In this document: positions 1 through 64,000 of the stretch, in pieces | Position numbering within the stretch: the stretch's first letter is position 1 | Layout: every line of letters begins with the position of its first letter | Source of the DNA: an uncultured Ruminococcus sp. | GTDB taxonomy: Bacteria; Bacillota; Clostridia; Oscillospirales; CAG-272 | Direction: 5' to 3' | DNA: 64,000 nt | Assembly (NCBI GenBank): GCA_964457685.1 | Contig: CAYWFS010000001.1 | Coordinates: forward strand, 12,878 to 76,877 | The notes under the pieces: model-generated | What the model was told of the DNA's origin: nothing | The model's database searches: none | Seen by the model: the letters and a program-made list of their open reading frames with translations, nothing else | Translations under genes and position numbers: made by a program

Positions 1-1
1 G

Positions 2-949
2 ACAGCTATGCACATCGCTGCGGTTTGCTCTCTCGAAGACAAGCTCATCCCCGCTGTAAACAAGCTCATTACAACCTTCCGTAAGCTTGAGCATGACCAC
101 GAAGGTATCACAAAGAGCGGTAGAACACACCTCCAGGACGCTACACCTATTAAGTTCTCTCAGGAAATTTCCGGCTGGCGTTCCTCTCTCGAAAAGGACG
201 TTGAGCTTATCGAAAGAGCTCTTCCCGCACTCAAGACCCTCGCACTCGGCGGTACAGCAGTAGGTACAGGTCTTAATGCTCCCAAGGGATTTGACGTAAA
301 GGTTGCCGAAGCTGTTTCCGCTATCACAGGCAAGAGCTTTGAAACAGCCGAAAACAAGTTCCACGCTCTTACAAGTAAGGATGAAATCGTATTCGCTCAC
401 GGTGCCGTTAAGGCTCTCGCTTGCGATATGATGAAGATTGCAAATGACGTTAGATGGCTCGCTTCCGGCCCCAGACTCGGTCTCGGCGAAATCACTATTC
501 CCGAAAACGAACCCGGTTCCTCCATCATGCCCGGTAAGGTTAACCCCACTCAGTGCGAAGCTGTAACAATGGTTGCCGTTCAGGTAATGGGTAACGACGT
601 AGCTGTTTCCATGGCTGCTTCTCAGGGTAACTTCGAGCTTAACGTATTTATGCCCGTTTGTATCTATAACTTCCTCCAGTCCGTTCGTCTTCTTGCAGAA
701 GCTATCGTTTCCTTTAACGACAACTGTGCTGTAGGTATCCGTGCAAAGGAAGACAAGATGCATGACAACCTTCACAACTCCCTCATGCTCGTAACAGCTC
801 TTAACCCCTACATCGGTTATGAAAATGCCGCTAAGACCGCGAAGAAGGCATTCAAGGAGAATATCTCCCTTAAGGAAGCCTGCGTAGCTCTCGGATTCCT
901 CACAGCTGAACGCTTCGATGAAGTATTCAAGCCCGAGGAAATGGCATAA
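2..949 (+). CDS. fumC: Class II fumarate hydratase (fumarase C), C-terminal ~315 aa; the 5' end lies upstream of the window
   Basis: The frame is open from the window edge to the stop at 947-949. It carries the fumarate-lyase signature GSSIMPGKVNPTQCEA and RTHLQDATP, which fit FumC better than aspartase. Confidence 0.85.
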   Translation, partial: TAMHIAAVCSLEDKLIPAVNKLITTFRKLEHDHEGITKSGRTHLQDATPIKFSQEISGWRSSLEKDVELIERALPALKTLALGGTAVGTGLNAPKGFDVKVAEAVSAITGKSFETAENKFHALTSKDEIVFAHGAVKALACDMMKIANDVRWLASGPRLGLGEITIPENEPGSSIMPGKVNPTQCEAVTMVAVQVMGNDVAVSMAASQGNFELNVFMPVCIYNFLQSVRLLAEAIVSFNDNCAVGIRAKEDKMHDNLHNSLMLVTALNPYIGYENAAKTAKKAFKENISLKEACVALGFLTAERFDEVFKPEEMA

Positions 950-1003
950 TTCAGGCATAATTGTCGCATAAACAACGCAATTAAATAATTTGGAGTAAAA
1001 AAT

Positions 1004-1786
1004 ATGAAAATTTCGTATTATCCGGGATGCACGCTGAAAAATAAGGCTGCCATCCTTGACAGATATGCGAGAGAGTCGGCGGCAGTCCTCGGATATGAGT
1101 TCGAGGAAATCGAAAACTGGCAGTGCTGTGGCGGTGCATATACCTCCGCAAAGGATGAGCTTGCAACAAAGCTTCCCTCTGTCAGAGCTCTTGCAAACGG
1201 ATATAAAAGCACGGGTCGTGTCGTAACGGTATGCTCCGCCTGCTATAATGTCCTTGCACAGACAAATAACGAGTTCGCCGTCAATCCCGACTTTGACAGA
1301 AGAGTGAATAACTACCTCTCTCCCGATTTTGAATATCACGGAGAAGGTAAGGTAATTCACTTCCTTGAGCTTCTCAGAGACGAAATCGGCTTTGAAGAGC
1401 TTAAAAAGAAAGTCGTAAAGCCGCTTACAGGAAAGAAGATTGCCGCATATTACGGTTGTCTCCTCCTCCGTCCCTCATCCGTGCTGAAGTTTGATGACCC
1501 CGAAAACCCCGAGATAATGGAAAATCTTATCCGTGCTCTCGGTGCCGAACCCGTCATCTATCCCATGCGTAACGAATGCTGCGGCGGCTACATAACTCTC
1601 GAGGATACTGCTCAGGCAGCAAAGAGAAGCGGTGCTGTGGCTTCAAGTGCAAAGGATATGGGTGCGGACTTTATGATAACCGCCTGCCCGCTTTGCCAGT
1701 ACAACATCAAAAAGCACTCCGGCACAGGTCTGGAGATCAAATATTTCACCGAAGTTCTCGCAGAAGCACTCGGTATTGTAGATTAA
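1004..1786 (+). CDS. Heterodisulfide reductase subunit B-like protein (two CCG cysteine-rich domains; HdrB / TfrB C-terminal / SdhE-like)
   Basis: 260 aa with two copies of the C...CCGG...CxxC pattern (WQCCGG..CSAC and NECCGG..CPLC). GGAG lies upstream of the ATG. Confidence 0.8.
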   Translation: MKISYYPGCTLKNKAAILDRYARESAAVLGYEFEEIENWQCCGGAYTSAKDELATKLPSVRALANGYKSTGRVVTVCSACYNVLAQTNNEFAVNPDFDRRVNNYLSPDFEYHGEGKVIHFLELLRDEIGFEELKKKVVKPLTGKKIAAYYGCLLLRPSSVLKFDDPENPEIMENLIRALGAEPVIYPMRNECCGGYITLEDTAQAAKRSGAVASSAKDMGADFMITACPLCQYNIKKHSGTGLEIKYFTEVLAEALGIVD

Positions 1787-1805
1787 TCAAGTGGGAGGAC
1801 TTAAT

Positions 1806-2189
1806 ATGAACGCAGATTTAAAGGAACAGGTTCTCCGTATCAGCGGCTCGGAAGTCGGCAAGTGTATGCGTTGCGGCAAATGCTCCGCTACCTGCCCGTC
1901 ATACGATGAGATGGAATACCATCCGCATCATTTTGTATACCTTGTCGAACGCGGAGACATCGAAAGGCTCATGGAGTCGGAATCTATTTATAAGTGTCTG
2001 ACTTGTTTTGCCTGCGTAGAAAGATGTCCGCGTGGCGTTGAACCTGCCAAGGTAGTTGAAGCCATAAGAGTAGAAGCGGTTCGTCGTCAGGGAAAGAACC
2101 ATCTTAAAGCAGATGATATTCCCGCAAAGCTCGACGATGATATGCCGGGACAGGCTCTTATGACCGCTATGAGAAAATATTCCAAGTAA
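1806..2189 (+). CDS. HdrC-like 2x[4Fe-4S] ferredoxin-type subunit
   Basis: Contains the motifs CMRCGKCSATCP and CLTCFACVERCP. The ATG at 1806 is preceded by GGGAGG; the ORF-track start at 1791 is a GTG inside that Shine-Dalgarno sequence and is less likely. Confidence 0.75.
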   Translation: MNADLKEQVLRISGSEVGKCMRCGKCSATCPSYDEMEYHPHHFVYLVERGDIERLMESESIYKCLTCFACVERCPRGVEPAKVVEAIRVEAVRRQGKNHLKADDIPAKLDDDMPGQALMTAMRKYSK

Positions 2190-2224
2190 TACGGTAAACC
2201 TTTTTAAGAAAGGCAAGAAGAATA

Positions 2225-4216
2225 ATGCAAAGAATAGGTGTATTTGTATGTCACTGCGGTACTAATATCGCAGGTACAGTTGACACAAAAGCCGTAGCGG
2301 AAGCTCTCGGACGTGAACAGTGCGTCGTATTCTCTACGGACTATACATATATGTGTTCCGAAGCAGGTCAGAACCTCATTAAGGACACAATAAAGAATGA
2401 AAAGCTTACAGGAATCGTAGTATGCTCCTGCTCTCCGAGAATGCATGAGGCTACATTCCGTAAAACAGCCGCTGCCGCAGGTCTCAACCCCTACATGGTA
2501 GAGATCGCAAACATTCGTGAGCAGTGCTCCTGGATTCACAAGAACATGGCGGAAGCTACCGAAAAGGCTATAATCCTCGGTCGTGCCGCTATCGCAAAGG
2601 TACTTCTCAATACTCCTCTTACAGCAGGTGAAAGCCCCGTTGTAAAGAGAGCTCTCGTTATCGGCGGTGGTATTGCCGGTATCCAGACAGCTCTCGATAT
2701 CGCAGAAGCAGGCTTTGAAGTAGATATAGTTGAAAAGAAGCCCACTATCGGCGGTAAGATGACCCAGATAGACAAAACCTTCCCGACTCTTGACTGTGCA
2801 GCTTGTATCCTCACTCCTAAGATGGTTGACTGTGCTCAGAACGAGAAGATTAAAATCTACTCCTACAGTGAAGTTGAGTCCGTATCCGGATTCGTTGGTA
2901 ACTTCTCTGTAAAAATCAAGAGAAAAGCAAGATTTGTTGACGAAACAAAGTGTACAGGCTGCGGTCTTTGTACAGAAAAATGCCCGATGAAGAACGTACC
3001 GAACGAATTCAACCTCGGTATGGATAACCGTCGTGCAATCTATATTCCTTTCGCTCAGGCTGTTCCGAAGGTTGCTACAATCGACCCCGATCATTGTAAT
3101 ATGCTCAAGAACGGCAAGTGCGGTGTTTGCTCCAAGGTATGCTCTGCCGGTGCTATCGACTATAAGCAGACAGATACATACGTTGAAGAAAAGTACGGTG
3201 CTATCGTAGTTGCTACCGGCTTCAACCCCATTGACGTTTCCAAGTACGGCGAATATGCTTACAACGAATCCAAGGACGTTGTTACATCCCTTGAACTCGA
3301 AAGACTTATGAACGCCGCAGGTCCTACATCCGGTACTCTCCTCAGACCCTCCGACGGTAAGCATCCTCACACAATAGTATTCGTACAGTGCGTAGGCTCC
3401 AGATGCACACCTGAAAGAGGTAAGCAGTACTGCTCCAAGATTTGCTGTATGTATACCGCAAAGCATGCTATGCTTATCCGTGAAAAGTACCCCGATACAG
3501 AGGTTTATGTATTCTATATAGACGTTCGTACTCCCGGTAAGAGCTTCGATGAATTCTACCGCAGAGCAGTTGAAGATTTCGGCGTTCACTATATCAAGGG
3601 TGCTGTAGGTAAGGTATCTCCTCTGGCTGACGGTACTCTCGATGTTCAGGCTTCCGACCTCATTATGAACGAACAGCTTCACGTTAAGGCGGATATGGTA
3701 GTTCTCGCAGCTGCTATCGAACCCGATAAGTCCGCACGTCCTCTCGCAACAAAGCTCACAGCTTCCATGGATACAAACGACTTCTTCACCGAAGCACATC
3801 CGAAGCTCAGACCTGTTGAATCTCCCACAGCCGGTGTATTCCTCTCCGGTGTATGCCAGGGACCGAAGGATATTCCCGAAACAGTAGCTCAGGCAAGTGC
3901 TTGTGCCGCTAAGGTTATCGGACTCCTCGTTAAGGATAAGCTCACCTGCAACCCGTGCGTAGCTCATTCCAATGAGAATATGTGTAACGGATGCTCGCAG
4001 TGTGCTAATGTTTGCCCGTACGGTGCAATTACCTATGTTGAAAAGGAATTCAGAATGCCCGACAGAACGACCAAGATCAGACGTGTTGCAAGCGTTAACC
4101 CCGCAGTATGCCAGGGTTGTGGTGCTTGTACCGTTACTTGCCCGTCCGGAGCTATGGACCTCTTCGGATTCTCTAACAACCAGATCATGGCGGAGGTAGA
4201 CGCAATATGCAAATGA
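2225..4216 (+). CDS. HdrA-like FAD-dependent iron-sulfur flavoprotein (the bifurcating-type subunit of heterodisulfide reductases)
   Basis: 663 aa. N-terminal Cys cluster (CHCGTN), dinucleotide fold VIGGGIAGIQTALDIAEAG, and four ferredoxin motifs (CTGCGLCTEKCP, CGVCSKVCSAGA, CNGCSQCANVCPYGA, CQGCGACTVTCPSGA). Confidence 0.85.
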   Translation: MQRIGVFVCHCGTNIAGTVDTKAVAEALGREQCVVFSTDYTYMCSEAGQNLIKDTIKNEKLTGIVVCSCSPRMHEATFRKTAAAAGLNPYMVEIANIREQCSWIHKNMAEATEKAIILGRAAIAKVLLNTPLTAGESPVVKRALVIGGGIAGIQTALDIAEAGFEVDIVEKKPTIGGKMTQIDKTFPTLDCAACILTPKMVDCAQNEKIKIYSYSEVESVSGFVGNFSVKIKRKARFVDETKCTGCGLCTEKCPMKNVPNEFNLGMDNRRAIYIPFAQAVPKVATIDPDHCNMLKNGKCGVCSKVCSAGAIDYKQTDTYVEEKYGAIVVATGFNPIDVSKYGEYAYNESKDVVTSLELERLMNAAGPTSGTLLRPSDGKHPHTIVFVQCVGSRCTPERGKQYCSKICCMYTAKHAMLIREKYPDTEVYVFYIDVRTPGKSFDEFYRRAVEDFGVHYIKGAVGKVSPLADGTLDVQASDLIMNEQLHVKADMVVLAAAIEPDKSARPLATKLTASMDTNDFFTEAHPKLRPVESPTAGVFLSGVCQGPKDIPETVAQASACAAKVIGLLVKDKLTCNPCVAHSNENMCNGCSQCANVCPYGAITYVEKEFRMPDRTTKIRRVASVNPAVCQGCGACTVTCPSGAMDLFGFSNNQIMAEVDAICK

Positions 4217-4650
4217 ATGAAAACGAAAAATTCGTCCCGACCATAGTAGCATTCTGCTGCAACTGGTGTTCATATGCGGGAGCTGACCTTTCCGGTACAA
4301 ACCGTCTTCAGTATCCTGCAAACGTAAAGATTATCAGAGTTCCCTGCTCATGCCGTGTAAACCCCATGTTCATTCTCCGTGCATTCCAGAGAGGTGCCGA
4401 CGGTGTTATTCTCTGCGGATGCCATCCGGGAGACTGCCACTATACATCGGGTAACTTCTACGCACGTCGCCGTATGACTCTCCTGTTCAGTATGCTCGAC
4501 TTCCTCGGAATCGAAAGAAACAGAACCAGAGTTGAATGGGTATCGGCAGCTGAAGGTGCAAAATTCGCCGCAACAATGAACAGCTTTGCGGAAGAAATCA
4601 CAAAACTCGGACCTAACCGCAGACTGGAGGACCTGAGATGCAAGAAATAA
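4207..4650 (+). CDS. MvhD/FlxD-like protein (methyl-viologen-reducing hydrogenase delta-subunit family)
   Basis: 147 aa with FCCNWCSYAGADLSG, CSCRV and CGCHPGDCHY, all typical of MvhD. It overlaps the hdrA-like stop by 10 nt. Confidence 0.8.
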   Translation: MQMNENEKFVPTIVAFCCNWCSYAGADLSGTNRLQYPANVKIIRVPCSCRVNPMFILRAFQRGADGVILCGCHPGDCHYTSGNFYARRRMTLLFSMLDFLGIERNRTRVEWVSAAEGAKFAATMNSFAEEITKLGPNRRLEDLRCKK

Positions 4651-5627
4651 TCATAAAAGAAACAATGGTAAACAGAGCAAAGGAGCTTCTCGCCGACGGT
4701 ACAGTAGCAAGAGTTATCGGCTGGAAAGCTGGCGAATTTGCTTATGACTCCACTCCCGCCGTATTCACAACTGCGGAAGAATTAGATAACGAATTTGTTT
4801 ACGACAGCTTCTGTGCGGCTAACGTATCGAAGTATCTCGTAAAGGAAGCCGCTAAAGAGGGAAAGGTACTCGTATTCCTCAAGCCCTGCGATACATTCTC
4901 TCTCAACCAGCTTACAGCAGAACACAGAGTTAACCGTGAAAACGTATACGTTATCGGTATTCCCTGCGAAGGCAAAGCTGATGTTGAAAAGATAAAGGCA
5001 AAGGGTATCGAGGGTATCACAGGTATCGAAGAAGACGGCGACAATTACATCGTTAAGACCGTTTACGGCGACTCCACCGTTGCAAAGTCCGATGCTATCG
5101 CTGACCGTTGCGTAACCTGCAAGAGTAAGCGTCACGTTGTTTACGATGAGCTTATCGGCGAAGACGGCGAAGATAACCCGAACTCTGGCAGATTCGACCT
5201 CGTTGAAAAGCTTGAAGCTATGACTTCCGAGGAACGCTTTGAGTTCTGGAGAGGCGAGCTTTCAAGATGTATTCGTTGTAATGCCTGCCGTAATGTATGT
5301 CCTGCTTGTACCTGCGAAACCTGCGTATTCGACAACCCGAACTCCGGTGTTGCTCAGAAAGCTGCCGCAGACTCCTTTGAGGAAAAGAACTTCCACATAA
5401 TCCGTGCGTTCCACGTTGCGGGAAGATGTACAGACTGCGGTGAATGCTCCAGAGTTTGCCCCGAGCATATTCCGCTTCACCTCCTCAACCGTAAGTTCAT
5501 CAAGGATATTGACGAGCTTTACGGAGACTACACAGCAGGTAACGATACAGAATCCCGTCATCCTCTTACATCATATACATTCGATGACGTAGAACCCTCA
5601 GTTGTACATGAAAGAGGTGTTGAATAA
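4638..5627 (+). CDS. Iron-sulfur protein, FlxC-like (FrhB-like N-terminus plus 2x[4Fe-4S])
   Basis: 329 aa with motifs CIRCNACRNVCPACTC and CTDCGECSRVCP. GGAGG lies upstream, and it overlaps the preceding gene by 13 nt. Confidence 0.6.
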   Translation: MQEIIIKETMVNRAKELLADGTVARVIGWKAGEFAYDSTPAVFTTAEELDNEFVYDSFCAANVSKYLVKEAAKEGKVLVFLKPCDTFSLNQLTAEHRVNRENVYVIGIPCEGKADVEKIKAKGIEGITGIEEDGDNYIVKTVYGDSTVAKSDAIADRCVTCKSKRHVVYDELIGEDGEDNPNSGRFDLVEKLEAMTSEERFEFWRGELSRCIRCNACRNVCPACTCETCVFDNPNSGVAQKAAADSFEEKNFHIIRAFHVAGRCTDCGECSRVCPEHIPLHLLNRKFIKDIDELYGDYTAGNDTESRHPLTSYTFDDVEPSVVHERGVE

Positions 5628-6655
5628 TGAAGTATTTAGCTAAAGCAGACCTTAACCTCTTCCTTTCCGCCGCTTCCAAGGTGATGAAGGTTTACGCTCC
5701 CGTAGACAACAGTGCAGGTAAGGCTGATTATAAGCTTTGGAGCGAGGGTACTGTTGTATCAAACGCTCTCCATACAACAAGAAGTGCAAAGGATTTCTTC
5801 TTCCCCCAGACAGAAAGCCTTGTTGAATTTAAAATAGATCACAAGAAGATCGATATTATCGACCCCAGAGTTGAAAGAGAAGATTTCGTTATCTTCGGTG
5901 TTCGTGCTTGTGATGTTCGCTCCTTTGATATACTTGACAGAGTATTCCTCTATGCAGATCCAGTAGATACATACTACAAAAATCGCCGTGAGCATTCTCT
6001 TATCATCTCCATGTCCTGCGACCGTCCTCATGAAACCTGCTTCTGCTCCGCTTTCGGTATAGATGCTTCCGAACCCGCTGGAGATATCGTCTTCACAACA
6101 GCGGCTGACGGTTATTACGTTACCGCAAAGACAGAAAAGGGCGAAAAGTTCCTCTCCGATATCGGTTATACCTTTGAAGATAAGGATGAATCCGGTGCCG
6201 AAGAAGCTAAGGCTAAGACAAAGGATATTATGTCCCGTCTTCCCCTTGCAAAGCTTGACACATCTGCGTTCGGCGGCGGCAAGACAAAGGAACTCTTCGA
6301 CAGACCCGAATGGAATGCACTTTCCGAAACCTGTCTCGGTTGCGGTACCTGCACATTCGTATGCCCGACTTGTCAGTGCTACGACATCAGAGACTTTAAG
6401 ACCAATACAGGCGTTCAGCGTTTCAGATGCTGGGACAGCTGTATGTATTCCGACTTTACAAAGATGGCAGGCGGTAACCCGAGACTTACTCAGAAGGAAC
6501 GCTTCCGTCAGAGATTCATGCATAAACTCGTATATTATCCCGAAAACAATGACGGTATCTTCGGTTGCGTAGGTTGCGGCAGATGCCTTGCTTCCTGTCC
6601 TATCCACATGAATATCGTTAAAGTAATGAAAAAACTCACGGAGGAATCAAAATAA
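5627..6655 (+). CDS. Iron-sulfur protein, FlxB / AsrA / sulfhydrogenase-beta-like
   Basis: 342 aa with motifs CLGCGTCTFVCPTCQCYD and CVGCGRCLASCP. The TAATG junction overlaps the stop of the preceding gene. Confidence 0.65.
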   Translation: MKYLAKADLNLFLSAASKVMKVYAPVDNSAGKADYKLWSEGTVVSNALHTTRSAKDFFFPQTESLVEFKIDHKKIDIIDPRVEREDFVIFGVRACDVRSFDILDRVFLYADPVDTYYKNRREHSLIISMSCDRPHETCFCSAFGIDASEPAGDIVFTTAADGYYVTAKTEKGEKFLSDIGYTFEDKDESGAEEAKAKTKDIMSRLPLAKLDTSAFGGGKTKELFDRPEWNALSETCLGCGTCTFVCPTCQCYDIRDFKTNTGVQRFRCWDSCMYSDFTKMAGGNPRLTQKERFRQRFMHKLVYYPENNDGIFGCVGCGRCLASCPIHMNIVKVMKKLTEESK

Positions 6656-7479
6656 TGAATGAAGCTTTAATTCCTCATATTGGCGAAGTTGTCGATATAA
6701 GAATTGATACTCCCGACGTAAAAACATTCCGTGTGCTTACCCCCGACGGAAAGAAGCCCTTTGAGCATATGCCCGGTCAGTGTGCTATGCTTTCTATCCC
6801 CGGTGTTGGCGAAGCTCTCTTCTCTATCACATCTTCTCCCACAAACCGTGAATATATGGAATTTTCCATTAAAAAGTGCGGTTGCCTTACAGAATGGCTC
6901 CATATGATGGATGTCGGACAGCAGATTACTATCCGTGGTCCTTACGGTAAGGCGTTCCCCGTTGAGACAGAACTCAAGGGAAAGGATCTCCTCTTTATCG
7001 CCGGCGGTATCGGTCTTGCTCCTCTCCGTTCCGTTATCAACTATGTAAGAGATAACAGAGAAAACTACGGTAAAGTTCAGATCGTTTACGGTGCAAGATC
7101 CAAGGACGACCTCGTTGACTACAAGGAAATTATAGACGAATGGATGGCTGATGACGGTATCGAAGTTAACCTCACAATCGACCGTGAACAGGAAGGCTGG
7201 GACGGTCATGTCGGATTCATCCCGAACTATGTTAAGGAGCTTGCTCCCGACCTCAAGAAGACTGTTCTCATGTGCGGACCTCCGATCATGATCAAGTTCA
7301 CACTCGCAGGACTTATCGAACTCGGCTTTGAAAAGACTCAGATCTATACTACAATGGAGCTGAAGATGAAGTGCGGTATCGGTAAGTGCGGCAGATGTAA
7401 TATCGGTTCTAAGTATGTCTGCAAGGACGGTCCCGTGTTCCGTTTCGACGAACTCGGAGAGCTTCCGGACGAGTATTGA
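6655..7479 (+). CDS. FAD/NAD(P)H-binding oxidoreductase with C-terminal [2Fe-2S] (FlxA / AsrB / sulfhydrogenase-gamma-like)
   Basis: 274 aa. Ferredoxin-reductase-type fold (LLFIAGGIGLAPLRS) and C-terminal CGIGKCGRCNIGSKYVCKDGP. The TAATG junction overlaps the preceding gene. Confidence 0.75.
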   Translation: MNEALIPHIGEVVDIRIDTPDVKTFRVLTPDGKKPFEHMPGQCAMLSIPGVGEALFSITSSPTNREYMEFSIKKCGCLTEWLHMMDVGQQITIRGPYGKAFPVETELKGKDLLFIAGGIGLAPLRSVINYVRDNRENYGKVQIVYGARSKDDLVDYKEIIDEWMADDGIEVNLTIDREQEGWDGHVGFIPNYVKELAPDLKKTVLMCGPPIMIKFTLAGLIELGFEKTQIYTTMELKMKCGIGKCGRCNIGSKYVCKDGPVFRFDELGELPDEY

Positions 7480-7520
7480 TAAGCGTCCCATAATTTCATG
7501 AAATTTTTGGAGATATAATA

Positions 7521-8195
7521 ATGGAAAATATGGTTCATGTATTTCTTATGGGCAAGCAGTACGAAGTTCCCTCAAACCTCACTATCATGGGTGCGATGGA
7601 ATATGCCGGATATCAGCTTGTCCGCGGTTGTGGCTGCCGTAACGGATTCTGCGGAGCTTGTGCTACCGTTTACAGAATCAAGGGAGACCGCGAGCTTAAG
7701 GTGTGTCTCGCTTGCCAGACAAAAGTAGAAGATAATATGTATATCGCAACTCTGCCTTTCTTCCCCCTCGCAAAGCAGGTTTACGATATGGAAAAAATAA
7801 AGCCCACAGAGGCTATCATGATGCAGCTCTATCCCGAAATATACAGCTGTATCGGATGCAATGCCTGCACAAAGTCCTGCACACAGGGCCTTAATGTTAT
7901 GCAGTATATCGCGTATGCTCAGAGAGGTGACTTTGAAAAGTGTGCCGAGCTTTCCTTTGACTGCGTAATGTGCGGCGTTTGCTCCTCGAGATGCCCCGCA
8001 GGTATTTCTCATCCTCAGGTTGCAATGCTTGCAAGAAGACTTAACGGTAAGTATCTTGCTCCCGGTTGCGAACACCTTGAGAACAGAGTGAAGGAAATCA
8101 AGGACGGAACATTTGAAGAACTCCTTGAATCCCTCATGCAGAAGCCTATCGAGGAAATGAAGGAACTCTACAACAACAGAGAGATCGAAAAGTAA
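7521..8195 (+). CDS. Fumarate reductase / succinate dehydrogenase iron-sulfur subunit-like protein (FrdB/SdhB-like)
   Basis: 224 aa. N-terminal plant-type 2Fe-2S Cys pattern (RGCGCRNGFCGACA...CLAC) followed by CIGCNACTKSC and CVMCGVCSSRCP. Confidence 0.7.
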   Translation: MENMVHVFLMGKQYEVPSNLTIMGAMEYAGYQLVRGCGCRNGFCGACATVYRIKGDRELKVCLACQTKVEDNMYIATLPFFPLAKQVYDMEKIKPTEAIMMQLYPEIYSCIGCNACTKSCTQGLNVMQYIAYAQRGDFEKCAELSFDCVMCGVCSSRCPAGISHPQVAMLARRLNGKYLAPGCEHLENRVKEIKDGTFEELLESLMQKPIEEMKELYNNREIEK

Positions 8196-8212
8196 GGAAG
8201 GAGCAAGCCAAT

Positions 8213-9838
8213 ATGTCTATGTACACAGGACAGATGTATGAATCCATGAAAAAGGTGGAGGCTGCCAGAGAAGCGAATACCGTCCTCGAACCCCGCAGAA
8301 TGACTGCCGAGGAAAAGGACACGCTCCTTCAAACTTACCACCCCGACTATAAACAGTCGGAATTTGCAAACCTCAAGGTCGGAGTTAACGCAGGCGAAAA
8401 GGTTCCTCATGAGCTTGCGGCACTTCTCGAAGCACATTCCAGAATTACAGCTTCCGATGTTGACCTTAATAAGGTAGACTACGACGTTGACGTTCTCATT
8501 ATCGGTGGTGGCGGTGCAGGTGCATCTGCTGCTATCGAAGCCGACAACAACGGTGCTAAGACTATGATAGTTACTAAGCTCCGTATCGGCGACGCTAACA
8601 CAATGATGGCTGAAGGCGGTATCCAGGCGGCAGATAAGCCTAACGACAGCCCTGCTATTCACTACGTTGACGCTTTCGGTGGCGGTCACTTCGCAGCTAA
8701 GCCCGACCTTCTTTACAAGCTCGTAAATGAAGCTCCCGATGCTATTAAGTGGCTCTCCGACCTCGGCGTTGAATTCGATAAGACTGCCGACGGTACTATG
8801 GTTACAACCCACGGTGGCGGTACCTCCAGAAAGAGAATGCACGCCGCTAAGGACTATTCCGGTGCCGAAATTATGAGAACTCTCCGTGACGAAGTTTTCA
8901 ACCGCGGTATTCCGGTAGTTGACTTTACCTCCGCAGTTGAACTTATCCTCGATGAGAACGGTAAGTGCGGCGGTGCAGTCCTCATGAATATGGAAACAGG
9001 CGAACTTCTCGTAGCTCGTGCTAAGACCGTTATTCTTGCTACAGGTGGTGCAGGAAGACTTCACTACCAGGGCTTCCCGACTTCCAACCACTACGGTGCT
9101 ACTGCCGATGGTCTTATCCTCGGTTACAGAGTAGGTGCAAAGCTTCTTTACGCTGATACACTTCAGTATCACCCCACAGGAGCCGCATATCCCGAGCAGA
9201 TTTTCGGTGCTCTCGTTACGGAAAAGGTTCGTTCTCTCGGTGCAAAGCTCGTTAACGCTAACGGTGAAGTATTCATGAATCCTCTTGAAACCCGTGACGT
9301 TTCCGCAGCTTCCATCATTCGTGAATGCACAGCAAGAGGTAACGGTGTTCATACTGCCGACGGTGTTGGTGTATGGCTCGATACTCCTATGATTGAGATT
9401 AAGGGCGGCGAGGGTACTATCGAAGCGAGAATCCCCGCAATGATGAGAATGTTCGGCAAGTACGGCATCGACATCAGAAAAGAGCCTATCCTCATTTACC
9501 CCACACTTCACTACCAGAACGGCGGTCTTGACATCGCTCCCGACGGTATGACAGGCGTTGAAAACCTCTACGCTGCCGGTGAAGTTGTCGGCGGTATCCA
9601 CGGAAGAAACAGACTTATGGGTAACTCCCTCCTCGACGTTATCGTATTCGGTAGAAACGCAGGTAAGTTCGCTTCCGAAAAGTCCAAGTCCGTTGAAGTA
9701 GGTAAGCTCACTCTCGAGCATATCGAAAAGTTCTCCAAGGAACTCAGTGATGCGGGAATCGACACAGACGTTAAGTCTCCTAAGCTCCTTCCTACATACA
9801 CACACGGCAATCCCAACATCACAAAGGCTCCTTTCTGA
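8213..9838 (+). CDS. Fumarate reductase / succinate dehydrogenase flavoprotein-like subunit (FAD_binding_2 family)
   Basis: 541 aa with DVLIIGGGGAGASAAIEA, QYHPTG, ETRDV and RNRLMGNSLLD motifs, as in FrdA/SdhA/NadB. It follows the FrdB-like gene by 17 nt. Confidence 0.75.
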   Translation: MSMYTGQMYESMKKVEAAREANTVLEPRRMTAEEKDTLLQTYHPDYKQSEFANLKVGVNAGEKVPHELAALLEAHSRITASDVDLNKVDYDVDVLIIGGGGAGASAAIEADNNGAKTMIVTKLRIGDANTMMAEGGIQAADKPNDSPAIHYVDAFGGGHFAAKPDLLYKLVNEAPDAIKWLSDLGVEFDKTADGTMVTTHGGGTSRKRMHAAKDYSGAEIMRTLRDEVFNRGIPVVDFTSAVELILDENGKCGGAVLMNMETGELLVARAKTVILATGGAGRLHYQGFPTSNHYGATADGLILGYRVGAKLLYADTLQYHPTGAAYPEQIFGALVTEKVRSLGAKLVNANGEVFMNPLETRDVSAASIIRECTARGNGVHTADGVGVWLDTPMIEIKGGEGTIEARIPAMMRMFGKYGIDIRKEPILIYPTLHYQNGGLDIAPDGMTGVENLYAAGEVVGGIHGRNRLMGNSLLDVIVFGRNAGKFASEKSKSVEVGKLTLEHIEKFSKELSDAGIDTDVKSPKLLPTYTHGNPNITKAPF

Positions 9839-9854
9839 GTCTTAATATAAATAA

Positions 9855-9895
9855 AAAGATTTGCTCTGAAAAATCGGGCAAATCTTTTTTGTTTT
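9855..9895 (+). terminator. Rho-independent terminator of the hdr-flx-frd operon
   Basis: AAAGATTTGC (9855-9864) pairs with GCAAATCTTT (9878-9887) and is followed by a T-run. Confidence 0.8.
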
Positions 9896-9919
9896 GTAAG
9901 TAAACCACCTCGTATAAGC

Positions 9920-9948
9920 TTGATATTGATCGTGCAAAGTGGTATAAT
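9920..9948 (+). promoter_or_regulatory. Sigma-A-type promoter for the riboswitch-controlled operon
   Basis: TTGATA (9920-9925), a 17-nt spacer, then TATAAT (9943-9948), with TGG immediately upstream of the -10 (TGn extended -10). Confidence 0.6.
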
Positions 9949-9954
9949 ATCATG

Positions 9955-10175
9955 GATGCAGAGGTACTCTTAGCTGAGTTCAAACCGGAAACAGGTGAAA
10001 ATCCTGTACGAGCCCGTCACCGTGAATCACGTCAAACCGTCATATCGAGAAGATCGCACTCGAGCCATTGGGAAACCGAGAAGGCATGACGGGAAATATC
10101 CGTGTAAGTCGGGATACCTGCCTCGAACCTGCTGTAATTTGCGAGTGCCGACAGAAATAATTCTGACAGCAGGGC
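9955..10175 (+). promoter_or_regulatory. Cobalamin (B12) riboswitch
   Basis: The conserved core elements are present in order: AGGTGAAAATCCTG, GAGCCCGTCACCGT, GCCATTGGGAAACCGAGAAGG and the B12-box AAGTCGGGATACCTGCC (10106-10122). A 3' helix pairs CCTGCTGT with ACAGCAGG (10166-10173). Confidence 0.85.
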
Positions 10176-10213
10176 ATTAAAAACAATCTTAACTTTTTAA
10201 GGAGAAATCAAAA

Positions 10214-10624
10214 ATGAAAAAACAGTTTAAAGCTATTTTTAAGTTTTCCGCTGTTGTAATGCTCATTGCGATCATGGCATTTACATTTATTTCCTGCGAT
10301 AAGGAAAATAACGATGTCAACACGGAAGCAATCACTATCGTAGTTGAGGTGATAAACAAGGCAGGCGAATCGTCTGAATTTGATGTTACCACTACGGGAA
10401 CAACACTTGCGGATGCACTTCTCGAAGCAAATCTGGTTGAGGGAACGAACGACGAATACGGTCTCTATATCACAACAGTAAACGGCGAAGTTGCGGACTA
10501 CAGTGCAGACCAGTCCTATTGGGCAATCTCCAAGGACGGCGAATATCTTATGACAGGTGCTTCCTCTACCGATATTGCCGACGGAGAGCATTACGAGCTT
10601 ACATACACAGTTTACGGTAACTGA
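10214..10624 (+). CDS. DUF4430-like lipoprotein (transcobalamin-like small domain; candidate surface corrinoid binder)
   Basis: 136 aa. Signal peptide with lipobox FISC, then a C-terminal YGLYITTVNG...YWAISKDGEY...DGEHYELTY pattern typical of DUF4430. AAGGAG Shine-Dalgarno sequence; the gene sits directly behind the B12 riboswitch. Confidence 0.7.
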   Translation: MKKQFKAIFKFSAVVMLIAIMAFTFISCDKENNDVNTEAITIVVEVINKAGESSEFDVTTTGTTLADALLEANLVEGTNDEYGLYITTVNGEVADYSADQSYWAISKDGEYLMTGASSTDIADGEHYELTYTVYGN

Positions 10625-11148
10625 TGAAATCTCACGCAAAAATAAAAAGCATGATTGTGTTCTCAATGCTGGGGGCACTCATGCTTGCCTCGAAGCTTGC
10701 ACTTGAATTTCTGCCGAATATCCATCCGCTTGCGATGTTCGTTATGGTTTTTACCGTTGTTTATCGCTTTAAGGCACTGATACCGATATATATGTTCGTG
10801 CTTCTTTCCGGACTTTATTACGGATTTCAGCTGTGGTGGATGCCTTATCTCTACATATGGACGTATATGTGGGCGGTAACGATGCTTCTGCCGAAAAATA
10901 TGCCGAGAAAGGTCGCCGTTATAGTATATCCTCTTGTATGTGCGTTTTTCGGACTCACCTACGGAACGGTATACGCACCTGCTCAGGCAATAATGTTCGG
11001 GTATGATTTTCCGACAATGATAAAGTGGATAATAGCCGGACTTCCGTGGGATGTGCTTCACGGACTCGGAAACCTCGGTATGGGTCTTCTGGTGTATCCG
11101 CTTTCAAGAACGCTTATGCGACTTGAGAAAAAAGGCAATATTGTGTGA
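10624..11148 (+). CDS. Small polytopic membrane protein, ECF-type S-component-like (candidate corrinoid capture subunit)
   Basis: 174 aa with about five or six hydrophobic helices. Its start overlaps the stop of the DUF4430 gene (CTGATG). The functional call comes from context and size only. Confidence 0.55.
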   Translation: MKSHAKIKSMIVFSMLGALMLASKLALEFLPNIHPLAMFVMVFTVVYRFKALIPIYMFVLLSGLYYGFQLWWMPYLYIWTYMWAVTMLLPKNMPRKVAVIVYPLVCAFFGLTYGTVYAPAQAIMFGYDFPTMIKWIIAGLPWDVLHGLGNLGMGLLVYPLSRTLMRLEKKGNIV

Positions 11149-11156
11149 ATAAAATA

Positions 11157-11210
11157 AAAGAGTTGCTTTTCTCTTGATTAACGGAGACTAAAGCAGCTCT
11201 TTCTTTTTTA
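11157..11210. terminator. Bidirectional rho-independent terminator between convergent genes
   Basis: AAAGAGTTGCTTT (11157-11169) pairs with AAAGCAGCTCTTT (11190-11202), with one G-U pair. An A-run lies upstream and a T-run downstream. Confidence 0.7.
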
Positions 11211-11348
11211 TTTGTTTTTTCTGTTTTTGATTATAGTAAGAAGCACAAGAACAATAAGTCCGACTCCGGATACACAAAGCATAAGTATTATTTTATATAA
11301 GCTGTCTCCCGTGAGAGGGGAAGACATCAGATAACTCAGAAATGTCAT
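11208..11348 (-). CDS. 46-aa small membrane protein (not in the ORF track): MTFLSYLMSSPLTGDSLYKIILMLCVSGVGLIVLVLLTIIKNRKNK
   Basis: The ATG at 11348 lies 5 nt after GAGG and 8 nt after the stop of the upstream gene. The product has a hydrophobic helix and a basic tail. Translated by hand. Confidence 0.35.
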   Translation of the reverse strand: MTFLSYLMSSPLTGDSLYKIILMLCVSGVGLIVLVLLTIIKNRKNK

Positions 11349-11355
11349 TTTGACC

Positions 11356-11925
11356 TCACTTGTCTCCTCGGCGGTAACAGTAAAGAGGATATTTTATGTT
11401 TCCGATAGAGCGTATGTATGCAAAGGTTTTTTCCTCACCCTCGCTTGCAAGCATTTTCAGCCATTTTTCAAGTATGCAGGCGGTGCAGGGGTGCATTATA
11501 TCTCCTCCGCTGTGCTTTTTTGAAAGGTAATATTCAAGAGGGGAAGAGTCGGTGTAGCTCTTTCCCAGATATATCTTTGAAGCGGCAACACGGTCACAAA
11601 ACGTCTCCTTGAGATAGGGAAGCGGCATTTTCACAGGCTCATAATGCTTGGTTTTGGTGCTTATGTCGAACCAGTATTCAAAATGGTGCTTGTTTCTTCC
11701 CTTGTGGTGTAGCCATGCTATGGAGTAGCCCCTTGTCTCACGCTCATGCTCATTCGGACTGCGTTTGCCCTCCTCGTAATTGAGAATACCCGGAATCAGC
11801 TCCGACGGAGAGTATTTTGAAAGGTCGTGAAGAAGTCCGTTTATCGGAATCCCCGCCTTGAAGCAGTTTTTCATTACAAGATTGCGGTGGCGTGTTATCG
11901 TTTTGACGTGACCTTTGATATTCAT
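11356..11925 (-). CDS. Conserved hypothetical protein (resembles the DUF5662 family; LHDLSK...HH motifs)
   Basis: 189-aa ORF with coherent composition. The family assignment is from memory only. Confidence 0.55.
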   Translation of the reverse strand: MNIKGHVKTITRHRNLVMKNCFKAGIPINGLLHDLSKYSPSELIPGILNYEEGKRSPNEHERETRGYSIAWLHHKGRNKHHFEYWFDISTKTKHYEPVKMPLPYLKETFCDRVAASKIYLGKSYTDSSPLEYYLSKKHSGGDIMHPCTACILEKWLKMLASEGEEKTFAYIRSIGNIKYPLYCYRRGDK

Positions 11926-12064
11926 ACTTTCCTCGACTGTACTAAGTTTGTTTTTATGATATTATCGCATAAATTTATCGATAATTCAATAGCAAAAAGG
12001 ATTTTTATGTCGGATAAAATAAAAACCGCACACCGAGAGCTTTTTCGGAGGCGGCTGTTAAAGC

Positions 12065-12766
12065 TTATTCAAAATGAGTTGATGTGCCGGGGTTCATTTT
12101 TATTATCTTTGAACGGTAGTCACGGGAGATGGGGTCGTACATGAGGTCGTCCACTATCTTCGAGGAACCGAAAAAGTGCATGGGAATAGCGTGCTTTATC
12201 TTGAACTGACGCATATAGTAGTCAAATCCGAGAAAAGAATACATTCCCTGACGTGTGTCGAGAGGTATGAACGCAGTATCTATTCTGAAGCCACGCAGTC
12301 CCTTTGTATACTCGCGAAACATCGTTGTCATTTCCCATACGTCCGACTCTCTCATGCCCTCCCAGAGCCACAAATTGAGGTCTCCTGCGTGATATATGTT
12401 TCTGCTGTTGAGTCCGCAAAGGAATGCAACTCCACGGTCGGTTGAAGGCAGCGTTTTGAGACGGAATTTTCCCTCAAGTCTTATATCCATTCCGGGGTCA
12501 ACCGATATGTAGTCGAAATGTCCGTGTGACTCTACTTCACGACGTGGAATATCCGAGGAAATAATGTATCTGACCGACGGATGCTCCTTGGCAAGACGGA
12601 AAACTTCGGGATTGTAGTGATCCTCGTGAATGTGACTTACGAATACGTAAAGCTTTTTCTTCATTGCAAGAGGCGGAAGCTTTCCTTCGGAGTAGTCGAA
12701 AATGAGCATATGTGTCTCCGATTCGAGTGAAAAACCGCTGTGTCCGATGTTGTTTATAACGATCAT
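12065..12766 (-). CDS. MBL-fold metallo-hydrolase
   Basis: 233 aa with a metal-binding motif SHIHEDH and a downstream YHAGD. Confidence 0.75.
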   Translation of the reverse strand: MIVINNIGHSGFSLESETHMLIFDYSEGKLPPLAMKKKLYVFVSHIHEDHYNPEVFRLAKEHPSVRYIISSDIPRREVESHGHFDYISVDPGMDIRLEGKFRLKTLPSTDRGVAFLCGLNSRNIYHAGDLNLWLWEGMRESDVWEMTTMFREYTKGLRGFRIDTAFIPLDTRQGMYSFLGFDYYMRQFKIKHAIPMHFFGSSKIVDDLMYDPISRDYRSKIIKMNPGTSTHFE

Positions 12767-12956
12767 TGCTTCCTCCCTTTGCCGATTTAAAGATATACGG
12801 TAATATTATACCACTGTCGGAGGATATATTCAAGAGATGAAAGTATTTTATTTTTGAAGCTTTTAATTCCCGATTTACTCTTTACTTTTTAATCAAAATG
12901 TGGTATGATTAAGAATAGTGAAAAAATAAAAACGTATAACTTGAAAAGGAAGTATC

Positions 12957-14033
12957 ATGGGAATACAGTTTAACGAAATTCTTCAGCATTTTGATCTTAC
13001 TATCGAGCCTTCAAACTACGGTAACGGTCACATCAACGACACATACATAGTTCACTCCAAGCCCGACTATATTCTTCAGCGAATCAATAAGAATACTTTC
13101 ACAAATCCTCCGGAACTTATGGAAAACATCAAGGGTGTTACAGAGTTCCTCAGAAATAAGATTGTAGAAGCAGGCGGCAACCCCGACAGAGAAACACTTA
13201 CACTCATATATACTACAGACGGCCTCCCTTATTATCACCACACAGACGGCGAATACTACCGTATGTATAAGTTCATTGACGGTGCAAAGTCCGTTGACGT
13301 TATCGAAAATCCTGACCAGCTCTATCATGCGGCTCGTGCTTTCGGTAAGTTCCAGAGAATGCTTGCCGATTACCCTGCTGAGAAGCTCCACGAAACCATT
13401 GTTGACTTCCACAACACCGTTGTAAGATACGAACAGTTCAAGACAGCTCTCGCAGAAGATAAGTCCGGCAGAGCAGCTACAGCTCAGGAAGAAATCAAGT
13501 TCGTTCTCGACCGTGAGCAGGACGCAGGTGTAGTTGTTAACGCTATTAAGGAAGGCAAGATTCCGCTCAGAGTTACTCATAACGACACAAAGATAAACAA
13601 CGTCCTCCTCGACAACGCTACAGGCGAAGGTGTTTGCGTTATCGACCTTGACACAGTAATGCCCGGCTCCCTCCTTTACGATTACGGTGACGCTCTCCGT
13701 TCGGGCGGTTCCAGCGGTGCGGAGGATGAAAAGGATCTCGATAAGATCTTCTTCAGAGTTGATAACTTTACCGCATTCACAAAGGGCTTCCTCGAAGAGC
13801 TTACAACAATTACAGACGAAGAGCTTGCACTTCTTCCGTTCTCCATTAAGCTCATGACTCTCGAGTGCGGCTCCAGATTCCTTGCAGACTACTTAAACGG
13901 CGATACATACTTCAAGACAAAGTATCCCGAACACAACCTTGTAAGAGCAAGAACACAGTTCAAGCTTGTTCGTGATATTGAAGAACACATGGATGAACTC
14001 AACAAGATCGTTCATGAGCTTGCAGGAAGATAA
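12957..14033 (+). CDS. nahK: N-acetylhexosamine 1-kinase (NahK/LnpB-like, APH-type phosphotransferase fold)
   Basis: 358 aa. PLRVTHNDTKINNVLLD, IDLDTVMPGSLLYDYGDALR and ECGSRFLADYLNGDTYFKTKYPEHNLVRARTQFKLV closely follow the Bifidobacterium NahK sequence as I recall it. Confidence 0.75.
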   Translation: MGIQFNEILQHFDLTIEPSNYGNGHINDTYIVHSKPDYILQRINKNTFTNPPELMENIKGVTEFLRNKIVEAGGNPDRETLTLIYTTDGLPYYHHTDGEYYRMYKFIDGAKSVDVIENPDQLYHAARAFGKFQRMLADYPAEKLHETIVDFHNTVVRYEQFKTALAEDKSGRAATAQEEIKFVLDREQDAGVVVNAIKEGKIPLRVTHNDTKINNVLLDNATGEGVCVIDLDTVMPGSLLYDYGDALRSGGSSGAEDEKDLDKIFFRVDNFTAFTKGFLEELTTITDEELALLPFSIKLMTLECGSRFLADYLNGDTYFKTKYPEHNLVRARTQFKLVRDIEEHMDELNKIVHELAGR

Positions 14034-14063
14034 ACATAACCGAATATAAAACCTTGTAAAAAT

Positions 14064-14091
14064 GCTCGTCTGGAAAAAAACGGGCTTTTTG
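14064..14091 (+). terminator. Weak rho-independent terminator after nahK
   Basis: GCTCGT (14064-14069) pairs with ACGGGC (14080-14085), including one G-U pair, then TTTTT. Confidence 0.45.
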
Positions 14092-14123
14092 CAATTTATA
14101 ATGAAATTTTAAAGGAATAATAT

Positions 14124-14762
14124 ATGGCTGATATTTTCGAGCTGTTTAAGAAGATAAAGACAGACTCCGTGCAGGAGAGCGGTGCGATAGAATTTATTAT
14201 TGTCGGTCTCGGCAACCCCGGTGACAAATATACATTTACAAGACATAACGCAGGATTTTTGTGTGCGGACTATCTGTCACAGAAGCTTTCATGCCCGATA
14301 AAAACTCTTAAATTCAAATCGCTTTACGGAACAACAAGCATCGGCGGACACAGGGTACTCCTTATGAAGCCGCAGACCTTTATGAATAACTCGGGTGAAG
14401 CGGTAAAGGAAGCGGCGGATTTTTATAAGATAGCTCCCGACCACATAATCGTTATAAGCGATGATATAAACCTTGCCCCCGGTAGAGTCAGAATCAGAAA
14501 GAACGGCTCTCACGGAGGACAAAACGGACTTAAAAGTATAATCAATCACCTCGGAGACGATAATTTTACAAGAATACGTATCGGTGTCGGAGAAAAGCCG
14601 AATCCCGAATATCCGCTTGCCGATTGGGTTCTCGGAAGAATCGCAAAAGAGGACGAGGAGAAAATGTTCTCGATATTCGGAGTTGTGCATGATGCACTGC
14701 CCCTTATACTCGATGGTAAAACAGACGACGCTATGGGCAAATGCAATGGAGTCAGATTCTGA
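14124..14762 (+). CDS. pth: Peptidyl-tRNA hydrolase
   Basis: GLGNPGDKYTFTRHNAGF N-terminal signature; 212 aa; sits upstream of mfd as in many Firmicutes. Confidence 0.9.
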   Translation: MADIFELFKKIKTDSVQESGAIEFIIVGLGNPGDKYTFTRHNAGFLCADYLSQKLSCPIKTLKFKSLYGTTSIGGHRVLLMKPQTFMNNSGEAVKEAADFYKIAPDHIIVISDDINLAPGRVRIRKNGSHGGQNGLKSIINHLGDDNFTRIRIGVGEKPNPEYPLADWVLGRIAKEDEEKMFSIFGVVHDALPLILDGKTDDAMGKCNGVRF

Positions 14763-14781
14763 TTAAAAGAAAAGAGGGAAA

Positions 14782-17700
14782 ATGAACTACAGCTTACTAT
14801 GCGATATTTTTCGCCGAAATCGTGAATATACATCGCTTACCGCCGCATTGACTTCTCCTGTATACGGAAAACGAAAGCCGTATTATGTGAGCGGACTTAC
14901 CTCGGGGTCGGAGTATGTTTTTCTTACTTCCGTTGCCGAAGATATGAAGTCGGATAAGGCTCCGCCCGTCATAGTTTTCAGCAGTGAAAAACGTGCATCG
15001 GCATTCAGCGAGCATCTTGTTTCCTGCGGTATTAAAGCTGCTTATTTTCCGTCAAGAGAGTATTGCTTCTCGAATATTGCTTCATCACATGATTATGAGG
15101 GAGAAAGACTCAGCGTTCTTGCGTCTCTTGTCGGAAGTGTGCCTGATGATTTCCGCTGTGAAGCCGTATGCACGACCGCAGAAGCAATTCTTCAGGTAAC
15201 ACTTCCTCCGAGTGAGCTTAAAGAAAAGTGTATCAGGGTGTCGTTTGACGAGTCTCTTGACACGACTGTTCTTTCTGTGAAGCTTTCGGAGGCCGGTTAC
15301 ACAAGAGTAGAGCTTGTCGAGGCTCCGGGTCAATATGCAATTCGCGGCGGAATAGTCGATGTTTATCCCCCGAGATCGGAGCCTGTGAGAATAGAGCTGT
15401 TCGGTGACGAGATTGACAGAATGGGATATTTTTCCGTCGAAACACAGCGATTCTCGGAAGCCTCTGAGGAAACGATGGTCTTTCCGCCGGTAAGAGAGCT
15501 TATCTTCTCACAGGAAAAGCGTGACATCCTTGCGGAAATGATAAAAAAGCACATTCGCCGCATAGGAAATAATACGGAGGAGAAAAACGCAAGAGCTGCC
15601 GAGGTGCTGTCGGGTGAGCTTACATCGCTTGAACAGGGCTTTGAGCTGAACTTTGCCGATAAATATCTCCCGACACTGTATCCTGACGGAACTTCTCTCC
15701 TTGATTACGACTGCGGAGCGATGATTCTTGTTGACTGCGGTGAGATAGAGGAAAGAGCAAACGCTCAAAATACGCTGATTGAGCAGAGTATTGCGGATAT
15801 GAGCGAAAATCACGAGCTTCCTCCGCAGAAAAACGGAATTTATTTGCGTTCGTTTGATGAAATAGGTGACAGACAGTCATCTCCCGTTGTGTTCATAGAT
15901 ACGCTTCTTCGTTCTCACAGCGGACTTACTCCTGCCGGACTTTTCACTTTCAATACACGGCATGTCCCTGCTTATGCCGGAAACAGCTCTTTATTTATGG
16001 AGGATCTCGAAAGATTCCGCACGGAAAACTATCTGTGTATTGTCCTCTGTGCATCGGAAAACGAGAAGAATGCCATAAAAAACGAGCTTATAGCAAAAGG
16101 AATAACAGTAGCTCAGGCAAGCGGAGACGATATTACCGCAGAAAAGCTTGTCGGACAGGGAAATGCTCCTGTGCTTCTCATGTGCGGAGAATTTCCGGGT
16201 GGATATGAGCTTGCATACCCTAAATTCGTGCTTCTCGATTATTCCAGGGAATCCGCAAAGCCGACAAGAGGACGCTATCTCAAAAAATCGAAAAAGAAAA
16301 AGACCGCTACCGAAGCCATTATGTCATATGCCGACCTCGATGTAGGAGATATTGTCGTTCATGAGGCTTACGGTATCGGTCAGTACATGGGACTTGAAAC
16401 TCTGACAATCGACGGTGCTTCAAGAGACTATGTTCACATAAAATACGCAGGAAGCGATAAGCTTTTTCTCCCCGTTGACCAGCTCGACCATGTGGCGAAA
16501 TATATCGGTGCAGGCTCGGAAAACGGTATGGTCAAGCTGTCGAAAATGGGCGGTGCCGACTGGATGCGTGCCAAAAGCAAGGCAAAGGCTTCCACAAAGG
16601 AAATGGCAAAGGAGCTTATTGAGCTTTACGCAAGAAGAAAGAGAACCAAGGGTATCGCATTCGACAAGGATGACGATATGTGCCGTGAGTTTGCCGATTC
16701 ATTCCAGTACGAGGAGACAGACGGACAGCTCAGTGCAATAGACGATATACGTCAGGATATGGAAAAACCGTACCCGATGGACAGACTTCTCTGCGGAGAC
16801 GTCGGATACGGCAAGACCGAGGTTGCACTCAGAGCCGCATTTAAGGCTGTTATGAGCGGCAAGCAGGTTGCGATTCTTGTTCCGACTACTATCCTTGCGT
16901 ACCAGCATTATCAGACGTTCCTCAGCCGTATGAGAGCCTTTCCGGTGAAGATAGATATGGTATCACGTTTCCGTACACAATCCGAACAGGCGGCTGCTAT
17001 GCGTCGTGTGGGCAGGGGAGAGACGGATATTATAATCGGTACTCACAGACTTATTTCAAAGGACGCAAAATTTTACGACCTCGGACTTATAATAATAGAC
17101 GAGGAGCAGAGATTCGGTGTTGCACAAAAGGAAAAGCTGAAGCAGCTTGCGGTCAATGCCGATATTCTGACTCTTACCGCCACTCCCATTCCGAGAACTC
17201 TCAATATGGCAATGGGCGGTATCGTTGACATGAGTGTGCTTGAGGAGGCTCCCGGACTACGTTCTCCCGTACAAACCTATGTAATGGAGTATGACGAAGC
17301 ACTTGTGCATGAGGCTATCAGACGTGAGCTGAGACGAGGAGGACAGGTATTCTATCTCTACAACAGAGTAGAGGGAATATACAACGTCGCCGACAGAATA
17401 GAGAGGGCGATTCCCGATGCAAGAATAGCTGTTGCACACGGTAAAATGGACAGGGAAGCCATAGAAGAAGTGTGGGATCAGCTGATAAAAGGCGAGATAG
17501 ACATACTTGTATGCACTACGATAATCGAGACGGGAGTCGATATTCCGAATGCGAACACCCTTATCATAGAAAATGCGGAAAACTACGGTCTGTCTCAGCT
17601 TCATCAGATACGAGGTCGTGTGGGACGTTCAAGTACAAGAGCCTTTGCATATTTCACCTACAAGAAGGGAAAACAGCTTACGGAGGTTGCGGAAAAACGT

Positions 17701-18342
17701 CTGGCGGCTTTAAAGGAATATGCGGAGTTCGGTGCAGGCTTCAGAATTGCTCTCCGTGACCTTGAAATAAGAGGTGCTGGGAATATTCTAGGCTCCGAAC
17801 AGCACGGTCACATGGAGGCTGTGGGATATGACCTTTACATGAAGCTTCTTGAAGAGGCTGTCATAGAAGAAAAAGGCGAAAAGGCTCCCGAACCACTCCC
17901 CGAATGTGCGGTAGACGTTCGATGTGACGCATACCTCTCGCAGAGCTATATTAAGTCCGCTCCGCAAAGAATGGATATGTATAAGCGAATCGCAAGGGTG
18001 CAGAACGAGGATGACTACGACGATATCATAGATGAGCTTTGCGACAGATACGGCGAACCGAATTCACAGGCGGTAAACCTCTGCCGTATTGCATGGATAA
18101 GAGCTATGGGACAGCAGGCTGGCTTTACGAAGATAGAGGAAAAGGACGGCAGTGTAAGACTTTACTGTACGTCTCCCGATGCCGTAAAGATACAGAGACT
18201 TGCCGCGGAATATCCTCTTCTCGGAGTGAGGGTAATGCTCGGTCAGACACCGTTTATAACCATGAAAACAAAGAAAAACATGAGAAATACGGAATTTTTG
18301 CTCGAAATACTCCGTAAATACACGAGTTTTTTTGACAAATAA
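14782..18342 (+). CDS. mfd: Transcription-repair coupling factor
   Basis: 1186 aa with SF2 helicase motifs GDVGYGKTEVA and DEEQRFG, plus a TRCF-type C-terminus. Confidence 0.9.
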   Translation: MNYSLLCDIFRRNREYTSLTAALTSPVYGKRKPYYVSGLTSGSEYVFLTSVAEDMKSDKAPPVIVFSSEKRASAFSEHLVSCGIKAAYFPSREYCFSNIASSHDYEGERLSVLASLVGSVPDDFRCEAVCTTAEAILQVTLPPSELKEKCIRVSFDESLDTTVLSVKLSEAGYTRVELVEAPGQYAIRGGIVDVYPPRSEPVRIELFGDEIDRMGYFSVETQRFSEASEETMVFPPVRELIFSQEKRDILAEMIKKHIRRIGNNTEEKNARAAEVLSGELTSLEQGFELNFADKYLPTLYPDGTSLLDYDCGAMILVDCGEIEERANAQNTLIEQSIADMSENHELPPQKNGIYLRSFDEIGDRQSSPVVFIDTLLRSHSGLTPAGLFTFNTRHVPAYAGNSSLFMEDLERFRTENYLCIVLCASENEKNAIKNELIAKGITVAQASGDDITAEKLVGQGNAPVLLMCGEFPGGYELAYPKFVLLDYSRESAKPTRGRYLKKSKKKKTATEAIMSYADLDVGDIVVHEAYGIGQYMGLETLTIDGASRDYVHIKYAGSDKLFLPVDQLDHVAKYIGAGSENGMVKLSKMGGADWMRAKSKAKASTKEMAKELIELYARRKRTKGIAFDKDDDMCREFADSFQYEETDGQLSAIDDIRQDMEKPYPMDRLLCGDVGYGKTEVALRAAFKAVMSGKQVAILVPTTILAYQHYQTFLSRMRAFPVKIDMVSRFRTQSEQAAAMRRVGRGETDIIIGTHRLISKDAKFYDLGLIIIDEEQRFGVAQKEKLKQLAVNADILTLTATPIPRTLNMAMGGIVDMSVLEEAPGLRSPVQTYVMEYDEALVHEAIRRELRRGGQVFYLYNRVEGIYNVADRIERAIPDARIAVAHGKMDREAIEEVWDQLIKGEIDILVCTTIIETGVDIPNANTLIIENAENYGLSQLHQIRGRVGRSSTRAFAYFTYKKGKQLTEVAEKRLAALKEYAEFGAGFRIALRDLEIRGAGNILGSEQHGHMEAVGYDLYMKLLEEAVIEEKGEKAPEPLPECAVDVRCDAYLSQSYIKSAPQRMDMYKRIARVQNEDDYDDIIDELCDRYGEPNSQAVNLCRIAWIRAMGQQAGFTKIEEKDGSVRLYCTSPDAVKIQRLAAEYPLLGVRVMLGQTPFITMKTKKNMRNTEFLLEILRKYTSFFDK

Positions 18343-18400
18343 TATGATTTGTTCATTTTCATGAGTTATAATATATAAAAAAGAATACAGAGAGAGATAA

Positions 18401-19486
18401 ATGAGAAACAAAACGGTATCAGCAATTCTCGCATCACTTGTTGTTGCGACTTCACTTGTGTCCTGCTCATCGGGGAAGGTTATGACCTATGGCAGTCACT
18501 CTATAAACGAAAACGAATTTACCTATTATCTTGCAACCTACAAAGGAAGCTACGCAAAGACCTATTCCGATTTTGAGAATACGGCGGAATATTTTTCGAC
18601 AGTCGTTACAGATGACGGAGAAACGGCCGAGGACGTGCTTTTCGAGTCGGTTGTACACAATGTGGAGATGACCCTGATTTGTGAGGAGCTTTTCGATGAG
18701 TACAATCTGAAGCTCTCCGACACGATTGAGGATACAATAGACGAATACCTCGAGGATTTTGTTACCGAATATTCCGACGGAAGCCGAAATAAATTCAATG
18801 CAACACTCGGAACCTACGGTGTAAATCTCAAAATGCTGAAGAAGATTTATCTCCGTGACGAAAAAGTATCCGCTCTTTATTCCGCACTTTACGGAGATGG
18901 CGGCATTATCGGAATAAGCGACAGTGACAGACAGACTTATCTCGAAGAAAATTATGTAAGAGTACGTCATATATATGTCAATAACAAGTACGCATATTCC
19001 TATGACGAGGACGGCGTTCCCGAATACACGGATGACGGCATAAGAAAAAAACGTGACCTTACAGACGAAGAGCTTGAAGCAAAGCAGGCACTCATAGACG
19101 CTATAGACGAGTCTCTTGCCGACGGAGCTGACTTTGAAGAGGTGTACGAGGCTATGTCGGAGGACAAGTACTACAAGAACGGCTACTATATTTCCGAAAA
19201 TATGGATTTTGTGGACGATGTTGTTGAGGGTGCGATGTCTCTCGAAATAGGTGAGAGTGTAAAGATAGAAAGCGACTACGGAACACATTACATCATGCGT
19301 CTCGAAATGGATGAAAAGCCGTGGGATGACGACAATAATGCCGACTTCTTTGAAGACTACGACAGTACTGTAGGAGAAGCTATGTTTGTAGCGTTTGTCG
19401 AGGAAAAGCTTGATGAGGTTGAACTGAATGAAGAAGCCCTCGAAAATTATTCGATAACGGATTCTCCTGTAAATTACAGATTTTGA
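18401..19486 (+). CDS. Lipoprotein, PrsA/SurA-like putative foldase
   Basis: Signal peptide with lipobox LVSCSS; acidic 361-aa protein in the position occupied by prsA-like genes after mfd. I could not recognise a clear parvulin motif. Confidence 0.4.
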   Translation: MRNKTVSAILASLVVATSLVSCSSGKVMTYGSHSINENEFTYYLATYKGSYAKTYSDFENTAEYFSTVVTDDGETAEDVLFESVVHNVEMTLICEELFDEYNLKLSDTIEDTIDEYLEDFVTEYSDGSRNKFNATLGTYGVNLKMLKKIYLRDEKVSALYSALYGDGGIIGISDSDRQTYLEENYVRVRHIYVNNKYAYSYDEDGVPEYTDDGIRKKRDLTDEELEAKQALIDAIDESLADGADFEEVYEAMSEDKYYKNGYYISENMDFVDDVVEGAMSLEIGESVKIESDYGTHYIMRLEMDEKPWDDDNNADFFEDYDSTVGEAMFVAFVEEKLDEVELNEEALENYSITDSPVNYRF

Positions 19487-19516
19487 CAATTAATTAACTG
19501 AAAGAAGGTAGAAACT

Positions 19517-19960
19517 ATGGCGGAAACACCGGAAATTCTGCACACCGCATTTGTTATAAAAAAAGCTTATGATTCCGTATGGGATGATATTTCCGAAAAG
19601 TTCTCGCTCACCCGTGCAGAGATAGATGTGCTTGCTTTCATAGCCAATAACCCGCTGCTCAATACCGCAAGTAATGTTGTGGATTACAGAATGATAGCGA
19701 AAAGCCATGTTTCAAAGGCTGTAGAGCATCTTATGGAGCGTGGGTATGTGGTCGGAAACAAGGATCAAAAGGACAGACGACAGGTTCATCTTGCACTTAC
19801 CGAGACGGCGGATGAGGTTGTTCGTGAGATAACAAAGCGTCAGCATGAATTCAAAAAAATGATGTGCGACGGAATAACGGAAGAAGAATTCAGAATGTTC
19901 AAAAAGGTCGCGGAAAAAATAGTAAAAAACTCCGGACTTTTAATTAACGACAAGACATAA
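19517..19960 (+). CDS. MarR-family transcriptional regulator
   Basis: 147 aa with a winged-helix region (...VSKAVEHLMERGYVVGNKDQKDRRQVHLALTE...). Confidence 0.8.
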   Translation: MAETPEILHTAFVIKKAYDSVWDDISEKFSLTRAEIDVLAFIANNPLLNTASNVVDYRMIAKSHVSKAVEHLMERGYVVGNKDQKDRRQVHLALTETADEVVREITKRQHEFKKMMCDGITEEEFRMFKKVAEKIVKNSGLLINDKT

Positions 19961-20013
19961 AAAAATCCCACAGGATTTCGACTTATGCAATCGGAAAACT
20001 GTGGGATTTTGAT
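19961..20013. terminator. Bidirectional terminator between marR and the ABC operon
   Basis: AAATCCCACAG (19963-19973) pairs with CTGTGGGATTT (19999-20009). An A-run lies upstream and a T-run downstream. Confidence 0.8.
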
Positions 20014-20017
20014 TTGT

Positions 20018-22291
20018 TTACTTTCCGGCTTTCGCTGCAATGAGCTTTTGAGCCTTGTCAAGCATACCAGAGTCCTGACGCTGTGCCATAACGAGTCTCC
20101 AGTAGAAGCCCTTGAGTTCAAGAAGCTCCTGGTGAGTACCGAACTCTACTACATGACCCTTGTCAAGCACGAGAAGTCTGTCTGCGTTGCGGAGAGTCGA
20201 GAGTCGGTGAGCAATGGCAAAGGTGGTTCTGTCCTTTGTAAGCTTGTTGATAGCGTCCTGAATGAGCTTTTCCGTTTCGGTATCGAGAGCGGCTGTAGCT
20301 TCATCGAGGATAAGAACCTTCGGGTTGTGAATAAGAGCACGGGCAATTGCAACACGCTGTCTTTCACCGCCGGAGAGTGAATAACCCTTTTCACCTACCA
20401 TGGTGTTGTAGCCCTCGGGGAGGTTTACGATGAAGTCATGTGCATTAGCAAGCTTTGCGGCGGCAATAACCTCTTCGTCTGTAGCGTGAGGCTTCGCATA
20501 TTTGATGTTGTCTCTTATGGAACCGGAGAAGAGGTGAGTTTCCTGAAGAACTACGCCTATCTGAGAACGGAGTGCATTCTGTGATATATCCTTGATGTTA
20601 ACTCCGTCTATCTCGATTGAACCGTCCGTTACATCATAGAGACGCATGAGGAGGTTTATAAGCGTTGTCTTACCGGAACCCGAGTGACCGACGATACCGA
20701 TCATTTCGCCCTTCTTGATGTCGATGTTGATGTTTTCGAGAACGGGGTTGTATGTATCGTAGCCGAATGTTACGTTCTTTATGCTGATGTCACCCTCGAT
20801 GGAAATATCAATAGGAAGACCTATATCCGATACTTCCGGCTGTTCCTCGAGAATTTCAAGAACCTTTCCGAGAGAGGTAAGGAACGATGAAATGTTACGG
20901 GGAATGAAGGTTATCCAAAGCAGAGGACCGTAGATGATGTTTGAGTAGGAGTTGAACTGGTGGAGGTCACCGTAGCTCATAGCACCCTTAAAGAGGAGAT
21001 AGTTTCCGTAGAACAGGATGAGATAGCTACCGAAACGTACCGCAAATCCGAGGAGCGGGAAGACAGTATCGAACAGCAGAGCATTTGATTCGGACTGCTG
21101 TGCGGAACGGTCTGTACGCTTATGGAAGGTTGCGATTTCTCTTTCCTCGTTACCGAATGCCTTAACGACACGGATACCGTTTAAAACGTCCTGGAGGAAA
21201 AGGTTTACATGGTGTCCGAGAACCCAGTTCTTTGTGTTACGATGCTGCATGGTTGCCCAGAACTTGTAAACAAGATAAACAACAAGCGGAATCGGAACAA
21301 ATACGAACAAGCTCATCAGAGGGTTGAGTATGAGCAGGAATATAAGTGCAAGGATGAACGAAGCACCCTGAGTGAAAAGGCTGGGGAGCTGGTTCGTCAT
21401 GAAGTCCTGAACGACGTTTACATCCCCTGTGATTCTTCCCATAAGGTCACCGGTGGATTTACGCTGAATCGAGGAGACCGAGAGGGTAGAAATCTTTTCG
21501 TAGAGAAGTGTACGCATCATAAGGGTGAATTTGTTACCCGAGATTGCGGACATACGGCTTTGCAATACGCTGAGAACACGCTGAACAAGGTCTATCGAGA
21601 TGATAGCGATGAATATCAGCACGAACGAACGAAGGTGGGGGTCACTGAACGAGTTTACGGGACGGATGGATTCATTTGTCAGGTAGTCGTTTACGGCGAC
21701 CTTCTGAATTGCGGGGAGTACGAACTGGATTATAAGTGAGAAAACGGATACGAACAGAGGGAAGAACAGCATGAGTCTGAGACCCTTTGTAAGTCCCCAG
21801 AGCTTCTTGTAAACTTCCTTGGTGTTTCGGCAGAACGGACAGAGCTTTGTGCCTCTGATAAAGGGACGACCGCATTTCGGACAGAATCTTTCGGGATCGT
21901 CGTTTGTTACAGGCTCTCCGGGAGCTTTTTCCTCACGTCTTTTCTTTGCAAGATCTTCGCAGGCATGGACGAGAACGGAATATCTCGGAAGATTTCGACC
22001 GCTCAGGAAACGGCATACAAGAGTTGTAATACCGTCAACCTCCGCATAGAACGAGCAGTTACCATACAGTACTTCTGTCGAGAATATACCGCACCTTGAA
22101 AGGTCGATTTCGTTTATTATCTTTCCGTTCAGTATGCAGAGTATTCTTCTGTCGGTTACCGCCGTCCAGCCGTCAACAAATTTGTCCTCGAGTACGTTGA
22201 ACGGAACAACATACATAAGTTTTTCGCCTTGCTCGGCAGATGAATCATAAGCCGCTCTGTCAAGCTCCGGCAAATCGTACATCAGTTTCAT
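20018..22291 (-). CDS. ABC exporter half-transporter (TMD-NBD) with an N-terminal cytoplasmic extension of about 160 aa ending in a zinc ribbon
   Basis: 757 aa. Walker A GHSGSGKTT, signature LSGGERQR, Walker B LILDEATAALD. The N-terminal CPKCGRPFIRGTKLCPFC precedes the first TM helix. Confidence 0.85.
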   Translation of the reverse strand: MKLMYDLPELDRAAYDSSAEQGEKLMYVVPFNVLEDKFVDGWTAVTDRRILCILNGKIINEIDLSRCGIFSTEVLYGNCSFYAEVDGITTLVCRFLSGRNLPRYSVLVHACEDLAKKRREEKAPGEPVTNDDPERFCPKCGRPFIRGTKLCPFCRNTKEVYKKLWGLTKGLRLMLFFPLFVSVFSLIIQFVLPAIQKVAVNDYLTNESIRPVNSFSDPHLRSFVLIFIAIISIDLVQRVLSVLQSRMSAISGNKFTLMMRTLLYEKISTLSVSSIQRKSTGDLMGRITGDVNVVQDFMTNQLPSLFTQGASFILALIFLLILNPLMSLFVFVPIPLVVYLVYKFWATMQHRNTKNWVLGHHVNLFLQDVLNGIRVVKAFGNEEREIATFHKRTDRSAQQSESNALLFDTVFPLLGFAVRFGSYLILFYGNYLLFKGAMSYGDLHQFNSYSNIIYGPLLWITFIPRNISSFLTSLGKVLEILEEQPEVSDIGLPIDISIEGDISIKNVTFGYDTYNPVLENINIDIKKGEMIGIVGHSGSGKTTLINLLMRLYDVTDGSIEIDGVNIKDISQNALRSQIGVVLQETHLFSGSIRDNIKYAKPHATDEEVIAAAKLANAHDFIVNLPEGYNTMVGEKGYSLSGGERQRVAIARALIHNPKVLILDEATAALDTETEKLIQDAINKLTKDRTTFAIAHRLSTLRNADRLLVLDKGHVVEFGTHQELLELKGFYWRLVMAQRQDSGMLDKAQKLIAAKAGK

Positions 22292-22332
22292 AATTTGACT
22301 GCCTTTCCGGATTTTTTATCTGGGTGTTGTAC

Positions 22333-23001
22333 TCAGATATAGATCTCAATGTACTTGTAGCTCAGCTTGTCGAGCTTTGAAGGATCGGGGATAACGAAGC
22401 AGTTACCGTCCATATCGGAGATGAATATTCTCATATCTTCAAGAACACGAATGTTGGAGAAGGGGTTGTTGAGAACGATGGAGGCACTTCCGGCTGTGGT
22501 GTCGGCTTCCCAGTAGGTATAACCGAACTTTTCCTTTGAGGAGTTAATCTTCTTTATTTCGGGAGTGAAGTAGCGAACGTCAAGCTCATCGTTAATAAGC
22601 TTTACGGTGTCCTTGTCGAAATCCGCGAGATTGCGAATCATTCCGATTTCCGCACCTCTGCCCTTAATACGAGAGTCAGGCTCTCTTACCGAAAGAAATT
22701 CATTCGGGGCGGTAACGGGGAAGGAGCGGCGAATAACTACTCTTTCAAAAAATTCTTCTTCACCCTCTGCGTTGATTATCTTAAGAGAGATAAGTCCGCC
22801 GCTTGAGAGTGAAAAGTGAGAGTTTTCCGTGGTCATGTTTATGGATTCTCTGTGCTTAAACAGCTCATCCGTATCAACCTCTCCGTCTTCCTCGGCGGGA
22901 GCGTCGTTTTTCTTTTTTTCTTCAGCCTTGCTTTCGAGCTTTTTTTCTTCTGCTTTATTTGTATCCGCGGTTTTTACGGTATCTTTTTCCTTGGTTGCCA
23001 T
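22333..23001 (-). CDS. DUF1854-like protein with a Lys/Glu-rich N-terminal tail
   Basis: 222 aa, sandwiched between the two ABC genes. The family call is from memory of DUF1854 gene context and size. Confidence 0.5.
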   Translation of the reverse strand: MATKEKDTVKTADTNKAEEKKLESKAEEKKKNDAPAEEDGEVDTDELFKHRESINMTTENSHFSLSSGGLISLKIINAEGEEEFFERVVIRRSFPVTAPNEFLSVREPDSRIKGRGAEIGMIRNLADFDKDTVKLINDELDVRYFTPEIKKINSSKEKFGYTYWEADTTAGSASIVLNNPFSNIRVLEDMRIFISDMDGNCFVIPDPSKLDKLSYKYIEIYI

Positions 23002-23034
23002 AATATTACCTATCCTTTCATACTGAAATCGGAC

Positions 23035-25434
23035 TTACATTCCTGCGAGAACCTTCTTCATAGCTTCTGACTGGAGCTTGTAGAGCTTATAGTAAACTCC
23101 GCCCTTTGCGAGAAGCTCATCCGGAGGACCCTCTTCTGCTATTTCACCGTTTTCGATAACAAACAGGTAGTTGCAGTCCTTGAGTGTGGAAAGTCTGTGT
23201 GCTATAGTGATACAGGTGCGTCCCTCAACAAGCTTTGAGAGAGCGTCGCCGATAAGTCTTTCGGTTTCGGTGTCCATTGCCGCAGTAGCTTCATCGAGAA
23301 TGAGGATGGAGGGTGACATAAGCAATGCACGGGCGATTGAAACTCTCTGACGTTCACCGCCGGAAAGAGAACGGCTACCGGAACCGACTTCCGTTTCATA
23401 GCCCTCGGGAAGACGAACAATGAAGTCGTGAGCATTTGCAGCCTTAGCCGCAGCTATAACCTCTTCCATTGTCGCATCGGGACGAGCGTAACGGATGTTG
23501 TCGGCAATGGTTCCTCTGAACAGGAATATTTCCTGGGATACTATTGCGATATTATGTCTGATAGATGAAATGTCGATTTTCTTGAGGTCGGTTCCGTCTA
23601 CCAGTATCTGACCCGAGATAGGGTCGTACATACGGGTGATAAGGTTAACTATGGTACTCTTACCGCTTCCCGTATGACCTACAAGACCGATGTTGTCGCC
23701 TGGATTGATTTTGATATTGACATTTTTAAGAATAGGTCTGTTCGGGTTGTAATGGAACGAAACGTCCTTGAATTCGATATTTCCCTTAAATTCGGGCTTT
23801 GCTATCGCATCATGAGCGTTCATTACATCGGGAACCATGTCAAGCACTTCAAACATTCTCTGGGCGGCATTGATTGTGTCGGTAATGAGGTTTGTAAAGG
23901 TTGAGAAGAACTGGAGAGGACCGAAGATCATTCCGATATATCCGAGATACGTCGTAAATTCACCGTAGGTCATCTCTTCGCCCATTACGGAAAGACCGCC
24001 GAAGCCCCAAATCATCTGAGAAGACATACCGATAAGGAGGCTGACAACGGGGAATATCGTAAGGGAGGTAATGTTAACTCTGAGGTTAGCGTTAAAGAGC
24101 TTTGAGGAATACTTGTAGAAACGGTTTGTTTCCTCGGCTTCCTTTGCGAACGCTTTAACTACTCGGATACCATTTAAGGAGTCACCGAGCATGGAGTTAA
24201 GCGATGAGGAAGCTCTCCACTGCTTTGAATACATTCTCCATAGCTTGGGAAGCATTACTCTGAATATGATTATAATTATCGGAACGGGGACGAACACCAT
24301 CAGCGTGAGCTTCCAGTTAAGCGAGAACAGGAAGAACGTAAGACCGACGAAGTTCAGCACGTTGATAACAAAGTTAGGTACGCCGTCTATGTAGAAGCTG
24401 CGTATCTTGTCCGCATCATAGTTTACACGGTTGATAAGACGACCGGTAGACTGGTTGTTGAAGTAAGAAAGCGAAAGACCCATTAATGCGTCAAACACAT
24501 TCTGCTTCATTTTGTTGGTCATTCTCGTGGACAGCTTTGCGTTCGCACGGTTCTGAATGATGTTGACACCGAGCGATACGAGAGCAAGTCCGACAATAAC
24601 CGAGAGTACGATAAAGAGCTTTTCAACCGTATGCCATTTACCGCTTGAGCTGATTACGTTGTCGTAAAGTATCTCACCGTTGATTATAGGGGAAACAAGT
24701 GAGATAGCGGAGCTTGCAAGCATACAAAGTAGAACGGTGATTGCCTGTGCCTTATACGGAATAAGGAATTCAAGCAGTCTCTTGACGATGGCACCCTTTT
24801 TCTGACAGTGGGTGCAGACACGGCGGTACTGATTTTCATAAACCTGACCGCATTTCGGGCATTTTGCGTTAAACTGCTCGAATATCTGGTCATCGTCGTT
24901 TATGTCCTGACCTCTCAGGAATTTGTCAACAATTTCGCAGAACGCAAAGAGCTTTTGTCTCTTGGAGTTGGTGCAGTAACCCTTGATTCTTGTTACCGCA
25001 TCGCGATTCCATTCTTCTGCAATCTTGTCTCTTTCTTCCTTTTCGAGCTTCTCCGGCATATCCGGGCGCGGAGTTTGATGCTCATAACATAGGAGACGGT
25101 TGGAGGACATACAGGTATCAACAGTCAAATCGGAATTGTATTCCATTGTGAAGCTGTCGATGTAGTTGACGAGTTCGGCGTCCGGAACTTTTCCGAAGTC
25201 GTCATAGTCACGGGAGTGCTTTTGCTTTTGCTGCGGAATGGAGTCGGGATCGGCACAGAGACGGTGAATAAGTCGTCTGCCTTTTTCGTAGACGAGCCAT
25301 GCTTCACCGAAGTTTCCGTTAAGATCGAGGTCCAGTCGCACAGCAATGGTCATATCGTCGAGCGAGAGACCGCCGTCCTTTATGGCCGCTGATGCCGCAG
25401 GGGTGAGTTTGTCAAGCGGAAGCATAATAGTCAC
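23035..25434 (-). CDS. ABC exporter half-transporter (TMD-NBD) with an N-terminal extension of about 220 aa containing a zinc ribbon
   Basis: 799 aa. Walker A GHTGSGKST, LSGGERQR, LILDEATAAMD. CPKCGQVYENQYRRVCTHC lies before the first TM helix. The start may be the GTG at 25434 or the ATG at 25425. Confidence 0.85.
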   Translation of the reverse strand: MTIMLPLDKLTPAASAAIKDGGLSLDDMTIAVRLDLDLNGNFGEAWLVYEKGRRLIHRLCADPDSIPQQKQKHSRDYDDFGKVPDAELVNYIDSFTMEYNSDLTVDTCMSSNRLLCYEHQTPRPDMPEKLEKEERDKIAEEWNRDAVTRIKGYCTNSKRQKLFAFCEIVDKFLRGQDINDDDQIFEQFNAKCPKCGQVYENQYRRVCTHCQKKGAIVKRLLEFLIPYKAQAITVLLCMLASSAISLVSPIINGEILYDNVISSSGKWHTVEKLFIVLSVIVGLALVSLGVNIIQNRANAKLSTRMTNKMKQNVFDALMGLSLSYFNNQSTGRLINRVNYDADKIRSFYIDGVPNFVINVLNFVGLTFFLFSLNWKLTLMVFVPVPIIIIIFRVMLPKLWRMYSKQWRASSSLNSMLGDSLNGIRVVKAFAKEAEETNRFYKYSSKLFNANLRVNITSLTIFPVVSLLIGMSSQMIWGFGGLSVMGEEMTYGEFTTYLGYIGMIFGPLQFFSTFTNLITDTINAAQRMFEVLDMVPDVMNAHDAIAKPEFKGNIEFKDVSFHYNPNRPILKNVNIKINPGDNIGLVGHTGSGKSTIVNLITRMYDPISGQILVDGTDLKKIDISSIRHNIAIVSQEIFLFRGTIADNIRYARPDATMEEVIAAAKAANAHDFIVRLPEGYETEVGSGSRSLSGGERQRVSIARALLMSPSILILDEATAAMDTETERLIGDALSKLVEGRTCITIAHRLSTLKDCNYLFVIENGEIAEEGPPDELLAKGGVYYKLYKLQSEAMKKVLAGM

Positions 25435-25697
25435 ATACCTTTCTTGGGAATTTTACCTGAAACGGTAATTCTTTCCAAACACATTAGTTGCGTTTAACGC
25501 ATTTTTGCGTGAGGAAGAGTTCCGTGTATAGTACTGTAATGTAAAATTTCATGATTATTCTTCACACGGAGATTGTTTTGTGCTATAATAAGCTTATGCA
25601 GTAATATTCCGGTCCTACAAACAGTGAACACTATTTCATATAAAACTACCGTAATGTACAGCAATTTTATTATTAATATCGTTCACATAGTCTATTA

Positions 25698-25726
25698 ATA
25701 ATATCCTTAAATTTTACTTTTTTCAA
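25698..25726 (-). promoter_or_regulatory. Candidate sigma-A promoter of the ABC/DUF1854 operon
   Basis: Read on the minus strand: TTGAAA (25726-25721), a 17-nt spacer, then TATTAT (25703-25698). This implies a leader of about 255 nt. Confidence 0.4.
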
Positions 25727-25793
25727 GAGTTTTTTGAAAATTTCGTGAATTTCGTCACATGATACAAATTGTTAATAATTAATTGGTGATAAT

Positions 25794-26141
25794 ATGCAAA
25801 GAAAAACAAAGAAATGGACAAAGTGCAAGAACATTGACAGCAAAAGATATAAACGGGATTTGGCAAATTATCTCGATGGCCGCTCTCTCAAATGCGTAAC
25901 CGAAAGAATAGACGGAATCGAGGAGGTTGTCGGAAAAAGCGGAGCCATAATCAAAAAAGACGACGAGCTTCTTGTTTACTCCAGTCAGGACGTGCTTATG
26001 CGTATGAAGATAGACGATCTGCACGCATGGGAGCTTATGTCTCTTGACGGTGTGGTAATAACCGCTCACGATATTGAACACGGCGGCGAGGAACGTACCG
26101 TTATAGCGTTTTACAGCTACTGGAGACAGCTTGAGGACTGA
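25794..26141 (+). CDS. Hypothetical protein (115 aa, basic N-terminus)
   Basis: ORF with plausible coding composition. No family recognised and the start is uncertain. Confidence 0.4.
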   Translation: MQRKTKKWTKCKNIDSKRYKRDLANYLDGRSLKCVTERIDGIEEVVGKSGAIIKKDDELLVYSSQDVLMRMKIDDLHAWELMSLDGVVITAHDIEHGGEERTVIAFYSYWRQLED

Positions 26142-26148
26142 TTTTTAA

Positions 26149-27090
26149 ATGGATATAGTTATAAACAACAATTATGAGGGAAAGCTTATACGAGAGGTGC
26201 TGAAAAAGGATCTCGGATATTCGATGAACCTTATAAAAAAGCTGAAGTTTTCGCCGGACGGGATAAAGGTGAACGGAGAATGGGTTACTGTACGGTACGA
26301 GCTGAAAAGGGGAGATGTTCTCTCACTTGCAACTGAGGACAAGCCGGAGGATGTAAGCCCGTACATAATTCCCGTTGATATTCCGATAGACGTTATCTAC
26401 GAGGACGAATACATGACGGTGGTGAACAAACCGTACAATATGCCGTCTCACCCGTCTCACGGACACAGAATGGATACGGTGGCAAACGCACTTGCAAATC
26501 GCTACAGCGGTACTACCTATGTTTTCCGACCCGTAAATCGCCTTGATAGAGACACAAGCGGATGTATGATAACCGCAAACACAAAGGATGCTTCCTATAA
26601 GCTCTATTCATCAATGGTAGGCGGTATGATACATAAAACCTATATAGCGGTGCTTGACTCCGTTCCTGCCGAGCGTGAGGGGACGATAGAGACGTATATG
26701 CACAGACGTGACGAGAGCATAATAGAGCGTGAAAACTGCTCTCCCGATGCACCTGACGCAAAACCCGCCGTAACAAAATACCGTGTCATATGCGAAAAGG
26801 ACGGCAAGTGTATCGTAGCGGCATATCCGATAACGGGAAGAACACACCAGCTCAGAGTGCATTTTTCCTCGATAGGATGCCCGATAATCGGAGATACCTT
26901 GTACGGAGGAGAGGGAATAGACGCACTTATCAATCGTCATGCACTTCATTCGTGGAGAACGACCTTCCCGCACCCGAACGACGGCAGAATAATTTCAGCA
27001 TATGCCGAGATACCGTCCGATATTAAGACTCTTATCACAGCTGTCGGATTCGGAGATATAAACAAAATACTCGATGAGGTTGATATATGA
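26149..27090 (+). CDS. RluA-family pseudouridine synthase (S4 domain plus catalytic domain)
   Basis: 313 aa with the catalytic motif RPVNRLDRDTSGCM and HQLRVH. Confidence 0.85.
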   Translation: MDIVINNNYEGKLIREVLKKDLGYSMNLIKKLKFSPDGIKVNGEWVTVRYELKRGDVLSLATEDKPEDVSPYIIPVDIPIDVIYEDEYMTVVNKPYNMPSHPSHGHRMDTVANALANRYSGTTYVFRPVNRLDRDTSGCMITANTKDASYKLYSSMVGGMIHKTYIAVLDSVPAEREGTIETYMHRRDESIIERENCSPDAPDAKPAVTKYRVICEKDGKCIVAAYPITGRTHQLRVHFSSIGCPIIGDTLYGGEGIDALINRHALHSWRTTFPHPNDGRIISAYAEIPSDIKTLITAVGFGDINKILDEVDI

Positions 27091-28208
27091 CCCGAATAAT
27101 GAAAAAAATAAACAAGTATATACCGAAGGTGTCGTATGTCTTCTTCTCTCTCGGAGTGATTGCGGCAATTCTTCACGTTGCGGCAGTGTTTTCAGCGGAT
27201 TTTGCCGATTTTTGGAGCGATAATGTATCCTCGATATTTCGTTCGTTTGCGGCTCATCTTACGTCGTTTCTGCCGTTTTCGCTGGCTGAGACCATCGTTA
27301 TAGCAAGTCCGATAATTCTTGTCTGCGTAATCGTATATGCGTGTAAGGCGGCAAGCAAAAGCAATGTATCCCTTGTGAGATGTCTTGTTTTCATGCTTTC
27401 ACTGCTGGCGTTGGTTTATTCCGTTTTCGTTTTCAATTTCGGAATAAGCTACAGAACGCACACTCTTGACGAAAGACTCGGTATGGAACGTGAAAAGGTA
27501 AGCGGAGACGAGCTTTACGAAACCATATCCATAGTTATAGACAAGCTTAATTCCCTTGCCGATGATGTTATTATAGCACAGGACAAAGGCTCTGTGAGAC
27601 CGTATTCACACGAGGAAGCCGTAAGACTTTGCACGGAATCCTATGCGAAGCTTTCGGAGGAATACAGCTTCATAAAAAAACTGAACGCACCCGTAAAGCA
27701 GATAATGCTCTCCGATATAATGACGTATACGCATATTTCCGGAGTGTATACCTTCTTCACGGGAGAGGCTAATCTCAACACAAATTACCCTTATTTCGTT
27801 AACGTATACACAACCGCACATGAAATGGCACATCAAAGAGGTGTTGCAAGAGAAAATGAAGCAAATTTCATCGCATACCTTGTTTGCATAGGCTCCGATG
27901 ACACATATATGCAGTATTCGGGATACCTTAATATGTACGAGTACTTGATTTCCGCACTTTACAAGGCTTCTCCAACACTGTACGCAAAGGCGGTTCGTTC
28001 TCTTGATCTCAGAGTAAGATACGACTTGAATTGCTACAGTGAATTTTTCGACAAATACCGTGAAAACAAGGCCGCTGATGTGAGTGATGCCGTGAACAAT
28101 AAGTACCTTGAGATACAGGGAACGCAGGAAGGCTCAAAAAGCTACGGAATGGTAGTGGATCTCGCAGTGGCATATTACAGACCTATGTTCGAGGATACAG
28201 CCGAATGA
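27087..28208 (+). CDS. DUF3810-like membrane zinc metalloprotease
   Basis: 373 aa with N-terminal TM helices and the HExxH motif AHEMAHQRG. Overlaps rluA by 4 nt. Confidence 0.65.
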   Translation: MTRIMKKINKYIPKVSYVFFSLGVIAAILHVAAVFSADFADFWSDNVSSIFRSFAAHLTSFLPFSLAETIVIASPIILVCVIVYACKAASKSNVSLVRCLVFMLSLLALVYSVFVFNFGISYRTHTLDERLGMEREKVSGDELYETISIVIDKLNSLADDVIIAQDKGSVRPYSHEEAVRLCTESYAKLSEEYSFIKKLNAPVKQIMLSDIMTYTHISGVYTFFTGEANLNTNYPYFVNVYTTAHEMAHQRGVARENEANFIAYLVCIGSDDTYMQYSGYLNMYEYLISALYKASPTLYAKAVRSLDLRVRYDLNCYSEFFDKYRENKAADVSDAVNNKYLEIQGTQEGSKSYGMVVDLAVAYYRPMFEDTAE

Positions 28209-29293
28209 AAAAAATAACAGTCGCTGCACTTTCCGCCGTGATACTTGTGTTGTCCGCCGTGATGCTTTCTTCCGTAAGTGCGGTCGAGAACGGAGAGGTG
28301 CCGTCAATCATAGTAAACGATGAAAAATGGTACAAGGATGCGGTGTCACCTCTTATAATGCGTGACGGAAAGACTTATGTGCCGGCACAGGTGTTTACAA
28401 TGCTCGACGGAATAAAGGTAACTGAGGTGTCGGAGAACGGTATTCTTATATCAAACTCCGATACGAAGGAATATGTGTCCATACTGTTCAATGAAAGAGC
28501 GGCAGCTGTGAACGGTGAGATAATCGAAAACATAGGAGTGTTTCGTGACTCCGGTGTTCTTTATATCGAGGCTGAAATGACGGCTGAGGCTCTGGGCGTG
28601 GACTACGAATACTATTCCGTCGGAGAAGACAACGGTATGTATTTCCATGACGGAAGCAGTATAACCACACTTGGCGATATGCTACGCTCATATACGGAGC
28701 AGGTTGAAGAAAACGATGACAGTACCGTTGTCGGCGAGGAAAGCGAGGACTCGATTCGTCATATTTACGTCTTCTGCTCAACTCCCGAGGATGACAGCGG
28801 AATCTATTTTCCGGCAAGAGGAAACCTCGATTACTACGGAGTGGGATACACATATCTTGTGGACGATACGGTAAGCGATGACTCACTCATAAGTCTTGCC
28901 GCAGACGGAGGATATTGCCTGAAAATGCCCGAAATCGGTGACAAGAACTCAATCGAAGACGAAGCTGATGTGGTGGCGGCATTTCTTGATTCCGTAAACA
29001 CAAGACTGAAAAGACTTTCGCTGAAAAAAACAAGATATGTACTTGCCGACTGTGACGAAGAAATGACTGCTTTGCTTTGCGAGAGGGGATATATCGTTAT
29101 CAGACCCGACTTTACCGTGAACGGTGCCTCATACCCCGATGCAATGATAAATGAAATAGAAAATGCTCTGGACAGCGTGGGATATGCTTCCGTATATCTC
29201 GAGGACTGCTGGAATTCCGAAAGAATGGCGATACTTCTCTCGGAGCTTATCGAAAATGACGAGAGCATAAAGACGATAAATATTTACGGCTGA
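28205..29293 (+). CDS. Secreted protein with a copper-amine-oxidase-N-like (stalk) domain
   Basis: Signal peptide; ...LIMRDGKTYVPAQVFTMLDG... resembles Cu_amine_oxidN1 repeats; the C-terminal half is acidic. Confidence 0.5.
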   Translation: MKKITVAALSAVILVLSAVMLSSVSAVENGEVPSIIVNDEKWYKDAVSPLIMRDGKTYVPAQVFTMLDGIKVTEVSENGILISNSDTKEYVSILFNERAAAVNGEIIENIGVFRDSGVLYIEAEMTAEALGVDYEYYSVGEDNGMYFHDGSSITTLGDMLRSYTEQVEENDDSTVVGEESEDSIRHIYVFCSTPEDDSGIYFPARGNLDYYGVGYTYLVDDTVSDDSLISLAADGGYCLKMPEIGDKNSIEDEADVVAAFLDSVNTRLKRLSLKKTRYVLADCDEEMTALLCERGYIVIRPDFTVNGASYPDAMINEIENALDSVGYASVYLEDCWNSERMAILLSELIENDESIKTINIYG

Positions 29294-29315
29294 CAAAGAA
29301 AGGAGACTCTGCCAT

Positions 29316-30032
29316 ATGGAAAACACAGACAGAAAAAAGAAGATACTTGTGGTTGAGGATGAAAGAAACATCGCACAGGTGCTTGCATACAACATAAAAA
29401 AAGACGGATACGACTGTGATATTGCTTCTGACGGAGAGGCCGGACTTAAAATGGGACTTGAGGGGGGATATGACCTTATTCTCCTTGATATAATGCTTCC
29501 GAAAATGACGGGCTTTGAGGTGTGTGAGCATATAAGACGTAAAAGTCAGGTTCCGATAATTTTCGTGACGGCAAGAGAGGAAGAAAAGGACAGAATACTC
29601 GGACTTGAAACCGGTGGTGACGACTACGTTACAAAGCCGTTTTCTTTCCCCGAGCTTAAAGCAAGAATAAGAGCCAACATAAGACGTTCGAGCGGAGAAG
29701 TAGTGACGGGGGAAAAAATCGACCCCGATATAATAACCGTAGGAGAGCTTACGATTGATAAGGCTCACTACTCCGTTGAAAAGAACGGTGAAGCTATCGA
29801 AATGTCGAAAAAGGACTACAATCTCATACTGTTTCTTGCCGAAAACCTCGGTCAGGCATTCTCGAGAGAACAGCTTCTCGAAAACATATGGGGGTATGAC
29901 GACTACTTCGGAGATATAAGAACGGTTGACGTTACGGTTAACAGAATCCGCAAAAAGATAGAGACAGACCCCGCACATCCCGAATATCTTATGACTAAAC
30001 GAGGAGTGGGCTACTACCTCTGTAAGAGATAA
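29316..30032 (+). CDS. walR: OmpR-family response regulator, WalR/YycF-like
   Basis: 238 aa. The receiver domain (KILVVEDE...LILLDIMLP...) and winged helix (TVDVTVNRIRKKIE) align closely with B. subtilis WalR as I recall it. Confidence 0.6.
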   Translation: MENTDRKKKILVVEDERNIAQVLAYNIKKDGYDCDIASDGEAGLKMGLEGGYDLILLDIMLPKMTGFEVCEHIRRKSQVPIIFVTAREEEKDRILGLETGGDDYVTKPFSFPELKARIRANIRRSSGEVVTGEKIDPDIITVGELTIDKAHYSVEKNGEAIEMSKKDYNLILFLAENLGQAFSREQLLENIWGYDDYFGDIRTVDVTVNRIRKKIETDPAHPEYLMTKRGVGYYLCKR

Positions 30033-30034
30033 AT

Positions 30035-31873
30035 ATGTTTAAAAGTCTGTATTTCAAAATAGTACTTATACTTCTCATATTCATAATAGCCGTTATGTGT
30101 TCGGTGGGAGCTATTCTTCTCAGCGGTGTTGCATCATACTATACCGAAAATTTTGCGACACAGATGACGGAATGCTTTGACGAAGACGGTCTTCTTATGC
30201 CGGAACTTGAATCGGCGGCGAAAAGCAGCTACCCGGCAGGCGAAATGAAGGAGGTTCTTTCCTCATACGGAAGTATTCTCGGAATAGACAAGTACCGCAA
30301 TTACTTTGTTTTGAATCTTGATGGGGAAATGCTGTCAGGCTCAGATATAACTCTCGGCTCATCCCTCAAGCTGACACCGAATCTTCTGACTGCCATAAGC
30401 GGAAGCAGTGAAAACAGCAGCTCGGGAAGTATGGAAAGCTCCGACTGGGCGGTAAGAATCTCCGTGGACGGAACAAGCGATAACGACGTTATAGTTTATA
30501 TTATAGACTCCCTCGGTGAGATGAGACAGCTGAACAGCGTGCTTTACCGTATAGTATTGCAGGCTATGCTTATCGGAATAGTTATAGCGGTGCTTCTTTC
30601 GTTCTTCCTTGCAAAATCCATATCTTCACCTCTGCAAAGTCTTACTTACGGTACTCAGCTTGTGGCATCGGGTGAGTTCTCGCATGAAATAGAGGTGCGT
30701 TCAGCCGATGAGATAGGAGAGCTTGCCGAAAACTTTAACTACATGAGAGAAAGACTCCGTATGACCCTCGAGGAGGTTGACGGAGAAAGAGAAAAGCTTG
30801 AAACGGTTCTGTCCTGCCTAAGAGACCCCGTTATTGCTTTTACTCATGACGGCAGAGTTATGCATCTTAACAGCAGTGCGGGGGAACTCTTCGGCTCTTC
30901 TGCTGATAAAATGACGGTTGAAAGCTGTTTTGAGCTTCTCGATATACCTCTTGTCGATAAAGGAGGAGCATTCACACTTACTTCTCCCGACGCGGAGGTT
31001 GAGAATACAAAGGACGGCTTTGTTTTTCGTGACAGAATATGCGGAGACAGAGTCTATGACGTAAGCTGTGCTTCGCTGAAATATGTGGAGGATAAAAAAA
31101 CCTCGGTCGGATGTATCGTTATCGTTCATGACGTTACGGGCAGATTTGAACTTGACGAAAGCCGACGTGAGTTTGTGGCAAATGTTTCGCATGAGCTTAA
31201 AACTCCGCTTACCGCAATCAAAAGTGCCGCAGAGACTATCAGAATGGATGAGGAAATGGATGATGAAACAAGAAACTTCTTCCTCGACATGGTTCTTTCG
31301 GAAAGTGACAGAATGAAGCGTATAGTTTCCGACCTTCTCGTACTTTCCCGTCTCGACAACAAGAAAACTCAGTGGAATATAGAGACATTCGATATTCGCC
31401 GCCTTGTGAGAAGACTGTGCGATGTTATGAGAGGGGATCTCGAGGAGCATGGCCACAAAATCACTTTCGGTTGCGACAAGGAACTGCCCGAAATCACCGC
31501 AGACAGACAGAGAATAGAGCAGGTTGTGATAAACATAATCTCGAATGCGATAAAATACACTCCCGATGGCGGTCAGATAGACATAAAGCTTATGAAAAAT
31601 AAGCGAGGCAGTGTGCTTATAAATGTGACAGACAACGGTATAGGAATCCCAAAGGAAGATGTTGAGCATCTTTTCGAGAGATTCTACCGTGTGGAAAAAT
31701 CAAGAACACAGGATGCGGGCGGTACAGGTCTCGGACTTGCCATAGCAAAGGAGCTTGTTGAGGCTCATGGAGGAAACATTAAGGTCGAAAGTGAACTTCA
31801 CAAGGGAACCTCCGTTACGATAGAGCTTCCGATAGTCTGCCGTATCAAAACCGAAAACAAGGATGTAAGATGA
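30035..31873 (+). CDS. walK: Sensor histidine kinase, WalK/YycG-like (2 TM, extracellular domain, HAMP, PAS, HisKA, HATPase)
   Basis: 612 aa with H-box SHELKTPLTAI, N-box NIISNAIKYT, DNGIGI and GGTGLGLAIAKELVEAHGG. The architecture matches WalK. Confidence 0.6.
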   Translation: MFKSLYFKIVLILLIFIIAVMCSVGAILLSGVASYYTENFATQMTECFDEDGLLMPELESAAKSSYPAGEMKEVLSSYGSILGIDKYRNYFVLNLDGEMLSGSDITLGSSLKLTPNLLTAISGSSENSSSGSMESSDWAVRISVDGTSDNDVIVYIIDSLGEMRQLNSVLYRIVLQAMLIGIVIAVLLSFFLAKSISSPLQSLTYGTQLVASGEFSHEIEVRSADEIGELAENFNYMRERLRMTLEEVDGEREKLETVLSCLRDPVIAFTHDGRVMHLNSSAGELFGSSADKMTVESCFELLDIPLVDKGGAFTLTSPDAEVENTKDGFVFRDRICGDRVYDVSCASLKYVEDKKTSVGCIVIVHDVTGRFELDESRREFVANVSHELKTPLTAIKSAAETIRMDEEMDDETRNFFLDMVLSESDRMKRIVSDLLVLSRLDNKKTQWNIETFDIRRLVRRLCDVMRGDLEEHGHKITFGCDKELPEITADRQRIEQVVINIISNAIKYTPDGGQIDIKLMKNKRGSVLINVTDNGIGIPKEDVEHLFERFYRVEKSRTQDAGGTGLGLAIAKELVEAHGGNIKVESELHKGTSVTIELPIVCRIKTENKDVR

Positions 31874-33219
31874 GGGAAAATCACGAATCTAAAATCAATG
31901 CGGCAAAAAGTATAATCTGTGCATTGCTTGTCCTTGCACTGTGCTTTATGATGTTCTTCATTGTTTATATGCTGAATATAGGGCAGTCGCAGGTAGGGTT
32001 TGACCTCAGCACCGTTACTTCGGAGCAGACGGAATATCAGATAGACGTAAGCAAATTCATAATTCCCGAATTTATCGGAATAACCTACGGCGGCGAAAAG
32101 CTCGGATGCTCGGGGTCTGAAAATATCCTCGGCGAAATGTATCGTGAGCTGTCGGGAGTTATCTCCGAAGTACTTTGTGCCGGTAATGTTGCGGAAAGAA
32201 GCCGAACCGACTGGAGTATATTTGCGGAAAGCAAGTCCTCCGTTTATATACGGTATCACAGTGAGCTTCCCGATTGTGCCGTAGGATATTTTGCGGACGA
32301 ATCCTCGGGAAACATAAGTGACAGAAGAAACGTAACTTCGTATATATATGAAATGTACATCATCCCGAATACAGACGGCTCGGGTAAGGTCGATATCGCC
32401 GTTAAAAGTAAGGGAGGAGACGTATGCTTTTATTCAGGCACGCCGGAGAGTATACTTACCGGAGACGGTACCGCAAAAATGCTTGACTCATATCGTTCCG
32501 GAATGTACGAATATAAAATGTCGGGAGGTCAGCCCGTTTTCACCGAAAATATTTCTACGAGAAATATACTTATCACAGGTGGAACAGCCGCTTTGATACA
32601 AACGGAGACAAACGATGAAACCAAGAATGAAATAATCAGATTCTTCGGCTTGAACCCCGACAAGCTCCTTTCCTCGCACATTGATGAGGAGGGCATGGAC
32701 AGCTACGTTGACACCCACGGTTCGCTTTATATAAAGGAGTCGGGAATCGAATATAATTCATCCTCCGACGGCGGTGTGGGTATCTATGACTTTATCGGAG
32801 ATGCGGATGAAATTTCACTTGGGGAATATATAAAAGCGTCCGTCTCGATGATAACATATATGCGTTCTGTAAATAAAAATATTGCGGGTGGAGACGCGGA
32901 GATATATCTTTATTCCGTTACTTCTCAAAACGGAAAGGTGAAGCTCGAATTCATGTATGCCTTTGACGGTATCAGAATAATGGATTTGAAACCTGCGTTT
33001 ACCGCCGAGTTTGAAGACGGTATACTCAGACGTGCCTCGCTTTATTCCATATCCGTCAAATATTTCAGCGAAAGACGTGTGCTTATGCTTGAGGACAGCT
33101 TCATTGAGATTATGAAAAGCTACGGGAAAAACGTGACATATACGAATATAGTATACAGAAGTGACTTTTTATCGGAATCCGTCGGTGCGGAATGGCAGTG
33201 TGTGGAGTATCAGCAGTAA
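31870..33219 (+). CDS. Membrane-anchored extracellular protein, YycH-like (candidate WalK regulator)
   Basis: 449 aa with a single N-terminal TM helix and a 4-nt overlap with the kinase gene. Size and position match yycH; no motif-level confirmation. Confidence 0.45.
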   Translation: MRENHESKINAAKSIICALLVLALCFMMFFIVYMLNIGQSQVGFDLSTVTSEQTEYQIDVSKFIIPEFIGITYGGEKLGCSGSENILGEMYRELSGVISEVLCAGNVAERSRTDWSIFAESKSSVYIRYHSELPDCAVGYFADESSGNISDRRNVTSYIYEMYIIPNTDGSGKVDIAVKSKGGDVCFYSGTPESILTGDGTAKMLDSYRSGMYEYKMSGGQPVFTENISTRNILITGGTAALIQTETNDETKNEIIRFFGLNPDKLLSSHIDEEGMDSYVDTHGSLYIKESGIEYNSSSDGGVGIYDFIGDADEISLGEYIKASVSMITYMRSVNKNIAGGDAEIYLYSVTSQNGKVKLEFMYAFDGIRIMDLKPAFTAEFEDGILRRASLYSISVKYFSERRVLMLEDSFIEIMKSYGKNVTYTNIVYRSDFLSESVGAEWQCVEYQQ

Positions 33220-33231
33220 GAAGGGGGCATT

Positions 33232-34143
33232 ATGGAACACAAAAAAATTCTTAATTTGCTTTTGACCGTTCTTGTTCTGTCCGTTGTCATTGTGCTTGGT
33301 GTGATACTGAAATTGAGACGAGAGATATATTATCTTCCCGAAAGCTCTGCCGATGACATTGTAAAGGTGCTTGCCGACTCCAATATTTATGTTGACCGTG
33401 GAATGATAAGCACGAAAAAGGAGAGGGGAAGCGTGTACGTTTGCAGCTCCGGAAGCTACAGTGAAACGGTTGCCGCACTTCTCTCCGACAGCAGGATAAA
33501 ATACGACTTTGCACTTCCGGACGGTGAAATGCTTGTTATGGAGGACTACTCCAGATTTGAATTCGGAAGCGGATTTACCTTCAGATATTCAAAGGACGGC
33601 AAATTTGAAAGTATTCTCGACACGGTTACTGCTGAGGATTTTTCAGAAAGACCGAGTGCGGCGAAAATAGAAGAGGTTTCCTCTGCCGTTATCGAGTTCA
33701 TGGAAAAGGGAAGCAGTGAATTTGAGGTGGGCGGAAGCATGAATATCGTTACCACGGTCGAAAGGGTTTGGGAAAGCGGCGGAAAATATTATGCCCTCTG
33801 TTCGAGAAGTATAGGCGGAGTTGAGGTAAACGACAACAAGGTTTTCTGCACCTACCGTGACGGAGAGGTAACGTCGGCTTCGGGAAGCTGGTGCTTTCTT
33901 ACTCTCGGAGACGCATATTCGGCACAACTGTGCGACATTATCAATATACTGTTTAATGTAAAAAAGGAGCTTGGAGAATGCGGAAATGCGGTGTATATAA
34001 ACTCCGTTGAGAAGTGCTATTCTCTTTACACCTACGGAGAAAACGATGATTTTTGTCTTATTCCGTGCTACAAGGTGGTTACCGACAGCGAAGGTGAGCT
34101 TATATATAATGCAATAGATGGTACGTTGTACACAAAAAAGTAA
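33232..34143 (+). CDS. Membrane-anchored extracellular protein, YycI-like
   Basis: 303 aa with a single N-terminal TM helix, 12 nt after the YycH-like gene. The call rests on size and position. Confidence 0.4.
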   Translation: MEHKKILNLLLTVLVLSVVIVLGVILKLRREIYYLPESSADDIVKVLADSNIYVDRGMISTKKERGSVYVCSSGSYSETVAALLSDSRIKYDFALPDGEMLVMEDYSRFEFGSGFTFRYSKDGKFESILDTVTAEDFSERPSAAKIEEVSSAVIEFMEKGSSEFEVGGSMNIVTTVERVWESGGKYYALCSRSIGGVEVNDNKVFCTYRDGEVTSASGSWCFLTLGDAYSAQLCDIINILFNVKKELGECGNAVYINSVEKCYSLYTYGENDDFCLIPCYKVVTDSEGELIYNAIDGTLYTKK

Positions 34144-34318
34144 AGTGCGAAATGACGGCAAAATGTGCAAAAATGTTATGAAGTATTAATTTTATGAAAA
34201 TCCTCGAAAAAACTCTTTCATTATTGTGCATAAACTGTTATAATATAGTAGGTGAGATGTTTTTTTCGCACCTCGTTTTTTAATGCCTTATGCTGAAAAA
34301 GAAAGGCTTGGTAGTTTA

Positions 34319-35608
34319 ATGGAAAAAATTATTGTAAACGGAGGAAATCCTCTGTTTGGTCAGGTAGAGATTTCAGGCTCTAAAAATGCCGCTTTACCTA
34401 TAATATATGCCTGTGTGCTTGTGCGTGGAAAGTGCGTGCTTGAAAATATTCCGGCGATATCCGATATAACATATTCCTTTGAGATACTCAGAGGTATCGG
34501 TGCCGAGATAAAAATGCTCGACGCAACAACATACGAAATAGATTGTACAAATGTAGAACCCGGTCGCTCCGATTATGAGCTTGTGAGAAAAATAAGAGGT
34601 TCATATTATCTTCTCGGTGCGGAGTTCGGTCGCTTCGGTCGTGCGAGAGTCGGTTATCCCGGAGGATGTAACTTCGGTGTAAGACCCATCGACCAGCATA
34701 TAAAGGGCTTTGAAGCTCTCGGCGGTCGTGTCGCAACTGACGGAGGCTACATTGAGATAGAATCCGATAACGGTGCTGTCGGTACAAACATATTCTTTGA
34801 CGTAACAACAGTCGGTGCTACTCTTAATATCATGATAGCAGCCGCAACAGCAGAGGGAACGACAATTATCGACAATGCAGCAAGAGAGCCGCATATAGTT
34901 GACTGTGCTAGCTTCCTCAATACCTGCGGTGCGAAAATAAGCGGTGCAGGTACCGATGTTATCAAGATAAAGGGTGTTAAGGAGCTTCACGGTTGCACAT
35001 ATGCGATAATCCCCGATATGATTGAGGCAGGTTCGTTTATGGTTGCGGCTGTCGCTACGGGTGGCTCGGTAAGAATCGGAAACGTAATACCCAAGCACCT
35101 TGAATCCATCAGTGCAAAGCTTGAAGAGGTCGGAGCTACCATCGAAGAGTTTGACGATGCGGTTCATGTAACGGCAGGAAAAAAGCTCAAGAGAACAAAC
35201 GTAAAAACTCTTCCTTATCCCGGATTTCCCACGGATATGCACCCCCAGATGTCCGCACTTCTTTGTGTGGCTGAGGGAACAAGCTATATAAACGAAAGCA
35301 TCTATGAAAACCGTTTCCGTTATGTCGAGGAACTGAGAAGAATGGGTGCGAAAATAAAGGTTGACGGCAGAATAGTCGTTATCGAGGGCGGTGAACCTCT
35401 TACTCCCGCTCCCGTTATCGCAACAGATCTGAGAGGCGGTATGGCTGTCCTCATTGCCGCTCTTACCTGCGAGGGAAAAACCGAAATTTCCGAAATAAGA
35501 CTTATCGAACGTGGGTATGATAATATCTGCGAGAAGATGAGATCTCTCGGTGCCGATATTGAGAAAGTAGTAATTCCCGATGGTGCCGAAATAAAAAAAG
35601 CAAACTGA
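34319..35608 (+). CDS. murA: UDP-N-acetylglucosamine 1-carboxyvinyltransferase
   Basis: MEKIIVNGGNPLFGQVEISGSKNAALP N-terminus and active-site PGGCNFGVRPID. The ATG at 34319 is preferred over the ORF-track start at 34283. Confidence 0.9.
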   Translation: MEKIIVNGGNPLFGQVEISGSKNAALPIIYACVLVRGKCVLENIPAISDITYSFEILRGIGAEIKMLDATTYEIDCTNVEPGRSDYELVRKIRGSYYLLGAEFGRFGRARVGYPGGCNFGVRPIDQHIKGFEALGGRVATDGGYIEIESDNGAVGTNIFFDVTTVGATLNIMIAAATAEGTTIIDNAAREPHIVDCASFLNTCGAKISGAGTDVIKIKGVKELHGCTYAIIPDMIEAGSFMVAAVATGGSVRIGNVIPKHLESISAKLEEVGATIEEFDDAVHVTAGKKLKRTNVKTLPYPGFPTDMHPQMSALLCVAEGTSYINESIYENRFRYVEELRRMGAKIKVDGRIVVIEGGEPLTPAPVIATDLRGGMAVLIAALTCEGKTEISEIRLIERGYDNICEKMRSLGADIEKVVIPDGAEIKKAN

Positions 35609-35618
35609 AATAAACGGA

Positions 35619-35837
35619 GTGATTAAAATGGAAATTACACGAGAAACCGTAATCGGAGACATCGTTGATTTTGATCCCGATACAGCTGAGGTATTCCTTG
35701 ACTGCGGAATGCATTGCCTCGATTGTCCCATTTCGAGAATGGAAACAGTTGAAGAAGCCTGCGAGGTTCACGGAGTTGACCCCGATGAGCTTATCGAGAA
35801 TCTGAAAGACTATTTTGAGCATAAAAACGACAAATAA
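35619..35837 (+). CDS. DUF1858 domain protein (hybrid-cluster-associated redox disulfide family)
   Basis: 72 aa with a CGMHCLDCP motif; GGAG Shine-Dalgarno sequence. Confidence 0.7.
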   Translation: MIKMEITRETVIGDIVDFDPDTAEVFLDCGMHCLDCPISRMETVEEACEVHGVDPDELIENLKDYFEHKNDK

Positions 35838-35848
35838 ATAAATTTAAA

Positions 35849-35872
35849 GGCGGTCGACGTGCCGTCTTTTTG
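35849..35872 (+). terminator. Weak terminator-like hairpin
   Basis: GGCGG (35849-35853) pairs with CCGTC (35862-35866), then TTTTT. Confidence 0.35.
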
Positions 35873-35882
35873 CATATTAAAA

Positions 35883-36578
35883 ATGAATGATATAAAATTA
35901 AAGCTTGATAAAAGACTTTCTGCCGCCGCTTCGTTTGTTAGAGACGGTGCGGTAGTTGCGGATATAGGAACGGATCATGCGTATCTTCCCGTGTATCTGC
36001 TTCTTCATGGAAAATGTAAATCTGCACTGGCATCGGATATAAACAAGGGACCGCTTGACAGTGCTGTGGCAAACGCAAAAAAATACGGTGTTTTCGGGCA
36101 AATGGATTTCGCACTTGTCGGAGGAATAAGCGATGAGGTGTGTGAAAGAAATTCCGTTACAGATGTAGTTATTTGCGGAATGGGAGGGGAGCTTATCGCA
36201 AAAATAATCTCCGAATCCGAATACGCAAAAAAAGCCGGAGTACGTCTTGTGCTTCAGCCTATGTCGTTTGCACCGGAGCTTAGGGAATATCTGCTTTCAC
36301 ACGGCTTTTGTATACTTGACGAAAAATTGTGCAGAGCCGCCGGACGTGTATATACCGTAATATGTGCCGAATATGACGGAGAAAAACGTGAATACAGTGA
36401 GCTTGAACTTGCACTCGGCAAAAAAAATATAGAAAAACGAGATGAGCTTTTCCGTGATTACAGCGAAAAAAACGCGGATAAGTTGCGTACTCAGATTAAA
36501 GGAAAAACAAGCGGCGGTGTAGATTGCACGGCTGAAAAAAGACTGCTTTCCGAAATAGAAAGGCTTACGGAGGAATAA
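35883..36578 (+). CDS. trmK: tRNA (adenine22-N1)-methyltransferase
   Basis: VADIGTDHAYLPVYL SAM-binding motif, paired with a downstream nif3-like gene. The ATG at 35883 is preferred over the GTG at 35859, which lies inside the hairpin. Confidence 0.8.
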   Translation: MNDIKLKLDKRLSAAASFVRDGAVVADIGTDHAYLPVYLLLHGKCKSALASDINKGPLDSAVANAKKYGVFGQMDFALVGGISDEVCERNSVTDVVICGMGGELIAKIISESEYAKKAGVRLVLQPMSFAPELREYLLSHGFCILDEKLCRAAGRVYTVICAEYDGEKREYSELELALGKKNIEKRDELFRDYSEKNADKLRTQIKGKTSGGVDCTAEKRLLSEIERLTEE

Positions 36579-36579
36579 A

Positions 36580-37350
36580 ATGACGGTAAGAGAGCTTTAT
36601 AAAATAATAGACGGCTTCTGCCCGAGAGAGCTTTCCTGCTCATGGGATAACGATGGTATAATGGTCTCGGGAAATCTCGATAAAGAAGTAAAGAGAGTTC
36701 TTCTTTCGCTTGATGCAACGGGAGAGGCTGTAAAATACGCAAACGAAAACGGCTTTGACTTGCTGATAACTCACCATCCCATGCTGTTTAGAGGTGTGAA
36801 AAGCGTGAATGATGAAAATATTTACGGAAGCAGAATAATAAACGCACTTTCCGGAGGTGTTTCCGTGCTGTCTTTTCACACACGTCTCGATGCCTGCCAT
36901 GGCGGAGTAAACGATGCACTTGCGAATAAGCTGGGATTTAAGGTAAGTGAGAGCTTTGGTGATGATGAAAGTCCCGACCTCGGAAGAATCTGCGATATTC
37001 CTCCCATGACGGCATATGAGCTTGCACTTCGCGTAAAGGAAAAACTCGGCTGTGATGCGGTGAGACTTAACGGTAAGTGTGATACTGTAGTTACAAAAGT
37101 AGCTTTATGTGGCGGTGACGGAAAAGAGTTTGTATATCCCGCACTTATGAGCGGATGTGACGCATATATTACGGGAGACTGCGGATACAATATGGCAGGA
37201 GATGCCGTAGAGGATGGACTTGTCACAATAGAAGCAGGACATTATCATACGGAGGCTCCCGTTCTTTCCGTGCTTGAAAGAATAGTGCGTGAAAGCTGTG
37301 ATGCCGAGGTCGAATACTATGATTCCTGCACATATAAAGTTGTAATATGA
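36580..37350 (+). CDS. Nif3-like dinuclear metal centre protein (YqfO family)
   Basis: 256 aa with ITHHPMLF and C-terminal GHYHTE motifs. Confidence 0.85.
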   Translation: MTVRELYKIIDGFCPRELSCSWDNDGIMVSGNLDKEVKRVLLSLDATGEAVKYANENGFDLLITHHPMLFRGVKSVNDENIYGSRIINALSGGVSVLSFHTRLDACHGGVNDALANKLGFKVSESFGDDESPDLGRICDIPPMTAYELALRVKEKLGCDAVRLNGKCDTVVTKVALCGGDGKEFVYPALMSGCDAYITGDCGYNMAGDAVEDGLVTIEAGHYHTEAPVLSVLERIVRESCDAEVEYYDSCTYKVVI

Positions 37351-37358
37351 TTTTCTAA

Positions 37359-37417
37359 AACGTCTGTCGTGAAAATCGGGCAATAAGTCTGAATTTCGAC
37401 CGACGTTTATTTTATTT
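37359..37417 (+). terminator. Rho-independent terminator after the nif3-like gene
   Basis: AACGTCTGTCG (37359-37369) pairs with CGACCGACGTT (37397-37407) with one mismatch, followed by a T-rich tail. Confidence 0.65.
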
Positions 37418-37453
37418 GAGATATTTGTTAGCGGTACATTAACGATATTAATA

Positions 37454-37482
37454 TTGACGTTTCGGCGGTTTTGGAGTATAAT
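37454..37482 (+). promoter_or_regulatory. Sigma-A promoter of the DUF512-der-plsY operon
   Basis: TTGACG (37454-37459), a 17-nt spacer, then TATAAT (37477-37482). Confidence 0.65.
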
Positions 37483-37528
37483 ATTTACAATAGGATTTTT
37501 ATGATTATTTTTTGACAAGGATGATAAA

Positions 37529-38824
37529 ATGGTAGTAATAACAGGGGTTTTGCCCCATTCAAGAGCCGAAAAAGCCGGTATTCAGCCGGGCGATTATCTG
37601 CTTGAAATAAATTCTCATCCGATAAACGATGTTCTCGATTACCGCTTCCGTCTTGCCGATACAACGGTAGTGCTGAAGCTTCACAGAGGACCCGATATTA
37701 TCGAGAAAAAGATTAAAAAATCGGAATATGACGACATAGGACTTGAGTTCGGTACTCCCTTGATGGACAAAAAGCACAGATGCGAAAACGGATGTATCTT
37801 CTGCTTTATCGACCAGAACCCGAAAGGAATGAGAGAGACAATATACTTCAAGGACGATGACAGCAGACTTGCGTTCCTCCACGGAAACTACATCACGCTG
37901 ACAAATCTGCATGAGGAAGATATAGATAGAATAATCGAGATGCATATTTCTCCCGTCAATATCTCCGTGCATACAACAAACCCCGAGCTTCGTGTAAAAA
38001 TGATGAAAAACAAACGCTCCGGTGAGGTGCTTGCGTATATAGACAAGCTGGCGAATGCAGGTATAAAGCTTCACGGTCAGGTAGTTCTTTGCAAGGGAAT
38101 AAACGACGGTGCGGAGCTTGACAGAACAATGCGTGACCTCTCAAAGTATTATCCCGTAATGGAAAGCGTGTCGATAGTTCCCGTAGGGCTTACGAGATAC
38201 AGAGACAATCTCTATCCGCTCAAGCCCTTTAATGCGGAAGAATGTGCCGAGGTCATAAAGCAGATTGATAAATTCAATGATACTCTTGAGGAGAGAATGT
38301 TCTTTGCATCAGACGAGTTTTATGTTTTGAGTAACACTCCGTTCCCGAATGAAGAATACTACGGAGAATATACTCAGCTTGACAACGGCGTGGGAATGAT
38401 TACTTCGTTTACGACTGAATTTGAGTCTATGATGAGAACACTTGATGATGACGAATGCTCAATCGAAAGGGAAGTCTCGATAGCGACAGGCGAATCCGCA
38501 TACGCTATGATGACATCACTTGTAGAAAAGCTTGAAGCAGTCTGTCCGAAGCTGAAATGTCATGTGTATGCTGTAAAGAATAATTTCTTCGGCGGTGAGG
38601 TAACGGTAACCGGTCTTCTCACCGGTAAGGATCTTTCGGAGCAGCTTGCGGATAAGGAACTCGGAGACACACTCTATCTTTCGAGAACAACACTCAGAGC
38701 TGAGGGCGACCTTTTCCTCTGTGGAATGTCCCCTGAGGAGCTGAGTGAAAAGCTCGGTGGAATCAATATAGAATTTACGGAAAACGACGGAGCGGAACTC
38801 GTGGAAAAGCTCCTCAGACTTTAA
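37529..38824 (+). CDS. PDZ plus DUF512 radical-SAM-like protein
   Basis: 431 aa with an N-terminal PDZ-like region (GVLPHSRAEKAGIQPGDYLLEING) and a Cys cluster CENGCIFCF. It occupies the conserved position upstream of der. Confidence 0.75.
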   Translation: MVVITGVLPHSRAEKAGIQPGDYLLEINSHPINDVLDYRFRLADTTVVLKLHRGPDIIEKKIKKSEYDDIGLEFGTPLMDKKHRCENGCIFCFIDQNPKGMRETIYFKDDDSRLAFLHGNYITLTNLHEEDIDRIIEMHISPVNISVHTTNPELRVKMMKNKRSGEVLAYIDKLANAGIKLHGQVVLCKGINDGAELDRTMRDLSKYYPVMESVSIVPVGLTRYRDNLYPLKPFNAEECAEVIKQIDKFNDTLEERMFFASDEFYVLSNTPFPNEEYYGEYTQLDNGVGMITSFTTEFESMMRTLDDDECSIEREVSIATGESAYAMMTSLVEKLEAVCPKLKCHVYAVKNNFFGGEVTVTGLLTGKDLSEQLADKELGDTLYLSRTTLRAEGDLFLCGMSPEELSEKLGGINIEFTENDGAELVEKLLRL

Positions 38825-38844
38825 AAGACGAAAGGAGACATATA

Positions 38845-40182
38845 ATGTCAAAACCGGTAATTGCAATAGTCGGACGACCCAACGTGGGAAAATCGACACT
38901 TTTTAATAAACTCATAGGTGAAAGACGTGCGATAGTAGAGGATACTCCCGGTATCACAAGAGACAGAATATACGGCGAAACCGAATGGAGAGGAAAGGTG
39001 TTCTCCGTTATAGATACGGGCGGTATCGAGCCTAAAACAGACAACCTTATCTTAAAGAAAATGCGTGAGCAGGCTCAGGTTGCTATAGACACCGCCGATG
39101 TTATCCTCTTTATGTGCGATATAAGAACGGGACTTCTTGCGGATGACCTTGATATTGCCGTAATGCTCAAGAAAAGCGGAAAGCCCATTATCCCCGTCAT
39201 AAACAAAGCGGATAAGATAGGTAACGTGCCGCCGGAATTTTACGAATTCTATGAGCTTGGCTTCGATATAGACCCCATTGCAATCTCCTCCCTCCACGGA
39301 AGCGGAAGCGGTGACGTACTCGATGCGGTTATAGAAGCTCTCCCCGAATTTGAAAACGAGGAAGAAGACAACGATACCATCTCCGTTGCGGTAATAGGTA
39401 AGCCGAACGCAGGTAAATCCTCCCTTGTAAACCGTGTGCTTGGTGACGAAAGATGTATCGTTTCCGATATGCCCGGTACAACAAGAGACGCTATCGACAC
39501 ATATTTTGAAAACTCTTTCGGTAAGTATAACTTCATCGACACAGCGGGTATTCGCCGTCAGTCGAGAGTTGACGATAAGATAGAAAAAATCAGCGTTCTT
39601 CGTGCAAAAATGGCAGTCGAAAGAGCCGATGTATGCCTTATCATGATAGACGCAAACACAGGTATAACAGAGCAGGATGAAAAGATTGCCGGTATTGCTC
39701 ATGAAGCCGGAAAAGCCTGCATTATCTGTGTAAATAAGTGGGACAGCATTGAAAAGGATAACTCCACAACAAACGAGTTTAACAAAAAGATAACGGAGTC
39801 CCTTTCATATATGACCTATGCACCGATAATGTATATCTCCGCAAAAACAGGTCAGAGAATAGACAAGCTGTTCGAGATGATAAACTATGTCCACAATCAG
39901 ACAAATATGCGTGTGTCTACAGGTATGCTCAATGATGTTCTTGCAGACGCAGTTGCGAGAGTTCAGCCGCCGTCAGATAAGGGAAGAAGACTCAGAATCT
40001 ACTATATGACTCAAACACAGGTTGCTCCTCCCACATTCGTTATTTTCTGTAATATGGCAGAGCTGTTCCACTTCTCCTACCAGAGATATATCGAAAACTG
40101 CCTGCGACAGACCTTCGGCTTCAAGGGAACTCCCATTAGACTGATAATCCGTCAGAAGGGCGAGAGCGAGGATAACGACTGA
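38845..40182 (+). CDS. der: Ribosome-biogenesis GTPase Der (EngA)
   Basis: Two G domains (GRPNVGKSTLFN and GKPNAGKSSLVN) plus a KH-like C-terminus. Confidence 0.92.
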   Translation: MSKPVIAIVGRPNVGKSTLFNKLIGERRAIVEDTPGITRDRIYGETEWRGKVFSVIDTGGIEPKTDNLILKKMREQAQVAIDTADVILFMCDIRTGLLADDLDIAVMLKKSGKPIIPVINKADKIGNVPPEFYEFYELGFDIDPIAISSLHGSGSGDVLDAVIEALPEFENEEEDNDTISVAVIGKPNAGKSSLVNRVLGDERCIVSDMPGTTRDAIDTYFENSFGKYNFIDTAGIRRQSRVDDKIEKISVLRAKMAVERADVCLIMIDANTGITEQDEKIAGIAHEAGKACIICVNKWDSIEKDNSTTNEFNKKITESLSYMTYAPIMYISAKTGQRIDKLFEMINYVHNQTNMRVSTGMLNDVLADAVARVQPPSDKGRRLRIYYMTQTQVAPPTFVIFCNMAELFHFSYQRYIENCLRQTFGFKGTPIRLIIRQKGESEDND

Positions 40183-40868
40183 TGCTTCACTTCTTTTTAC
40201 GCTATAAAACAGGTATGCTCGGACTTATCGGTGCGAATTTCCATGATATTCCCCTTGTCGTAAGTATGCTTCTTATCCTTGTCTATGTATTCATTCCATA
40301 TCTTCTCGGAAGTATAAATACCGCTATAATCGTTTCAAAAGCAATGTATCACGATGACATAAGAAAATACGGAAGCGGTAACGCAGGCTTTACAAATGTA
40401 ATGAGAACATACGGCAAAAAAGCGGCAATAATTACGTTTGTCGGTGACCTTGCGAAAACCATGCTTGCGGTTCTTATCGGATGGAGCGTTTTCGGTTACC
40501 TTACCGCATATATAGCAGGACTTGCTTGCCTTATAGGTCACGTTTTCCCGATTTTCTACGGCTTCAAGGGCGGAAAAGGTGTGCTTTGTCTGACAGCGAT
40601 ACTCTTTATGCTTGACTGGAGACTGTTCCTCATTCTTCTTGTAATGTTTGTTATTCTTGTTTACGGAACAAAGTATATCTCCGCAGGCAGCGTTATTTGT
40701 GCAATGCTTTTCCCGCTTCTCCTCAACAGAATGAACAATACTCCGTTCCAGATGATAGAGATAATAGCTCTTGCGATTGCGGTAATAATCGTGGTAAAGC
40801 ATATAGGCAATATAAAGCGTATTTTTAACGGTACCGAAAGCAAATTCAAGTTCAAAAAGAGTAAGTAG
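40182..40868 (+). CDS. plsY: Glycerol-3-phosphate acyltransferase PlsY
   Basis: GSGNAGFTNVMR and FKGGKGV motifs; polytopic. The true start may be a downstream Met (for example 40215). Confidence 0.85.
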   Translation: MLHFFLRYKTGMLGLIGANFHDIPLVVSMLLILVYVFIPYLLGSINTAIIVSKAMYHDDIRKYGSGNAGFTNVMRTYGKKAAIITFVGDLAKTMLAVLIGWSVFGYLTAYIAGLACLIGHVFPIFYGFKGGKGVLCLTAILFMLDWRLFLILLVMFVILVYGTKYISAGSVICAMLFPLLLNRMNNTPFQMIEIIALAIAVIIVVKHIGNIKRIFNGTESKFKFKKSK

Positions 40869-40882
40869 CAGGACAACTGACG

Positions 40883-42043
40883 ATGGAAAACGAAAAAATA
40901 ACATCATTTGCCGAGCTGTGTGTGAAAAGCGTTGAAAACGGATCTTTGAAAAGCCTTACCTTTCATTCACCCGAAAAAGGAGAGAAGCTTAAAACAAAGG
41001 GAAAGCTTGTAAAAATAGGCGGCAAGACGGTAGTTCAGCTTGAAACTTCACTCACGGAGGGCAGAGTAGCACAGGAAAACATCACATCCGAAGATATAAA
41101 CGAATACGTTGTAAAACAGTTTGAAGTTTACAAAAAAGCGGATCTCGCCGATGAGGGTGGACAGGCATCCGTTATGGTATCGAAAAAGGGTGCGGTAACT
41201 CTGCTGAAAAAAGGCAAGATAGGCGAAACGGATGCCTCAGTTCTTTCAAACGAAAACAACAGAGTGAAAAAACGTCTCCTTGACGGTAGCGAAAAGTTCC
41301 TCAGAGAGCTTGGTGTTTCCGATGAGAATGGCAGAGTTCACGATAAAAAGCAGTCGAAATTCCGTCAGATATGCCGTTTTGCGGAGTATATCGTTGAAGC
41401 TGAAAAGAAAATATCGACAAAAGGCGAGCTTTACGTTTGCGACCTTTGTTGCGGTAAGAGCTATCTCAGCTTTGCGGCTTATCATGTGCTTACCGAGGTT
41501 TGCGGAAGAGAAGTAGTCATGGATTGCGTTGACCTCAAAAAAAGCGTCATGGATTATTGCTCCGACATAGCAAAGCGTTGCTCCATGAACGGAATGAACT
41601 TCTATGCAATGAACATCTCCGATTTTAAGGCAAGACGCGAACCCGACCTCGTAATATCTCTCCATGCCTGCGACATAGCTACAGATATAGTTCTTGATTT
41701 TGCGACAAAGAATAAAGCCGAGATAATTCTCGCAACTCCGTGCTGTCATCATCAGATGAATAACGAAATGAATTGTCCCGAGCTTGAATTTATAGCAAAA
41801 TATTCAATGCTGAAACAGAAGCTTGCCGCCGCCGCAACAGACGCACTCAGACTTCTTATGCTTGAATCCGAGGGATATAAGACGGACGCAACCGAGCTTA
41901 TCGACCCCGAGGATACACCGAAGAACATAATGCTCAGAGGAGTCAGAAAAAAGAATTACTCCCCCGAATCAAAGTCGGCAGCAGATAAGCGTGAAGAATA
42001 CAGAAAAGCATATTTCTATATGTACGGCAAATATCCCGAATAA
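40883..42043 (+). CDS. SAM-dependent methyltransferase (class I fold), unknown substrate
   Basis: 386 aa. VCDLCCGKSYLS resembles SAM-binding motif I. Confidence 0.55.
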   Translation: MENEKITSFAELCVKSVENGSLKSLTFHSPEKGEKLKTKGKLVKIGGKTVVQLETSLTEGRVAQENITSEDINEYVVKQFEVYKKADLADEGGQASVMVSKKGAVTLLKKGKIGETDASVLSNENNRVKKRLLDGSEKFLRELGVSDENGRVHDKKQSKFRQICRFAEYIVEAEKKISTKGELYVCDLCCGKSYLSFAAYHVLTEVCGREVVMDCVDLKKSVMDYCSDIAKRCSMNGMNFYAMNISDFKARREPDLVISLHACDIATDIVLDFATKNKAEIILATPCCHHQMNNEMNCPELEFIAKYSMLKQKLAAAATDALRLLMLESEGYKTDATELIDPEDTPKNIMLRGVRKKNYSPESKSAADKREEYRKAYFYMYGKYPE

Positions 42044-42065
42044 AATATAAATACACGGAAGGTGG

Positions 42066-43352
42066 ATGACAATGGAAATAAATGAGCTTATTGCAACTAT
42101 CGGTAATCCCGATATAACACCGGACGAGAGACTTTCTGCTCTTGAAAAGATAATGGATAAGGTGAAAAACGGTGAGATGGAAGCACCCGAGAAGGGAATA
42201 TTTGTGAATAACCATATTCATACAACCTATTCTTTCTCCCCCTATACGCCCACATCCGCACTTTTCTATGCGTGGAAGGCAGGTCTCAGAACCGCAGGAA
42301 TAATGGATCACGACAGCGTAGGCGGTATGCGTGAGTTCATTCGTGCGGGCGAGATAATCGGAATGCCCATTACCTGCGGATTTGAATGCAGAGTAAATGT
42401 GGATTCCACACCTCTTGTGGGAAAGAAAATAAATAACCCCGACCAGACTTCATGTGCTTATCTTGCAATGCACGGTATTCCTCATCAGAATATTGATAAA
42501 GCGGAAAAGGTTCTCAGCGGACTTCGTGAAAAGAGAAACGTAAGAAACCGCAAAATGTGCGAGAAGATAACCGCTCTTACAAAGGATTACGGTATAACTC
42601 TCGATTTCGACAGCGATGTATATCCGCTTTCAAAGGCTGACGAGGGTGGTAGCGTTACCGAACGTCACATCTGCTACGGACTCACCAAAAAGATTACTGC
42701 GGCATATCCGTCAAGAGAGGACGCTTGTGACTTTATCGACAAGCTCTGCGGAAGTAAGATGCCCGAAAAAACAAGACAGAAGCTTATCGCAGCTCCCGAT
42801 AATTTCTATGAATACGATATTCTCGGTGTTCTCAAGAGCAGTCTTGTTGAAAAATTCTATGTTCCCGCAACAGACGAATGTATGAATATCCGTGAATTTA
42901 CCGCACTTGCACACGAGCTTGGTGCAGTTTCCGCATATGCATACCTCGGTGATGTAGGCGAATCCCCCACAGGAGATAAAAAGGCTCAGAAGTTCGAGGA
43001 CGATTACCTCCCCGTTCTGTTCGACACACTCAAGGATTGCGGATTCAATGCGGTAACCTATATGCCGTCCAGAAATACCGAAGAACAGCTTGACCGCATT
43101 ATGAAGCTTTGCGAGGAAAAGGGATTCTTCCAGATTTCGGGCGAAGACATAAACTCTCCCCGTCAGTCGTTCATTTGCGAAGCTCTTACAAAGTATCCTC
43201 ATCTCATGAAGGCTACATATGCACTTATAGGTCATGAAAAAGCCGCTACAAACGATGTTCGTGACTCAATGTTCTCAGACGAAACGACCGAAAAATATCC
43301 GAATCTTAACGACAGAATCGAAGCATATTCGACTCATGCCGAAAACAACTGA
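42066..43352 (+). CDS. PHP-domain metal-dependent phosphoesterase-like protein
   Basis: 428 aa with N-terminal NNHIHTTYSFSPY and MDHDSV motifs typical of PHP domains. Confidence 0.65.
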   Translation: MTMEINELIATIGNPDITPDERLSALEKIMDKVKNGEMEAPEKGIFVNNHIHTTYSFSPYTPTSALFYAWKAGLRTAGIMDHDSVGGMREFIRAGEIIGMPITCGFECRVNVDSTPLVGKKINNPDQTSCAYLAMHGIPHQNIDKAEKVLSGLREKRNVRNRKMCEKITALTKDYGITLDFDSDVYPLSKADEGGSVTERHICYGLTKKITAAYPSREDACDFIDKLCGSKMPEKTRQKLIAAPDNFYEYDILGVLKSSLVEKFYVPATDECMNIREFTALAHELGAVSAYAYLGDVGESPTGDKKAQKFEDDYLPVLFDTLKDCGFNAVTYMPSRNTEEQLDRIMKLCEEKGFFQISGEDINSPRQSFICEALTKYPHLMKATYALIGHEKAATNDVRDSMFSDETTEKYPNLNDRIEAYSTHAENN

Positions 43353-43375
43353 AACGATTGAAAGGAAGAACGAAA

Positions 43376-45328
43376 ATGCTTGATACACTTGTTGAATTTT
43401 CAAACAGATACGGCAAAAATCCTAAATTTGTTCTTGCAGGAGGCGGAAATACCTCATATAAAACAGAGGACACACTCTATGTAAAGGGTAGCGGAACCTC
43501 TCTTGCAAACATCACCGCAGACGGATTTGTAAAGATGAACCGTGCGTCTCTTGCCGAAATTTGGAATAAAAAGTATTCCGAAGACAGTGCGGAAAGAGAA
43601 GCTCAGGTGCTTTCCGATATGATGTGTGCGAAAATGCCCGGTGAAGACGGTAAGCGTCCGTCGGTTGAAACTCTCCTCCACGACCTTTTCGTGCAGAAGT
43701 TTGTGCTTCACGTTCATCCCTGTGCCGTAAATGCCCTCACCTGCTCCGTAAACGGAAAGGAAGAAAGTAAAAAGCTTTTCCCCGAATCCGTGTGGGTTGA
43801 CGAATGCGAACCCGGATACATACTTGCTGTGAACTGCCGTACAAAGCTTGCGGAATATAAGGCTGAACACGGCAAGGATGCGGGTCTTGTGTTCCTCGGA
43901 AATCACGGTGTATTCTTTGCCGCAGAATCCAAGGACGAGCTTGATGAGCTTGTTTCCGCTGTTATGGCGAAGATAGAGGGAATCACAGGTGAATATCCTG
44001 ATTACACTCCCGTAAACGAGACTGAAAGAAACACATCTGCCGCCGCTGTTGCTCCCATGATCAGAATGGCATACAATGCCGACGGTAAGGCTTTCGTAAA
44101 GTTCACCGCAGACAAAACAACTCTCGAATATGCTTCTTCTGCCGAAAAGTTCGATGAGCTTCGTCAGCCCCTTTCCCCCGACCACATAGTATATTGTAAG
44201 GCTGAACCCCTCTTTATCGAGGAAGCATCCGCAGAAAGCATCAAGACAGCATTTGCTGAATTTGAAGCACGCCGTGGATTTAAGCCGAAGGTAGTTTTCG
44301 TGTGCGGACTCGGTATGTTTACAGTAGGCTCCACTATCAAGGAAGCTGAGACAGCGTGTGAGGTTTGGCATGACGCTATGACAGTAACAACACTTGCTTC
44401 CGCTTTCGGTGGTGTACGTCATATGGCTCCCGAAATGGTTGATTTCATCGTAAACTGGGAAGTTGAAAGCTATCGTGCAAAGGTAAGCCTCGCCGCAGGT
44501 AACGAAAAGCAGCTTTGCGGTAAGATTGCCATCGTAACAGGAAGTGCTCAGGGCTTCGGTGCGGGTATTGCGGAATATCTCGCAAAAGAAGGTGCTGCTG
44601 TTGTTATCGCGGACATGAACTACGACGGTGCTTGTGCTACTGCCGAAAAGCTTACCGCAGAATACGGTGCGTCCACTCTTGCCGTAGCCGCTAACGTATC
44701 CGATGAAGACAGCGTAAGAGAGATGATTGAAAAGACTGTTCTTGCGTTCGGCGGTCTTGATGTGTTCGTAAATAACGCAGGTATCGTTCGTGCAGGCTCT
44801 CTTGAAGAAATGACAAAGAAGAACTTTGAGCTTGTAACCTCCGTTAACTACACCGCATACTTCCTCTGTGCTAAGTACTCCTCTGCTGTTATGAAGGCTC
44901 AGAGAAAAATCTCTCCCAAATACACCGCAGATATTATCGAAATCAACTCCAAGTCCGGTCTTGCAGGCTCCAATAAGAACTTTGCCTATGCCGGAAGTAA
45001 GTTCGGTGGTATCGGTCTTACACAGTCCTTTGCCCTTGAGCTTGCACCGTTCGGAATCAAGGTTAACGCTGTTTGTCCCGGTAACTTCCTTGACGGTCCG
45101 CTGTGGTCAGACCCCGAAAAAGGATTGTTCGTTCAGTATCTTAACGCAGGTAAGGTTCCCGGAGCCAAGACAGTTGCAGATGTTCGTGCATTCTACGAAG
45201 CAAAGGTTCCGCTCGGACGTGGTTGCCGCATAGAAGACGTTGCAAAGGCGGTTCTCTACATCATTGACCAGAAATACGAAACAGGTCAGGCTCTCCCCGT
45301 AACAGGCGGTCAGGAGATGCTGAAGTAA
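43376..45328 (+). CDS. Bifunctional class-II aldolase / short-chain dehydrogenase (rhamnulose-1-phosphate aldolase/SDR-like)
   Basis: N-terminal aldolase/adducin-like half, then an SDR half with IAIVTGSAQGFG and YAGSK. The ATG at 43376 (SD AAAGGAAG) is preferred over the TTG at 43358. Confidence 0.75.
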   Translation: MLDTLVEFSNRYGKNPKFVLAGGGNTSYKTEDTLYVKGSGTSLANITADGFVKMNRASLAEIWNKKYSEDSAEREAQVLSDMMCAKMPGEDGKRPSVETLLHDLFVQKFVLHVHPCAVNALTCSVNGKEESKKLFPESVWVDECEPGYILAVNCRTKLAEYKAEHGKDAGLVFLGNHGVFFAAESKDELDELVSAVMAKIEGITGEYPDYTPVNETERNTSAAAVAPMIRMAYNADGKAFVKFTADKTTLEYASSAEKFDELRQPLSPDHIVYCKAEPLFIEEASAESIKTAFAEFEARRGFKPKVVFVCGLGMFTVGSTIKEAETACEVWHDAMTVTTLASAFGGVRHMAPEMVDFIVNWEVESYRAKVSLAAGNEKQLCGKIAIVTGSAQGFGAGIAEYLAKEGAAVVIADMNYDGACATAEKLTAEYGASTLAVAANVSDEDSVREMIEKTVLAFGGLDVFVNNAGIVRAGSLEEMTKKNFELVTSVNYTAYFLCAKYSSAVMKAQRKISPKYTADIIEINSKSGLAGSNKNFAYAGSKFGGIGLTQSFALELAPFGIKVNAVCPGNFLDGPLWSDPEKGLFVQYLNAGKVPGAKTVADVRAFYEAKVPLGRGCRIEDVAKAVLYIIDQKYETGQALPVTGGQEMLK

Positions 45329-45342
45329 TAAAATAAAAAACG

Positions 45343-45396
45343 GTCGCTTCCCATTTTAACTTGACTATTAAGTTAAAGCGGAGGCGACTTTTTTTG
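45343..45396 (+). terminator. Rho-independent terminator (long hairpin)
   Basis: GTCGCTTC (45343-45350) pairs with GAGGCGAC (45381-45388). An inner helix pairs TTAACTT with AAGTTAA, followed by a T7 run. Confidence 0.7.
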
Positions 45397-45502
45397 TTTT
45401 TTTATATAAAAAAGGGGTAAAATGATGTTTTTTTAGCACTCTGAGCCTGAAAAATATGAATATTGTATAAAATACGGGTGGCATTATTGTCCAAAATGTT
45501 TA

Positions 45503-45531
45503 TTGACATTTATCGTCATATATAGTACAAT
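45503..45531 (+). promoter_or_regulatory. Sigma-A promoter of the blaI/blaR1-like operon
   Basis: TTGACA (45503-45508), a 17-nt spacer, then TACAAT (45526-45531). TACA/TGTA-containing sequence downstream could be the repressor operator. Confidence 0.6.
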
Positions 45532-45590
45532 TGCTATATAATAGTACGCATTGTTTGGCTTGTGTACATAAATTAAGGAGAATATGAACA

Positions 45591-45989
45591 ATGAGAGGAA
45601 GAAGAAAGACAGTTAAGATATCCGAGGCTGAGTGGAGCGTTATGAAAGTTCTTTGGGACGGCTGTGAAAAAAGCGGCAGAGGTCTTACTCTCGGTGAAAT
45701 AGTACAGGAAATCGGTGAAGCTGCCGATTGGACAAGCACTACCATAAGAACCCTTGTAATCAGACTTTCCGATAAGGGAGCAGTGGATATTGACAAATCT
45801 ACGGGAATATATAAGTATTCACCGAAGCTTTTAAAGTCGGATTGCGTAAAATACGAGGTTGATTCCTTTGTGGAGCGTGTGTTTGACAACTGCACCTACA
45901 GCCTTATGGCAACTCTTTGCCGTGAAGGAAAGCTTACCAAAAAGGAAAAAGAAGATATTATCAATATTCTCAGCGATATCGAAGACTGA
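45591..45989 (+). CDS. BlaI/MecI/CopY-family transcriptional repressor
   Basis: 132 aa with the N-terminal ISEAEWSVMKVLWD winged-helix signature. Confidence 0.85.
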   Translation: MRGRRKTVKISEAEWSVMKVLWDGCEKSGRGLTLGEIVQEIGEAADWTSTTIRTLVIRLSDKGAVDIDKSTGIYKYSPKLLKSDCVKYEVDSFVERVFDNCTYSLMATLCREGKLTKKEKEDIINILSDIED

Positions 45990-45997
45990 AGCTTAGT

Positions 45998-48346
45998 ATG
46001 ACAGAATTTTTAATTCTGCTTTTGATGCAGGTCACGGTGTTTTCGTCTGTGACTGCTATTGTAATTATCGCCGTTAAGCAAATTTTTAAATGCAGAATAC
46101 CACCCGGCATTGGAATGGTCATGTGGGTGGTTCTTTTGCTACGCTTAATATGCCCCACGTTCCCCGAAAGCAGAATATCGGTATATAATCTTATTCCTGC
46201 GGGACGTGAGATAATGTACACGCTTACAAACGATATTGAGGACGATATAAGTGCGAGAGAATCGGAAATAAAGGAAAAGGATAACCCTTACGTCATTATT
46301 ACCGATACAGAGTCGGAAAGCAACGAAACCGAAATAGCGGAGAATTATTCTTCCCCCGTAACTCTCGGTGAGTATTTCGTGAACGATATAGGTGATGAAG
46401 CGGAACTTAAAGCATATAATATCGACAAGGCACTTCTCGTTGCGTATGCTGTCGGAGTTGCAGTCTGCTTTGTCGTGAATTCGTATATATACATCCGTGT
46501 GAAGCACCGCATTTTGAAAAGCTCGGAGCTGTGCATAGACGAAGACATGACGGGACTGTATTTCAAAACAGCGGAAAAACTCGGACTGCGTGGTAAACGA
46601 ATACCGACACTGAGATACGGAAAAGCCGCTATGCTTGTCGGGATATTCTCACCCTCTGTGATAATACCGGAGGACTGCGACAGGAAAGAGGCCTCGTTTG
46701 TGTTCGCACATGAGCTTAGTCATTTCAGATACAATGATAATGCGATAATAGAGTTTTCCACGTTTGTTTCATGCCTTTTCTGGTACAATCCGCTGATTTG
46801 GATAGTGCGAAAAATGCTTAGAGATGATGTGGAAGTGCTGTGCGATTCGAGAACTATAGAATGCTTTTCGTTTTCTTCATCGGAATACGCACGTATGATA
46901 TGCCGTCACTCAATGTATGCTCCCGAATATGTGGCAGGCTGTAATATGTCTGCGGTCGGAAGAAGCCTCAAAACACGTCTCCGCAGTATATCGCATGAAA
47001 AAAACGACAAATTTCTCTCTAAGGCTACGTCCGTGCTGCTTTGTGCGGTGATGATAGCAATATGCCTTACAAATCCTATAATATCACAAAGCAGTGAGTA
47101 CGAGCAGTATATCAAAAACTACTCGGCAGTGACGGGAATAAACAAAAGGTATTTGCAATATTCAAGCAAGGTCAGCGTTTCCGATTACCTGAGAACTGTG
47201 TCGGAGCTTCTCGAAAACAAGATATCCGCCGAACTCAGAAGCAAGATAGGTAACGGTAGCCTTGAAAGATTCAAGAGAATTGTTCTCGGATGTGAATATA
47301 TAGAAAACGATATAAAAGGTTTTGTGAAAGAGCTTAAAAGTGATGACATTCTGAGTGTAAAAAGCTGTGCCGTCATTGACGAATGTATAGTTACTATACT
47401 CAGTGACGGAACTCGGTCGGATAAAGAGCTTTCACTTCTTCCGAAATACATTTCAACCGATGCTATGAACGAGCTTGCTGAGGTTCTGTCAGAGGATGAG
47501 ATGGAAGACATCATGATGTGGTACAACAAGGGTGTGGAGGGAGCCGATGTGTCGTTTGAGCGGTATTATACCCCCGCAATGATGGAGCTGATACTCGACA
47601 GAATAAACGACGACTGGTCAAAACGAAAATTTCATGATTTCTATACCGAAATTGAAGTCTCGGGACTTGAAAAAGTCGAATACAGTGAGGAAATACTGAA
47701 TATCGGCAAATTCGTGAAAAACGAAAGCTCATTCTATATTATAGACCCGGAGATTACTCCTTTTGAGGAAACCACACTCAGACACATTCTCTCAGCGGCT
47801 CAGGCAGGGCAGAGAAGCGATGTTTATTACCGCAAGGATGTGGAAGACGGTTGTAAAGCTGAGACGGCTGAAAGGCTTTTTGAAAGCAGAGGATACAGCG
47901 TGTCCGGTATGCTTGAGGGATATGCGGAAATCGGCGAAACAGCTTACGAATATCTGACGGCTTCGGATTGTTTTATATTAAGCTATGCTGATATGCAAAA
48001 GCTTGAAAACAGACTTGAAGGAAGCGGATATTCTCTTGTCGATTGCTATGACCGGCTGTCCGATGATGACGGAACACCGACAGGGTATTGCATTCTTCGA
48101 AGTGAGGAAGAAATCGCAGACGCTATCGGGTATTTGAATCTTATGACATATACCACGGTGAACGATGACATTCCCGTTATTCTTGATATATCCGAGAAAT
48201 ATCTCCGCAGTGCAATAGAGGATGTATACCGTCTCGGACTTATTGAAGCGGAGGACGGAGTGATAGAGTCGCGTGAAAATATAAGTCTTGCACAAAGCAT
48301 TGCATATGCTTACAGAATAGTTACATATGCCGTGAATCTCCACTGA
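45998..48346 (+). CDS. BlaR1/M56-family membrane metalloprotease sensor with a C-terminal domain of about 440 aa and unknown type
   Basis: 782 aa with N-terminal TM helices and the HExxH motif FAHELSHF. I could not recognise an SxxK penicillin-binding motif in the C-terminal domain. Confidence 0.75.
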   Translation: MTEFLILLLMQVTVFSSVTAIVIIAVKQIFKCRIPPGIGMVMWVVLLLRLICPTFPESRISVYNLIPAGREIMYTLTNDIEDDISARESEIKEKDNPYVIITDTESESNETEIAENYSSPVTLGEYFVNDIGDEAELKAYNIDKALLVAYAVGVAVCFVVNSYIYIRVKHRILKSSELCIDEDMTGLYFKTAEKLGLRGKRIPTLRYGKAAMLVGIFSPSVIIPEDCDRKEASFVFAHELSHFRYNDNAIIEFSTFVSCLFWYNPLIWIVRKMLRDDVEVLCDSRTIECFSFSSSEYARMICRHSMYAPEYVAGCNMSAVGRSLKTRLRSISHEKNDKFLSKATSVLLCAVMIAICLTNPIISQSSEYEQYIKNYSAVTGINKRYLQYSSKVSVSDYLRTVSELLENKISAELRSKIGNGSLERFKRIVLGCEYIENDIKGFVKELKSDDILSVKSCAVIDECIVTILSDGTRSDKELSLLPKYISTDAMNELAEVLSEDEMEDIMMWYNKGVEGADVSFERYYTPAMMELILDRINDDWSKRKFHDFYTEIEVSGLEKVEYSEEILNIGKFVKNESSFYIIDPEITPFEETTLRHILSAAQAGQRSDVYYRKDVEDGCKAETAERLFESRGYSVSGMLEGYAEIGETAYEYLTASDCFILSYADMQKLENRLEGSGYSLVDCYDRLSDDDGTPTGYCILRSEEEIADAIGYLNLMTYTTVNDDIPVILDISEKYLRSAIEDVYRLGLIEAEDGVIESRENISLAQSIAYAYRIVTYAVNLH

Positions 48347-48353
48347 ATAAAAA

Positions 48354-48418
48354 TAAAAACGTCTTTTGATTTTTCGATGTGACCTTTTGGTGTACATCTA
48401 TCAGAAGACGTTTTTTTA
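48354..48418. terminator. Bidirectional terminator between the blaR1-like gene and lysR
   Basis: ACGTCTTTTGAT (48359-48370) pairs with ATCAGAAGACGT (48400-48411) with one mismatch, flanked by A- and T-runs. Confidence 0.75.
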
Positions 48419-48433
48419 GTTGATTTTTGTTTT

Positions 48434-49342
48434 TTATTGGATGGTTTCTCTGAGAAGTCGCATGAATCTGCGAGCGTCGTCACTGAGTCCGAGGTCAACT
48501 CTGTTTATAACAACAACGGAATAAATATCGGACGAGTTCATCTTGAGCGATACTACACTTCCGTTTGTGTTAAGATCGGAGGACATGATTCCGGTGCCGA
48601 TAGTGTAGCTGTCTGTGCTGATGAGCAGGTTCATAAGAGTAGCTCTGTCGTTGATTCTTATGAGACGGCTTGCACGGTTGTTTTCAACAAGCTCCTCGGT
48701 AAATTCGATGGGACCTGTCTCTCCCTGGTCGTAAGTGATGTAGGGATAGTCACTGAGATCGTCAAAGGTAATAAGCTGAGACTTTGCGGTAAGAGGATGA
48801 TTCTTGCCGACGAATACATACGGAGTCGTTTCGAGAAGCTCATGGTATTCAAGACCGCTTCTGCGGAGATAACGCTCCATATAGACTCCCCTTGCTGCCT
48901 TGGAATAAGCGAGGACTCCGATGTCGGAACGCATATTCACAACATCGCTTATAACCTCTGCTGTTTTTGCTTCCTTTATGGAGAGGTTGTATTCTTCACC
49001 AAACTCGGACATGAATTTGACAAAAGCGGCAGTAACAAAGTCGTAATGCTGTGATGATACGGAGAAGTTGCGGACGTTTCTTACGTTCTCGTTGTCGTAG
49101 CGTTCAAGGATTATCTCGTACTGTGCAATGAGCTGACGGGCATAGCGAATGAATTCCGCACCGTCACGTGTAATCTTAACGCCCTTGTTAGAGCGGTCGA
49201 AAATGTGAACGCTGAATTCTTCTTCAAGCTCCTTGAGTGCAGAGGAAAGACTTGCCTGAGATACGCCGAGAACCTTTGCAGCTTCGTTCATAGAGCCGCA
49301 GCGTGCGATAGCGAGAGTGTATTTACATTGCTGTAGAGTCAT
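48434..49342 (-). CDS. LysR-family transcriptional regulator
   Basis: 302 aa with N-terminal HTH MTLQQCKYTLAIARCGSMNEAAKVLGVSQASLSSALKELE. Confidence 0.85.
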   Translation of the reverse strand: MTLQQCKYTLAIARCGSMNEAAKVLGVSQASLSSALKELEEEFSVHIFDRSNKGVKITRDGAEFIRYARQLIAQYEIILERYDNENVRNVRNFSVSSQHYDFVTAAFVKFMSEFGEEYNLSIKEAKTAEVISDVVNMRSDIGVLAYSKAARGVYMERYLRRSGLEYHELLETTPYVFVGKNHPLTAKSQLITFDDLSDYPYITYDQGETGPIEFTEELVENNRASRLIRINDRATLMNLLISTDSYTIGTGIMSSDLNTNGSVVSLKMNSSDIYSVVVINRVDLGLSDDARRFMRLLRETIQ

Positions 49343-49383
49343 TGTGTACCCCCATTGTTTGAATGTTGATTTGCCTCAAATAT

Positions 49384-49412
49384 ATAATACCATAAAAATC
49401 GCGTTTTGTAAA
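49384..49412 (-). promoter_or_regulatory. Candidate promoter of the lysR gene
   Basis: Read on the minus strand: TTTACA (49412-49407), a 17-nt spacer, then TATTAT (49389-49384), with TGG just upstream of the -10. Confidence 0.5.
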
Positions 49413-49472
49413 CAAAAAACTTTCGCTCAGTTATAGAGAAAACTTAGGCATTGTTGACAAATTATAAAACAA

Positions 49473-49519
49473 GAACCGAATCTCCGAGGATTTTCGGCAT
49501 AATTCGGCTCTCTTTTTTT
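49473..49519. terminator. Hairpin terminator separating the repeat array / GH43 operon from lysR
   Basis: GAACCGAAT (49473-49481) pairs with ATTCGGCTC (49502-49510) with one mismatch. A T-run follows on the plus strand; TTGTTTTAT follows on the minus strand. Confidence 0.55.
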
Positions 49520-49576
49520 GTCAAATTTTGCGTTCTTCACCCGATTTTGCTCGGATGAGAAAAAATATCATAAGTT

Positions 49577-49991
49577 GGACGGTTGTCTTGATTATTCAGC
49601 TGAATTATATTCCCACATCCGGGTTAGTTTAAACATAGGAGAATTTGTCCGAAAGGATAAATTCTCGAGAGTGGGATGGTTGACTGAATTATTCAGCTGA
49701 ATTATATTCCCACATCCGGGTTAGGTAATCCATAGGAGAATTTGTCCGAAAGGATAAATTCTCAGGAGTGGGACGGTTGTCTTGATTATTCAGCTGAATT
49801 ATATTCCCACATCCGGGTTAGTTTAAACATAGGAGAATTTGTCCGAAAGGATAAATTCTCGAGAGTGGGATGGTTGACTGAATTATTCAGCTGAATTATA
49901 TTCCCACATCCGGGTTAGGTAATCCATAGGAGAATTTGTCCGAAAGGATAAATTCTCAGGAGTGGGACGGTTGTCTTGATTATTCAGCTGA
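49577..49991. repeat. Tandem array of four full 97-bp units (A-B-A-B; the 194-bp A+B block is duplicated perfectly; A and B differ at 10 of 97 positions) plus a partial fifth unit that forms the 3' end of the GH43 gene
   Basis: Units occupy 49577-49673 (A), 49674-49770 (B), 49771-49867 (A) and 49868-49964 (B). Positions 49965-49991 are identical to the first 27 nt of unit A. Compared by eye, base by base. Confidence 0.95.
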
Positions 49992-50894
49992 GGAGTATTC
50001 CCACTCGGATGTCATCTTTACGGGAATGATATTTCCGTTTTCATCGAGATCCATTTTCTCAATGCAAAGGAAGCGGGCGTTTCCGTCGTTTATTTCGGGA
50101 GAGTGACGGTGATATACCATAAGATACCTGTCATCCTCGGGAATGTGGAGGAAACCGTTGTGTCCGGGTCCGTTTGCAACAGTGCTGTCTCCCGTTTCGA
50201 GAATTGTAGATGCTGTCTTGAACGGTCCCCACGGCTTGTCTGCAATGCAGGTGTTAACTCTGTAGGTTCCGTTAGTCCAGCAACCCGAGGACCACATGAA
50301 ATAGTACTTGCCGTCACGCTTCATCATGCACGGACCTTCAACATAGTCGGGAGGGGTTATTTCCTTAAAGGTTTCACCATCTTCAAACGGAACAAATCCT
50401 GTCATTTCATCGTTCATTTTGCAGATGTTGCAGTGACCCCAGCCGCCGTAGTAAAGATACATCTGACCGTCGTCATCCTTGAAAAGATGTGCGTCTATCG
50501 GCTGTGCTCCGTTGTGGAATTCTCCTACAAGAGGCTTGTCGAGAAGTGCCTTGAACGGACCTGTGGGACTGTCGGAAACAGCTATTTCAAGTCCGCCTAC
50601 CTCGCTGAGATGAGGAATATCGTTTGAAGCGAAGACGTAATAATACTTTCCGTCCTTTTCTTCAATAGTCGGAGCCCAAATAGCTGCCTTTGCCCACGGA
50701 AAACCGTCCATGTCGATTATGTTTTCAACAAGCTCCCAGTTTTCGAGGTCTGAAGAAACAAAGCAGGAGTGGTTGTGCTGCTCCTTAAACGGCTTTGAGT
50801 GAGTTACATAAATGTAGTACTTGCCGTTGTAATAGCGTGCTTCCGGGTCGGCATACCAACCGTCGCTTATAGGATTTGTAACATGAAATTTCAT
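49980..50894 (-). CDS. Glycoside hydrolase family 43 (beta-xylosidase / alpha-L-arabinofuranosidase-like)
   Basis: 304 aa with a five-bladed-propeller GH43 pattern (GWYADPEARYYNGKYYIY, WAPTIEEKDGKYYY, EGPCMMKRDGKYYFMWS). Confidence 0.85.
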   Translation of the reverse strand: MKFHVTNPISDGWYADPEARYYNGKYYIYVTHSKPFKEQHNHSCFVSSDLENWELVENIIDMDGFPWAKAAIWAPTIEEKDGKYYYVFASNDIPHLSEVGGLEIAVSDSPTGPFKALLDKPLVGEFHNGAQPIDAHLFKDDDGQMYLYYGGWGHCNICKMNDEMTGFVPFEDGETFKEITPPDYVEGPCMMKRDGKYYFMWSSGCWTNGTYRVNTCIADKPWGPFKTASTILETGDSTVANGPGHNGFLHIPEDDRYLMVYHRHSPEINDGNARFLCIEKMDLDENGNIIPVKMTSEWEYSSAE

Positions 50895-50915
50895 ATCGTT
50901 TTCTCCCTCAAAAGC

Positions 50916-52199
50916 TTATGCCTCAACTCCTGCGTATGCGAGAAGTCTCTTTTCTGCTGCGGGACACCAGAGATCTCCTGCTTCCTTGCAAAGCTTGTCG
51001 AGGTCTGCATAAAGTGAACCAAGCTCGGTACCCTTGTTTTCTTCAGCAGCCTTGCCGAAGTCTTCAATTGCGGTAAGGGGGAGGTCGACGTGAGTGTAAA
51101 TAAGCTTCTTTGCACCCTTGATTTTGGGAAGATTGAGTGTGGTTTCGGCACAAGCGTTAAGACCGCCTACGTGAGTTACCATTCCTGCGGGATTGATAGC
51201 CTTCTTTTCCATAAGTGCGATGGATTCACGCATATCGTCTGTGTTACCGCCGGATGTGCCTACGATGTGTGTGGAAGCGTAGTGTACGTTGTAGAAGTTG
51301 AACATTGCGGAGAATTCTGTGTTTGTAGGACCGGCAAAGAAGTTGAGACAACCGTCACGAGCAAGAAGTGCGTCGCCAAGCTCAACTACAGGCTTAACGG
51401 GAGCATATACGAATACATCGTTGAAGCCTTCGCCGCCTGTGAGAGAACGGAGATATTCTGCCGGATTTTCAATACCGCTTGTGTTGATGAAACGGAGGTC
51501 AACACCGTATTTCTTTGCGTCCTCGGGGGGAAGAAGCTTTTCGGCTCTCTTGAGTCTGTCTTCGTCAAGGTCTGTTACGATGAGAAGCTTAGGAGCACGA
51601 CCGCCGTGAATAGCATAGTCGGCACATCCGAGACCCATAGCACCGGCACCTGCGAGAATTGCCATGTTACCGCCCTCTACAACACCCATGTCGTGGGAAT
51701 ATACACCGGGCTTTGTGTGGTAGTTAGCGTGGTAGCCGCCTACGATACAGCTCATAGGTTCGGAAAGGCTTCCGTAGAAATATGCGTCCTCGTTGTAGGG
51801 AAGGAGGCAGTCCATGAGCATAACTTCTTCGGGGATGATTACATATTCAGCCGCACCGCCGCAGTACTTATAGGAGTAACCGGGGGAAGCGAGAGAACCC
51901 TTGTAGTTGATGGCAGGCTGGATAACGAACTTGTCTCCTGCCTTGAACTTATCTGCCCACTTTGCACCAACCTGAACGATTTTACCGCAGAATTCGTGAC
52001 CGATGATAACGGGATTTTCTTCGATATCGTCGGGAACTCTCTTGTGGTTGGAACCCTGTGAAGCCGCTTTATAGGATGACATACAAATGCTGTCGGAAAT
52101 GATACAAGCAAGTATCTCGCCGTCTGTGATTTCGGGAAGCTCGATTTCTTCAAGACGAAGATCCATAACGCCGTGAAGTCTTACTGCTCTTGTTTTCAT
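50916..52199 (-). CDS. Zinc-dependent medium-chain dehydrogenase/reductase (sorbose-1-phosphate reductase / polyol dehydrogenase-like)
   Basis: 427 aa with the GHEFCGKIV zinc motif and the Rossmann segment ILAGAGAMGLG. Confidence 0.7.
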   Translation of the reverse strand: MKTRAVRLHGVMDLRLEEIELPEITDGEILACIISDSICMSSYKAASQGSNHKRVPDDIEENPVIIGHEFCGKIVQVGAKWADKFKAGDKFVIQPAINYKGSLASPGYSYKYCGGAAEYVIIPEEVMLMDCLLPYNEDAYFYGSLSEPMSCIVGGYHANYHTKPGVYSHDMGVVEGGNMAILAGAGAMGLGCADYAIHGGRAPKLLIVTDLDEDRLKRAEKLLPPEDAKKYGVDLRFINTSGIENPAEYLRSLTGGEGFNDVFVYAPVKPVVELGDALLARDGCLNFFAGPTNTEFSAMFNFYNVHYASTHIVGTSGGNTDDMRESIALMEKKAINPAGMVTHVGGLNACAETTLNLPKIKGAKKLIYTHVDLPLTAIEDFGKAAEENKGTELGSLYADLDKLCKEAGDLWCPAAEKRLLAYAGVEA

Positions 52200-52226
52200 A
52201 TTTAATCTCCTTGTGGATTGATTTTT

Positions 52227-53234
52227 TTACTTTCTTTTGGGCTGAGTGAAGCCTATCTTACGTCTTACCTTTGACATTGTTCTTTCAGCGTCTCTTGCTG
52301 CCTGCTCGGAACCATTTATCATGATGTCCTCGAGGTATGCTTTGTCTGCGGAAAGTCTTGCAAATTCTGCCTGAACGGGTGCAAGAGCGTCCGCACAGGT
52401 TTCACCTACGGCAAGCTTGAAGTCACCGTAACCCTTGCCCTCGAATTCATGCTCTATTTCCTCCATTGTCTTGCCGGAGAATGCACTGTAGATGGACATA
52501 AGGTTGTTGATACCGTCCTTTCCCTCGGCGTATCTTACTTCGCTGTCGGAGTCGGTAACAGCCTTCTTGAACTTGCGAATGATAACGTCCTTGGGGTCGA
52601 GAATACGGACAACCGCATTTTCGTTTTCATCGGATTTCGACATTTTCTTTGTCGGGTCTGCGAGAGACATAATCTTTGCCGTTGTCTTGGGAATATACGG
52701 TTCGGGAATTACGAATGTGTCACCGTATACGGAGTTGAATCTTGCGGCAACGTCTCGTGTGAGTTCGAGGTGCTGCTTCTGGTCAACGCCGACGGGAACC
52801 ATTTCTGTCTGATAGAGAAGAATATCCGCTACCATGAGAGAGGGATAGGTAAAGAGTCCTGCGTTTACGTTGTCTGCATTCTTTGCGGATTTGTCCTTGA
52901 ACTGTGTCATTCTCGAAAGCTCACCGAACATGGTGTAGCAGTCGATTATCCAACCAAGCTCTGCGTGTGCGGAAACGTGGCTCTGTACGAACAGTGTGTT
53001 CTTTTCGGGGTCAAGACCGCAGGCGATATATAAAGCGAGTGTTTCGTAGGTTCTGCGACGAAGATCTGCGGGAACCTGACGAACGGTGATTGCGTGTTCG
53101 TCAACTACACAGTAGTAGCAATGATAGGTGTCGGAAAAGTCGGAGAAATTTTTGATGGCTCCGAGGTAGTTTCCTATGGTGAGAACTCCCGAGGGCTGAA
53201 CTCCCGAGAATATTACTTTTTTGTCCTTGTACAT
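52227..53234 (-). CDS. trpS: Tryptophan--tRNA ligase
   Basis: 335 aa with FSGVQPSGVLTIGNYLGA (HIGH region) and KMSKS. Confidence 0.9.
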   Translation of the reverse strand: MYKDKKVIFSGVQPSGVLTIGNYLGAIKNFSDFSDTYHCYYCVVDEHAITVRQVPADLRRRTYETLALYIACGLDPEKNTLFVQSHVSAHAELGWIIDCYTMFGELSRMTQFKDKSAKNADNVNAGLFTYPSLMVADILLYQTEMVPVGVDQKQHLELTRDVAARFNSVYGDTFVIPEPYIPKTTAKIMSLADPTKKMSKSDENENAVVRILDPKDVIIRKFKKAVTDSDSEVRYAEGKDGINNLMSIYSAFSGKTMEEIEHEFEGKGYGDFKLAVGETCADALAPVQAEFARLSADKAYLEDIMINGSEQAARDAERTMSKVRRKIGFTQPKRK

Positions 53235-53264
53235 TTTAGCCTCTGTATTGTAAAATATTGTTAA

Positions 53265-54956
53265 TTATAATTCTTTGTATATGCTTTCTCTCGAACGTAT
53301 GGAGCGGAGAGTTTTCATTACGTTGTTTTCATGTCCGAAATAATCGTGAAGCACCATATACTCCCTGTAAAGCTCATTGTATACGACAGAGTTGTGCGGG
53401 TGTGGGCGATATACGACTGAGCTTTCACTGCCCATAGCATTGATTGCGTCTGAAAGTGTGGGATACTCACCCGACGCATATGCCGCACATATTGCAGAGC
53501 CTGTCGCACTTCCGAATGTAGCTCCCGAAACTGAAATCTCCTGTCCGAGAACATCGGCGAATATCTGCATTGTGACGGGATCCTTTGTCGCTATTCCTCC
53601 CGTTGCCGTAATCTGCTCTACCGGAATACCGTGATCTCTGTAGTTTTCGATTATTGTACGACATCCGAATGCGGTAGCCTCGATAATCGCACGGAACATT
53701 TCCTCGGGCTTTGTGTTCAGATTCATTCCGATAAAGAGTCCCGAAAGGTCGGAGTCTACGAGAATACTTCTGTTTCCGTTCCACCAGTCGAGAGCAAGAA
53801 GTCCGCTTTCACCCGGAACGAGCTGTGCCATTTTTTCGACAAGAAGCTTCAGGGGAGAAAGTCCTCTCTCATCTGCTTCTTTTTTGTATTCGGATGGTGT
53901 GAGCTTGTCCGCAAACCAGGCATAGTGGTCTCCGAGACAGCATTGACCTGCTTCATATGCGTAAAATCCGGGAATGTAGCCGTCCTTTACTATTCCGCAA
54001 ATGCCCGGTACGTTTCGTATATCCTCCGACATGAGCATGGTGCAGTTTGACGTACCCATTGCCATGAGCATATGAGCGGAGGAGGTTATTTTTGCGGCAT
54101 ATACTGCGGCATGAGCATCGGCATGATTTACAGTAACGGCACAACCCTCGCACAGTCCCGTGAGCTTTGCGGCAGACGGAGTGATATATCCGGCAAGAGA
54201 TGACGGAGGAAGCATTTTTGCCTTTCCGTGTCCGAGCTTTTCCTCGGGTGCAAACTCAAGTCTCGGGTCAAGTGTACGAAGAAATTCACGACTCGGATAT
54301 TCTCCGTCAACATAAATCGACTTAAAGCCGGCAACTCCAGATGAGCGTGTTTCTTCGCCTGTCAGAAGCCATGTTATCCAGTCTCCTGCTTCAACAAAAC
54401 GGTCTGCGGCATTATATACCTCGGGAGACTCCGAAAGTATTTGCCATATTTTCGGGAGCATCCATTCGCTTTGTATCTCACCGCCGTAAAGGGGAAGCCA
54501 GCTTTCTTCACGCTGTACCGCAAGCTCTGTAATACGGGCGGCATATGCGGAGGAGGAATGATCCTTCCAAAGCTTTACATAAGCATAAGGATTGTCGGCA
54601 AAATTCGGGTCGAAGCACAACGGAGTTTTGTCATCATATACCGGCATAAGCGTGCATACGGTGAAGTCTATGCCGAGTCCGACTACGCTTTCGGGAGAGA
54701 CTTCTCCTTTTTCGAGTACGTCTCGTATAACGGTCGATACAGCGTCAAGGTAATCCTCCGGTGACTGGATTGCCCAGCCGTCGTCGAGAGGTGTTTCCTT
54801 ATCGGCGGAACCATCGGTTGAAATGATACATTCATCCATTACGCCGTGCGGATATTCAAACACAGATACCGCTACAGTATGACCGTCTGATATGCGAACG
54901 AGAACCGCTCTGGCTGACAAAGTGCCGAAGTCGATTCCGATAGTATATTTTTCTAT
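53265..54956 (-). CDS. araB: L-ribulokinase (FGGY family); N-terminus extended to a probable non-canonical ATA start
   Basis: The protein resembles AraB throughout. The conserved N-terminal KYTIGIDFGT (ATPase phosphate-1 motif) is encoded in frame upstream of the ORF-track TTG (54918-54920). An in-frame TAG lies at 54963-54965. Confidence 0.75.
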   Translation of the reverse strand: MEKYTIGIDFGTLSARAVLVRISDGHTVAVSVFEYPHGVMDECIISTDGSADKETPLDDGWAIQSPEDYLDAVSTVIRDVLEKGEVSPESVVGLGIDFTVCTLMPVYDDKTPLCFDPNFADNPYAYVKLWKDHSSSAYAARITELAVQREESWLPLYGGEIQSEWMLPKIWQILSESPEVYNAADRFVEAGDWITWLLTGEETRSSGVAGFKSIYVDGEYPSREFLRTLDPRLEFAPEEKLGHGKAKMLPPSSLAGYITPSAAKLTGLCEGCAVTVNHADAHAAVYAAKITSSAHMLMAMGTSNCTMLMSEDIRNVPGICGIVKDGYIPGFYAYEAGQCCLGDHYAWFADKLTPSEYKKEADERGLSPLKLLVEKMAQLVPGESGLLALDWWNGNRSILVDSDLSGLFIGMNLNTKPEEMFRAIIEATAFGCRTIIENYRDHGIPVEQITATGGIATKDPVTMQIFADVLGQEISVSGATFGSATGSAICAAYASGEYPTLSDAINAMGSESSVVYRPHPHNSVVYNELYREYMVLHDYFGHENNVMKTLRSIRSRESIYKEL

Positions 54957-54992
54957 GGCGAGCTACCCCACTTTCAAAAATTCTACAACTAC

Positions 54993-55021
54993 ATTATACT
55001 CCATAATTCATATAAAGTCAA
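54993..55021 (-). promoter_or_regulatory. Sigma-A promoter of the araB-trpS-dehydrogenase-GH43 operon
   Basis: Read on the minus strand: TTGACT (55021-55016), a 17-nt spacer, then TATAAT (54998-54993). Confidence 0.65.
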
Positions 55022-55063
55022 TTTCAAAATCGTGCCTAAGCGAAAAATAGTAACATAATTATC

Positions 55064-55092
55064 TTGTATTGTTTATGGATATTTGTTATAAT
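55064..55092 (+). promoter_or_regulatory. Candidate promoter of the 55173 gene
   Basis: TTGTAT (55064-55069), a 17-nt spacer, then TATAAT (55087-55092). Confidence 0.5.
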
Positions 55093-55172
55093 AATATCGT
55101 AATTAAGTGAAATTAACGGTTAATCTCACACGGTATTCTGTGAGAAACGAATGATGAAAGGTATAAAACGAA

Positions 55173-55994
55173 ATGGAAGACAAGGACTTTCACGGCGAAA
55201 ACGAGTCCAATGAAGCGAAAAAGCTTAAAGCACTCGGGCTGAACGATGAAGTAAAAGAGGAAGAACCTCTGAAAATAAACAAGCTTGAGAATTTCTGGTA
55301 TCACTACAGATTCAGAATAATAATGATAGCGGCATTTGCGTTTATCATCACGGTTGCAACGGTGCAGTTTGTCAGCCGACAGAATCCCGATGTCAGTGTG
55401 ATTTACGCAGGACCGCAGTACATAACGGCGAATCAGAACAAGGCTTTCTGTGATGTTCTTCAGGGTATAGCGGAGGACTACAACGATGACGGCAAGACCT
55501 ATGTTCAGCTCAACGATATGATATTCATGAGCGACGATCAGATGGAGGAATATATCGAAAGAGTTGCCGAAGAAGAGGGGGAAACCGCGGCGGTAGATAA
55601 GCTTACAAACAAGCAGACCTACGAAAGATTTACATATGAAATATTCGGAAGCAATTCCAGCATATGTATTCTTGCGGAGGATCAATATGAATCCGTAGCT
55701 TTGGAAAACGGCTTTGTTCCGCTGTCCGAGCTGTTTGACGAGATACCCGACGGTGCGGTAGATGAGTACGGTGTGAGATTTTCCGAAACAAAGCTCTGCA
55801 AGTTCTATGACAGTGCGAAAATATTCCCCGATGACGCTGTTATAGCACTGAGAAGACTTTCCACAATGTCCGTGTTTACTGGAAAGAAAAAAGCCGAGAA
55901 GCAGTACGAGTACAATAAGGATCTCTTTATAAAAATATTGAATTTCGAGTATCCCGAGGGTTATACCGAGACTGAGAGCGATAATATGGACTGA
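55173..55994 (+). CDS. Hypothetical membrane-anchored protein
   Basis: 273 aa with an acidic N-terminus, one TM helix (IIMIAAFAFIITVATVQFV) and an extracytoplasmic domain. No family recognised. Confidence 0.6.
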   Translation: MEDKDFHGENESNEAKKLKALGLNDEVKEEEPLKINKLENFWYHYRFRIIMIAAFAFIITVATVQFVSRQNPDVSVIYAGPQYITANQNKAFCDVLQGIAEDYNDDGKTYVQLNDMIFMSDDQMEEYIERVAEEEGETAAVDKLTNKQTYERFTYEIFGSNSSICILAEDQYESVALENGFVPLSELFDEIPDGAVDEYGVRFSETKLCKFYDSAKIFPDDAVIALRRLSTMSVFTGKKKAEKQYEYNKDLFIKILNFEYPEGYTETESDNMD

Positions 55995-56042
55995 AAAAAT
56001 TCCGTGCGGTTGATATTGCACAGGAAAAAATGGCAATAATAT

Positions 56043-56087
56043 ATCCGCATACGATTGATTTATTCATTCTGTGCGGATTTTTTTGTC
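56043..56087 (+). terminator. Rho-independent terminator
   Basis: ATCCGCA (56043-56049) pairs with TGCGGAT (56072-56078), followed by a T-run. Confidence 0.6.
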
Positions 56088-56096
56088 GAAAAGCTA

Positions 56097-56125
56097 TTGA
56101 CAAATATTTCATGGTGTGATATACT
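56097..56125 (+). promoter_or_regulatory. Sigma-A promoter of the flavodiiron gene
   Basis: TTGACA (56097-56102), a 17-nt spacer, then TATACT (56120-56125), with TGa immediately upstream of the -10 (extended -10). Confidence 0.6.
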
Positions 56126-56183
56126 TAATGAGAACAAGTCTTAATAAGAAAAAATAAACTTTAAATATATTCGGAGGCTGTCT

Positions 56184-58001
56184 ATGAAGAAAATTACCGA
56201 AAGCGTTTATTATGTCGGAGTAAATGACCATAATGTAGATCTTTTTGAGGGTCAGTACAAGGTTCCCGCAGGAATGTCGTACAACTCATACGTTATAATG
56301 GATGAAAAGATAGCTGTAATGGATACGGTTGACGCACATTTCACTCACGAATGGCTCGATAACATTGCCGAGGTACTTAATGACCGCACACCGGATTATC
56401 TCGTTGTACAGCACATGGAGCCTGACCATTCCGCAAACGTGCTTAATTTTATGAAGACCTATCCCGAAACAACAGTCGTTGCAAATGTAAAGACCTTTAA
56501 CATGATGAAGCAGTTCTTCGGTACCGACTTCGAGGAAAACAGAGTGGTTGTTCCCGACGGAGGCACACTTTCTCTCGGCAAGCATACTCTCACCTTCGTT
56601 TTTGCACCGATGGTACACTGGCCCGAGGTAATGGTGACATACGATTCACTCGATAAGCTTCTTTTCTCCGCTGACGGATTCGGCAAATTCGGTGCCATTG
56701 ACAACGGAGAAGTAAACACTCCCGAAGGCTGGGTGGATGAAGCAAGAAGATACTATATCGGAATCGTCGGAAAATACGGCGTACAGGTTCAGGCTCTTCT
56801 GAAAAAGGCGGCAAAGCTCGATATAGAAAAGATTCTTCCGCTCCACGGCCCCGTGCTTGAGGACAGACTTGACTTCTATCTCTCAAAATACGATGCATGG
56901 TCGTCATATACCCCAGAAAACGAGGGAATAGTTATCGCATATACCTCCGTATACGGAAATACTGCCCGTGCGGTTGAAATACTTGCCGAAAAGCTCACCT
57001 CCAAGGGATGTCCCAAAGTTGTGGTGCATGACCTTGCAAGATGCGATATGTCCGAGGCTGTTGCGGATGCGTTCAGATATAACAAGCTCATTCTCGCAAC
57101 AACTACCTACAATTCCGGCATATTCCCGTTCATGAAGGAGTTTATCGACCACCTCACCGACCGTGCATTCAAGAACCGTACAGTTGCATTAATAGAAAAC
57201 GGCTCATGGGCACCTCTTGCGGCAAAGATAATGAAGGGTATGCTTGAGGAATCAAAGAACATTACCTTTGTCGAACCCGTGGTAAAGATAAAATCCGCCA
57301 TCAGCGAGGAAAACAAGGAACAGATAGAAGTCCTCACCGATGAGCTTTGCCGTGAATATATCGCACAGTCCGACAGAGCAAACAAGAATGATATGAAAGC
57401 ACTGTTCAATATCGGCTACGGTCTCTATGTTGTAACTTCAAACGATGGAAAGCGTGACAACGGACTTATCGTAAATACGGTGTCCCAGCTCACAGATACT
57501 CCGAACAGAGTTGCGGTTACGATAAACAAGGCAAACTACTCCCACCATGTAATAGAGCAGACAGGAAAAATGAACGTGTGCTGTCTCTCTGTAGAAGCTC
57601 CGTTCTCGGTATTTGAAAACTTCGGATTCAGAAGCGGAAGAAACGCAGACAAGTTTGAAAAGTTTGAGGATATAGACAGCTACAGAAGCGATAACGGACT
57701 TGTGTTCCTGCCGAAATATATCAACTCATTCATGTCTCTTAAAGTCGAAAGCTATGTTGATCTCGGAACTCACGGTATGTTTATATGCTCAGTAAGTGAA
57801 GCAAGAGTTCTCAGCGACAAGGAGACAATGACTTACACATATTATCAGACAAACGTAAAGCCGAAGCCCGAAACAGCAGGCAAAAAAGGCTTTGTATGCA
57901 AGATATGCGGATATGTTTACGAGGGAGACACACTTCCCGATGATTATATCTGTCCTCTCTGCAAGCACGGAGCGGCTGATTTTGAACCCATAGAGGGATA
58001 A
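56184..58001 (+). CDS. Multidomain flavodiiron protein: MBL-like diiron domain, flavodoxin, flavin-reductase-like domain, rubredoxin
   Basis: 605 aa with diiron motif VVQHMEPDHS, a flavodoxin-like middle, a flavin-reductase-like segment (LYVVTSNDGKRDNGLIVNTVSQ) and a C-terminal rubredoxin (CKICGYVYEG...CPLCKHG). Confidence 0.8.
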   Translation: MKKITESVYYVGVNDHNVDLFEGQYKVPAGMSYNSYVIMDEKIAVMDTVDAHFTHEWLDNIAEVLNDRTPDYLVVQHMEPDHSANVLNFMKTYPETTVVANVKTFNMMKQFFGTDFEENRVVVPDGGTLSLGKHTLTFVFAPMVHWPEVMVTYDSLDKLLFSADGFGKFGAIDNGEVNTPEGWVDEARRYYIGIVGKYGVQVQALLKKAAKLDIEKILPLHGPVLEDRLDFYLSKYDAWSSYTPENEGIVIAYTSVYGNTARAVEILAEKLTSKGCPKVVVHDLARCDMSEAVADAFRYNKLILATTTYNSGIFPFMKEFIDHLTDRAFKNRTVALIENGSWAPLAAKIMKGMLEESKNITFVEPVVKIKSAISEENKEQIEVLTDELCREYIAQSDRANKNDMKALFNIGYGLYVVTSNDGKRDNGLIVNTVSQLTDTPNRVAVTINKANYSHHVIEQTGKMNVCCLSVEAPFSVFENFGFRSGRNADKFEKFEDIDSYRSDNGLVFLPKYINSFMSLKVESYVDLGTHGMFICSVSEARVLSDKETMTYTYYQTNVKPKPETAGKKGFVCKICGYVYEGDTLPDDYICPLCKHGAADFEPIEG

Positions 58002-58013
58002 AAGCAAATAAAA

Positions 58014-58056
58014 ACAGAAGTCTATGACGTGTATCGTAAAGACTTCTGTTCTTTTG
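58014..58056. terminator. Bidirectional terminator between convergent genes
   Basis: ACAGAAGTCT (58014-58023) pairs with AGACTTCTGT (58040-58049), followed by TCTTTTGTT. Confidence 0.75.
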
Positions 58057-61053
58057 TTATATATTCGCAAATTCGGCTTGCTTTTCAAACCAGTCGAGTA
58101 TTCCGTTGCAGATTCCGCTTGCCGCTTTGTCGATTCCTTTGTCACTCATGAGCTGTTCGTATTCCTCAACGCAGGTTATAAATCCGGTTTCTATAAGAGC
58201 CTGCGGAAATTTCGGATTTCGGCACATTGCAAGCATTTGATACCTTTCCCCTTGCCAATATCTTCCGAGTGACGATGCCACAGCTTGACCCACACAGTCC
58301 GCAAGAAGTCGTCCGCTGTCCATGCACCACAGTCCGAGAGTTCCTCTTATCCTTGTTATGTCGCTTGTGTAGGCGATAGAGTTTTGATGAATTGAGACGC
58401 AGAGGTCGGGTTCCGTTTCCTCGAGCATATCCATTCGTGCGTACAAATCAAGCGTGGAGTCATCACTTCTTGTAAGGGTAATGTCAGCACCGAGAGTTTC
58501 GAGCTTTTCTGCCGCCGCAAGAGTTATGAGCAGATTTAAGTCCTTTTCGTTTGCTGAGGATATTGCACCTGCCGCACCCCTGTCATCCCCGCCGTGTCCC
58601 GCATCGAGAACGATTCTTATTCCGCTGAGAGGAGTTTCCGAATCTGTGTCAATGACTATCGGATTTTTCAGCGAAACAATAACGGAGTCGTCGGTGTAGC
58701 TGAGATCGAAGCCGTAGAAATTTGTTGTGTCGTAAAGCTCAAAGCTGTAGCGTACTTTATTGTCCAGCCTTTCGACCTCGCAGGACTTCACAAGGGGATT
58801 TTTGTTTATTACCGCATCGGGAGCGTTTTTTGAGTCGATATTATAAAACGTAACCACAAATCTTCCGTTTTCGTCTATACATCCGTTGTATGCCGGGTTG
58901 TCTGAGCAGGAGAGGGTAAATTCCGTGTTCCTTTCGTTTGTCGTTACCTTTGCCGAAGTGAATACGGAAAGCACGCTTTCATTTTCAACACCAAGCTCCT
59001 CGACGGAGGACTGAGCAATATAACCGCCCATACGGAGCTTGTAGTAGCCGTTGAACAGAGACAGTGCAATATCCTCCATTCCCTCAGACTGAACGGTGTA
59101 GTCGTTGTAATACGAGCTGTTTTCGGTTATCTTCAGGTGGGTGTAGTCGCTTTTGGCACGAACTCTTATGTATGTTCCTTCGCCCATAGAACGCACGGAT
59201 ACACCGTTTTCTTCAACTGTTCCGTCACGATGTGTGAGAGTATATTTTATTTCTCCGCAGTCTAATATTTCCCCGTCATTTGCTTTCGGCAGGGTTGCAT
59301 ATCCGCTGTAAGTCACTCCTGTATAGCCGACAGATGCCCATTTTGTGACCGCCTCTGAGGTAAGTACGGTCTCTACTCCACCTATGCTCACCTTTACTTC
59401 CGAGTCGGCAGGAGCTGTGCATGAGACGTATATTCCATCGTCATGCGTTGCAATATCGCTTGTCGGGTATGTGCTTACTATTGTGAGATGATCGAGAGAA
59501 ATGGGAGAGGGTTCTGCTTGAGATACAGAGGCTGTGTTCGGCTCATAAGTTATCGAGTAGATATATGTGACACCGTTTTGCTCAAAACAGAAATCGTTCT
59601 GACCCTCTTCAAGCGTTACATACAGGTTAAATGTGCCGCTTTTTGTTCGGCTTATCTTTTGTCCGTTCATTGTGAGGGTGTAGTATGGGTCTGATGAGCC
59701 GATTATATAAGTTGAAGATGAGGTTGTAGTGCTTCCGTTTGCAGGAGATGTTATTTCCACTCCAAGTCCCGTTGACTGAATATTTGTGTAAACTATGTCA
59801 TCTTCAAATGCTGAAAGAATATCATCGGAGGCACCGTTTATATTGCGGTTTATTTCGTCATAGCCGTAGAAAATACTTCCTCTGTAGGCTTTTTCACTTC
59901 TTGCAAACGATACCTGCTCTGTCAGCTGACCCTCGGGTGACTCCCAGTTTCCGTCTTCATAGCGATAGGATGCATGGGAAACATAAAGCTTTACATCACT
60001 TCCGTCAAGAACGGCATTCCACCAGCGTGTGAGTACATCGAAAGCGGAGGAAGAATTGTCGAACGTCCAGTATATCTGAGGGGAAATATAGTCGATATAT
60101 CCGCCGTTTATCCAGGCAAGAGCATCACAGTAAAGAGAATTATACCCCTCAAAGCCGTTTGTGTCGCTTCCGCCGTTTTCACCGTCATTGTTCTGCCAAA
60201 TCGCAAACGGAGAAACACCGAAAACGCACTCGGGGTCTGTTTCGTGAACCGTGTCGTAGACTGACTTTATTACAGTATTGATGTTGTCGCGTCTCCAGTC
60301 CTCTATGCTGTCGTAGCCGGAACCGTATTTTTCATATTCTTCAAGGTCATCGAATTCTATTCTCGCACCGTTTTCGTCATATACGGGGTAGGGATAGAAG
60401 TAATCATCGAAAACTATACCGTCAACATCGTATTTCTCGACTATTTCACGAACTCCGTCTGTTATAAGCGTGCATACCTCGGGAATACCTGCGTTGAGAT
60501 ATACTTTTCCGTCATCATATGCAACAGTCCATTCGGGGTGCTGTTTTGCGGGACTTTTGTCGTCAAGTGTCGAGAGGTCGTGGGTATTCATCGTAACTCT
60601 GAGCGGATTTACCCATGCGTGAATGTAAATATTTCTGCTGTGTGCCTCTTTTACTATGTATTCGAGAGGGTCGAAAATAAGCTCTCCGTTTGATGAAATA
60701 TAGCTTGAGACGGGGAAAATATCACTGTCGTAAAGTGCGTCACACGATGGTCTGACTTGGAAAAATATGGTGTTCAGCTTGTTTTTTTCGCAGGTGTCGA
60801 GGATGGAATCTATCTCCGCTTTAAGCTCGTCTGCACTGAGGTCTGTTCGGGAGGGGTAGTCGATATTGTAAACGGAAGCTATCCATACACCTCGAATTTC
60901 GGAGTCGGGGTCAAGGATGTGTCTGAGAGACGGGGATGAGTTTGTTCTGTCCGATGTGTTTGAGGTCATATCGTAATCTGTCCTTATACATGATGAAAAC
61001 ACCGTTATCAGCACGGAAAGAAGAAGCATAAGCCAAAGCGAGCGTTTTTTCAT
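58057..61053 (-). CDS. Large cell-wall-associated lipoprotein: GHL10 (DUF187, YngK-like) glycosyl-hydrolase-like domain, Ig-like middle region, C-terminal N-acetylmuramoyl-L-alanine amidase (Amidase_3)
   Basis: 998 aa with a signal peptide and lipobox-like VFSSC, RGVWIASVYNIDYPS (GHL10), and C-terminal IVLDAGHGGDDRGA...SIHQNS (amidase_3). Confidence 0.75.
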   Translation of the reverse strand: MKKRSLWLMLLLSVLITVFSSCIRTDYDMTSNTSDRTNSSPSLRHILDPDSEIRGVWIASVYNIDYPSRTDLSADELKAEIDSILDTCEKNKLNTIFFQVRPSCDALYDSDIFPVSSYISSNGELIFDPLEYIVKEAHSRNIYIHAWVNPLRVTMNTHDLSTLDDKSPAKQHPEWTVAYDDGKVYLNAGIPEVCTLITDGVREIVEKYDVDGIVFDDYFYPYPVYDENGARIEFDDLEEYEKYGSGYDSIEDWRRDNINTVIKSVYDTVHETDPECVFGVSPFAIWQNNDGENGGSDTNGFEGYNSLYCDALAWINGGYIDYISPQIYWTFDNSSSAFDVLTRWWNAVLDGSDVKLYVSHASYRYEDGNWESPEGQLTEQVSFARSEKAYRGSIFYGYDEINRNINGASDDILSAFEDDIVYTNIQSTGLGVEITSPANGSTTTSSSTYIIGSSDPYYTLTMNGQKISRTKSGTFNLYVTLEEGQNDFCFEQNGVTYIYSITYEPNTASVSQAEPSPISLDHLTIVSTYPTSDIATHDDGIYVSCTAPADSEVKVSIGGVETVLTSEAVTKWASVGYTGVTYSGYATLPKANDGEILDCGEIKYTLTHRDGTVEENGVSVRSMGEGTYIRVRAKSDYTHLKITENSSYYNDYTVQSEGMEDIALSLFNGYYKLRMGGYIAQSSVEELGVENESVLSVFTSAKVTTNERNTEFTLSCSDNPAYNGCIDENGRFVVTFYNIDSKNAPDAVINKNPLVKSCEVERLDNKVRYSFELYDTTNFYGFDLSYTDDSVIVSLKNPIVIDTDSETPLSGIRIVLDAGHGGDDRGAAGAISSANEKDLNLLITLAAAEKLETLGADITLTRSDDSTLDLYARMDMLEETEPDLCVSIHQNSIAYTSDITRIRGTLGLWCMDSGRLLADCVGQAVASSLGRYWQGERYQMLAMCRNPKFPQALIETGFITCVEEYEQLMSDKGIDKAASGICNGILDWFEKQAEFANI

Positions 61054-61260
61054 TAGTATTCCTTTCGGTGGAATTAAAAAATCGTAATTGTAAGCTGTAT
61101 GTTTTTATGATAGCATACGCAGTAAAACAAATCAAGCGTATATTTATTAAAGGGGAAACAAAAATACGGAATCCGTTTGTTGTTTGACGACGGAAAACAT
61201 GAAAAAGTCGCACAAATCTCAGAACAAAAATAAAATTTGTTGAGGTTTTCCTCTTTGTAC

Positions 61261-61289
61261 TTGATTTAGTCACGGTTATATTTTATAAT
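61261..61289 (+). promoter_or_regulatory. Candidate promoter of the vanY-like gene
   Basis: TTGATT (61261-61266), a 17-nt spacer, then TATAAT (61284-61289). Confidence 0.55.
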
Positions 61290-61329
61290 AATACATGGAA
61301 ATCATAATATAACGGAGGAGAGTGCGAAA

Positions 61330-62784
61330 TTGAACGGAAACGATAACAGAATGTCTCCCGAAGGATTTACCGCAAATCGAAACAGACAGGATCAAAACGG
61401 AGGCTCAACTCAAAACGCAAAGCCTCGCTTTAAAATAAAGGACGGAAATATAATCAGAATAAACCCCGATGGCACAACCACGTCGAGACCTCTTACCGAT
61501 GACGAAAGAAGACGGCTTGAGGAAGCAAGGGCGAATAACGCAAGACAGAGAAGTGCATCTGTTGACGAAGAAGCTGCAAGACGCAGAGCCGATCAGAAAT
61601 ACCTTGCAAGGGTTCAGAGTGATGCCGCAGAACAGCTCGGAGTTACCAATGTTTCTCCCGCACAAAGACGAAGACGCGATGATAACGTCAGACGTGAGAA
61701 CGCAGAGAGACAGCAGAGAAGACGTAAGGTAAGAATAAATCCGGGAGCAGTCGTTTTTGTAGCTCTTATGGCGGTAGTGCTTACGGTGTCTTATAAGCAG
61801 ATAAAGCTGAATGAAGAAAATCGTGACACTCTCGACAGAACCGACCTTGTATATAACGGTCAGACATACTCCGATGATGATAACGAAATCGCCGTGGAGA
61901 CCGATATATATTTGCCGATGCCCGAAGAGGTACCGATATTCGACACGGTAAGTATTGCGAATGATGAGATACATAACGGCTCTCTTATACTTGTAAACTA
62001 TGAAAACGAATATGTTGAAAGAGATATAAAGCTCATAAACGCATACGAAGAAAGAACAGGGGATGCCGAAACGGGACGAATCAAGGTGTCAAAGACAACG
62101 ACCTGCATGGAGAAAGAAGCCTTTGACGCACTTGAAAGACTTGTTGTAAGACTGAAAAACGATACAGGTACATCTGACCTTATGATAGTAAGCGGACACA
62201 GAACCTATCAGGATCAGGTTGATATATATGACGGCTATGTTCAGTCAAACGGCGAGGATTACGCAAAGGCATATGTGGCAAATCCGGGATACAGTGAGCA
62301 TCAGACGGGACTTGCCTGCGACCTCACGTTCTATACATCCGAGGGATATTCCGTGCCGATACCCGATTATGAATACGGCTCATGGGTACCCGAAAATTGT
62401 ATGTACGAGGGATTTGTTCGCCGTTACCCCGAGGATAAGGTGGATATAACGGGAATCAGCTATGAAGCATGGCATTTCAGATATGTCGGAATACCGCACG
62501 CATATGCTATGACGACCCTTAACTACTGCCTTGAAGAATATCTCGATTACATAAAGGGCTATACCGCAGAAACAAAGCTTCTTCATGTAAAGGAAGATAT
62601 GAGCCTTGAAGAAATTGAGGCAGACTCCGTGTCCGATAGTGAAATAAGCGGCGGATGGCTCGTATATTACGTTCAGTCATCTGACGGAGAAAATACGGAT
62701 ATTTCAATTCCATATGGATGTACCGACTACGAAATATCGGGAAATAATACAGACGGATTTGTAGTTACCGTCAAGCTTTCGTAA
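61330..62784 (+). CDS. VanY-type D-alanyl-D-alanine carboxypeptidase (peptidase M15B) with an Arg/Gln/Asp-rich N-terminal tail and one TM helix
   Basis: 484 aa with SGHRTYQDQ, SEHQTGLACD and EAWHFRYVG zinc-peptidase motifs. The TTG start at 61330 lies 9 nt after GGAGGAG. Confidence 0.8.
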   Translation: MNGNDNRMSPEGFTANRNRQDQNGGSTQNAKPRFKIKDGNIIRINPDGTTTSRPLTDDERRRLEEARANNARQRSASVDEEAARRRADQKYLARVQSDAAEQLGVTNVSPAQRRRRDDNVRRENAERQQRRRKVRINPGAVVFVALMAVVLTVSYKQIKLNEENRDTLDRTDLVYNGQTYSDDDNEIAVETDIYLPMPEEVPIFDTVSIANDEIHNGSLILVNYENEYVERDIKLINAYEERTGDAETGRIKVSKTTTCMEKEAFDALERLVVRLKNDTGTSDLMIVSGHRTYQDQVDIYDGYVQSNGEDYAKAYVANPGYSEHQTGLACDLTFYTSEGYSVPIPDYEYGSWVPENCMYEGFVRRYPEDKVDITGISYEAWHFRYVGIPHAYAMTTLNYCLEEYLDYIKGYTAETKLLHVKEDMSLEEIEADSVSDSEISGGWLVYYVQSSDGENTDISIPYGCTDYEISGNNTDGFVVTVKLS

Positions 62785-62967
62785 GTTCAAAAAGCCGCAG
62801 GGAGCATTTCTCATAAAATACTTTTATAGTTCAACCAATATTTCATGCGTTATCAAATTTCTGTCACATTGGCGGAATATAATATAGTCACGGTAAGGGA
62901 AAGAACCTACCGATGGAAATTCAGCTTTAAAGATAACACAGAAATATATTTTAGGAGGGTGAATGTT

Positions 62968-64000
62968 ATGAAAGAATTTGATATGAACAATGGCGGAATG
63001 AACGAGCAGAATAACGAAAACAATGTGAATACAGATGCCCGCAATAACACACCTGAGCAGTCAAACGCTAACAATACACAGAACGTGAACAACAGCTCAA
63101 GCAGTGTTCCGGAAAACCACAGAATAGAGACTCCTTACTCGGGAAATCCTTATTTTGAAGGCTTCGGAAAGAATCAGAATGACGCATACAGAAGCGAAAA
63201 TTCTCAGAGCGGAAACAAGAACGGCGGTTATTCACAGTATACTCAGCAGGGCGGTACTTATAATCAGAACCATACTTACAACGCACCTCAGCAAAACGGC
63301 GGACAGATTTCGTATTCCCCCGAAAAGGCAAAAAAGGAAAAGAAATCAAAACCCGTTACAAGGGGAGTTCTTGCGGCGGTTGCGTCGGTTACGGTACTTC
63401 TCTCCGGAGTTGTCGGCTACTGCGGAGCATTGCTTGTAACAGGCAATACAACACAGGTGGAACAGTCTGTAAATGAGGTAAATTCAAACGTGGGAAATAC
63501 TTCTTCCGCAAACAGTGGAGGAAACGTCGTAATATACAGAAATGTTGACGATGTAACCACTTCCGCAGGAACAGACGGAAATTACAGCACGGCTCAGGTT
63601 GCAGCTATGGTAAAGGATTCCGTGGTTGAAATAAATACCGAGTTCACATCGACAACAAGAGGCTGGTATAACTACGTTCAGACAGGTGCAGGCTCCGGTG
63701 TTATAATCACTACAGACGGCTACATCATCACAAACGCACACGTTATCACCGATGACGACACAAGTGCGGTTGCGGACAGTATCACCGTGAGACTTACAAA
63801 CGGAGAAGAATATCCGGCAGCGGTTGTAGGCTATGATTCCGAAGCGGATATTGCAATAATCAAGGTTGAAGCAGAGGGACTTACTGCGGCACAGTGCGGT
63901 AACAGCGACAACCTTTCTGTAGGCGAAGAGCTTATCATAGTCGGAAATCCTCTCGGCGAGCTTGGCGGCACTGTTACAAACGGTATCGTAAGTGCAACCG
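62968..64000 (+). CDS. HtrA/DegP-family trypsin-like serine protease (3' end outside the window) with an Asn/Gln-rich N-terminal region and one TM helix
   Basis: Not in the ORF track because the frame is still open at the window edge. The ATG at 62968 follows AGGAGGG. Hand translation gives MKEFDMNNGG..., the TM helix VLAAVASVTVLLSGVVGYCGALLV, and GAGSGVIITTDGYIITNAHVI (catalytic His region). Confidence 0.8.
   Translation, partial: MKEFDMNNGGMNEQNNENNVNTDARNNTPEQSNANNTQNVNNSSSSVPENHRIETPYSGNPYFEGFGKNQNDAYRSENSQSGNKNGGYSQYTQQGGTYNQNHTYNAPQQNGGQISYSPEKAKKEKKSKPVTRGVLAAVASVTVLLSGVVGYCGALLVTGNTTQVEQSVNEVNSNVGNTSSANSGGNVVIYRNVDDVTTSAGTDGNYSTAQVAAMVKDSVVEINTEFTSTTRGWYNYVQTGAGSGVIITTDGYIITNAHVITDDDTSAVADSITVRLTNGEEYPAAVVGYDSEADIAIIKVEAEGLTAAQCGNSDNLSVGEELIIVGNPLGELGGTVTNGIVSAT

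Follow-up and report, generated by a model that had tools for sequence, protein, structure and literature searches.

What reaction would be catalyzed by nine closely packed redox genes lying directly behind a fumarase gene? These genes occupy positions 1004 to 9838 of the 64,000-nucleotide stretch of DNA analyzed here (the window), and a sequence-only reading had put them forward as a candidate electron-bifurcating NAD(P)H:fumarate reductase. The nine-gene operon of gut Clostridia is real and highly conserved and, judged from its encoded proteins, most likely forms succinate by reducing fumarate at the expense of NADH, with simultaneous reduction of ferredoxin. The architecture and the bifurcation idea are not new, as both were published in 2019-2020.

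Organization of the operon

The features of the locus are as follows.

8..949, +: 3' part of fumC (class II fumarate hydratase), truncated by the window start; Lyase_1 and FumaraseC_C domains
1004..1786, +: gene 1, HdrB-like subunit; two Pfam CCG domains, ligands for two non-cubane [4Fe-4S] clusters
1806..2189, +: gene 2, HdrC-like subunit with two [4Fe-4S] clusters; Fer4_8/Fer4_17, 4Fe-4S dicluster protein
2225..4216, +: gene 3, HdrA with FAD and six predicted [4Fe-4S] clusters; NCBIfam HdrA2, 788 bits
4207..4650, +: gene 4, MvhD/FlxD-like [2Fe-2S] connector; Pfam FlpD, 187 bits over the full model
4638..5627, +: gene 5, FlxC-like FeS protein; 4Fe-4S dicluster models including Fer4_8/Fer4_17, weak FrhB_FdhB_C match
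5627..6655, +: gene 6, FlxB-like FeS protein (AsrA/sulfhydrogenase beta type); Fer4_22, 108 bits
6655..7479, +: gene 7, FlxA-like NAD(P)H-binding flavoprotein with [2Fe-2S]; FAD_binding_6, NAD_binding_1, DHODB_Fe-S_bind
7521..8195, +: gene 8, FrdB/SdhB-like FeS subunit; N-terminal [2Fe-2S] and two four-Cys [4Fe-4S] motifs (CxxCxxCxxxC)
8213..9838, +: gene 9, FrdA/TfrA-like flavoprotein; FAD_binding_2, 244 bits
about 9853..9895, +: intrinsic terminator at the operon end; 16-bp hairpin followed by a T-run

The sequence-only reading had described nine packed same-strand genes after fumC, with four overlaps and a strong terminator, and coordinates, gaps, and hairpin folding confirm this description. 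The nine plus-strand open reading frames lie where they were first placed, with intergenic distances of -13 to +41 nt, including four start/stop overlaps (-10, -13, -1, and -1). The first of them begins 54 nt after fumC, which was identified by its match to TIGR00979 fumC_II (490 bits, model positions 145 to 456). The terminator hairpin has a folding energy of -18.7 kcal/mol (z = -5.67 relative to shuffled sequences), a stability equaled by none of 200 shuffles. The reading frame of the second gene opens at GTG 1791 (1791 to 2189), but its true start is more likely ATG 1806, which is preceded 7 nt upstream by the ribosome-binding site GGGAGGA and gives a product of 127 amino acids, the length called for the HdrC-like protein of a relative with a 96% identical FrdA. 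In a Kyte-Doolittle hydropathy scan over 19 residues, none of the nine products showed a transmembrane segment (the highest value, 1.62, came from the gene 7 Rossmann fold), in agreement with the earlier statement that membrane anchors are absent. No ferredoxin, Rnf, or hydrogenase gene that could close the redox loop was found within the window.

Hdr and Flx subunits

Profile searches bore out the HdrB, HdrC, HdrA, MvhD/FlxD, FlxB, FlxA, and FrdA-like identities proposed from the sequence, while the FlxC and FrdB assignments came through by weak similarity. Residues 3 to 660 of HdrA align end to end with chain 5odc_A of the solved Mvh-Hdr complex (692 bits), with all cysteine motifs matched and both ferredoxin-type domains kept, and the protein is presumed to be the bifurcating flavoprotein. 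The gene 1 product has SdhE (146 bits) and HdrB (135 bits) as its top NCBIfam matches, both below cutoff; it aligns over its full length with the methanogen HdrB 8rvv_B (112 bits), and all ten CCG-motif cysteines are aligned. Gene 2 matches TIGR03290 HdrC at 67.5 bits, below the cutoff of 160. For the gene 4 product, matches were also obtained with VhuD (140 bits) and, at 180 bits, with the MvhD portion at the C terminus of the HdrA2 model.

In the Flx module, gene 5 shows weak similarity and was assigned as FlxC from its position and architecture. Gene 6 scored 184 bits with ShyB, 173 with HydB, and 166 with AsrA, all below the cutoffs, and gene 7 scored 233 bits with PRK08345, 200 with HydG, and 196 with AsrB. 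The FlxA-like protein encoded by gene 7 is presumed to be the entry point for electrons.

The predicted fumarate reductase module

Gene 8 has weak similarity to FrdB. It has Fer2_4, Fer2, Fer2_3, and dicluster domain matches, a [2Fe-2S] motif that reads CRNGFCGAC...C (Cx4Cx2Cx14C), low-scoring matches to TfrB (34 bits, model positions 19 to 148) and dhsB (31 bits), and an alignment of residues 38 to 160 with SdhB chains (E of about 1e-4). A Pfam profile search detected no CCG domain in this protein. The TfrB model is tiled by three products of the operon, namely, FrdB (19-148), HdrC (129-221), and HdrB (412-465).

The best NCBIfam match of the flavoprotein encoded by gene 9 is TfrA (347 bits; cutoff, 718), followed by SdhA/FrdA (272 bits) and NadB (269 bits), all below cutoff. 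The protein carries a conserved N-terminal extension of 90 amino acids and is without the Succ_DH_flav_C domain. All of the dicarboxylate-binding and catalytic residues of Escherichia coli FrdA (H232, T244, E245, R287, H355, and R390) are retained, and these are invariant over the homologue family down to 40% identity. The FAD-linking histidine (H44 in E. coli FrdA) is replaced by Asn129, and the FAD is probably bound noncovalently. An AF2 model of moderate quality (pLDDT, 69) has E. coli FrdA (1kf6_A) as its best Foldseek match. In a neighbor-joining tree rooted on a single NadB reference and made without bootstraps, the gene 9 family forms its own clade, apart from NadB and also from the bona fide TfrA P0200 (765 bits). 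The position of the NadB-specific Glu121 is Gly in gene 9. Grouping with NadB, which the sequence-only reading had named as evidence against its proposal, was not seen in this tree.

Conservation and genomic neighborhood

Conservation was counted over every related locus whose DNA extends 8.4 kb or more upstream of the FrdA homologue, 57 in all. All nine genes are colinear in all 57, an arrangement far from chance, and in 54 of them fumC is the gene immediately upstream; conservation of the block, which the sequence-only reading had made a test of its proposal, held up in this survey. A lactate dehydrogenase (LDH)-like malate dehydrogenase (MDH), in which Arg occupies the Q102R position, is found upstream in 46 of 54 loci, and an AAE-family exporter, a putative succinate exporter, is found downstream in 53 of 80. 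In most of the relatives, the order runs LDH-like MDH, fumC, the nine genes, and the AAE-family exporter, and the operon therefore sits within a module leading from oxaloacetate to exported succinate. Together with the retained fumarate-site residues of FrdA, the position of fumC substantiates the proposed link to fumarate metabolism.

More-distant FrdA homologues occur in other settings. A 57% identical FrdA belongs to a run of HdrA-MvhD-HdrC-HdrB-FrdB-FrdA beside a 2-oxoacid:ferredoxin oxidoreductase (OFOR) and ferredoxin, which suggests that Hdr-Frd is tied to ferredoxin metabolism. Marine Gammaproteobacteria have just a NuoF-like NADH dehydrogenase subunit encoded behind a 47% identical FrdBA pair, and the cassette also occurs with no partner beyond FrdB and even without an adjacent FrdB. 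These settings suggest that FrdBA can function independently of Hdr.

Proposed mechanism and alternatives

We consider it fairly probable that the nine gene products form a single soluble complex, rich in FeS clusters and flavin, in which NAD(P)H-driven fumarate reduction is coupled to ferredoxin reduction by flavin-based bifurcation. The FAD of FlxA would oxidize NAD(P)H, and single electrons would travel by way of the FeS centers of FlxA, FlxB, and FlxC and then the [2Fe-2S] cluster of FlxD, the MvhD-like connector, before reaching the FAD of HdrA, where each electron pair would be split. The uphill electron would leave through the ferredoxin-like domains of HdrA to ferredoxin, and the downhill electron would travel via HdrC and the CCG clusters of HdrB to FrdB and the noncovalent FAD of FrdA, the predicted site of fumarate reduction. 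Taken together, HdrB, HdrC, and FrdB are similar to a methanogen TfrB divided into separate proteins. Overall, the reaction would be 2 NAD(P)H + fumarate + 2 Fd(ox) → 2 NAD(P)+ + succinate + 2 Fd(red). With a donor at -320 mV and acceptors at +33 mV and about -450 mV (established values; see also PMC5861303), the electron split would release roughly 40 kJ per reaction. These thermodynamics and the homology to bifurcating HdrA/MvhD complexes make bifurcation a plausible hypothesis; we infer from the encoded proteins, in addition to bifurcation, the assembly into a single complex, the direct transfer from HdrB to FrdB, and the choice between NADH and NADPH. The longer unit of the relatives suggests that, in quinone-independent Clostridia, the operon would provide the final step of a fermentative route by which oxaloacetate is converted to succinate for export. 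Weighing against the proposal are the lack of ferredoxin, Rnf, and hydrogenase genes in the window, the settings in which FrdBA occurs apart from Hdr, the weak similarity of FlxC and FrdB, and the moderate quality of the FrdA model.

A simpler reading, in which Flx, MvhD, and Hdr merely wire NADH to FrdBA and all electrons go to fumarate, would make the complex a nonbifurcating soluble NADH:fumarate reductase. The gammaproteobacterial FrdBA with its NuoF-like subunit implies such simple NADH-dependent fumarate reduction in that family, and the five-subunit fumarate reductase of Hydrogenobacter thermophilus is reported, as summarized in PMC13147460, as a plain NADH enzyme. However, seven extra redox subunits are costly for a job that one NuoF-like protein appears to do, no use would be made of the 350-mV drop between NADH and fumarate, HdrA is full length and close to the bifurcating archaeal enzyme with its ferredoxin-type domains in place, and the entire architecture is retained in every locus counted; we regard this reading as unlikely. 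Quite unlikely, in our estimation, are two separate enzymes linked by a soluble thiol, with Flx-Hdr acting as a bifurcating NADH:disulfide/ferredoxin reductase, the role proposed for it in Desulfovibrio, and reoxidation of the thiol driving fumarate reduction in the way of a thiol:fumarate reductase. The full set of CCG cysteines forms the disulfide-reducing site in methanogen HdrB, and the apparently intact site makes a thiol/disulfide intermediate possible and counts against the preferred proposal; TfrA is the best-scoring curated family of the flavoprotein, and published figures for Pseudoclostridium thermosuccinogenes show Flx-Hdr and FR as separate thiol-linked boxes (PMC7282089). Yet the thiol-oxidizing site of TfrB is its CCG part, which FrdB lacks, and with HdrB as its only CCG protein, the operon has no gene for a separate thiol:fumarate reductase. 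No candidate thiol carrier, DsrC-like or similar, was found in the block or conserved beside it, and in the run with the 57% identical FrdA (locus L087) hdrB directly adjoins frdB.

It is very improbable that the flavoprotein is instead an L-aspartate oxidase or a reductase of another enoate or dicarboxylate. An 84% identical protein is named L-aspartate oxidase in one NCBI record, the subcutoff NadB score is close to that of SdhA/FrdA, and the C-terminal domain typical of SdhA/FrdA is absent, with FAD probably noncovalent. Against this stand the Gly in place of Glu121, the separation from the one NadB reference in the tree, the constant neighborhood of an SdhB-like FeS subunit, a partner that NadB does not use, and the linkage to fumC, MDH, and the exporter.

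Comparison with known systems

The methanogen Mvh-Hdr and Fdh-Hdr complexes are experimentally established bifurcating relatives. The HdrA, HdrB, HdrC, and MvhD homologues of the window align full length with these complexes (MvhAGD-HdrABC and Fdh-Hdr; 5odc, 7bkb, and 8rvu), with conserved cluster ligands. In methanogens, the input is H2 or formate via hydrogenase or Fdh and the acceptor is CoM-S-S-CoB, whereas here the input would be Flx and the acceptor module FrdBA. Methanogen TfrAB is soluble and quinone independent, as proposed for the window operon, and resembles it in the profile matches of the flavoprotein and of FrdB, HdrC, and HdrB; in contrast, TfrB is one fused protein, the electron donor is CoM-SH plus CoB-SH, and TfrA differs from the flavoprotein in score, N-terminal extension, and C-terminal domain. 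To our knowledge, CoM-SH and CoB-SH are not known in Clostridia. A CCG-domain protein also partners SdhAB in type E succinate:quinone oxidoreductases/MFR (SdhABE), in keeping with the SdhE match of the HdrB-like protein, but these enzymes are membrane associated and use quinones.

The novelty was less than the sequence-only reading implied. The same architecture and hypothesis had been published for the 1+7+2(+1) "succinate operon" of P. thermosuccinogenes (Koendjbiharie et al., BMC Microbiol 2020, PMC7282089), which cites a 2019 preprint by Koendjbiharie and van Kranenburg (10.20944/preprints201912.0288.v1), and a related one for tubeworm symbionts (PMC6315080). The P. thermosuccinogenes operon comprises fumarate hydratase, seven Flx-Hdr genes, two fumarate reductase genes, and a hypothetical putative succinate transporter, and Flx-Hdr was likewise proposed to couple fumarate and ferredoxin reduction. 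Its layout recurs in the majority form of the related loci, which has the AAE transporter as well, and orthology is presumed from the paper's description. P. thermosuccinogenes is a thermophile of a different Clostridia family from the gut or rumen Oscillospirales relatives of the window, and the window's copy differs from its operon in stopping at the terminator, with no exporter gene downstream. The same mechanism was proposed independently in PMC7282089, PMC6315080, and PMC13147460; among these reports, the P. thermosuccinogenes operon is described as coregulated about 4-fold, with succinate formation lost under H2. A 2026 survey still terms Flx-Hdr-linked fumarate reduction a suggestion. 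The literature searched contained no biochemical characterization of the product of any such operon, which agrees with the earlier statement on this exact architecture.

In tubeworm symbionts and Thioflavicoccus, flxABCD-hdrABC/tfrAB/korABCD reverse tricarboxylic acid (rTCA) clusters place a soluble two-subunit fumarate reductase beside Flx-Hdr, and there, too, the proposal was for a bifurcating complex with fumarate and ferredoxin as the two acceptors (Rubin-Blum et al., mSphere 2019, PMC6315080). The metagenome run with the 57% identical FrdA and OFOR is of this type. The role in the symbionts is autotrophic CO2 fixation, with ferredoxin passing to 2-oxoglutarate synthase, whereas the window operon has a fermentative context (MDH, fumarase, and exporter), another gene order, and no kor genes. 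The five-subunit H. thermophilus enzyme (Miura et al. 2008, as summarized in PMC13147460) is, by that description, without the full HdrA/MvhD/Flx set. By protein type, the same seven proteins make up FlxABCD-HdrABC of Desulfovibrio vulgaris, a proposed bifurcating system in which electrons from NADH would be divided between ferredoxin and an acceptor of high potential (Ramos et al. 2015, as cited in PMC7282089 and PMC6315080). In those citing accounts, the proposed acceptor is a protein disulfide (DsrC), and FrdBA is not attached. The gene order hdrBCA-flxDCBA of the window operon is the reverse of the Desulfovibrio flxABCD-hdrABC.

Organization of the operon

A fumarase gene (fumC), seven Flx-Hdr genes, and two fumarate reductase genes were found in one same-strand cluster (8-9838) of the window. 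The sequence-only reading had proposed that the nine genes behind fumC encode an electron-bifurcating NAD(P)H:fumarate reductase, and its account of their layout was borne out: the nine plus-strand open reading frames (ORFs) were recovered at the coordinates listed below, hdrB starts 54 nt after the fumC stop, intergenic distances range from -13 to +41 nt, and there are four start/stop overlaps. Profile searches upheld the gene identities for the HdrB, HdrC, HdrA, MvhD, and Flx types. The match of FrdB was weak, and FrdA fell below all equivalog cutoffs.

Features of the operon and of the unit that follows it, with Pfam, NCBIfam, and Rfam matches
8-949 (+): partial class II fumarase gene, fumC (TIGR00979, 490 bits over the part present)
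1004-1786 (+): gene 1, HdrB (Pfam CCG twice; best curated models SdhE, 146 bits, and HdrB, 135 bits)
1791-2189 (+): gene 2, HdrC-type dicluster protein, extent of the ORF (Pfam/NCBIfam)
2225-4216 (+): gene 3, HdrA (NCBIfam HdrA2, 788 bits)
4207-4650 (+): gene 4, FlpD/MvhD, FlxD (187 bits)
4638-5627 (+): gene 5, dicluster FeS protein, FlxC (Pfam/NCBIfam)
5627-6655 (+): gene 6, Fer4_22, AsrA/ShyB/HydB-like, FlxB (Pfam/NCBIfam)
6655-7479 (+): gene 7, FAD_binding_6, NAD_binding_1, and DHODB-type 2Fe-2S domains, AsrB/HydG-like, FlxA (Pfam/NCBIfam)
7521-8195 (+): gene 8, FrdB-like, 2Fe-2S domain and two four-Cys cluster motifs (weak SdhB/TfrB similarity)
8213-9838 (+): gene 9, FrdA-like (FAD_binding_2, 244 bits; best curated model TfrA, 347 bits; Pfam/NCBIfam)
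9945-10139: cobalamin riboswitch (RF00174, 62.5 bits)
10214-10624: DUF4430 protein, after the riboswitch
10624-11148: hydrophobic 174-aa protein, overlapping the DUF4430 gene

For gene 2, whose ORF opens at GTG 1791, the more likely start is ATG 1806: a GGGAGGA ribosome-binding site precedes it, and translation from there yields 127 aa, the length annotated for relatives. A promoter-like site in the gap between fumC and hdrB (961-989; 9/12 matches) was rejected as a separate start, since shuffled sequences score as well. Downstream of frdA, a 16-bp hairpin with a T-run (-18.7 kcal/mol; z = -5.7 versus shuffles) corresponds to the strong terminator of the sequence-only reading; it was skipped by a simple terminator scan with a loop limit of 8 nt and was recovered by direct folding. 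This hairpin is followed by a separate promoter-like site and riboswitch unit, and we therefore place the end of the operon at about 9895. The promoter-like site after the terminator is near consensus (TTGATA, a 17-nt spacer, TATAAT, and an extended TG; 11/12 matches).

The proposed lack of a membrane anchor also held, as a Kyte-Doolittle scan (19-residue window; maximum, 1.62), which is cruder than a dedicated predictor, found no transmembrane segments in the nine proteins; the same scan does show them in both proteins of the downstream unit. No gene for the hydrophobic anchor or cytochrome b of the membrane-bound quinol:fumarate reductases (types A to D) lies within the nine-gene block.

Long minus-strand ORFs at 2204-4321, 6667-7491, and 8168-9805 were treated as shadow ORFs, because the plus-strand frames match families strongly and because, judged by eye, their own translations are of low complexity. 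Codon bias over hdrA, flxA, and frdA, with which they are nearly coextensive, is the presumed origin of these ORFs; one is exactly 274 aa long, like its sense gene.

The Hdr and Flx subunits

Residues 3 to 660 of HdrA align with residues 5 to 648 of 5odc_A, from the bifurcating Mvh-Hdr complex (692 bits), and no cluster motif is missing. The thioredoxin-reductase-like FAD domain, the N-terminal cluster domain, the CxGSR...CSxxCC motif, and the inserted and C-terminal 2x[4Fe-4S] ferredoxin domains are all kept. The NCBIfam HdrA2 cutoff of 1100 bits, against which the window's HdrA scores 788 bits, applies to the MvhD-fused form. HdrB aligns over its full length with the methanogen HdrB 8rvv_B and has the GC / CC / CxxC pattern twice; it keeps the ten CCG cysteines that would bind two non-cubane [4Fe-4S] clusters. 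It misses the NCBIfam HdrB equivalog cutoff (135 versus 345 bits), and none of the NCBIfam equivalog cutoffs for CoB-CoM enzymes was reached by the window's proteins. A database search with HdrB as the query returned only close relatives with generic names.

Genes 4 to 7 fit the FlxABCD architecture next to hdrABC, with FlxA as the NAD(P)H/FAD and 2Fe-2S protein, FlxB and FlxC as FeS proteins, and FlxD as the MvhD-like protein. The FlxABCD assignment is a match of architecture, made with libraries that contain no curated Flx model.

The fumarate reductase-like subunits

The flavoprotein was aligned with FrdA, SdhA, and NadB of Escherichia coli. All of the dicarboxylate-binding and catalytic residues are retained: H232, T244, E245, R287, H355, and R390 of E. 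coli FrdA correspond to H320, T336, E337, R361, H433, and R467 of the window's protein. The FAD-linking His (H44 of E. coli FrdA) is replaced by Asn129, and a non-covalently bound FAD is predicted on that basis. Across family members aligned down to 40% identity, Asn129 and all of the mapped catalytic and binding residues except T336 are invariant. An N-terminal extension of 90 residues is also conserved. The protein has no match to Succ_DH_flav_C (PF02910), and its C terminus is about 120 residues short of those of FrdA, SdhA, and TfrA.

FrdA belongs to no curated equivalog, with scores below the cutoffs of TfrA (347/718), sdhA_frdA (272/567), and fum_red_Fp (190/933). A grouping with NadB would have spoken against the sequence-only reading and was not found. 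The protein scores 269 bits with TIGR00551 (NadB), which has a cutoff of 453, and carries Gly201 at the position of the NadB-specific E121. Relatives were drawn from a search of 1.8 billion cluster representatives, and ten were classified with NCBIfam. In a neighbor-joining tree without bootstraps, rooted on the single NadB of E. coli and used for the distinctness of the family rather than its exact placement, the FrdA family, including some proteins of about 400 residues, forms its own clade apart from TfrA (P0200; 765 bits), SdhA/FrdA, and E. coli NadB. Its sister group in this tree is a set of flavoproteins of about 400 residues lacking both the N-terminal extension and the C-terminal domain (library homologues P0158, P0169, P0173, P0180, P0188, P0191, P0193, and P0203). 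An AF2 model of moderate confidence (pLDDT, 69; pTM, 0.74) gave E. coli FrdA (1kf6_A) as its best Foldseek match.

The FrdB-like protein contains an N-terminal Cx4Cx2Cx14C motif (plant-type 2Fe-2S) and two CxxCxxCxxxC motifs. With four cysteines, the second cluster is predicted to be 4Fe-4S rather than 3Fe-4S. Its statistical matches are weak (Fer2_3, E = 1.4e-3; dhsB, 31 bits versus a cutoff of 88), and SdhB chains are reached only at an E value of about 1e-4; the assignment therefore rests on the motif pattern and the fixed position beside FrdA. The NCBIfam TfrB model is tiled by FrdB (positions 19 to 148), HdrC (129 to 221), and HdrB (412 to 465), and together the three proteins therefore resemble a split TfrB. 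In type E succinate dehydrogenases, SdhAB is likewise paired with a CCG protein.

Conservation and metabolic context

When each GTDB species was represented by a single genome, relatives of FrdA were found in at least 594 of the genomes scanned. The best 80 loci are 75 to 84% identical and come nearly all from metagenome-assembled genomes (MAGs) of gut and rumen Clostridia, together with Yeguia hominis, Candidatus Avoscillospira, and a MAG labelled Ruminococcus flavefaciens. Conservation of the block, which the sequence-only reading had named as a point to check, was confirmed by tblastn: among these 80 loci, all 57 that extend 8.4 kb or more beyond frdA on its upstream side have the complete set of nine genes with order and strand unchanged, and fumC is directly upstream in 54 of the 57. 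A class I fumarase in place of fumC was considered for the other three loci and rejected, as the upstream genes there are unrelated. Median identities to the window are about 78 to 84% for HdrA, MvhD, FlxA, FrdB, and FrdA and about 60 to 66% for HdrB, HdrC, FlxC, and FlxB. Because of the at least 594 genomes with relatives and the complete block in every long-enough locus of the best 80, the enzyme is probably common, and it appears to be so in gut Clostridia.

A dehydrogenase of the lactate dehydrogenase (LDH) family lies 5' of fumC in a relative with a 96%-identical FrdA, and of the 54 fumC-bearing loci, 46 have a homologue in that place. This protein (in L084/L085, 417-1361) passes the NCBIfam L-lactate dehydrogenase cutoffs and has Arg at the substrate-discriminating Gln102 position (GVARKPG). 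Under the classical Gln102Arg rule, Arg at this position confers specificity for oxaloacetate/malate. Specificity for these substrates is therefore predicted, and the protein is best seen as a probable malate dehydrogenase of LDH-like type, to which automatic annotation would give the wrong name.

On the 3' side, 53 of the 80 loci carry, 33 to 155 nt after frdA, a gene for a transporter of the AAE family (about 415 aa; two Asp-Al_Ex domains, AspT/YidE/YbjL type). This family includes the Corynebacterium succinate exporter SucE, and the transporter is a candidate succinate exporter. With the malate dehydrogenase 5' and the exporter 3' in most loci, the usual unit is thus malate dehydrogenase, fumarase, the nine genes, and exporter, which would form a complete route from oxaloacetate to exported succinate. 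Another 12 to 16 of the 80 loci have, in place of the transporter gene, one for a short hydrophobic protein (about 105 aa) that matches no Pfam family.

A downstream transporter as the tenth operon gene was rejected for the window, where tblastn found no AAE-type gene anywhere and where the next unit consists of the cobalamin riboswitch, the DUF4430 gene, and the membrane protein gene. The probable role of this unit (9920-11148) is uptake or binding under B12 regulation. In the relative with the 96%-identical FrdA, feoAB is inserted between frdA and the B12 unit.

FrdBA in other gene contexts

Distant members of the FrdA family (40 to 57% identical, with the N-terminal extension) occur in other gene contexts. 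On a marine gammaproteobacterial metagenome scaffold (L086, 9366-12891), an FrdB-like protein, an FrdA-like protein (47% identical, with the same N-terminal extension), and a NuoF-like protein with Complex1_51K, SLBB, and NADH_4Fe-4S domains are encoded in this order in a three-gene unit, possibly a minimal soluble NADH:fumarate reductase. On a second metagenomic contig (L087, 811-9771), genes for a ferredoxin and a four-subunit 2-oxoacid:ferredoxin oxidoreductase accompany HdrA-MvhD-HdrC-HdrB-FrdB-FrdA (FrdA, 57% identical), a run that resembles the rTCA clusters described for tubeworm symbionts; this contig stops before the position where Flx genes could appear. In two further contigs, FrdA is found beside FrdB alone or beside no partner.

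At least three input modules thus accompany FrdBA: Flx-Hdr in Clostridia, Hdr beside a 2-oxoacid:ferredoxin oxidoreductase, and a lone NuoF-like protein in marine Gammaproteobacteria. Given these varied contexts, FrdBA looks like a portable soluble fumarate reductase cassette with interchangeable electron-input modules.

Proposed mechanism and alternatives

The reading with the best support, which we consider moderately probable, is that the enzyme bifurcates electrons onto fumarate and ferredoxin. The nine proteins would assemble into one complex, in which NAD(P)H, the presumed nucleotide, would be oxidized at FlxA, and electrons would pass through the clusters of FlxB, FlxC, and FlxD to the FAD of HdrA, the putative site of bifurcation. 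The low-potential electron would go to ferredoxin, and the high-potential electron would travel through HdrC and HdrB, directly to FrdB, and on to the FAD of FrdA and to fumarate. With potentials of -320 mV for NADH, +33 mV for fumarate, and near -450 mV for ferredoxin, this split would be exergonic by about 40 kJ per fumarate.

The existence of NuoF-type relatives would suit a plain NADH:fumarate reductase that does not bifurcate, but a cell with such an enzyme would bear the cost of a full HdrA/MvhD module, and that module is conserved. The block could also encode a thiol-coupled pair of enzymes, as the intact CCG site of HdrB would allow; against this stand the lack of a CCG domain in FrdB and the lack of a carrier gene. 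That the flavoprotein acts on a substrate other than fumarate is difficult to reconcile with the residues of FrdA and with its gene context. Bifurcation onto fumarate is a plausible interpretation that agrees with all available computational tests, although it is not original to this analysis.

A broader reading, which we offer more tentatively and hold as possible, is that evolution has plugged a portable FrdBA into at least three input modules. In the clostridial version, HdrC, HdrB, and FrdB would act as a split TfrB, through which electrons of the high-potential branch of HdrA would reach fumarate directly, without a thiol carrier. Among flavin-based bifurcating enzymes, this version would be the first whose driving acceptor is fumarate. 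It could then be a widespread energy-conserving succinate route in gut and rumen Oscillospirales free of cytochromes and quinones, possibly including succinate-forming ruminococci.

Relation to described operons and significance

Earlier publications already contain both the architecture and the hypothesis. The "succinate operon" of Pseudoclostridium thermosuccinogenes comprises a fumarate hydratase gene, seven Flx-Hdr genes, two fumarate reductase genes, and a putative transporter gene, with about 4-fold co-regulation (Koendjbiharie et al., PMC7282089). The window shares this 1+7+2 layout, a likeness by gene description rather than by sequence comparison, and the P. thermosuccinogenes genome is absent from the best 80 loci. 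The trailing transporter gene is missing from the window, which has the terminator and B12 riboswitch unit instead. In tubeworm symbionts, flxABCD-hdrABC is interspersed with tfrAB and korABCD, and the same coupling has been proposed (Rubin-Blum et al., PMC6315080); a 2026 survey treats the coupling as a suggestion supported by co-expression (PMC13147460). The literature searched contained no purification or assay of any member, including assays of NADH- or fumarate-dependent ferredoxin reduction, in line with the sequence-only reading, which had noted no biochemical characterization.

The window therefore contributes one more intact and clean case, with a transcription unit of well-defined extent, rather than the discovery of the architecture. 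Added to the two operon descriptions (PMC7282089 and PMC6315080) are the invariance of the block in dozens of clostridial species from the gut and rumen, its tie to an LDH-like malate dehydrogenase and an AAE exporter, the peculiarities of the flavoprotein (N-terminal extension, Asn for the FAD-linking His, and no C-terminal domain), and the occurrence of the FrdBA cassette with at least three different input modules.

If the complex bifurcates, fumarate would be added to the few high-potential acceptors, among them crotonyl-CoA, caffeyl-CoA, and heterodisulfide, that drive the reduction of ferredoxin, and the energy gained from succinate formation by fermenters without quinones or cytochromes would be explained. 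In the gut and rumen, succinate is an important metabolite for cross-feeding and for signalling to the host, and it is also a product sought by industrial fermentation. Biochemical work on this enzyme class would be worthwhile, although a specialist would recognize the architecture.

Other features of the window

A 605-aa flavodiiron-type protein (56184-58001, plus strand) with metallo-beta-lactamase/ODP, flavodoxin, flavin reductase, and rubredoxin-like domains is probably an O2- or NO-detoxifying enzyme of an anaerobe. On the minus strand (20018-25434), a gene for a DUF1854 protein (22333-23001) is flanked by two ABC exporter genes in tandem, whose products (757 and 799 aa) each combine membrane and ATPase domains. 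The 656-aa product of a gene at 43358-45328 (plus strand) joins a class II aldolase/adducin domain to a short-chain dehydrogenase, and beyond this gene lie FGGY kinase, GH43, and zinc-ADH genes (49980-54920), a combination that suggests utilization of a sugar or deoxy-sugar.

Follow-up and report, generated by a model that had tools for sequence, protein, structure and literature searches.

What is the tandem array that lies at the 3′ end of a GH43 glycoside hydrolase gene, in front of a LysR-family regulator gene; and does it belong to either of them? In the 64,000-nucleotide stretch of DNA analysed here (the ‘window’), four head-to-tail 97-nt units start at positions 49577, 49674, 49771 and 49868, and follow an A-B-A-B pattern in which—counting by start coordinate from 49577—the first unit is identical to the third and the second to the fourth. 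A and B differ at 10 positions (unit offsets 3, 9, 12, 13, 51, 53, 55, 56, 90 and 91), none of them in the hairpin, in the palindrome or in the TCCCAC/GTGGGA segments, all of which every unit carries. An earlier reading, made from the letters of the window alone (the ‘sequence-only reading’), had described just this geometry, with 10 of 97 positions differing outside the embedded elements, and is borne out both by sequence comparison and by TRF; the latter reporting a period of 97 with 4.3 copies (49573–49991) and a period of 194 with 2.2 copies and 99% matches. Exact copies of the 28-nt hairpin number four, at the ‘Y’ coordinates listed below (chance expectation 0); the extended palindrome is also present four times, against 0.04 expected.

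The limits first proposed for the array (49577–49964, within the GH43-lysR gap) had to be redrawn, as the repeat continues in register past 49964 up to 50006, inside the GH43 gene (49980..50894, minus strand; Pfam PF04616, E 5e-52). The last 27 nt of this gene (49980–50006) form the start of the repeat, such that its last nine codons (EWEYSSAE plus the TAA stop at 49980–49982) are also the beginning of the first unit; the internal units retain decayed GH43 C-terminal codons (MWEYNSAE*). Numbered from the GH43 end along the minus strand, unit 1 spans 49910..50006 (sequence and fold; covariance model R1 match 49929–50006, 81.5 bits), with its X module at 49960–50006—the P1 arms being GAGTGGGA (49999–50006) and TCCCACTC (49960–49967), and the X loop enclosing the GH43 stop codon at 49980–49982—its Y hairpin at 49930–49957 and its linker at 49910–49929. 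Unit 2 (49813..49909, minus; also supported by fold) comprises X (49863–49909), the Y hairpin (49833–49860) and a linker, and is matched by the model at 49832–49909 with 75.5 bits; unit 3 (49716..49812, minus; likewise supported by fold) comprises X, the Y hairpin (49736–49763) and a linker, matched at 49735–49812 with 75.6 bits; unit 4 (49619..49715, minus) comprises X, the Y hairpin (49639–49666) and a linker, matched at 49638–49715 with 75.5 bits. Comparison of the left flank adds a decayed fifth unit (49542..49618, minus; 38.1 bits, E ~9e-6), with a near-intact X (49572–49618) and a degenerate Y. The array is, in sum, four full units, the first X module fused to the 3′ end of GH43, and a decayed fifth.

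Taken in the sense direction of the upstream gene, the unit consists of three parts: the X stem-loop, an 8-bp stem (GAGUGGGA/UCCCACUC) around a poorly conserved loop of ~31 nt with a CAGCURA-like core; the Y hairpin, of 10–12 bp; and a linker of ~20 nt. The invariant hairpin of the sequence-only reading—a GAAA loop on a stem of 12 bp, one of them G-U—is indeed present in four exact copies on the plus strand (−15.5 kcal/mol); on the minus strand, which has the sense of the mRNA, the position of the G-U pair becomes an A.C mismatch and the fold drops to −10.3 kcal/mol. This asymmetry recurs across the family described below: Y is at least as stable antisense to the gene as on the sense strand in 12/12 variants tested, the conserved mismatch (A.C, C.A or A.A on the sense strand) turning into G.U, U.G or U.U on the antisense, where ~7/11 distinct variants, the divergent phage variant L053 among them, carry a GNRA tetraloop (GAAA, GUAA, GCAA or GAGA). 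Whole units fold better on the antisense strand by 5–10 kcal/mol, the X stem showing no strand preference, and unit folds have z-scores of −2 to −5.

Among hosts of 43–55% GC, conservation is strong in P1, Y and the linker, with the caveat that our search patterns fixed 19–24 nt and so make P1 and the outer part of Y appear invariant; the weak covariation of the whole unit follows from these near-invariant, pattern-fixed stems. In the Y stem, double (compensatory) changes fall at 5/11 pairs, with 92.9% of cells paired against 19–65% in slid controls; the informative covariation being confined to a hand-registered alignment that includes L053. Within that alignment, the Y stem is shown to have been maintained through compensatory changes. 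Two elements of the sequence-only reading fare less evenly: the perfect 12-bp palindrome ATTCAGCTGAAT is present in each unit of the window but is specific to this variant, the family retaining only its CAGCTRA-like core, and of the two alternative pairings offered for the TCCCAC and GTGGGA segments—unchanged between A and B, as claimed—the family conserves that around the palindrome region, single-copy members having no other option. No conserved small ORF was found on either strand, and no internal promoter is shared by the family, those promoter-like sites that occur on the plus strand of the window units being variant-specific; internal promoters were rejected for want of conservation. SECIS-like readthrough of an overlapped UGA was rejected as the downstream frames are not conserved, and a hammerhead-like core as its CUGA motif is not.

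Exact 22-mers from the window hairpin found no match in scans of genome and metagenome contigs; the family became detectable only once a second locus, L008, with X-Y-X behind its own GH43 gene, revealed which positions are held in common. A pattern built from features shared by the window and L008 retrieved 17 loci from the metagenome scan, and a pattern for X alone retrieved a phage contig (L053) bearing a 4.2-copy array of period 97. Of three viral-contig patterns, two gave no matches, and two further hits of the X-only viral scan (L051 and L052) were rejected as chance matches within phage coding sequence. Model R1 finds all members, at 64–93 bits, and nothing further in the 64 kb window plus ~350 kb of loci. 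In gut metagenomes the repeat occurs at the ends of ~13 unrelated genes, and in a phage it occurs within one head-gene operon; its density, where measurable, is about one site per >60 kb. Tandem units are head-to-tail direct repeats of period 92–97 in all family arrays, and X loops within one array are 87–100% alike; a CRISPR repeat-spacer array was rejected on these grounds, there being no spacers and the full 97-nt period itself repeating. The sequence-only reading had tied its fate to the unit recurring elsewhere and to its stem changing with compensation, and both are what we find.

At low density, the repeat is dispersed over the chromosomes of several uncultured Clostridia of the gut (Oscillospiraceae/Ruminococcaceae-like), and one or more of their phages carry it as well. 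BLAST of the repeat against plasmid and phage databases returned no match, Rfam 15 no overlap with the array (48000–51500, E up to 10) or with seven other loci (E up to 1), and literature searches on the sequence and on the repeat families of these taxa no description. The family is, apparently, an undescribed two-hairpin element of uncultured gut Clostridia and one phage. The sequence-only reading, which did not recognise the unit as any described RNA family or REP/MITE class, is borne out insofar as Rfam is concerned; what it could not place is a member of a dispersed family of REP/BOX/MITE-like kind. At gathering thresholds, the Rfam scan of the whole window reported only a cobalamin riboswitch, elsewhere in the window; no tRNA was found there.

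Where does the element sit? In 9/9 resolved contexts it is co-oriented with the upstream gene, whose stop codon overlaps the element or falls within its first 27 nt, at −1, +9, +15 or +24 as counted from where the element starts. The stop overlaps the start (T|GAGTGGG) behind a rubrerythrin, an RlmL-like methyltransferase, a dUTPase, ribosomal protein L1, an unnamed ORF and a phage gene. In three further cases, a histidine kinase and both GH43 genes, it falls 9, 15 or 24 nt into the element; the histidine kinase ends ...EWE* and the GH43 of the window ...EWEYSSAE*, in codons derived from the element. A single family site, L021, has no co-oriented gene in front of it. At the level of sequence, the element is thereby shown to adjoin or cover, almost always, the stop codon of an upstream gene of like orientation. 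Where the sequence beyond it is readable, what comes next is either a separate intrinsic terminator or another gene: gerA, a luxS-like gene or a major head protein gene, with nothing at other sites; the L053 array lies between two co-oriented phage head genes. The flanking genes are housekeeping and functionally unrelated to each other. Orientation follows the gene and not the replication fork; GC skew is mixed across loci (in the window the plus strand is leading, and the GH43 operon therefore head-on), and a replication-strand-specific orientation was rejected for this reason.

Comparison with relatives that lack the element is informative here. The empty sites L046 and L047 read TGA|ATAAAAAG...59 nt...ATG, and the filled site L023 reads TGA, then three 97-nt units each ending in TGA, then ATATTTTA...57 nt...ATG; the rubrerythrin relatives L048 and L050 are likewise without the element, the native protein ending ...NY* in 120/120 homologues. 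Such empty-site comparisons place the putative insertion point exactly behind the stop codon. Direct repeats of 3–7 nt, all ending in GA, accompany the element (TGA in L023, TAYTGA in L022, AAAGA in L019 and CATCCGA in the window); they vary in length, and only two loci offer a close empty site for comparison.

Taken together, these observations lead us to regard the array as probably a tandem, slippage-expanded copy of a ~97-bp modular interspersed repeat of REP/BOX/MIRU-like kind, lying in the 3′ UTR of the GH43 operon. Such a repeat would have spread as a non-autonomous mobile or recombinogenic DNA element—its mobility being suggested solely by filled versus empty sites—inserting directly behind ...GA, mostly that of a TGA stop, and leaving a direct repeat of 3–7 nt. 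Arrays would then grow and shrink by slippage or unequal recombination, the A/B dimer of the window having presumably been duplicated very recently. The units would be transcribed within the operon 3′ UTR, their chain of hairpins acting at most as a passive structural barrier that affects 3′-end decay or processing of the upstream mRNA, like REP/BIME and BOX. Several observations count against this. Among the 47 window ORFs scanned, no transposase, RAYT or integrase was found, nor a Y1_Tnp or other transposase domain. The density is low, unlike that of classic REP or MITE families; the direct repeats, being variable at 3–7 nt, could be microhomology instead of true target-site duplications; precision at the stop codon exceeds what passive tolerance of insertions predicts; and an antisense-favoured GNRA hairpin fits poorly with a role for the sense-strand RNA.

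The neighbourhood of the array bears on whether it serves lysR, as an array of dimeric protein sites centred on the palindrome that regulates that gene or is bound by its product—a proposal of the sequence-only reading that has the perfect 12-bp palindrome in each unit, and the position of the array upstream of lysR, in its favour. Downstream of the array, we see an intrinsic terminator of the FGGY kinase-trpS-ADH-GH43 operon (49464..49513, minus), a AGAGAGCCGAAU...AUUCGGUUCUU stem followed by GUUUUAU, whose minus-strand fold (−25.7 kcal/mol, z −4.8) agrees approximately with the terminator formerly placed at 49473–49519, even though a simple terminator scan made no call. Further downstream, outside both array and terminator, is a promoter-like site for lysR (49384..49412, minus; TTTACA, 17 nt, TGnTATTAT), and then the gene itself (48434..49342, minus; Pfam HTH_1 and LysR_substrate), a neighbour and not a part of the element. 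Terminator and promoter thus separate the array from lysR; the orthologous GH43-lysR loci L004 and L005 keep both synteny and the lysR promoter region without the array; no other resolved family site adjoins a LysR gene; and the palindrome is not conserved in the family. We consider this proposal close to refuted and its truth very improbable, the repeat having, we infer, no specific relationship to lysR. Just as improbable is a neutral, recent and local duplication of the GH43 3′ end with its downstream hairpin, or an assembly artefact. The identity of alternate units, the decayed GH43 codons of the internal ones and the collapse or breakage of short-read assemblies at the GH43-lysR array would all be expected of it; the A/B dimer duplication is indeed recent and local. 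The X-Y-linker unit is not, recurring as it does at the ends of ~13 other, unrelated genes as well as in a phage, and both array ends are recovered in an independent sample; for the unit, a local origin is refuted. What persists of the sequence-only reading is its proposal of a repeated structured module, in what is most simply read as the 3′ UTR of the GH43 operon; and its view that the unit is not a simple terminator, as no U-tract follows X or Y in any readable unit. We, too, rejected an intrinsic terminator, given the separate one at ~49464–49513 and the array that lies between the L053 head genes.

Two readings give the hairpins more to do. The unit may be a dedicated cis-acting RNA module tied to translation termination, its position and orientation then being explained by selection: with the X stem starting at the stop codon, a terminating ribosome would have to melt X, and the module might tune termination or recycling, the rescue of ribosomes, coupling with the gene that follows, or decay from the 3′ end. 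The constant co-orientation and stop-codon register of all nine resolved contexts speak for this, as do an orientation that tracks the gene and not the fork, the conservation of P1, Y and linker in hosts of differing GC content, the compensatory changes that preserve Y, and a site between two co-transcribed phage head genes, where the element cannot be a terminator. Yet the host genes are functionally unrelated, one site (L021) stands behind no co-oriented gene, presence or absence in close relatives together with variable copy number is typical of dispensable repeats, and it is the weaker, mismatched form of the hairpin that the sense strand carries; we think such a module unlikely. That last point leads to the converse proposal, in which the antisense (window plus) strand is the one that folds, either as a small GNRA-capped antisense RNA or as a single-stranded DNA hairpin recognised by the enzyme that mobilises the element, a strand-specific recombinase or a transposase of the HUH type. 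The whole of the strand asymmetry in Y and in complete units favours it. Against it, X has no strand preference; no antisense promoter is conserved in the family; in the window, a terminator-like hairpin and a T-run stand in the way of any plus-strand transcript that would enter the array from upstream; the gene-tied orientation, independent of GC skew, argues against a transposon specific to one replication strand; and the ORFs of the window yielded no HUH transposase gene. We judge it improbable.

A further variant goes beyond the interspersed repeat that we prefer, and we hold it to be distinctly unlikely: that the element is a new gene-end-seeking two-hairpin module, which homes to the stop codon in the orientation of the gene and then acts on translation termination or mRNA 3′ ends. 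Homing might proceed by a mechanism that senses the transcript or the terminating ribosome or, alternatively, through a strand-specific recombinase recognising the antisense GNRA-capped hairpin and a ...GA^ target. The 5′ end of the element (GAGTGGGAAT) matches native GH43 C-terminal codons (EWEY), and the element stands in register in two non-sister GH43 lineages; were this variant true, the GAGTGGGAAT/EWEY match, the two GH43 lineages and the phage late operon would be signatures of mechanism and not accidents.

Returning to the interspersed repeat, its resemblance to known systems is one of kind; the family is a new one of a familiar bacterial sort, unusually precise in position. REP/BIME (REPIN) sequences are likewise imperfect palindromic hairpins of transcribed intergenic regions and 3′ UTRs, often clustered and with a conserved irregularity. 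REP/BIME hairpins stall 3′-to-5′ exonucleases and so stabilise upstream mRNA. Proteobacterial REPs, however, are of 20–40 nt with a GTAG-type head, arranged as inverted pairs, present in hundreds per genome and tied to RAYTs, none of which is seen here: the hairpin feet are GAGAATTT and GAGTGGGA, the GTAG head is absent, and units are always direct repeats, unlike the inverted pairs of REPIN/BIME. In Streptococcus pneumoniae, BOX (boxA, a variable number of boxB, boxC), RUP and SPRITE are short modular interspersed repeats with extensive secondary structure, co-transcribed with adjacent genes and judged mostly parasitic; the internal module number of BOX differs from strain to strain, slippage or unequal crossover being the probable cause, and SPRITE is enriched near gene 3′ ends (PMC3049150). 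The likeness to these structured Firmicutes repeats of variable module number is architectural only, and drawn from their description (PMC3049150): there is no sequence relationship to BOX, in which one internal module is reiterated where here it is the whole X-Y-linker unit, and our element starts exactly at the stop codon, at much lower copy density, with a uniform orientation in resolved cases as compared with a strand bias of only ~60% for BOX, RUP and SPRITE (PMC3049150).

MIRUs share with it a size of 40–100 bp, an often tandem and variable copy number, an intergenic, gene-oriented location within operons and codon-level precision with respect to the flanking ORFs; they insert at start codons, with a coupled internal ORF (PMC12548453). 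The MIRU ORF is translationally coupled to the downstream gene, whereas here there is no conserved ORF, the unit being 97 nt (3n+1) with 2/3 frames hitting stops within 30 nt and the third closed in some members (L022); the relation to a downstream start is not fixed, the anchor is the upstream stop codon and the host phylum differs. Like MITEs (Correia/NEMIS, RUP, ERIC and the Rickettsia palindromic elements, reviewed in PMC10969869 and PMC3184786), this is a small, presumably non-autonomous hairpin repeat, in or at gene ends to which it adds a few codons, with filled and empty sites in relatives; unlike them, the full unit has no terminal inverted repeats—it ends GAGTGGGAAT... and ...AAAACCGTT, only X having 8-bp inverted ends—and no known parent IS, and the direct repeats beside it, of 3–7 nt, are not of one fixed length as a target-site duplication would be. 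A structured RNA unit in tandem direct repeats, with a terminator behind them, also recalls ToxI, but ToxI units are of ~34–36 nt, just upstream of a toxN-like toxin gene, and ours of 97 nt, dispersed behind unrelated genes and often single; with no toxin gene present, and LysR as the product of the next gene, a type III antitoxin array was rejected. The likeness to integron attC sites is limited to the stop-codon position, the variable centre and the better folding of the bottom strand; attC was rejected as X ends GAGTGGGAAT and ATCCCACTC, without R''/R' cores (RYYYAAC...GTTRRRY), and the neighbours are housekeeping genes, not cassettes.

In practical terms, model R1 and the X-Y-linker anatomy put a name to a repeat at which short-read assemblies of gut Clostridia break, which rewrites the terminal codons of some genes and which might otherwise be mistaken for a locus-specific regulator. 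Should its precision reflect targeting or a termination-linked function, and not filtering by selection, it would offer a tractable system for how small repeats choose gene ends, as well as for how 3′-UTR hairpins act in Firmicutes. Its variable unit number could also serve as a strain marker. In a near-identical strain (Logan SRR10277277) short-read contigs terminate within the array from both sides, which supports a real repeat without confirming its copy number; as several Logan contigs stop inside arrays, comparisons of copy number are limited. By sequence comparison, then, we have shown a dispersed family whose units lack a U-tract and vary between strains both in number and in X-loop sequence: three units are present in L023 and two in L034, module content differs between L019 and L031 (X-Y versus X-Y-X), and L035 carries a different X loop next to a 99%-identical gene.

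Reading the array in the direction of its neighbouring genes, all of which lie on the minus strand, the order of transcription is FGGY kinase, trpS, zinc alcohol dehydrogenase, GH43 (49980–50894), array and LysR regulator (48434–49342). The A-B-A-B arrangement proposed in the sequence-only reading is borne out: 97-nt units follow one another head-to-tail at 49577, 49674, 49771 and 49868, the first identical to the third and the second to the fourth, with the two types (A and B) differing at ten positions, none of them in the hairpin, the palindrome or the TCCCAC/GTGGGA segments. TRF reports periods of 97 (4.3 copies) and 194 (2.2 copies, 99% matches); there are four occurrences of the 28-nt hairpin and four of the palindrome, where chance would give ~0 of either. 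The repeat does not end at 49964: it runs on in register into GH43, the final 27 nt of which (GAG TGG GAA TAC TCC TCA GCT GAA TAA) form the beginning of a repeat unit, a decayed copy of this gene end (ATG TGG GAA TAT AAT TCA GCT GAA TAA) being kept in the internal units. On the minus strand each unit reads as a stem-loop, X (GAGTGGGA, ~31 nt, then TCCCACTC), a hairpin, Y (GAGAATTT, loop, then AAATTCTC), and a linker of ~20 nt; four such units are succeeded by a fifth X with a degenerate Y (49542–49618), a good minus-strand terminator (~49464–49513) and the lysR promoter. Short-read contigs of a near-identical strain from another sample end in the array interior from both sides, so the repeat is real, its copy number not being thereby confirmed. 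The Logan short-read contigs that end inside arrays are L001 and L035 (at their ends) and L002 (at its start); assembly into MAGs thus probably collapses or drops arrays of this family, which would make them look rarer than they are.

Searching for exact copies of the window's hairpin gave no match elsewhere, and the family was traced through relatives of GH43. In the closest of these with lysR downstream (L004 and L005) we see a short intergenic region and a terminator, with no array; a different GH43 relative, L008, carries X-Y-X with a period of 92 after the gene, its stem arms identical to those of the window and the top of its Y hairpin different and compensated. A pattern of features common to the window and L008 matched 17 metagenome loci, and an X-only pattern led to a phage contig (L053) encoding terminase, portal, connector and major head protein. 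Here, 4.2 copies of 97 nt (2961–3370) lie between an unnamed 161-aa gene, on whose TGA the array begins, and the major head protein gene; the Y stem is divergent in sequence and compensated. R1, our covariance model of the family, scores all these members at 64–93 bits and adds no copy to them from the 64 kb of the window or ~350 kb of related loci, indicating a low density. By name, the relatives are MAGs of Clostridia, Ruminococcus and Oscillospiraceae of ruminant or human gut origin, with host GC contents of 43% to 55%. The element is without a match in Rfam, plasmids or the phage collection, and our literature search found no paper describing it.

Together these loci reveal a dispersed, strain-variable unit, held together by its hairpins and co-oriented with the gene, with a stop codon before it and the remainder of the 3′ region after it. 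Wherever the upstream gene is resolved (a regularity that excludes four unresolved sites), the element shares its orientation and the stop codon falls at or inside the first 27 nt; the exception is L021, where no co-oriented gene precedes the element. The stop overlaps the element start (T/GAGTGGG) in rubrerythrin, an RlmL-like methyltransferase, dUTPase, ribosomal protein L1, an unnamed ORF and the phage gene; it falls at +9 in a histidine kinase, now ending ...NKEWE-stop, at +15 in the GH43 of L008 and at +24 in that of the window. No U-tract is present in the units, and after them comes either a terminator distinct from the element or the next gene. Unoccupied sites in relatives pin down the position: at the methyltransferase locus, TGA/ATAAAAAG...59 nt...ATG when empty becomes TGA[3 x 97 nt, each ending TGA]ATATTTTA...57 nt...ATG when filled. 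Rubrerythrin relatives of 97% identity are likewise without the element, and rubrerythrin homologues natively end ...NY-stop in 120/120. The insertions are flanked by short direct repeats of 3–7 nt, every one ending in GA; a single-copy element in L033 (~835–965) also has the halves of an 8-nt inverted repeat on either side of it (GGTTGACA ... TGTCAACC), as would result from insertion into the loop of an older hairpin.

Units also vary at a single locus, in number (three in L023, two in L034) and in content (X-Y in L019, X-Y-X in L031). After the RlmL-like methyltransferase (protein 99% identical), L035 and L023 differ at about half the positions of the first X loop, with stems and Y unchanged; as far as sequence comparison goes, such a difference suggests that units turn over rapidly or are exchanged from site to site. 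The window's GC skew is positive throughout 1–64000, making the plus strand the leading strand, and the block at 48434–56036 (lysR, GH43, ADH, trpS, kinase and one more ORF) is transcribed head-on to replication. Across loci, skew bears no consistent relation to the element, the orientation of which therefore follows the gene rather than the replication fork.

The GH43 loci present a coincidence. The window's GH43 family natively ends ...MT-x-EWEY..., such that the 3′ end of the gene, GA(A/G)TGGGA(A/G)TA(C/T), mimics the 5′ end of the element, GAGTGGGAAT, and in both the window and L008 the element is in register with the EWEY motif. The two proteins are not sisters, since that of the window groups with the element-free L004; their X loops share 68% identity, the highest of any different-locus pair (others ~50%). 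Homology-assisted insertion, recombinational transfer of a gene end, or an origin of X from the GH43 gene end may each explain this.

The unit folds as the X stem-loop plus the Y hairpin (z-scores of −2 to −5). Of the alternative TCCCAC/GTGGGA helices suggested from the sequence, that spanning the X loop (GAGTGGGA/TCCCACTC) is the conserved one, as single-copy members allow only this pairing; pairing around Y is not a conserved helix. Conservation is lowest in the X loop (~50% identity between loci), where only a CAGCTRA-like core recurs; the perfect 12-bp palindrome is a peculiarity of the window. Covariation over the whole unit is weak, because the stems barely vary and our search patterns fixed them. 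For Y, we aligned nine variants without gaps, the divergent phage version (GAAAATGACTC-TTGC-GAGTCATTTTC) among them: 5/11 pairs show double compensatory changes, so that the stem does not mutate without compensation, and 92.9% of cells are paired, against 19–65% with a slid partner strand. Such compensation fits RNA or DNA, and either strand alike, and cannot discriminate between them. In the linker, the central 9 nt of L053 and L023 are reverse complements (TTGGCTTAA and TTAAGCCAA), a relation that hints either at a third hairpin, small and palindromic, or at a locally inverted stretch.

We consider the element a probable non-autonomous interspersed repeat of REP/BOX/MIRU/MITE type, which would enter directly after ...GA, usually that of a TGA stop codon, and be amplified locally by slippage or unequal recombination, the last such step in the window presumably having been duplication of an A/B dimer; co-transcribed, its hairpins would act at most as passive 3′ UTR barriers. 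That position and orientation instead reflect a real termination-linked RNA function is the main rival, and an unlikely one in our estimation. An antisense RNA or single-stranded DNA has less chance still. It would account for an asymmetry between the strands: in the window, the plus-strand hairpin pairs 12 bp, one of them G-U, under a GAAA loop, and the minus strand, sense for the flanking genes, has an A.C mismatch in place of the G-U; across the family, the gene-antisense strand folds Y no less stably than the sense strand in 12/12 variants tested, one irregular, conserved position is A.C, C.A or A.A in the sense strand and G.U, U.G or U.U in the antisense strand, and the antisense loop is GAAA, GUAA, GCAA or GAGA in ~7/11 distinct variants, L053 counted. 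Against it, we found no antisense-strand promoter conserved in the family, and orientation is not tied to the fork. The earlier suggestion of protein-binding sites serving the adjacent lysR is scarcely credible, failing on synteny and family context: L004 and L005 keep lysR downstream without the array, and the element is not a lysR-specific device. Purely local duplication or an assembly artefact fails on dispersal and is just as improbable.

In architecture and behaviour, the nearest known elements include the pneumococcal BOX and SPRITE (PMC3049150), REP/BIME and MIRU (PMC12548453). Tests of defining sequence and organisation rejected REP, MITE and MIRU as identities for the element, as they did ToxI, CRISPR, attC and a terminator; we class it as a new family within a known kind of element. 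What makes it interesting is its codon-level precision, gene-linked orientation, presence in a phage late operon and the unexplained strand asymmetry.

Elsewhere in the window, a cobalamin riboswitch aptamer (RF00174; 9945–10139, plus strand, 62.5 bits) is directly followed by ORFs without a Pfam match. The trpS gene (tryptophanyl-tRNA synthetase; 52227–53234, in the minus-strand stretch 50916–54920) lies among FGGY kinase, zinc alcohol dehydrogenase and GH43 in an operon of sugar type, an unusual context, and may be a second copy; across the whole window, no T-box scored as high as the Rfam gathering threshold. Back-to-back with the lysR promoter is a plus-strand promoter-like site (TTGAAT, 18 nt, TATAAT; 49359–49388), followed on the same strand by a terminator-like hairpin and T-run (49473–49519); from sequence, the two could bound a short divergent transcript. 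Directly adjoining lysR is a plus-strand pair at 45591–48346, comprising a BlaI-like repressor (Penicillinase_R) and a BlaR1-like M56 sensor.
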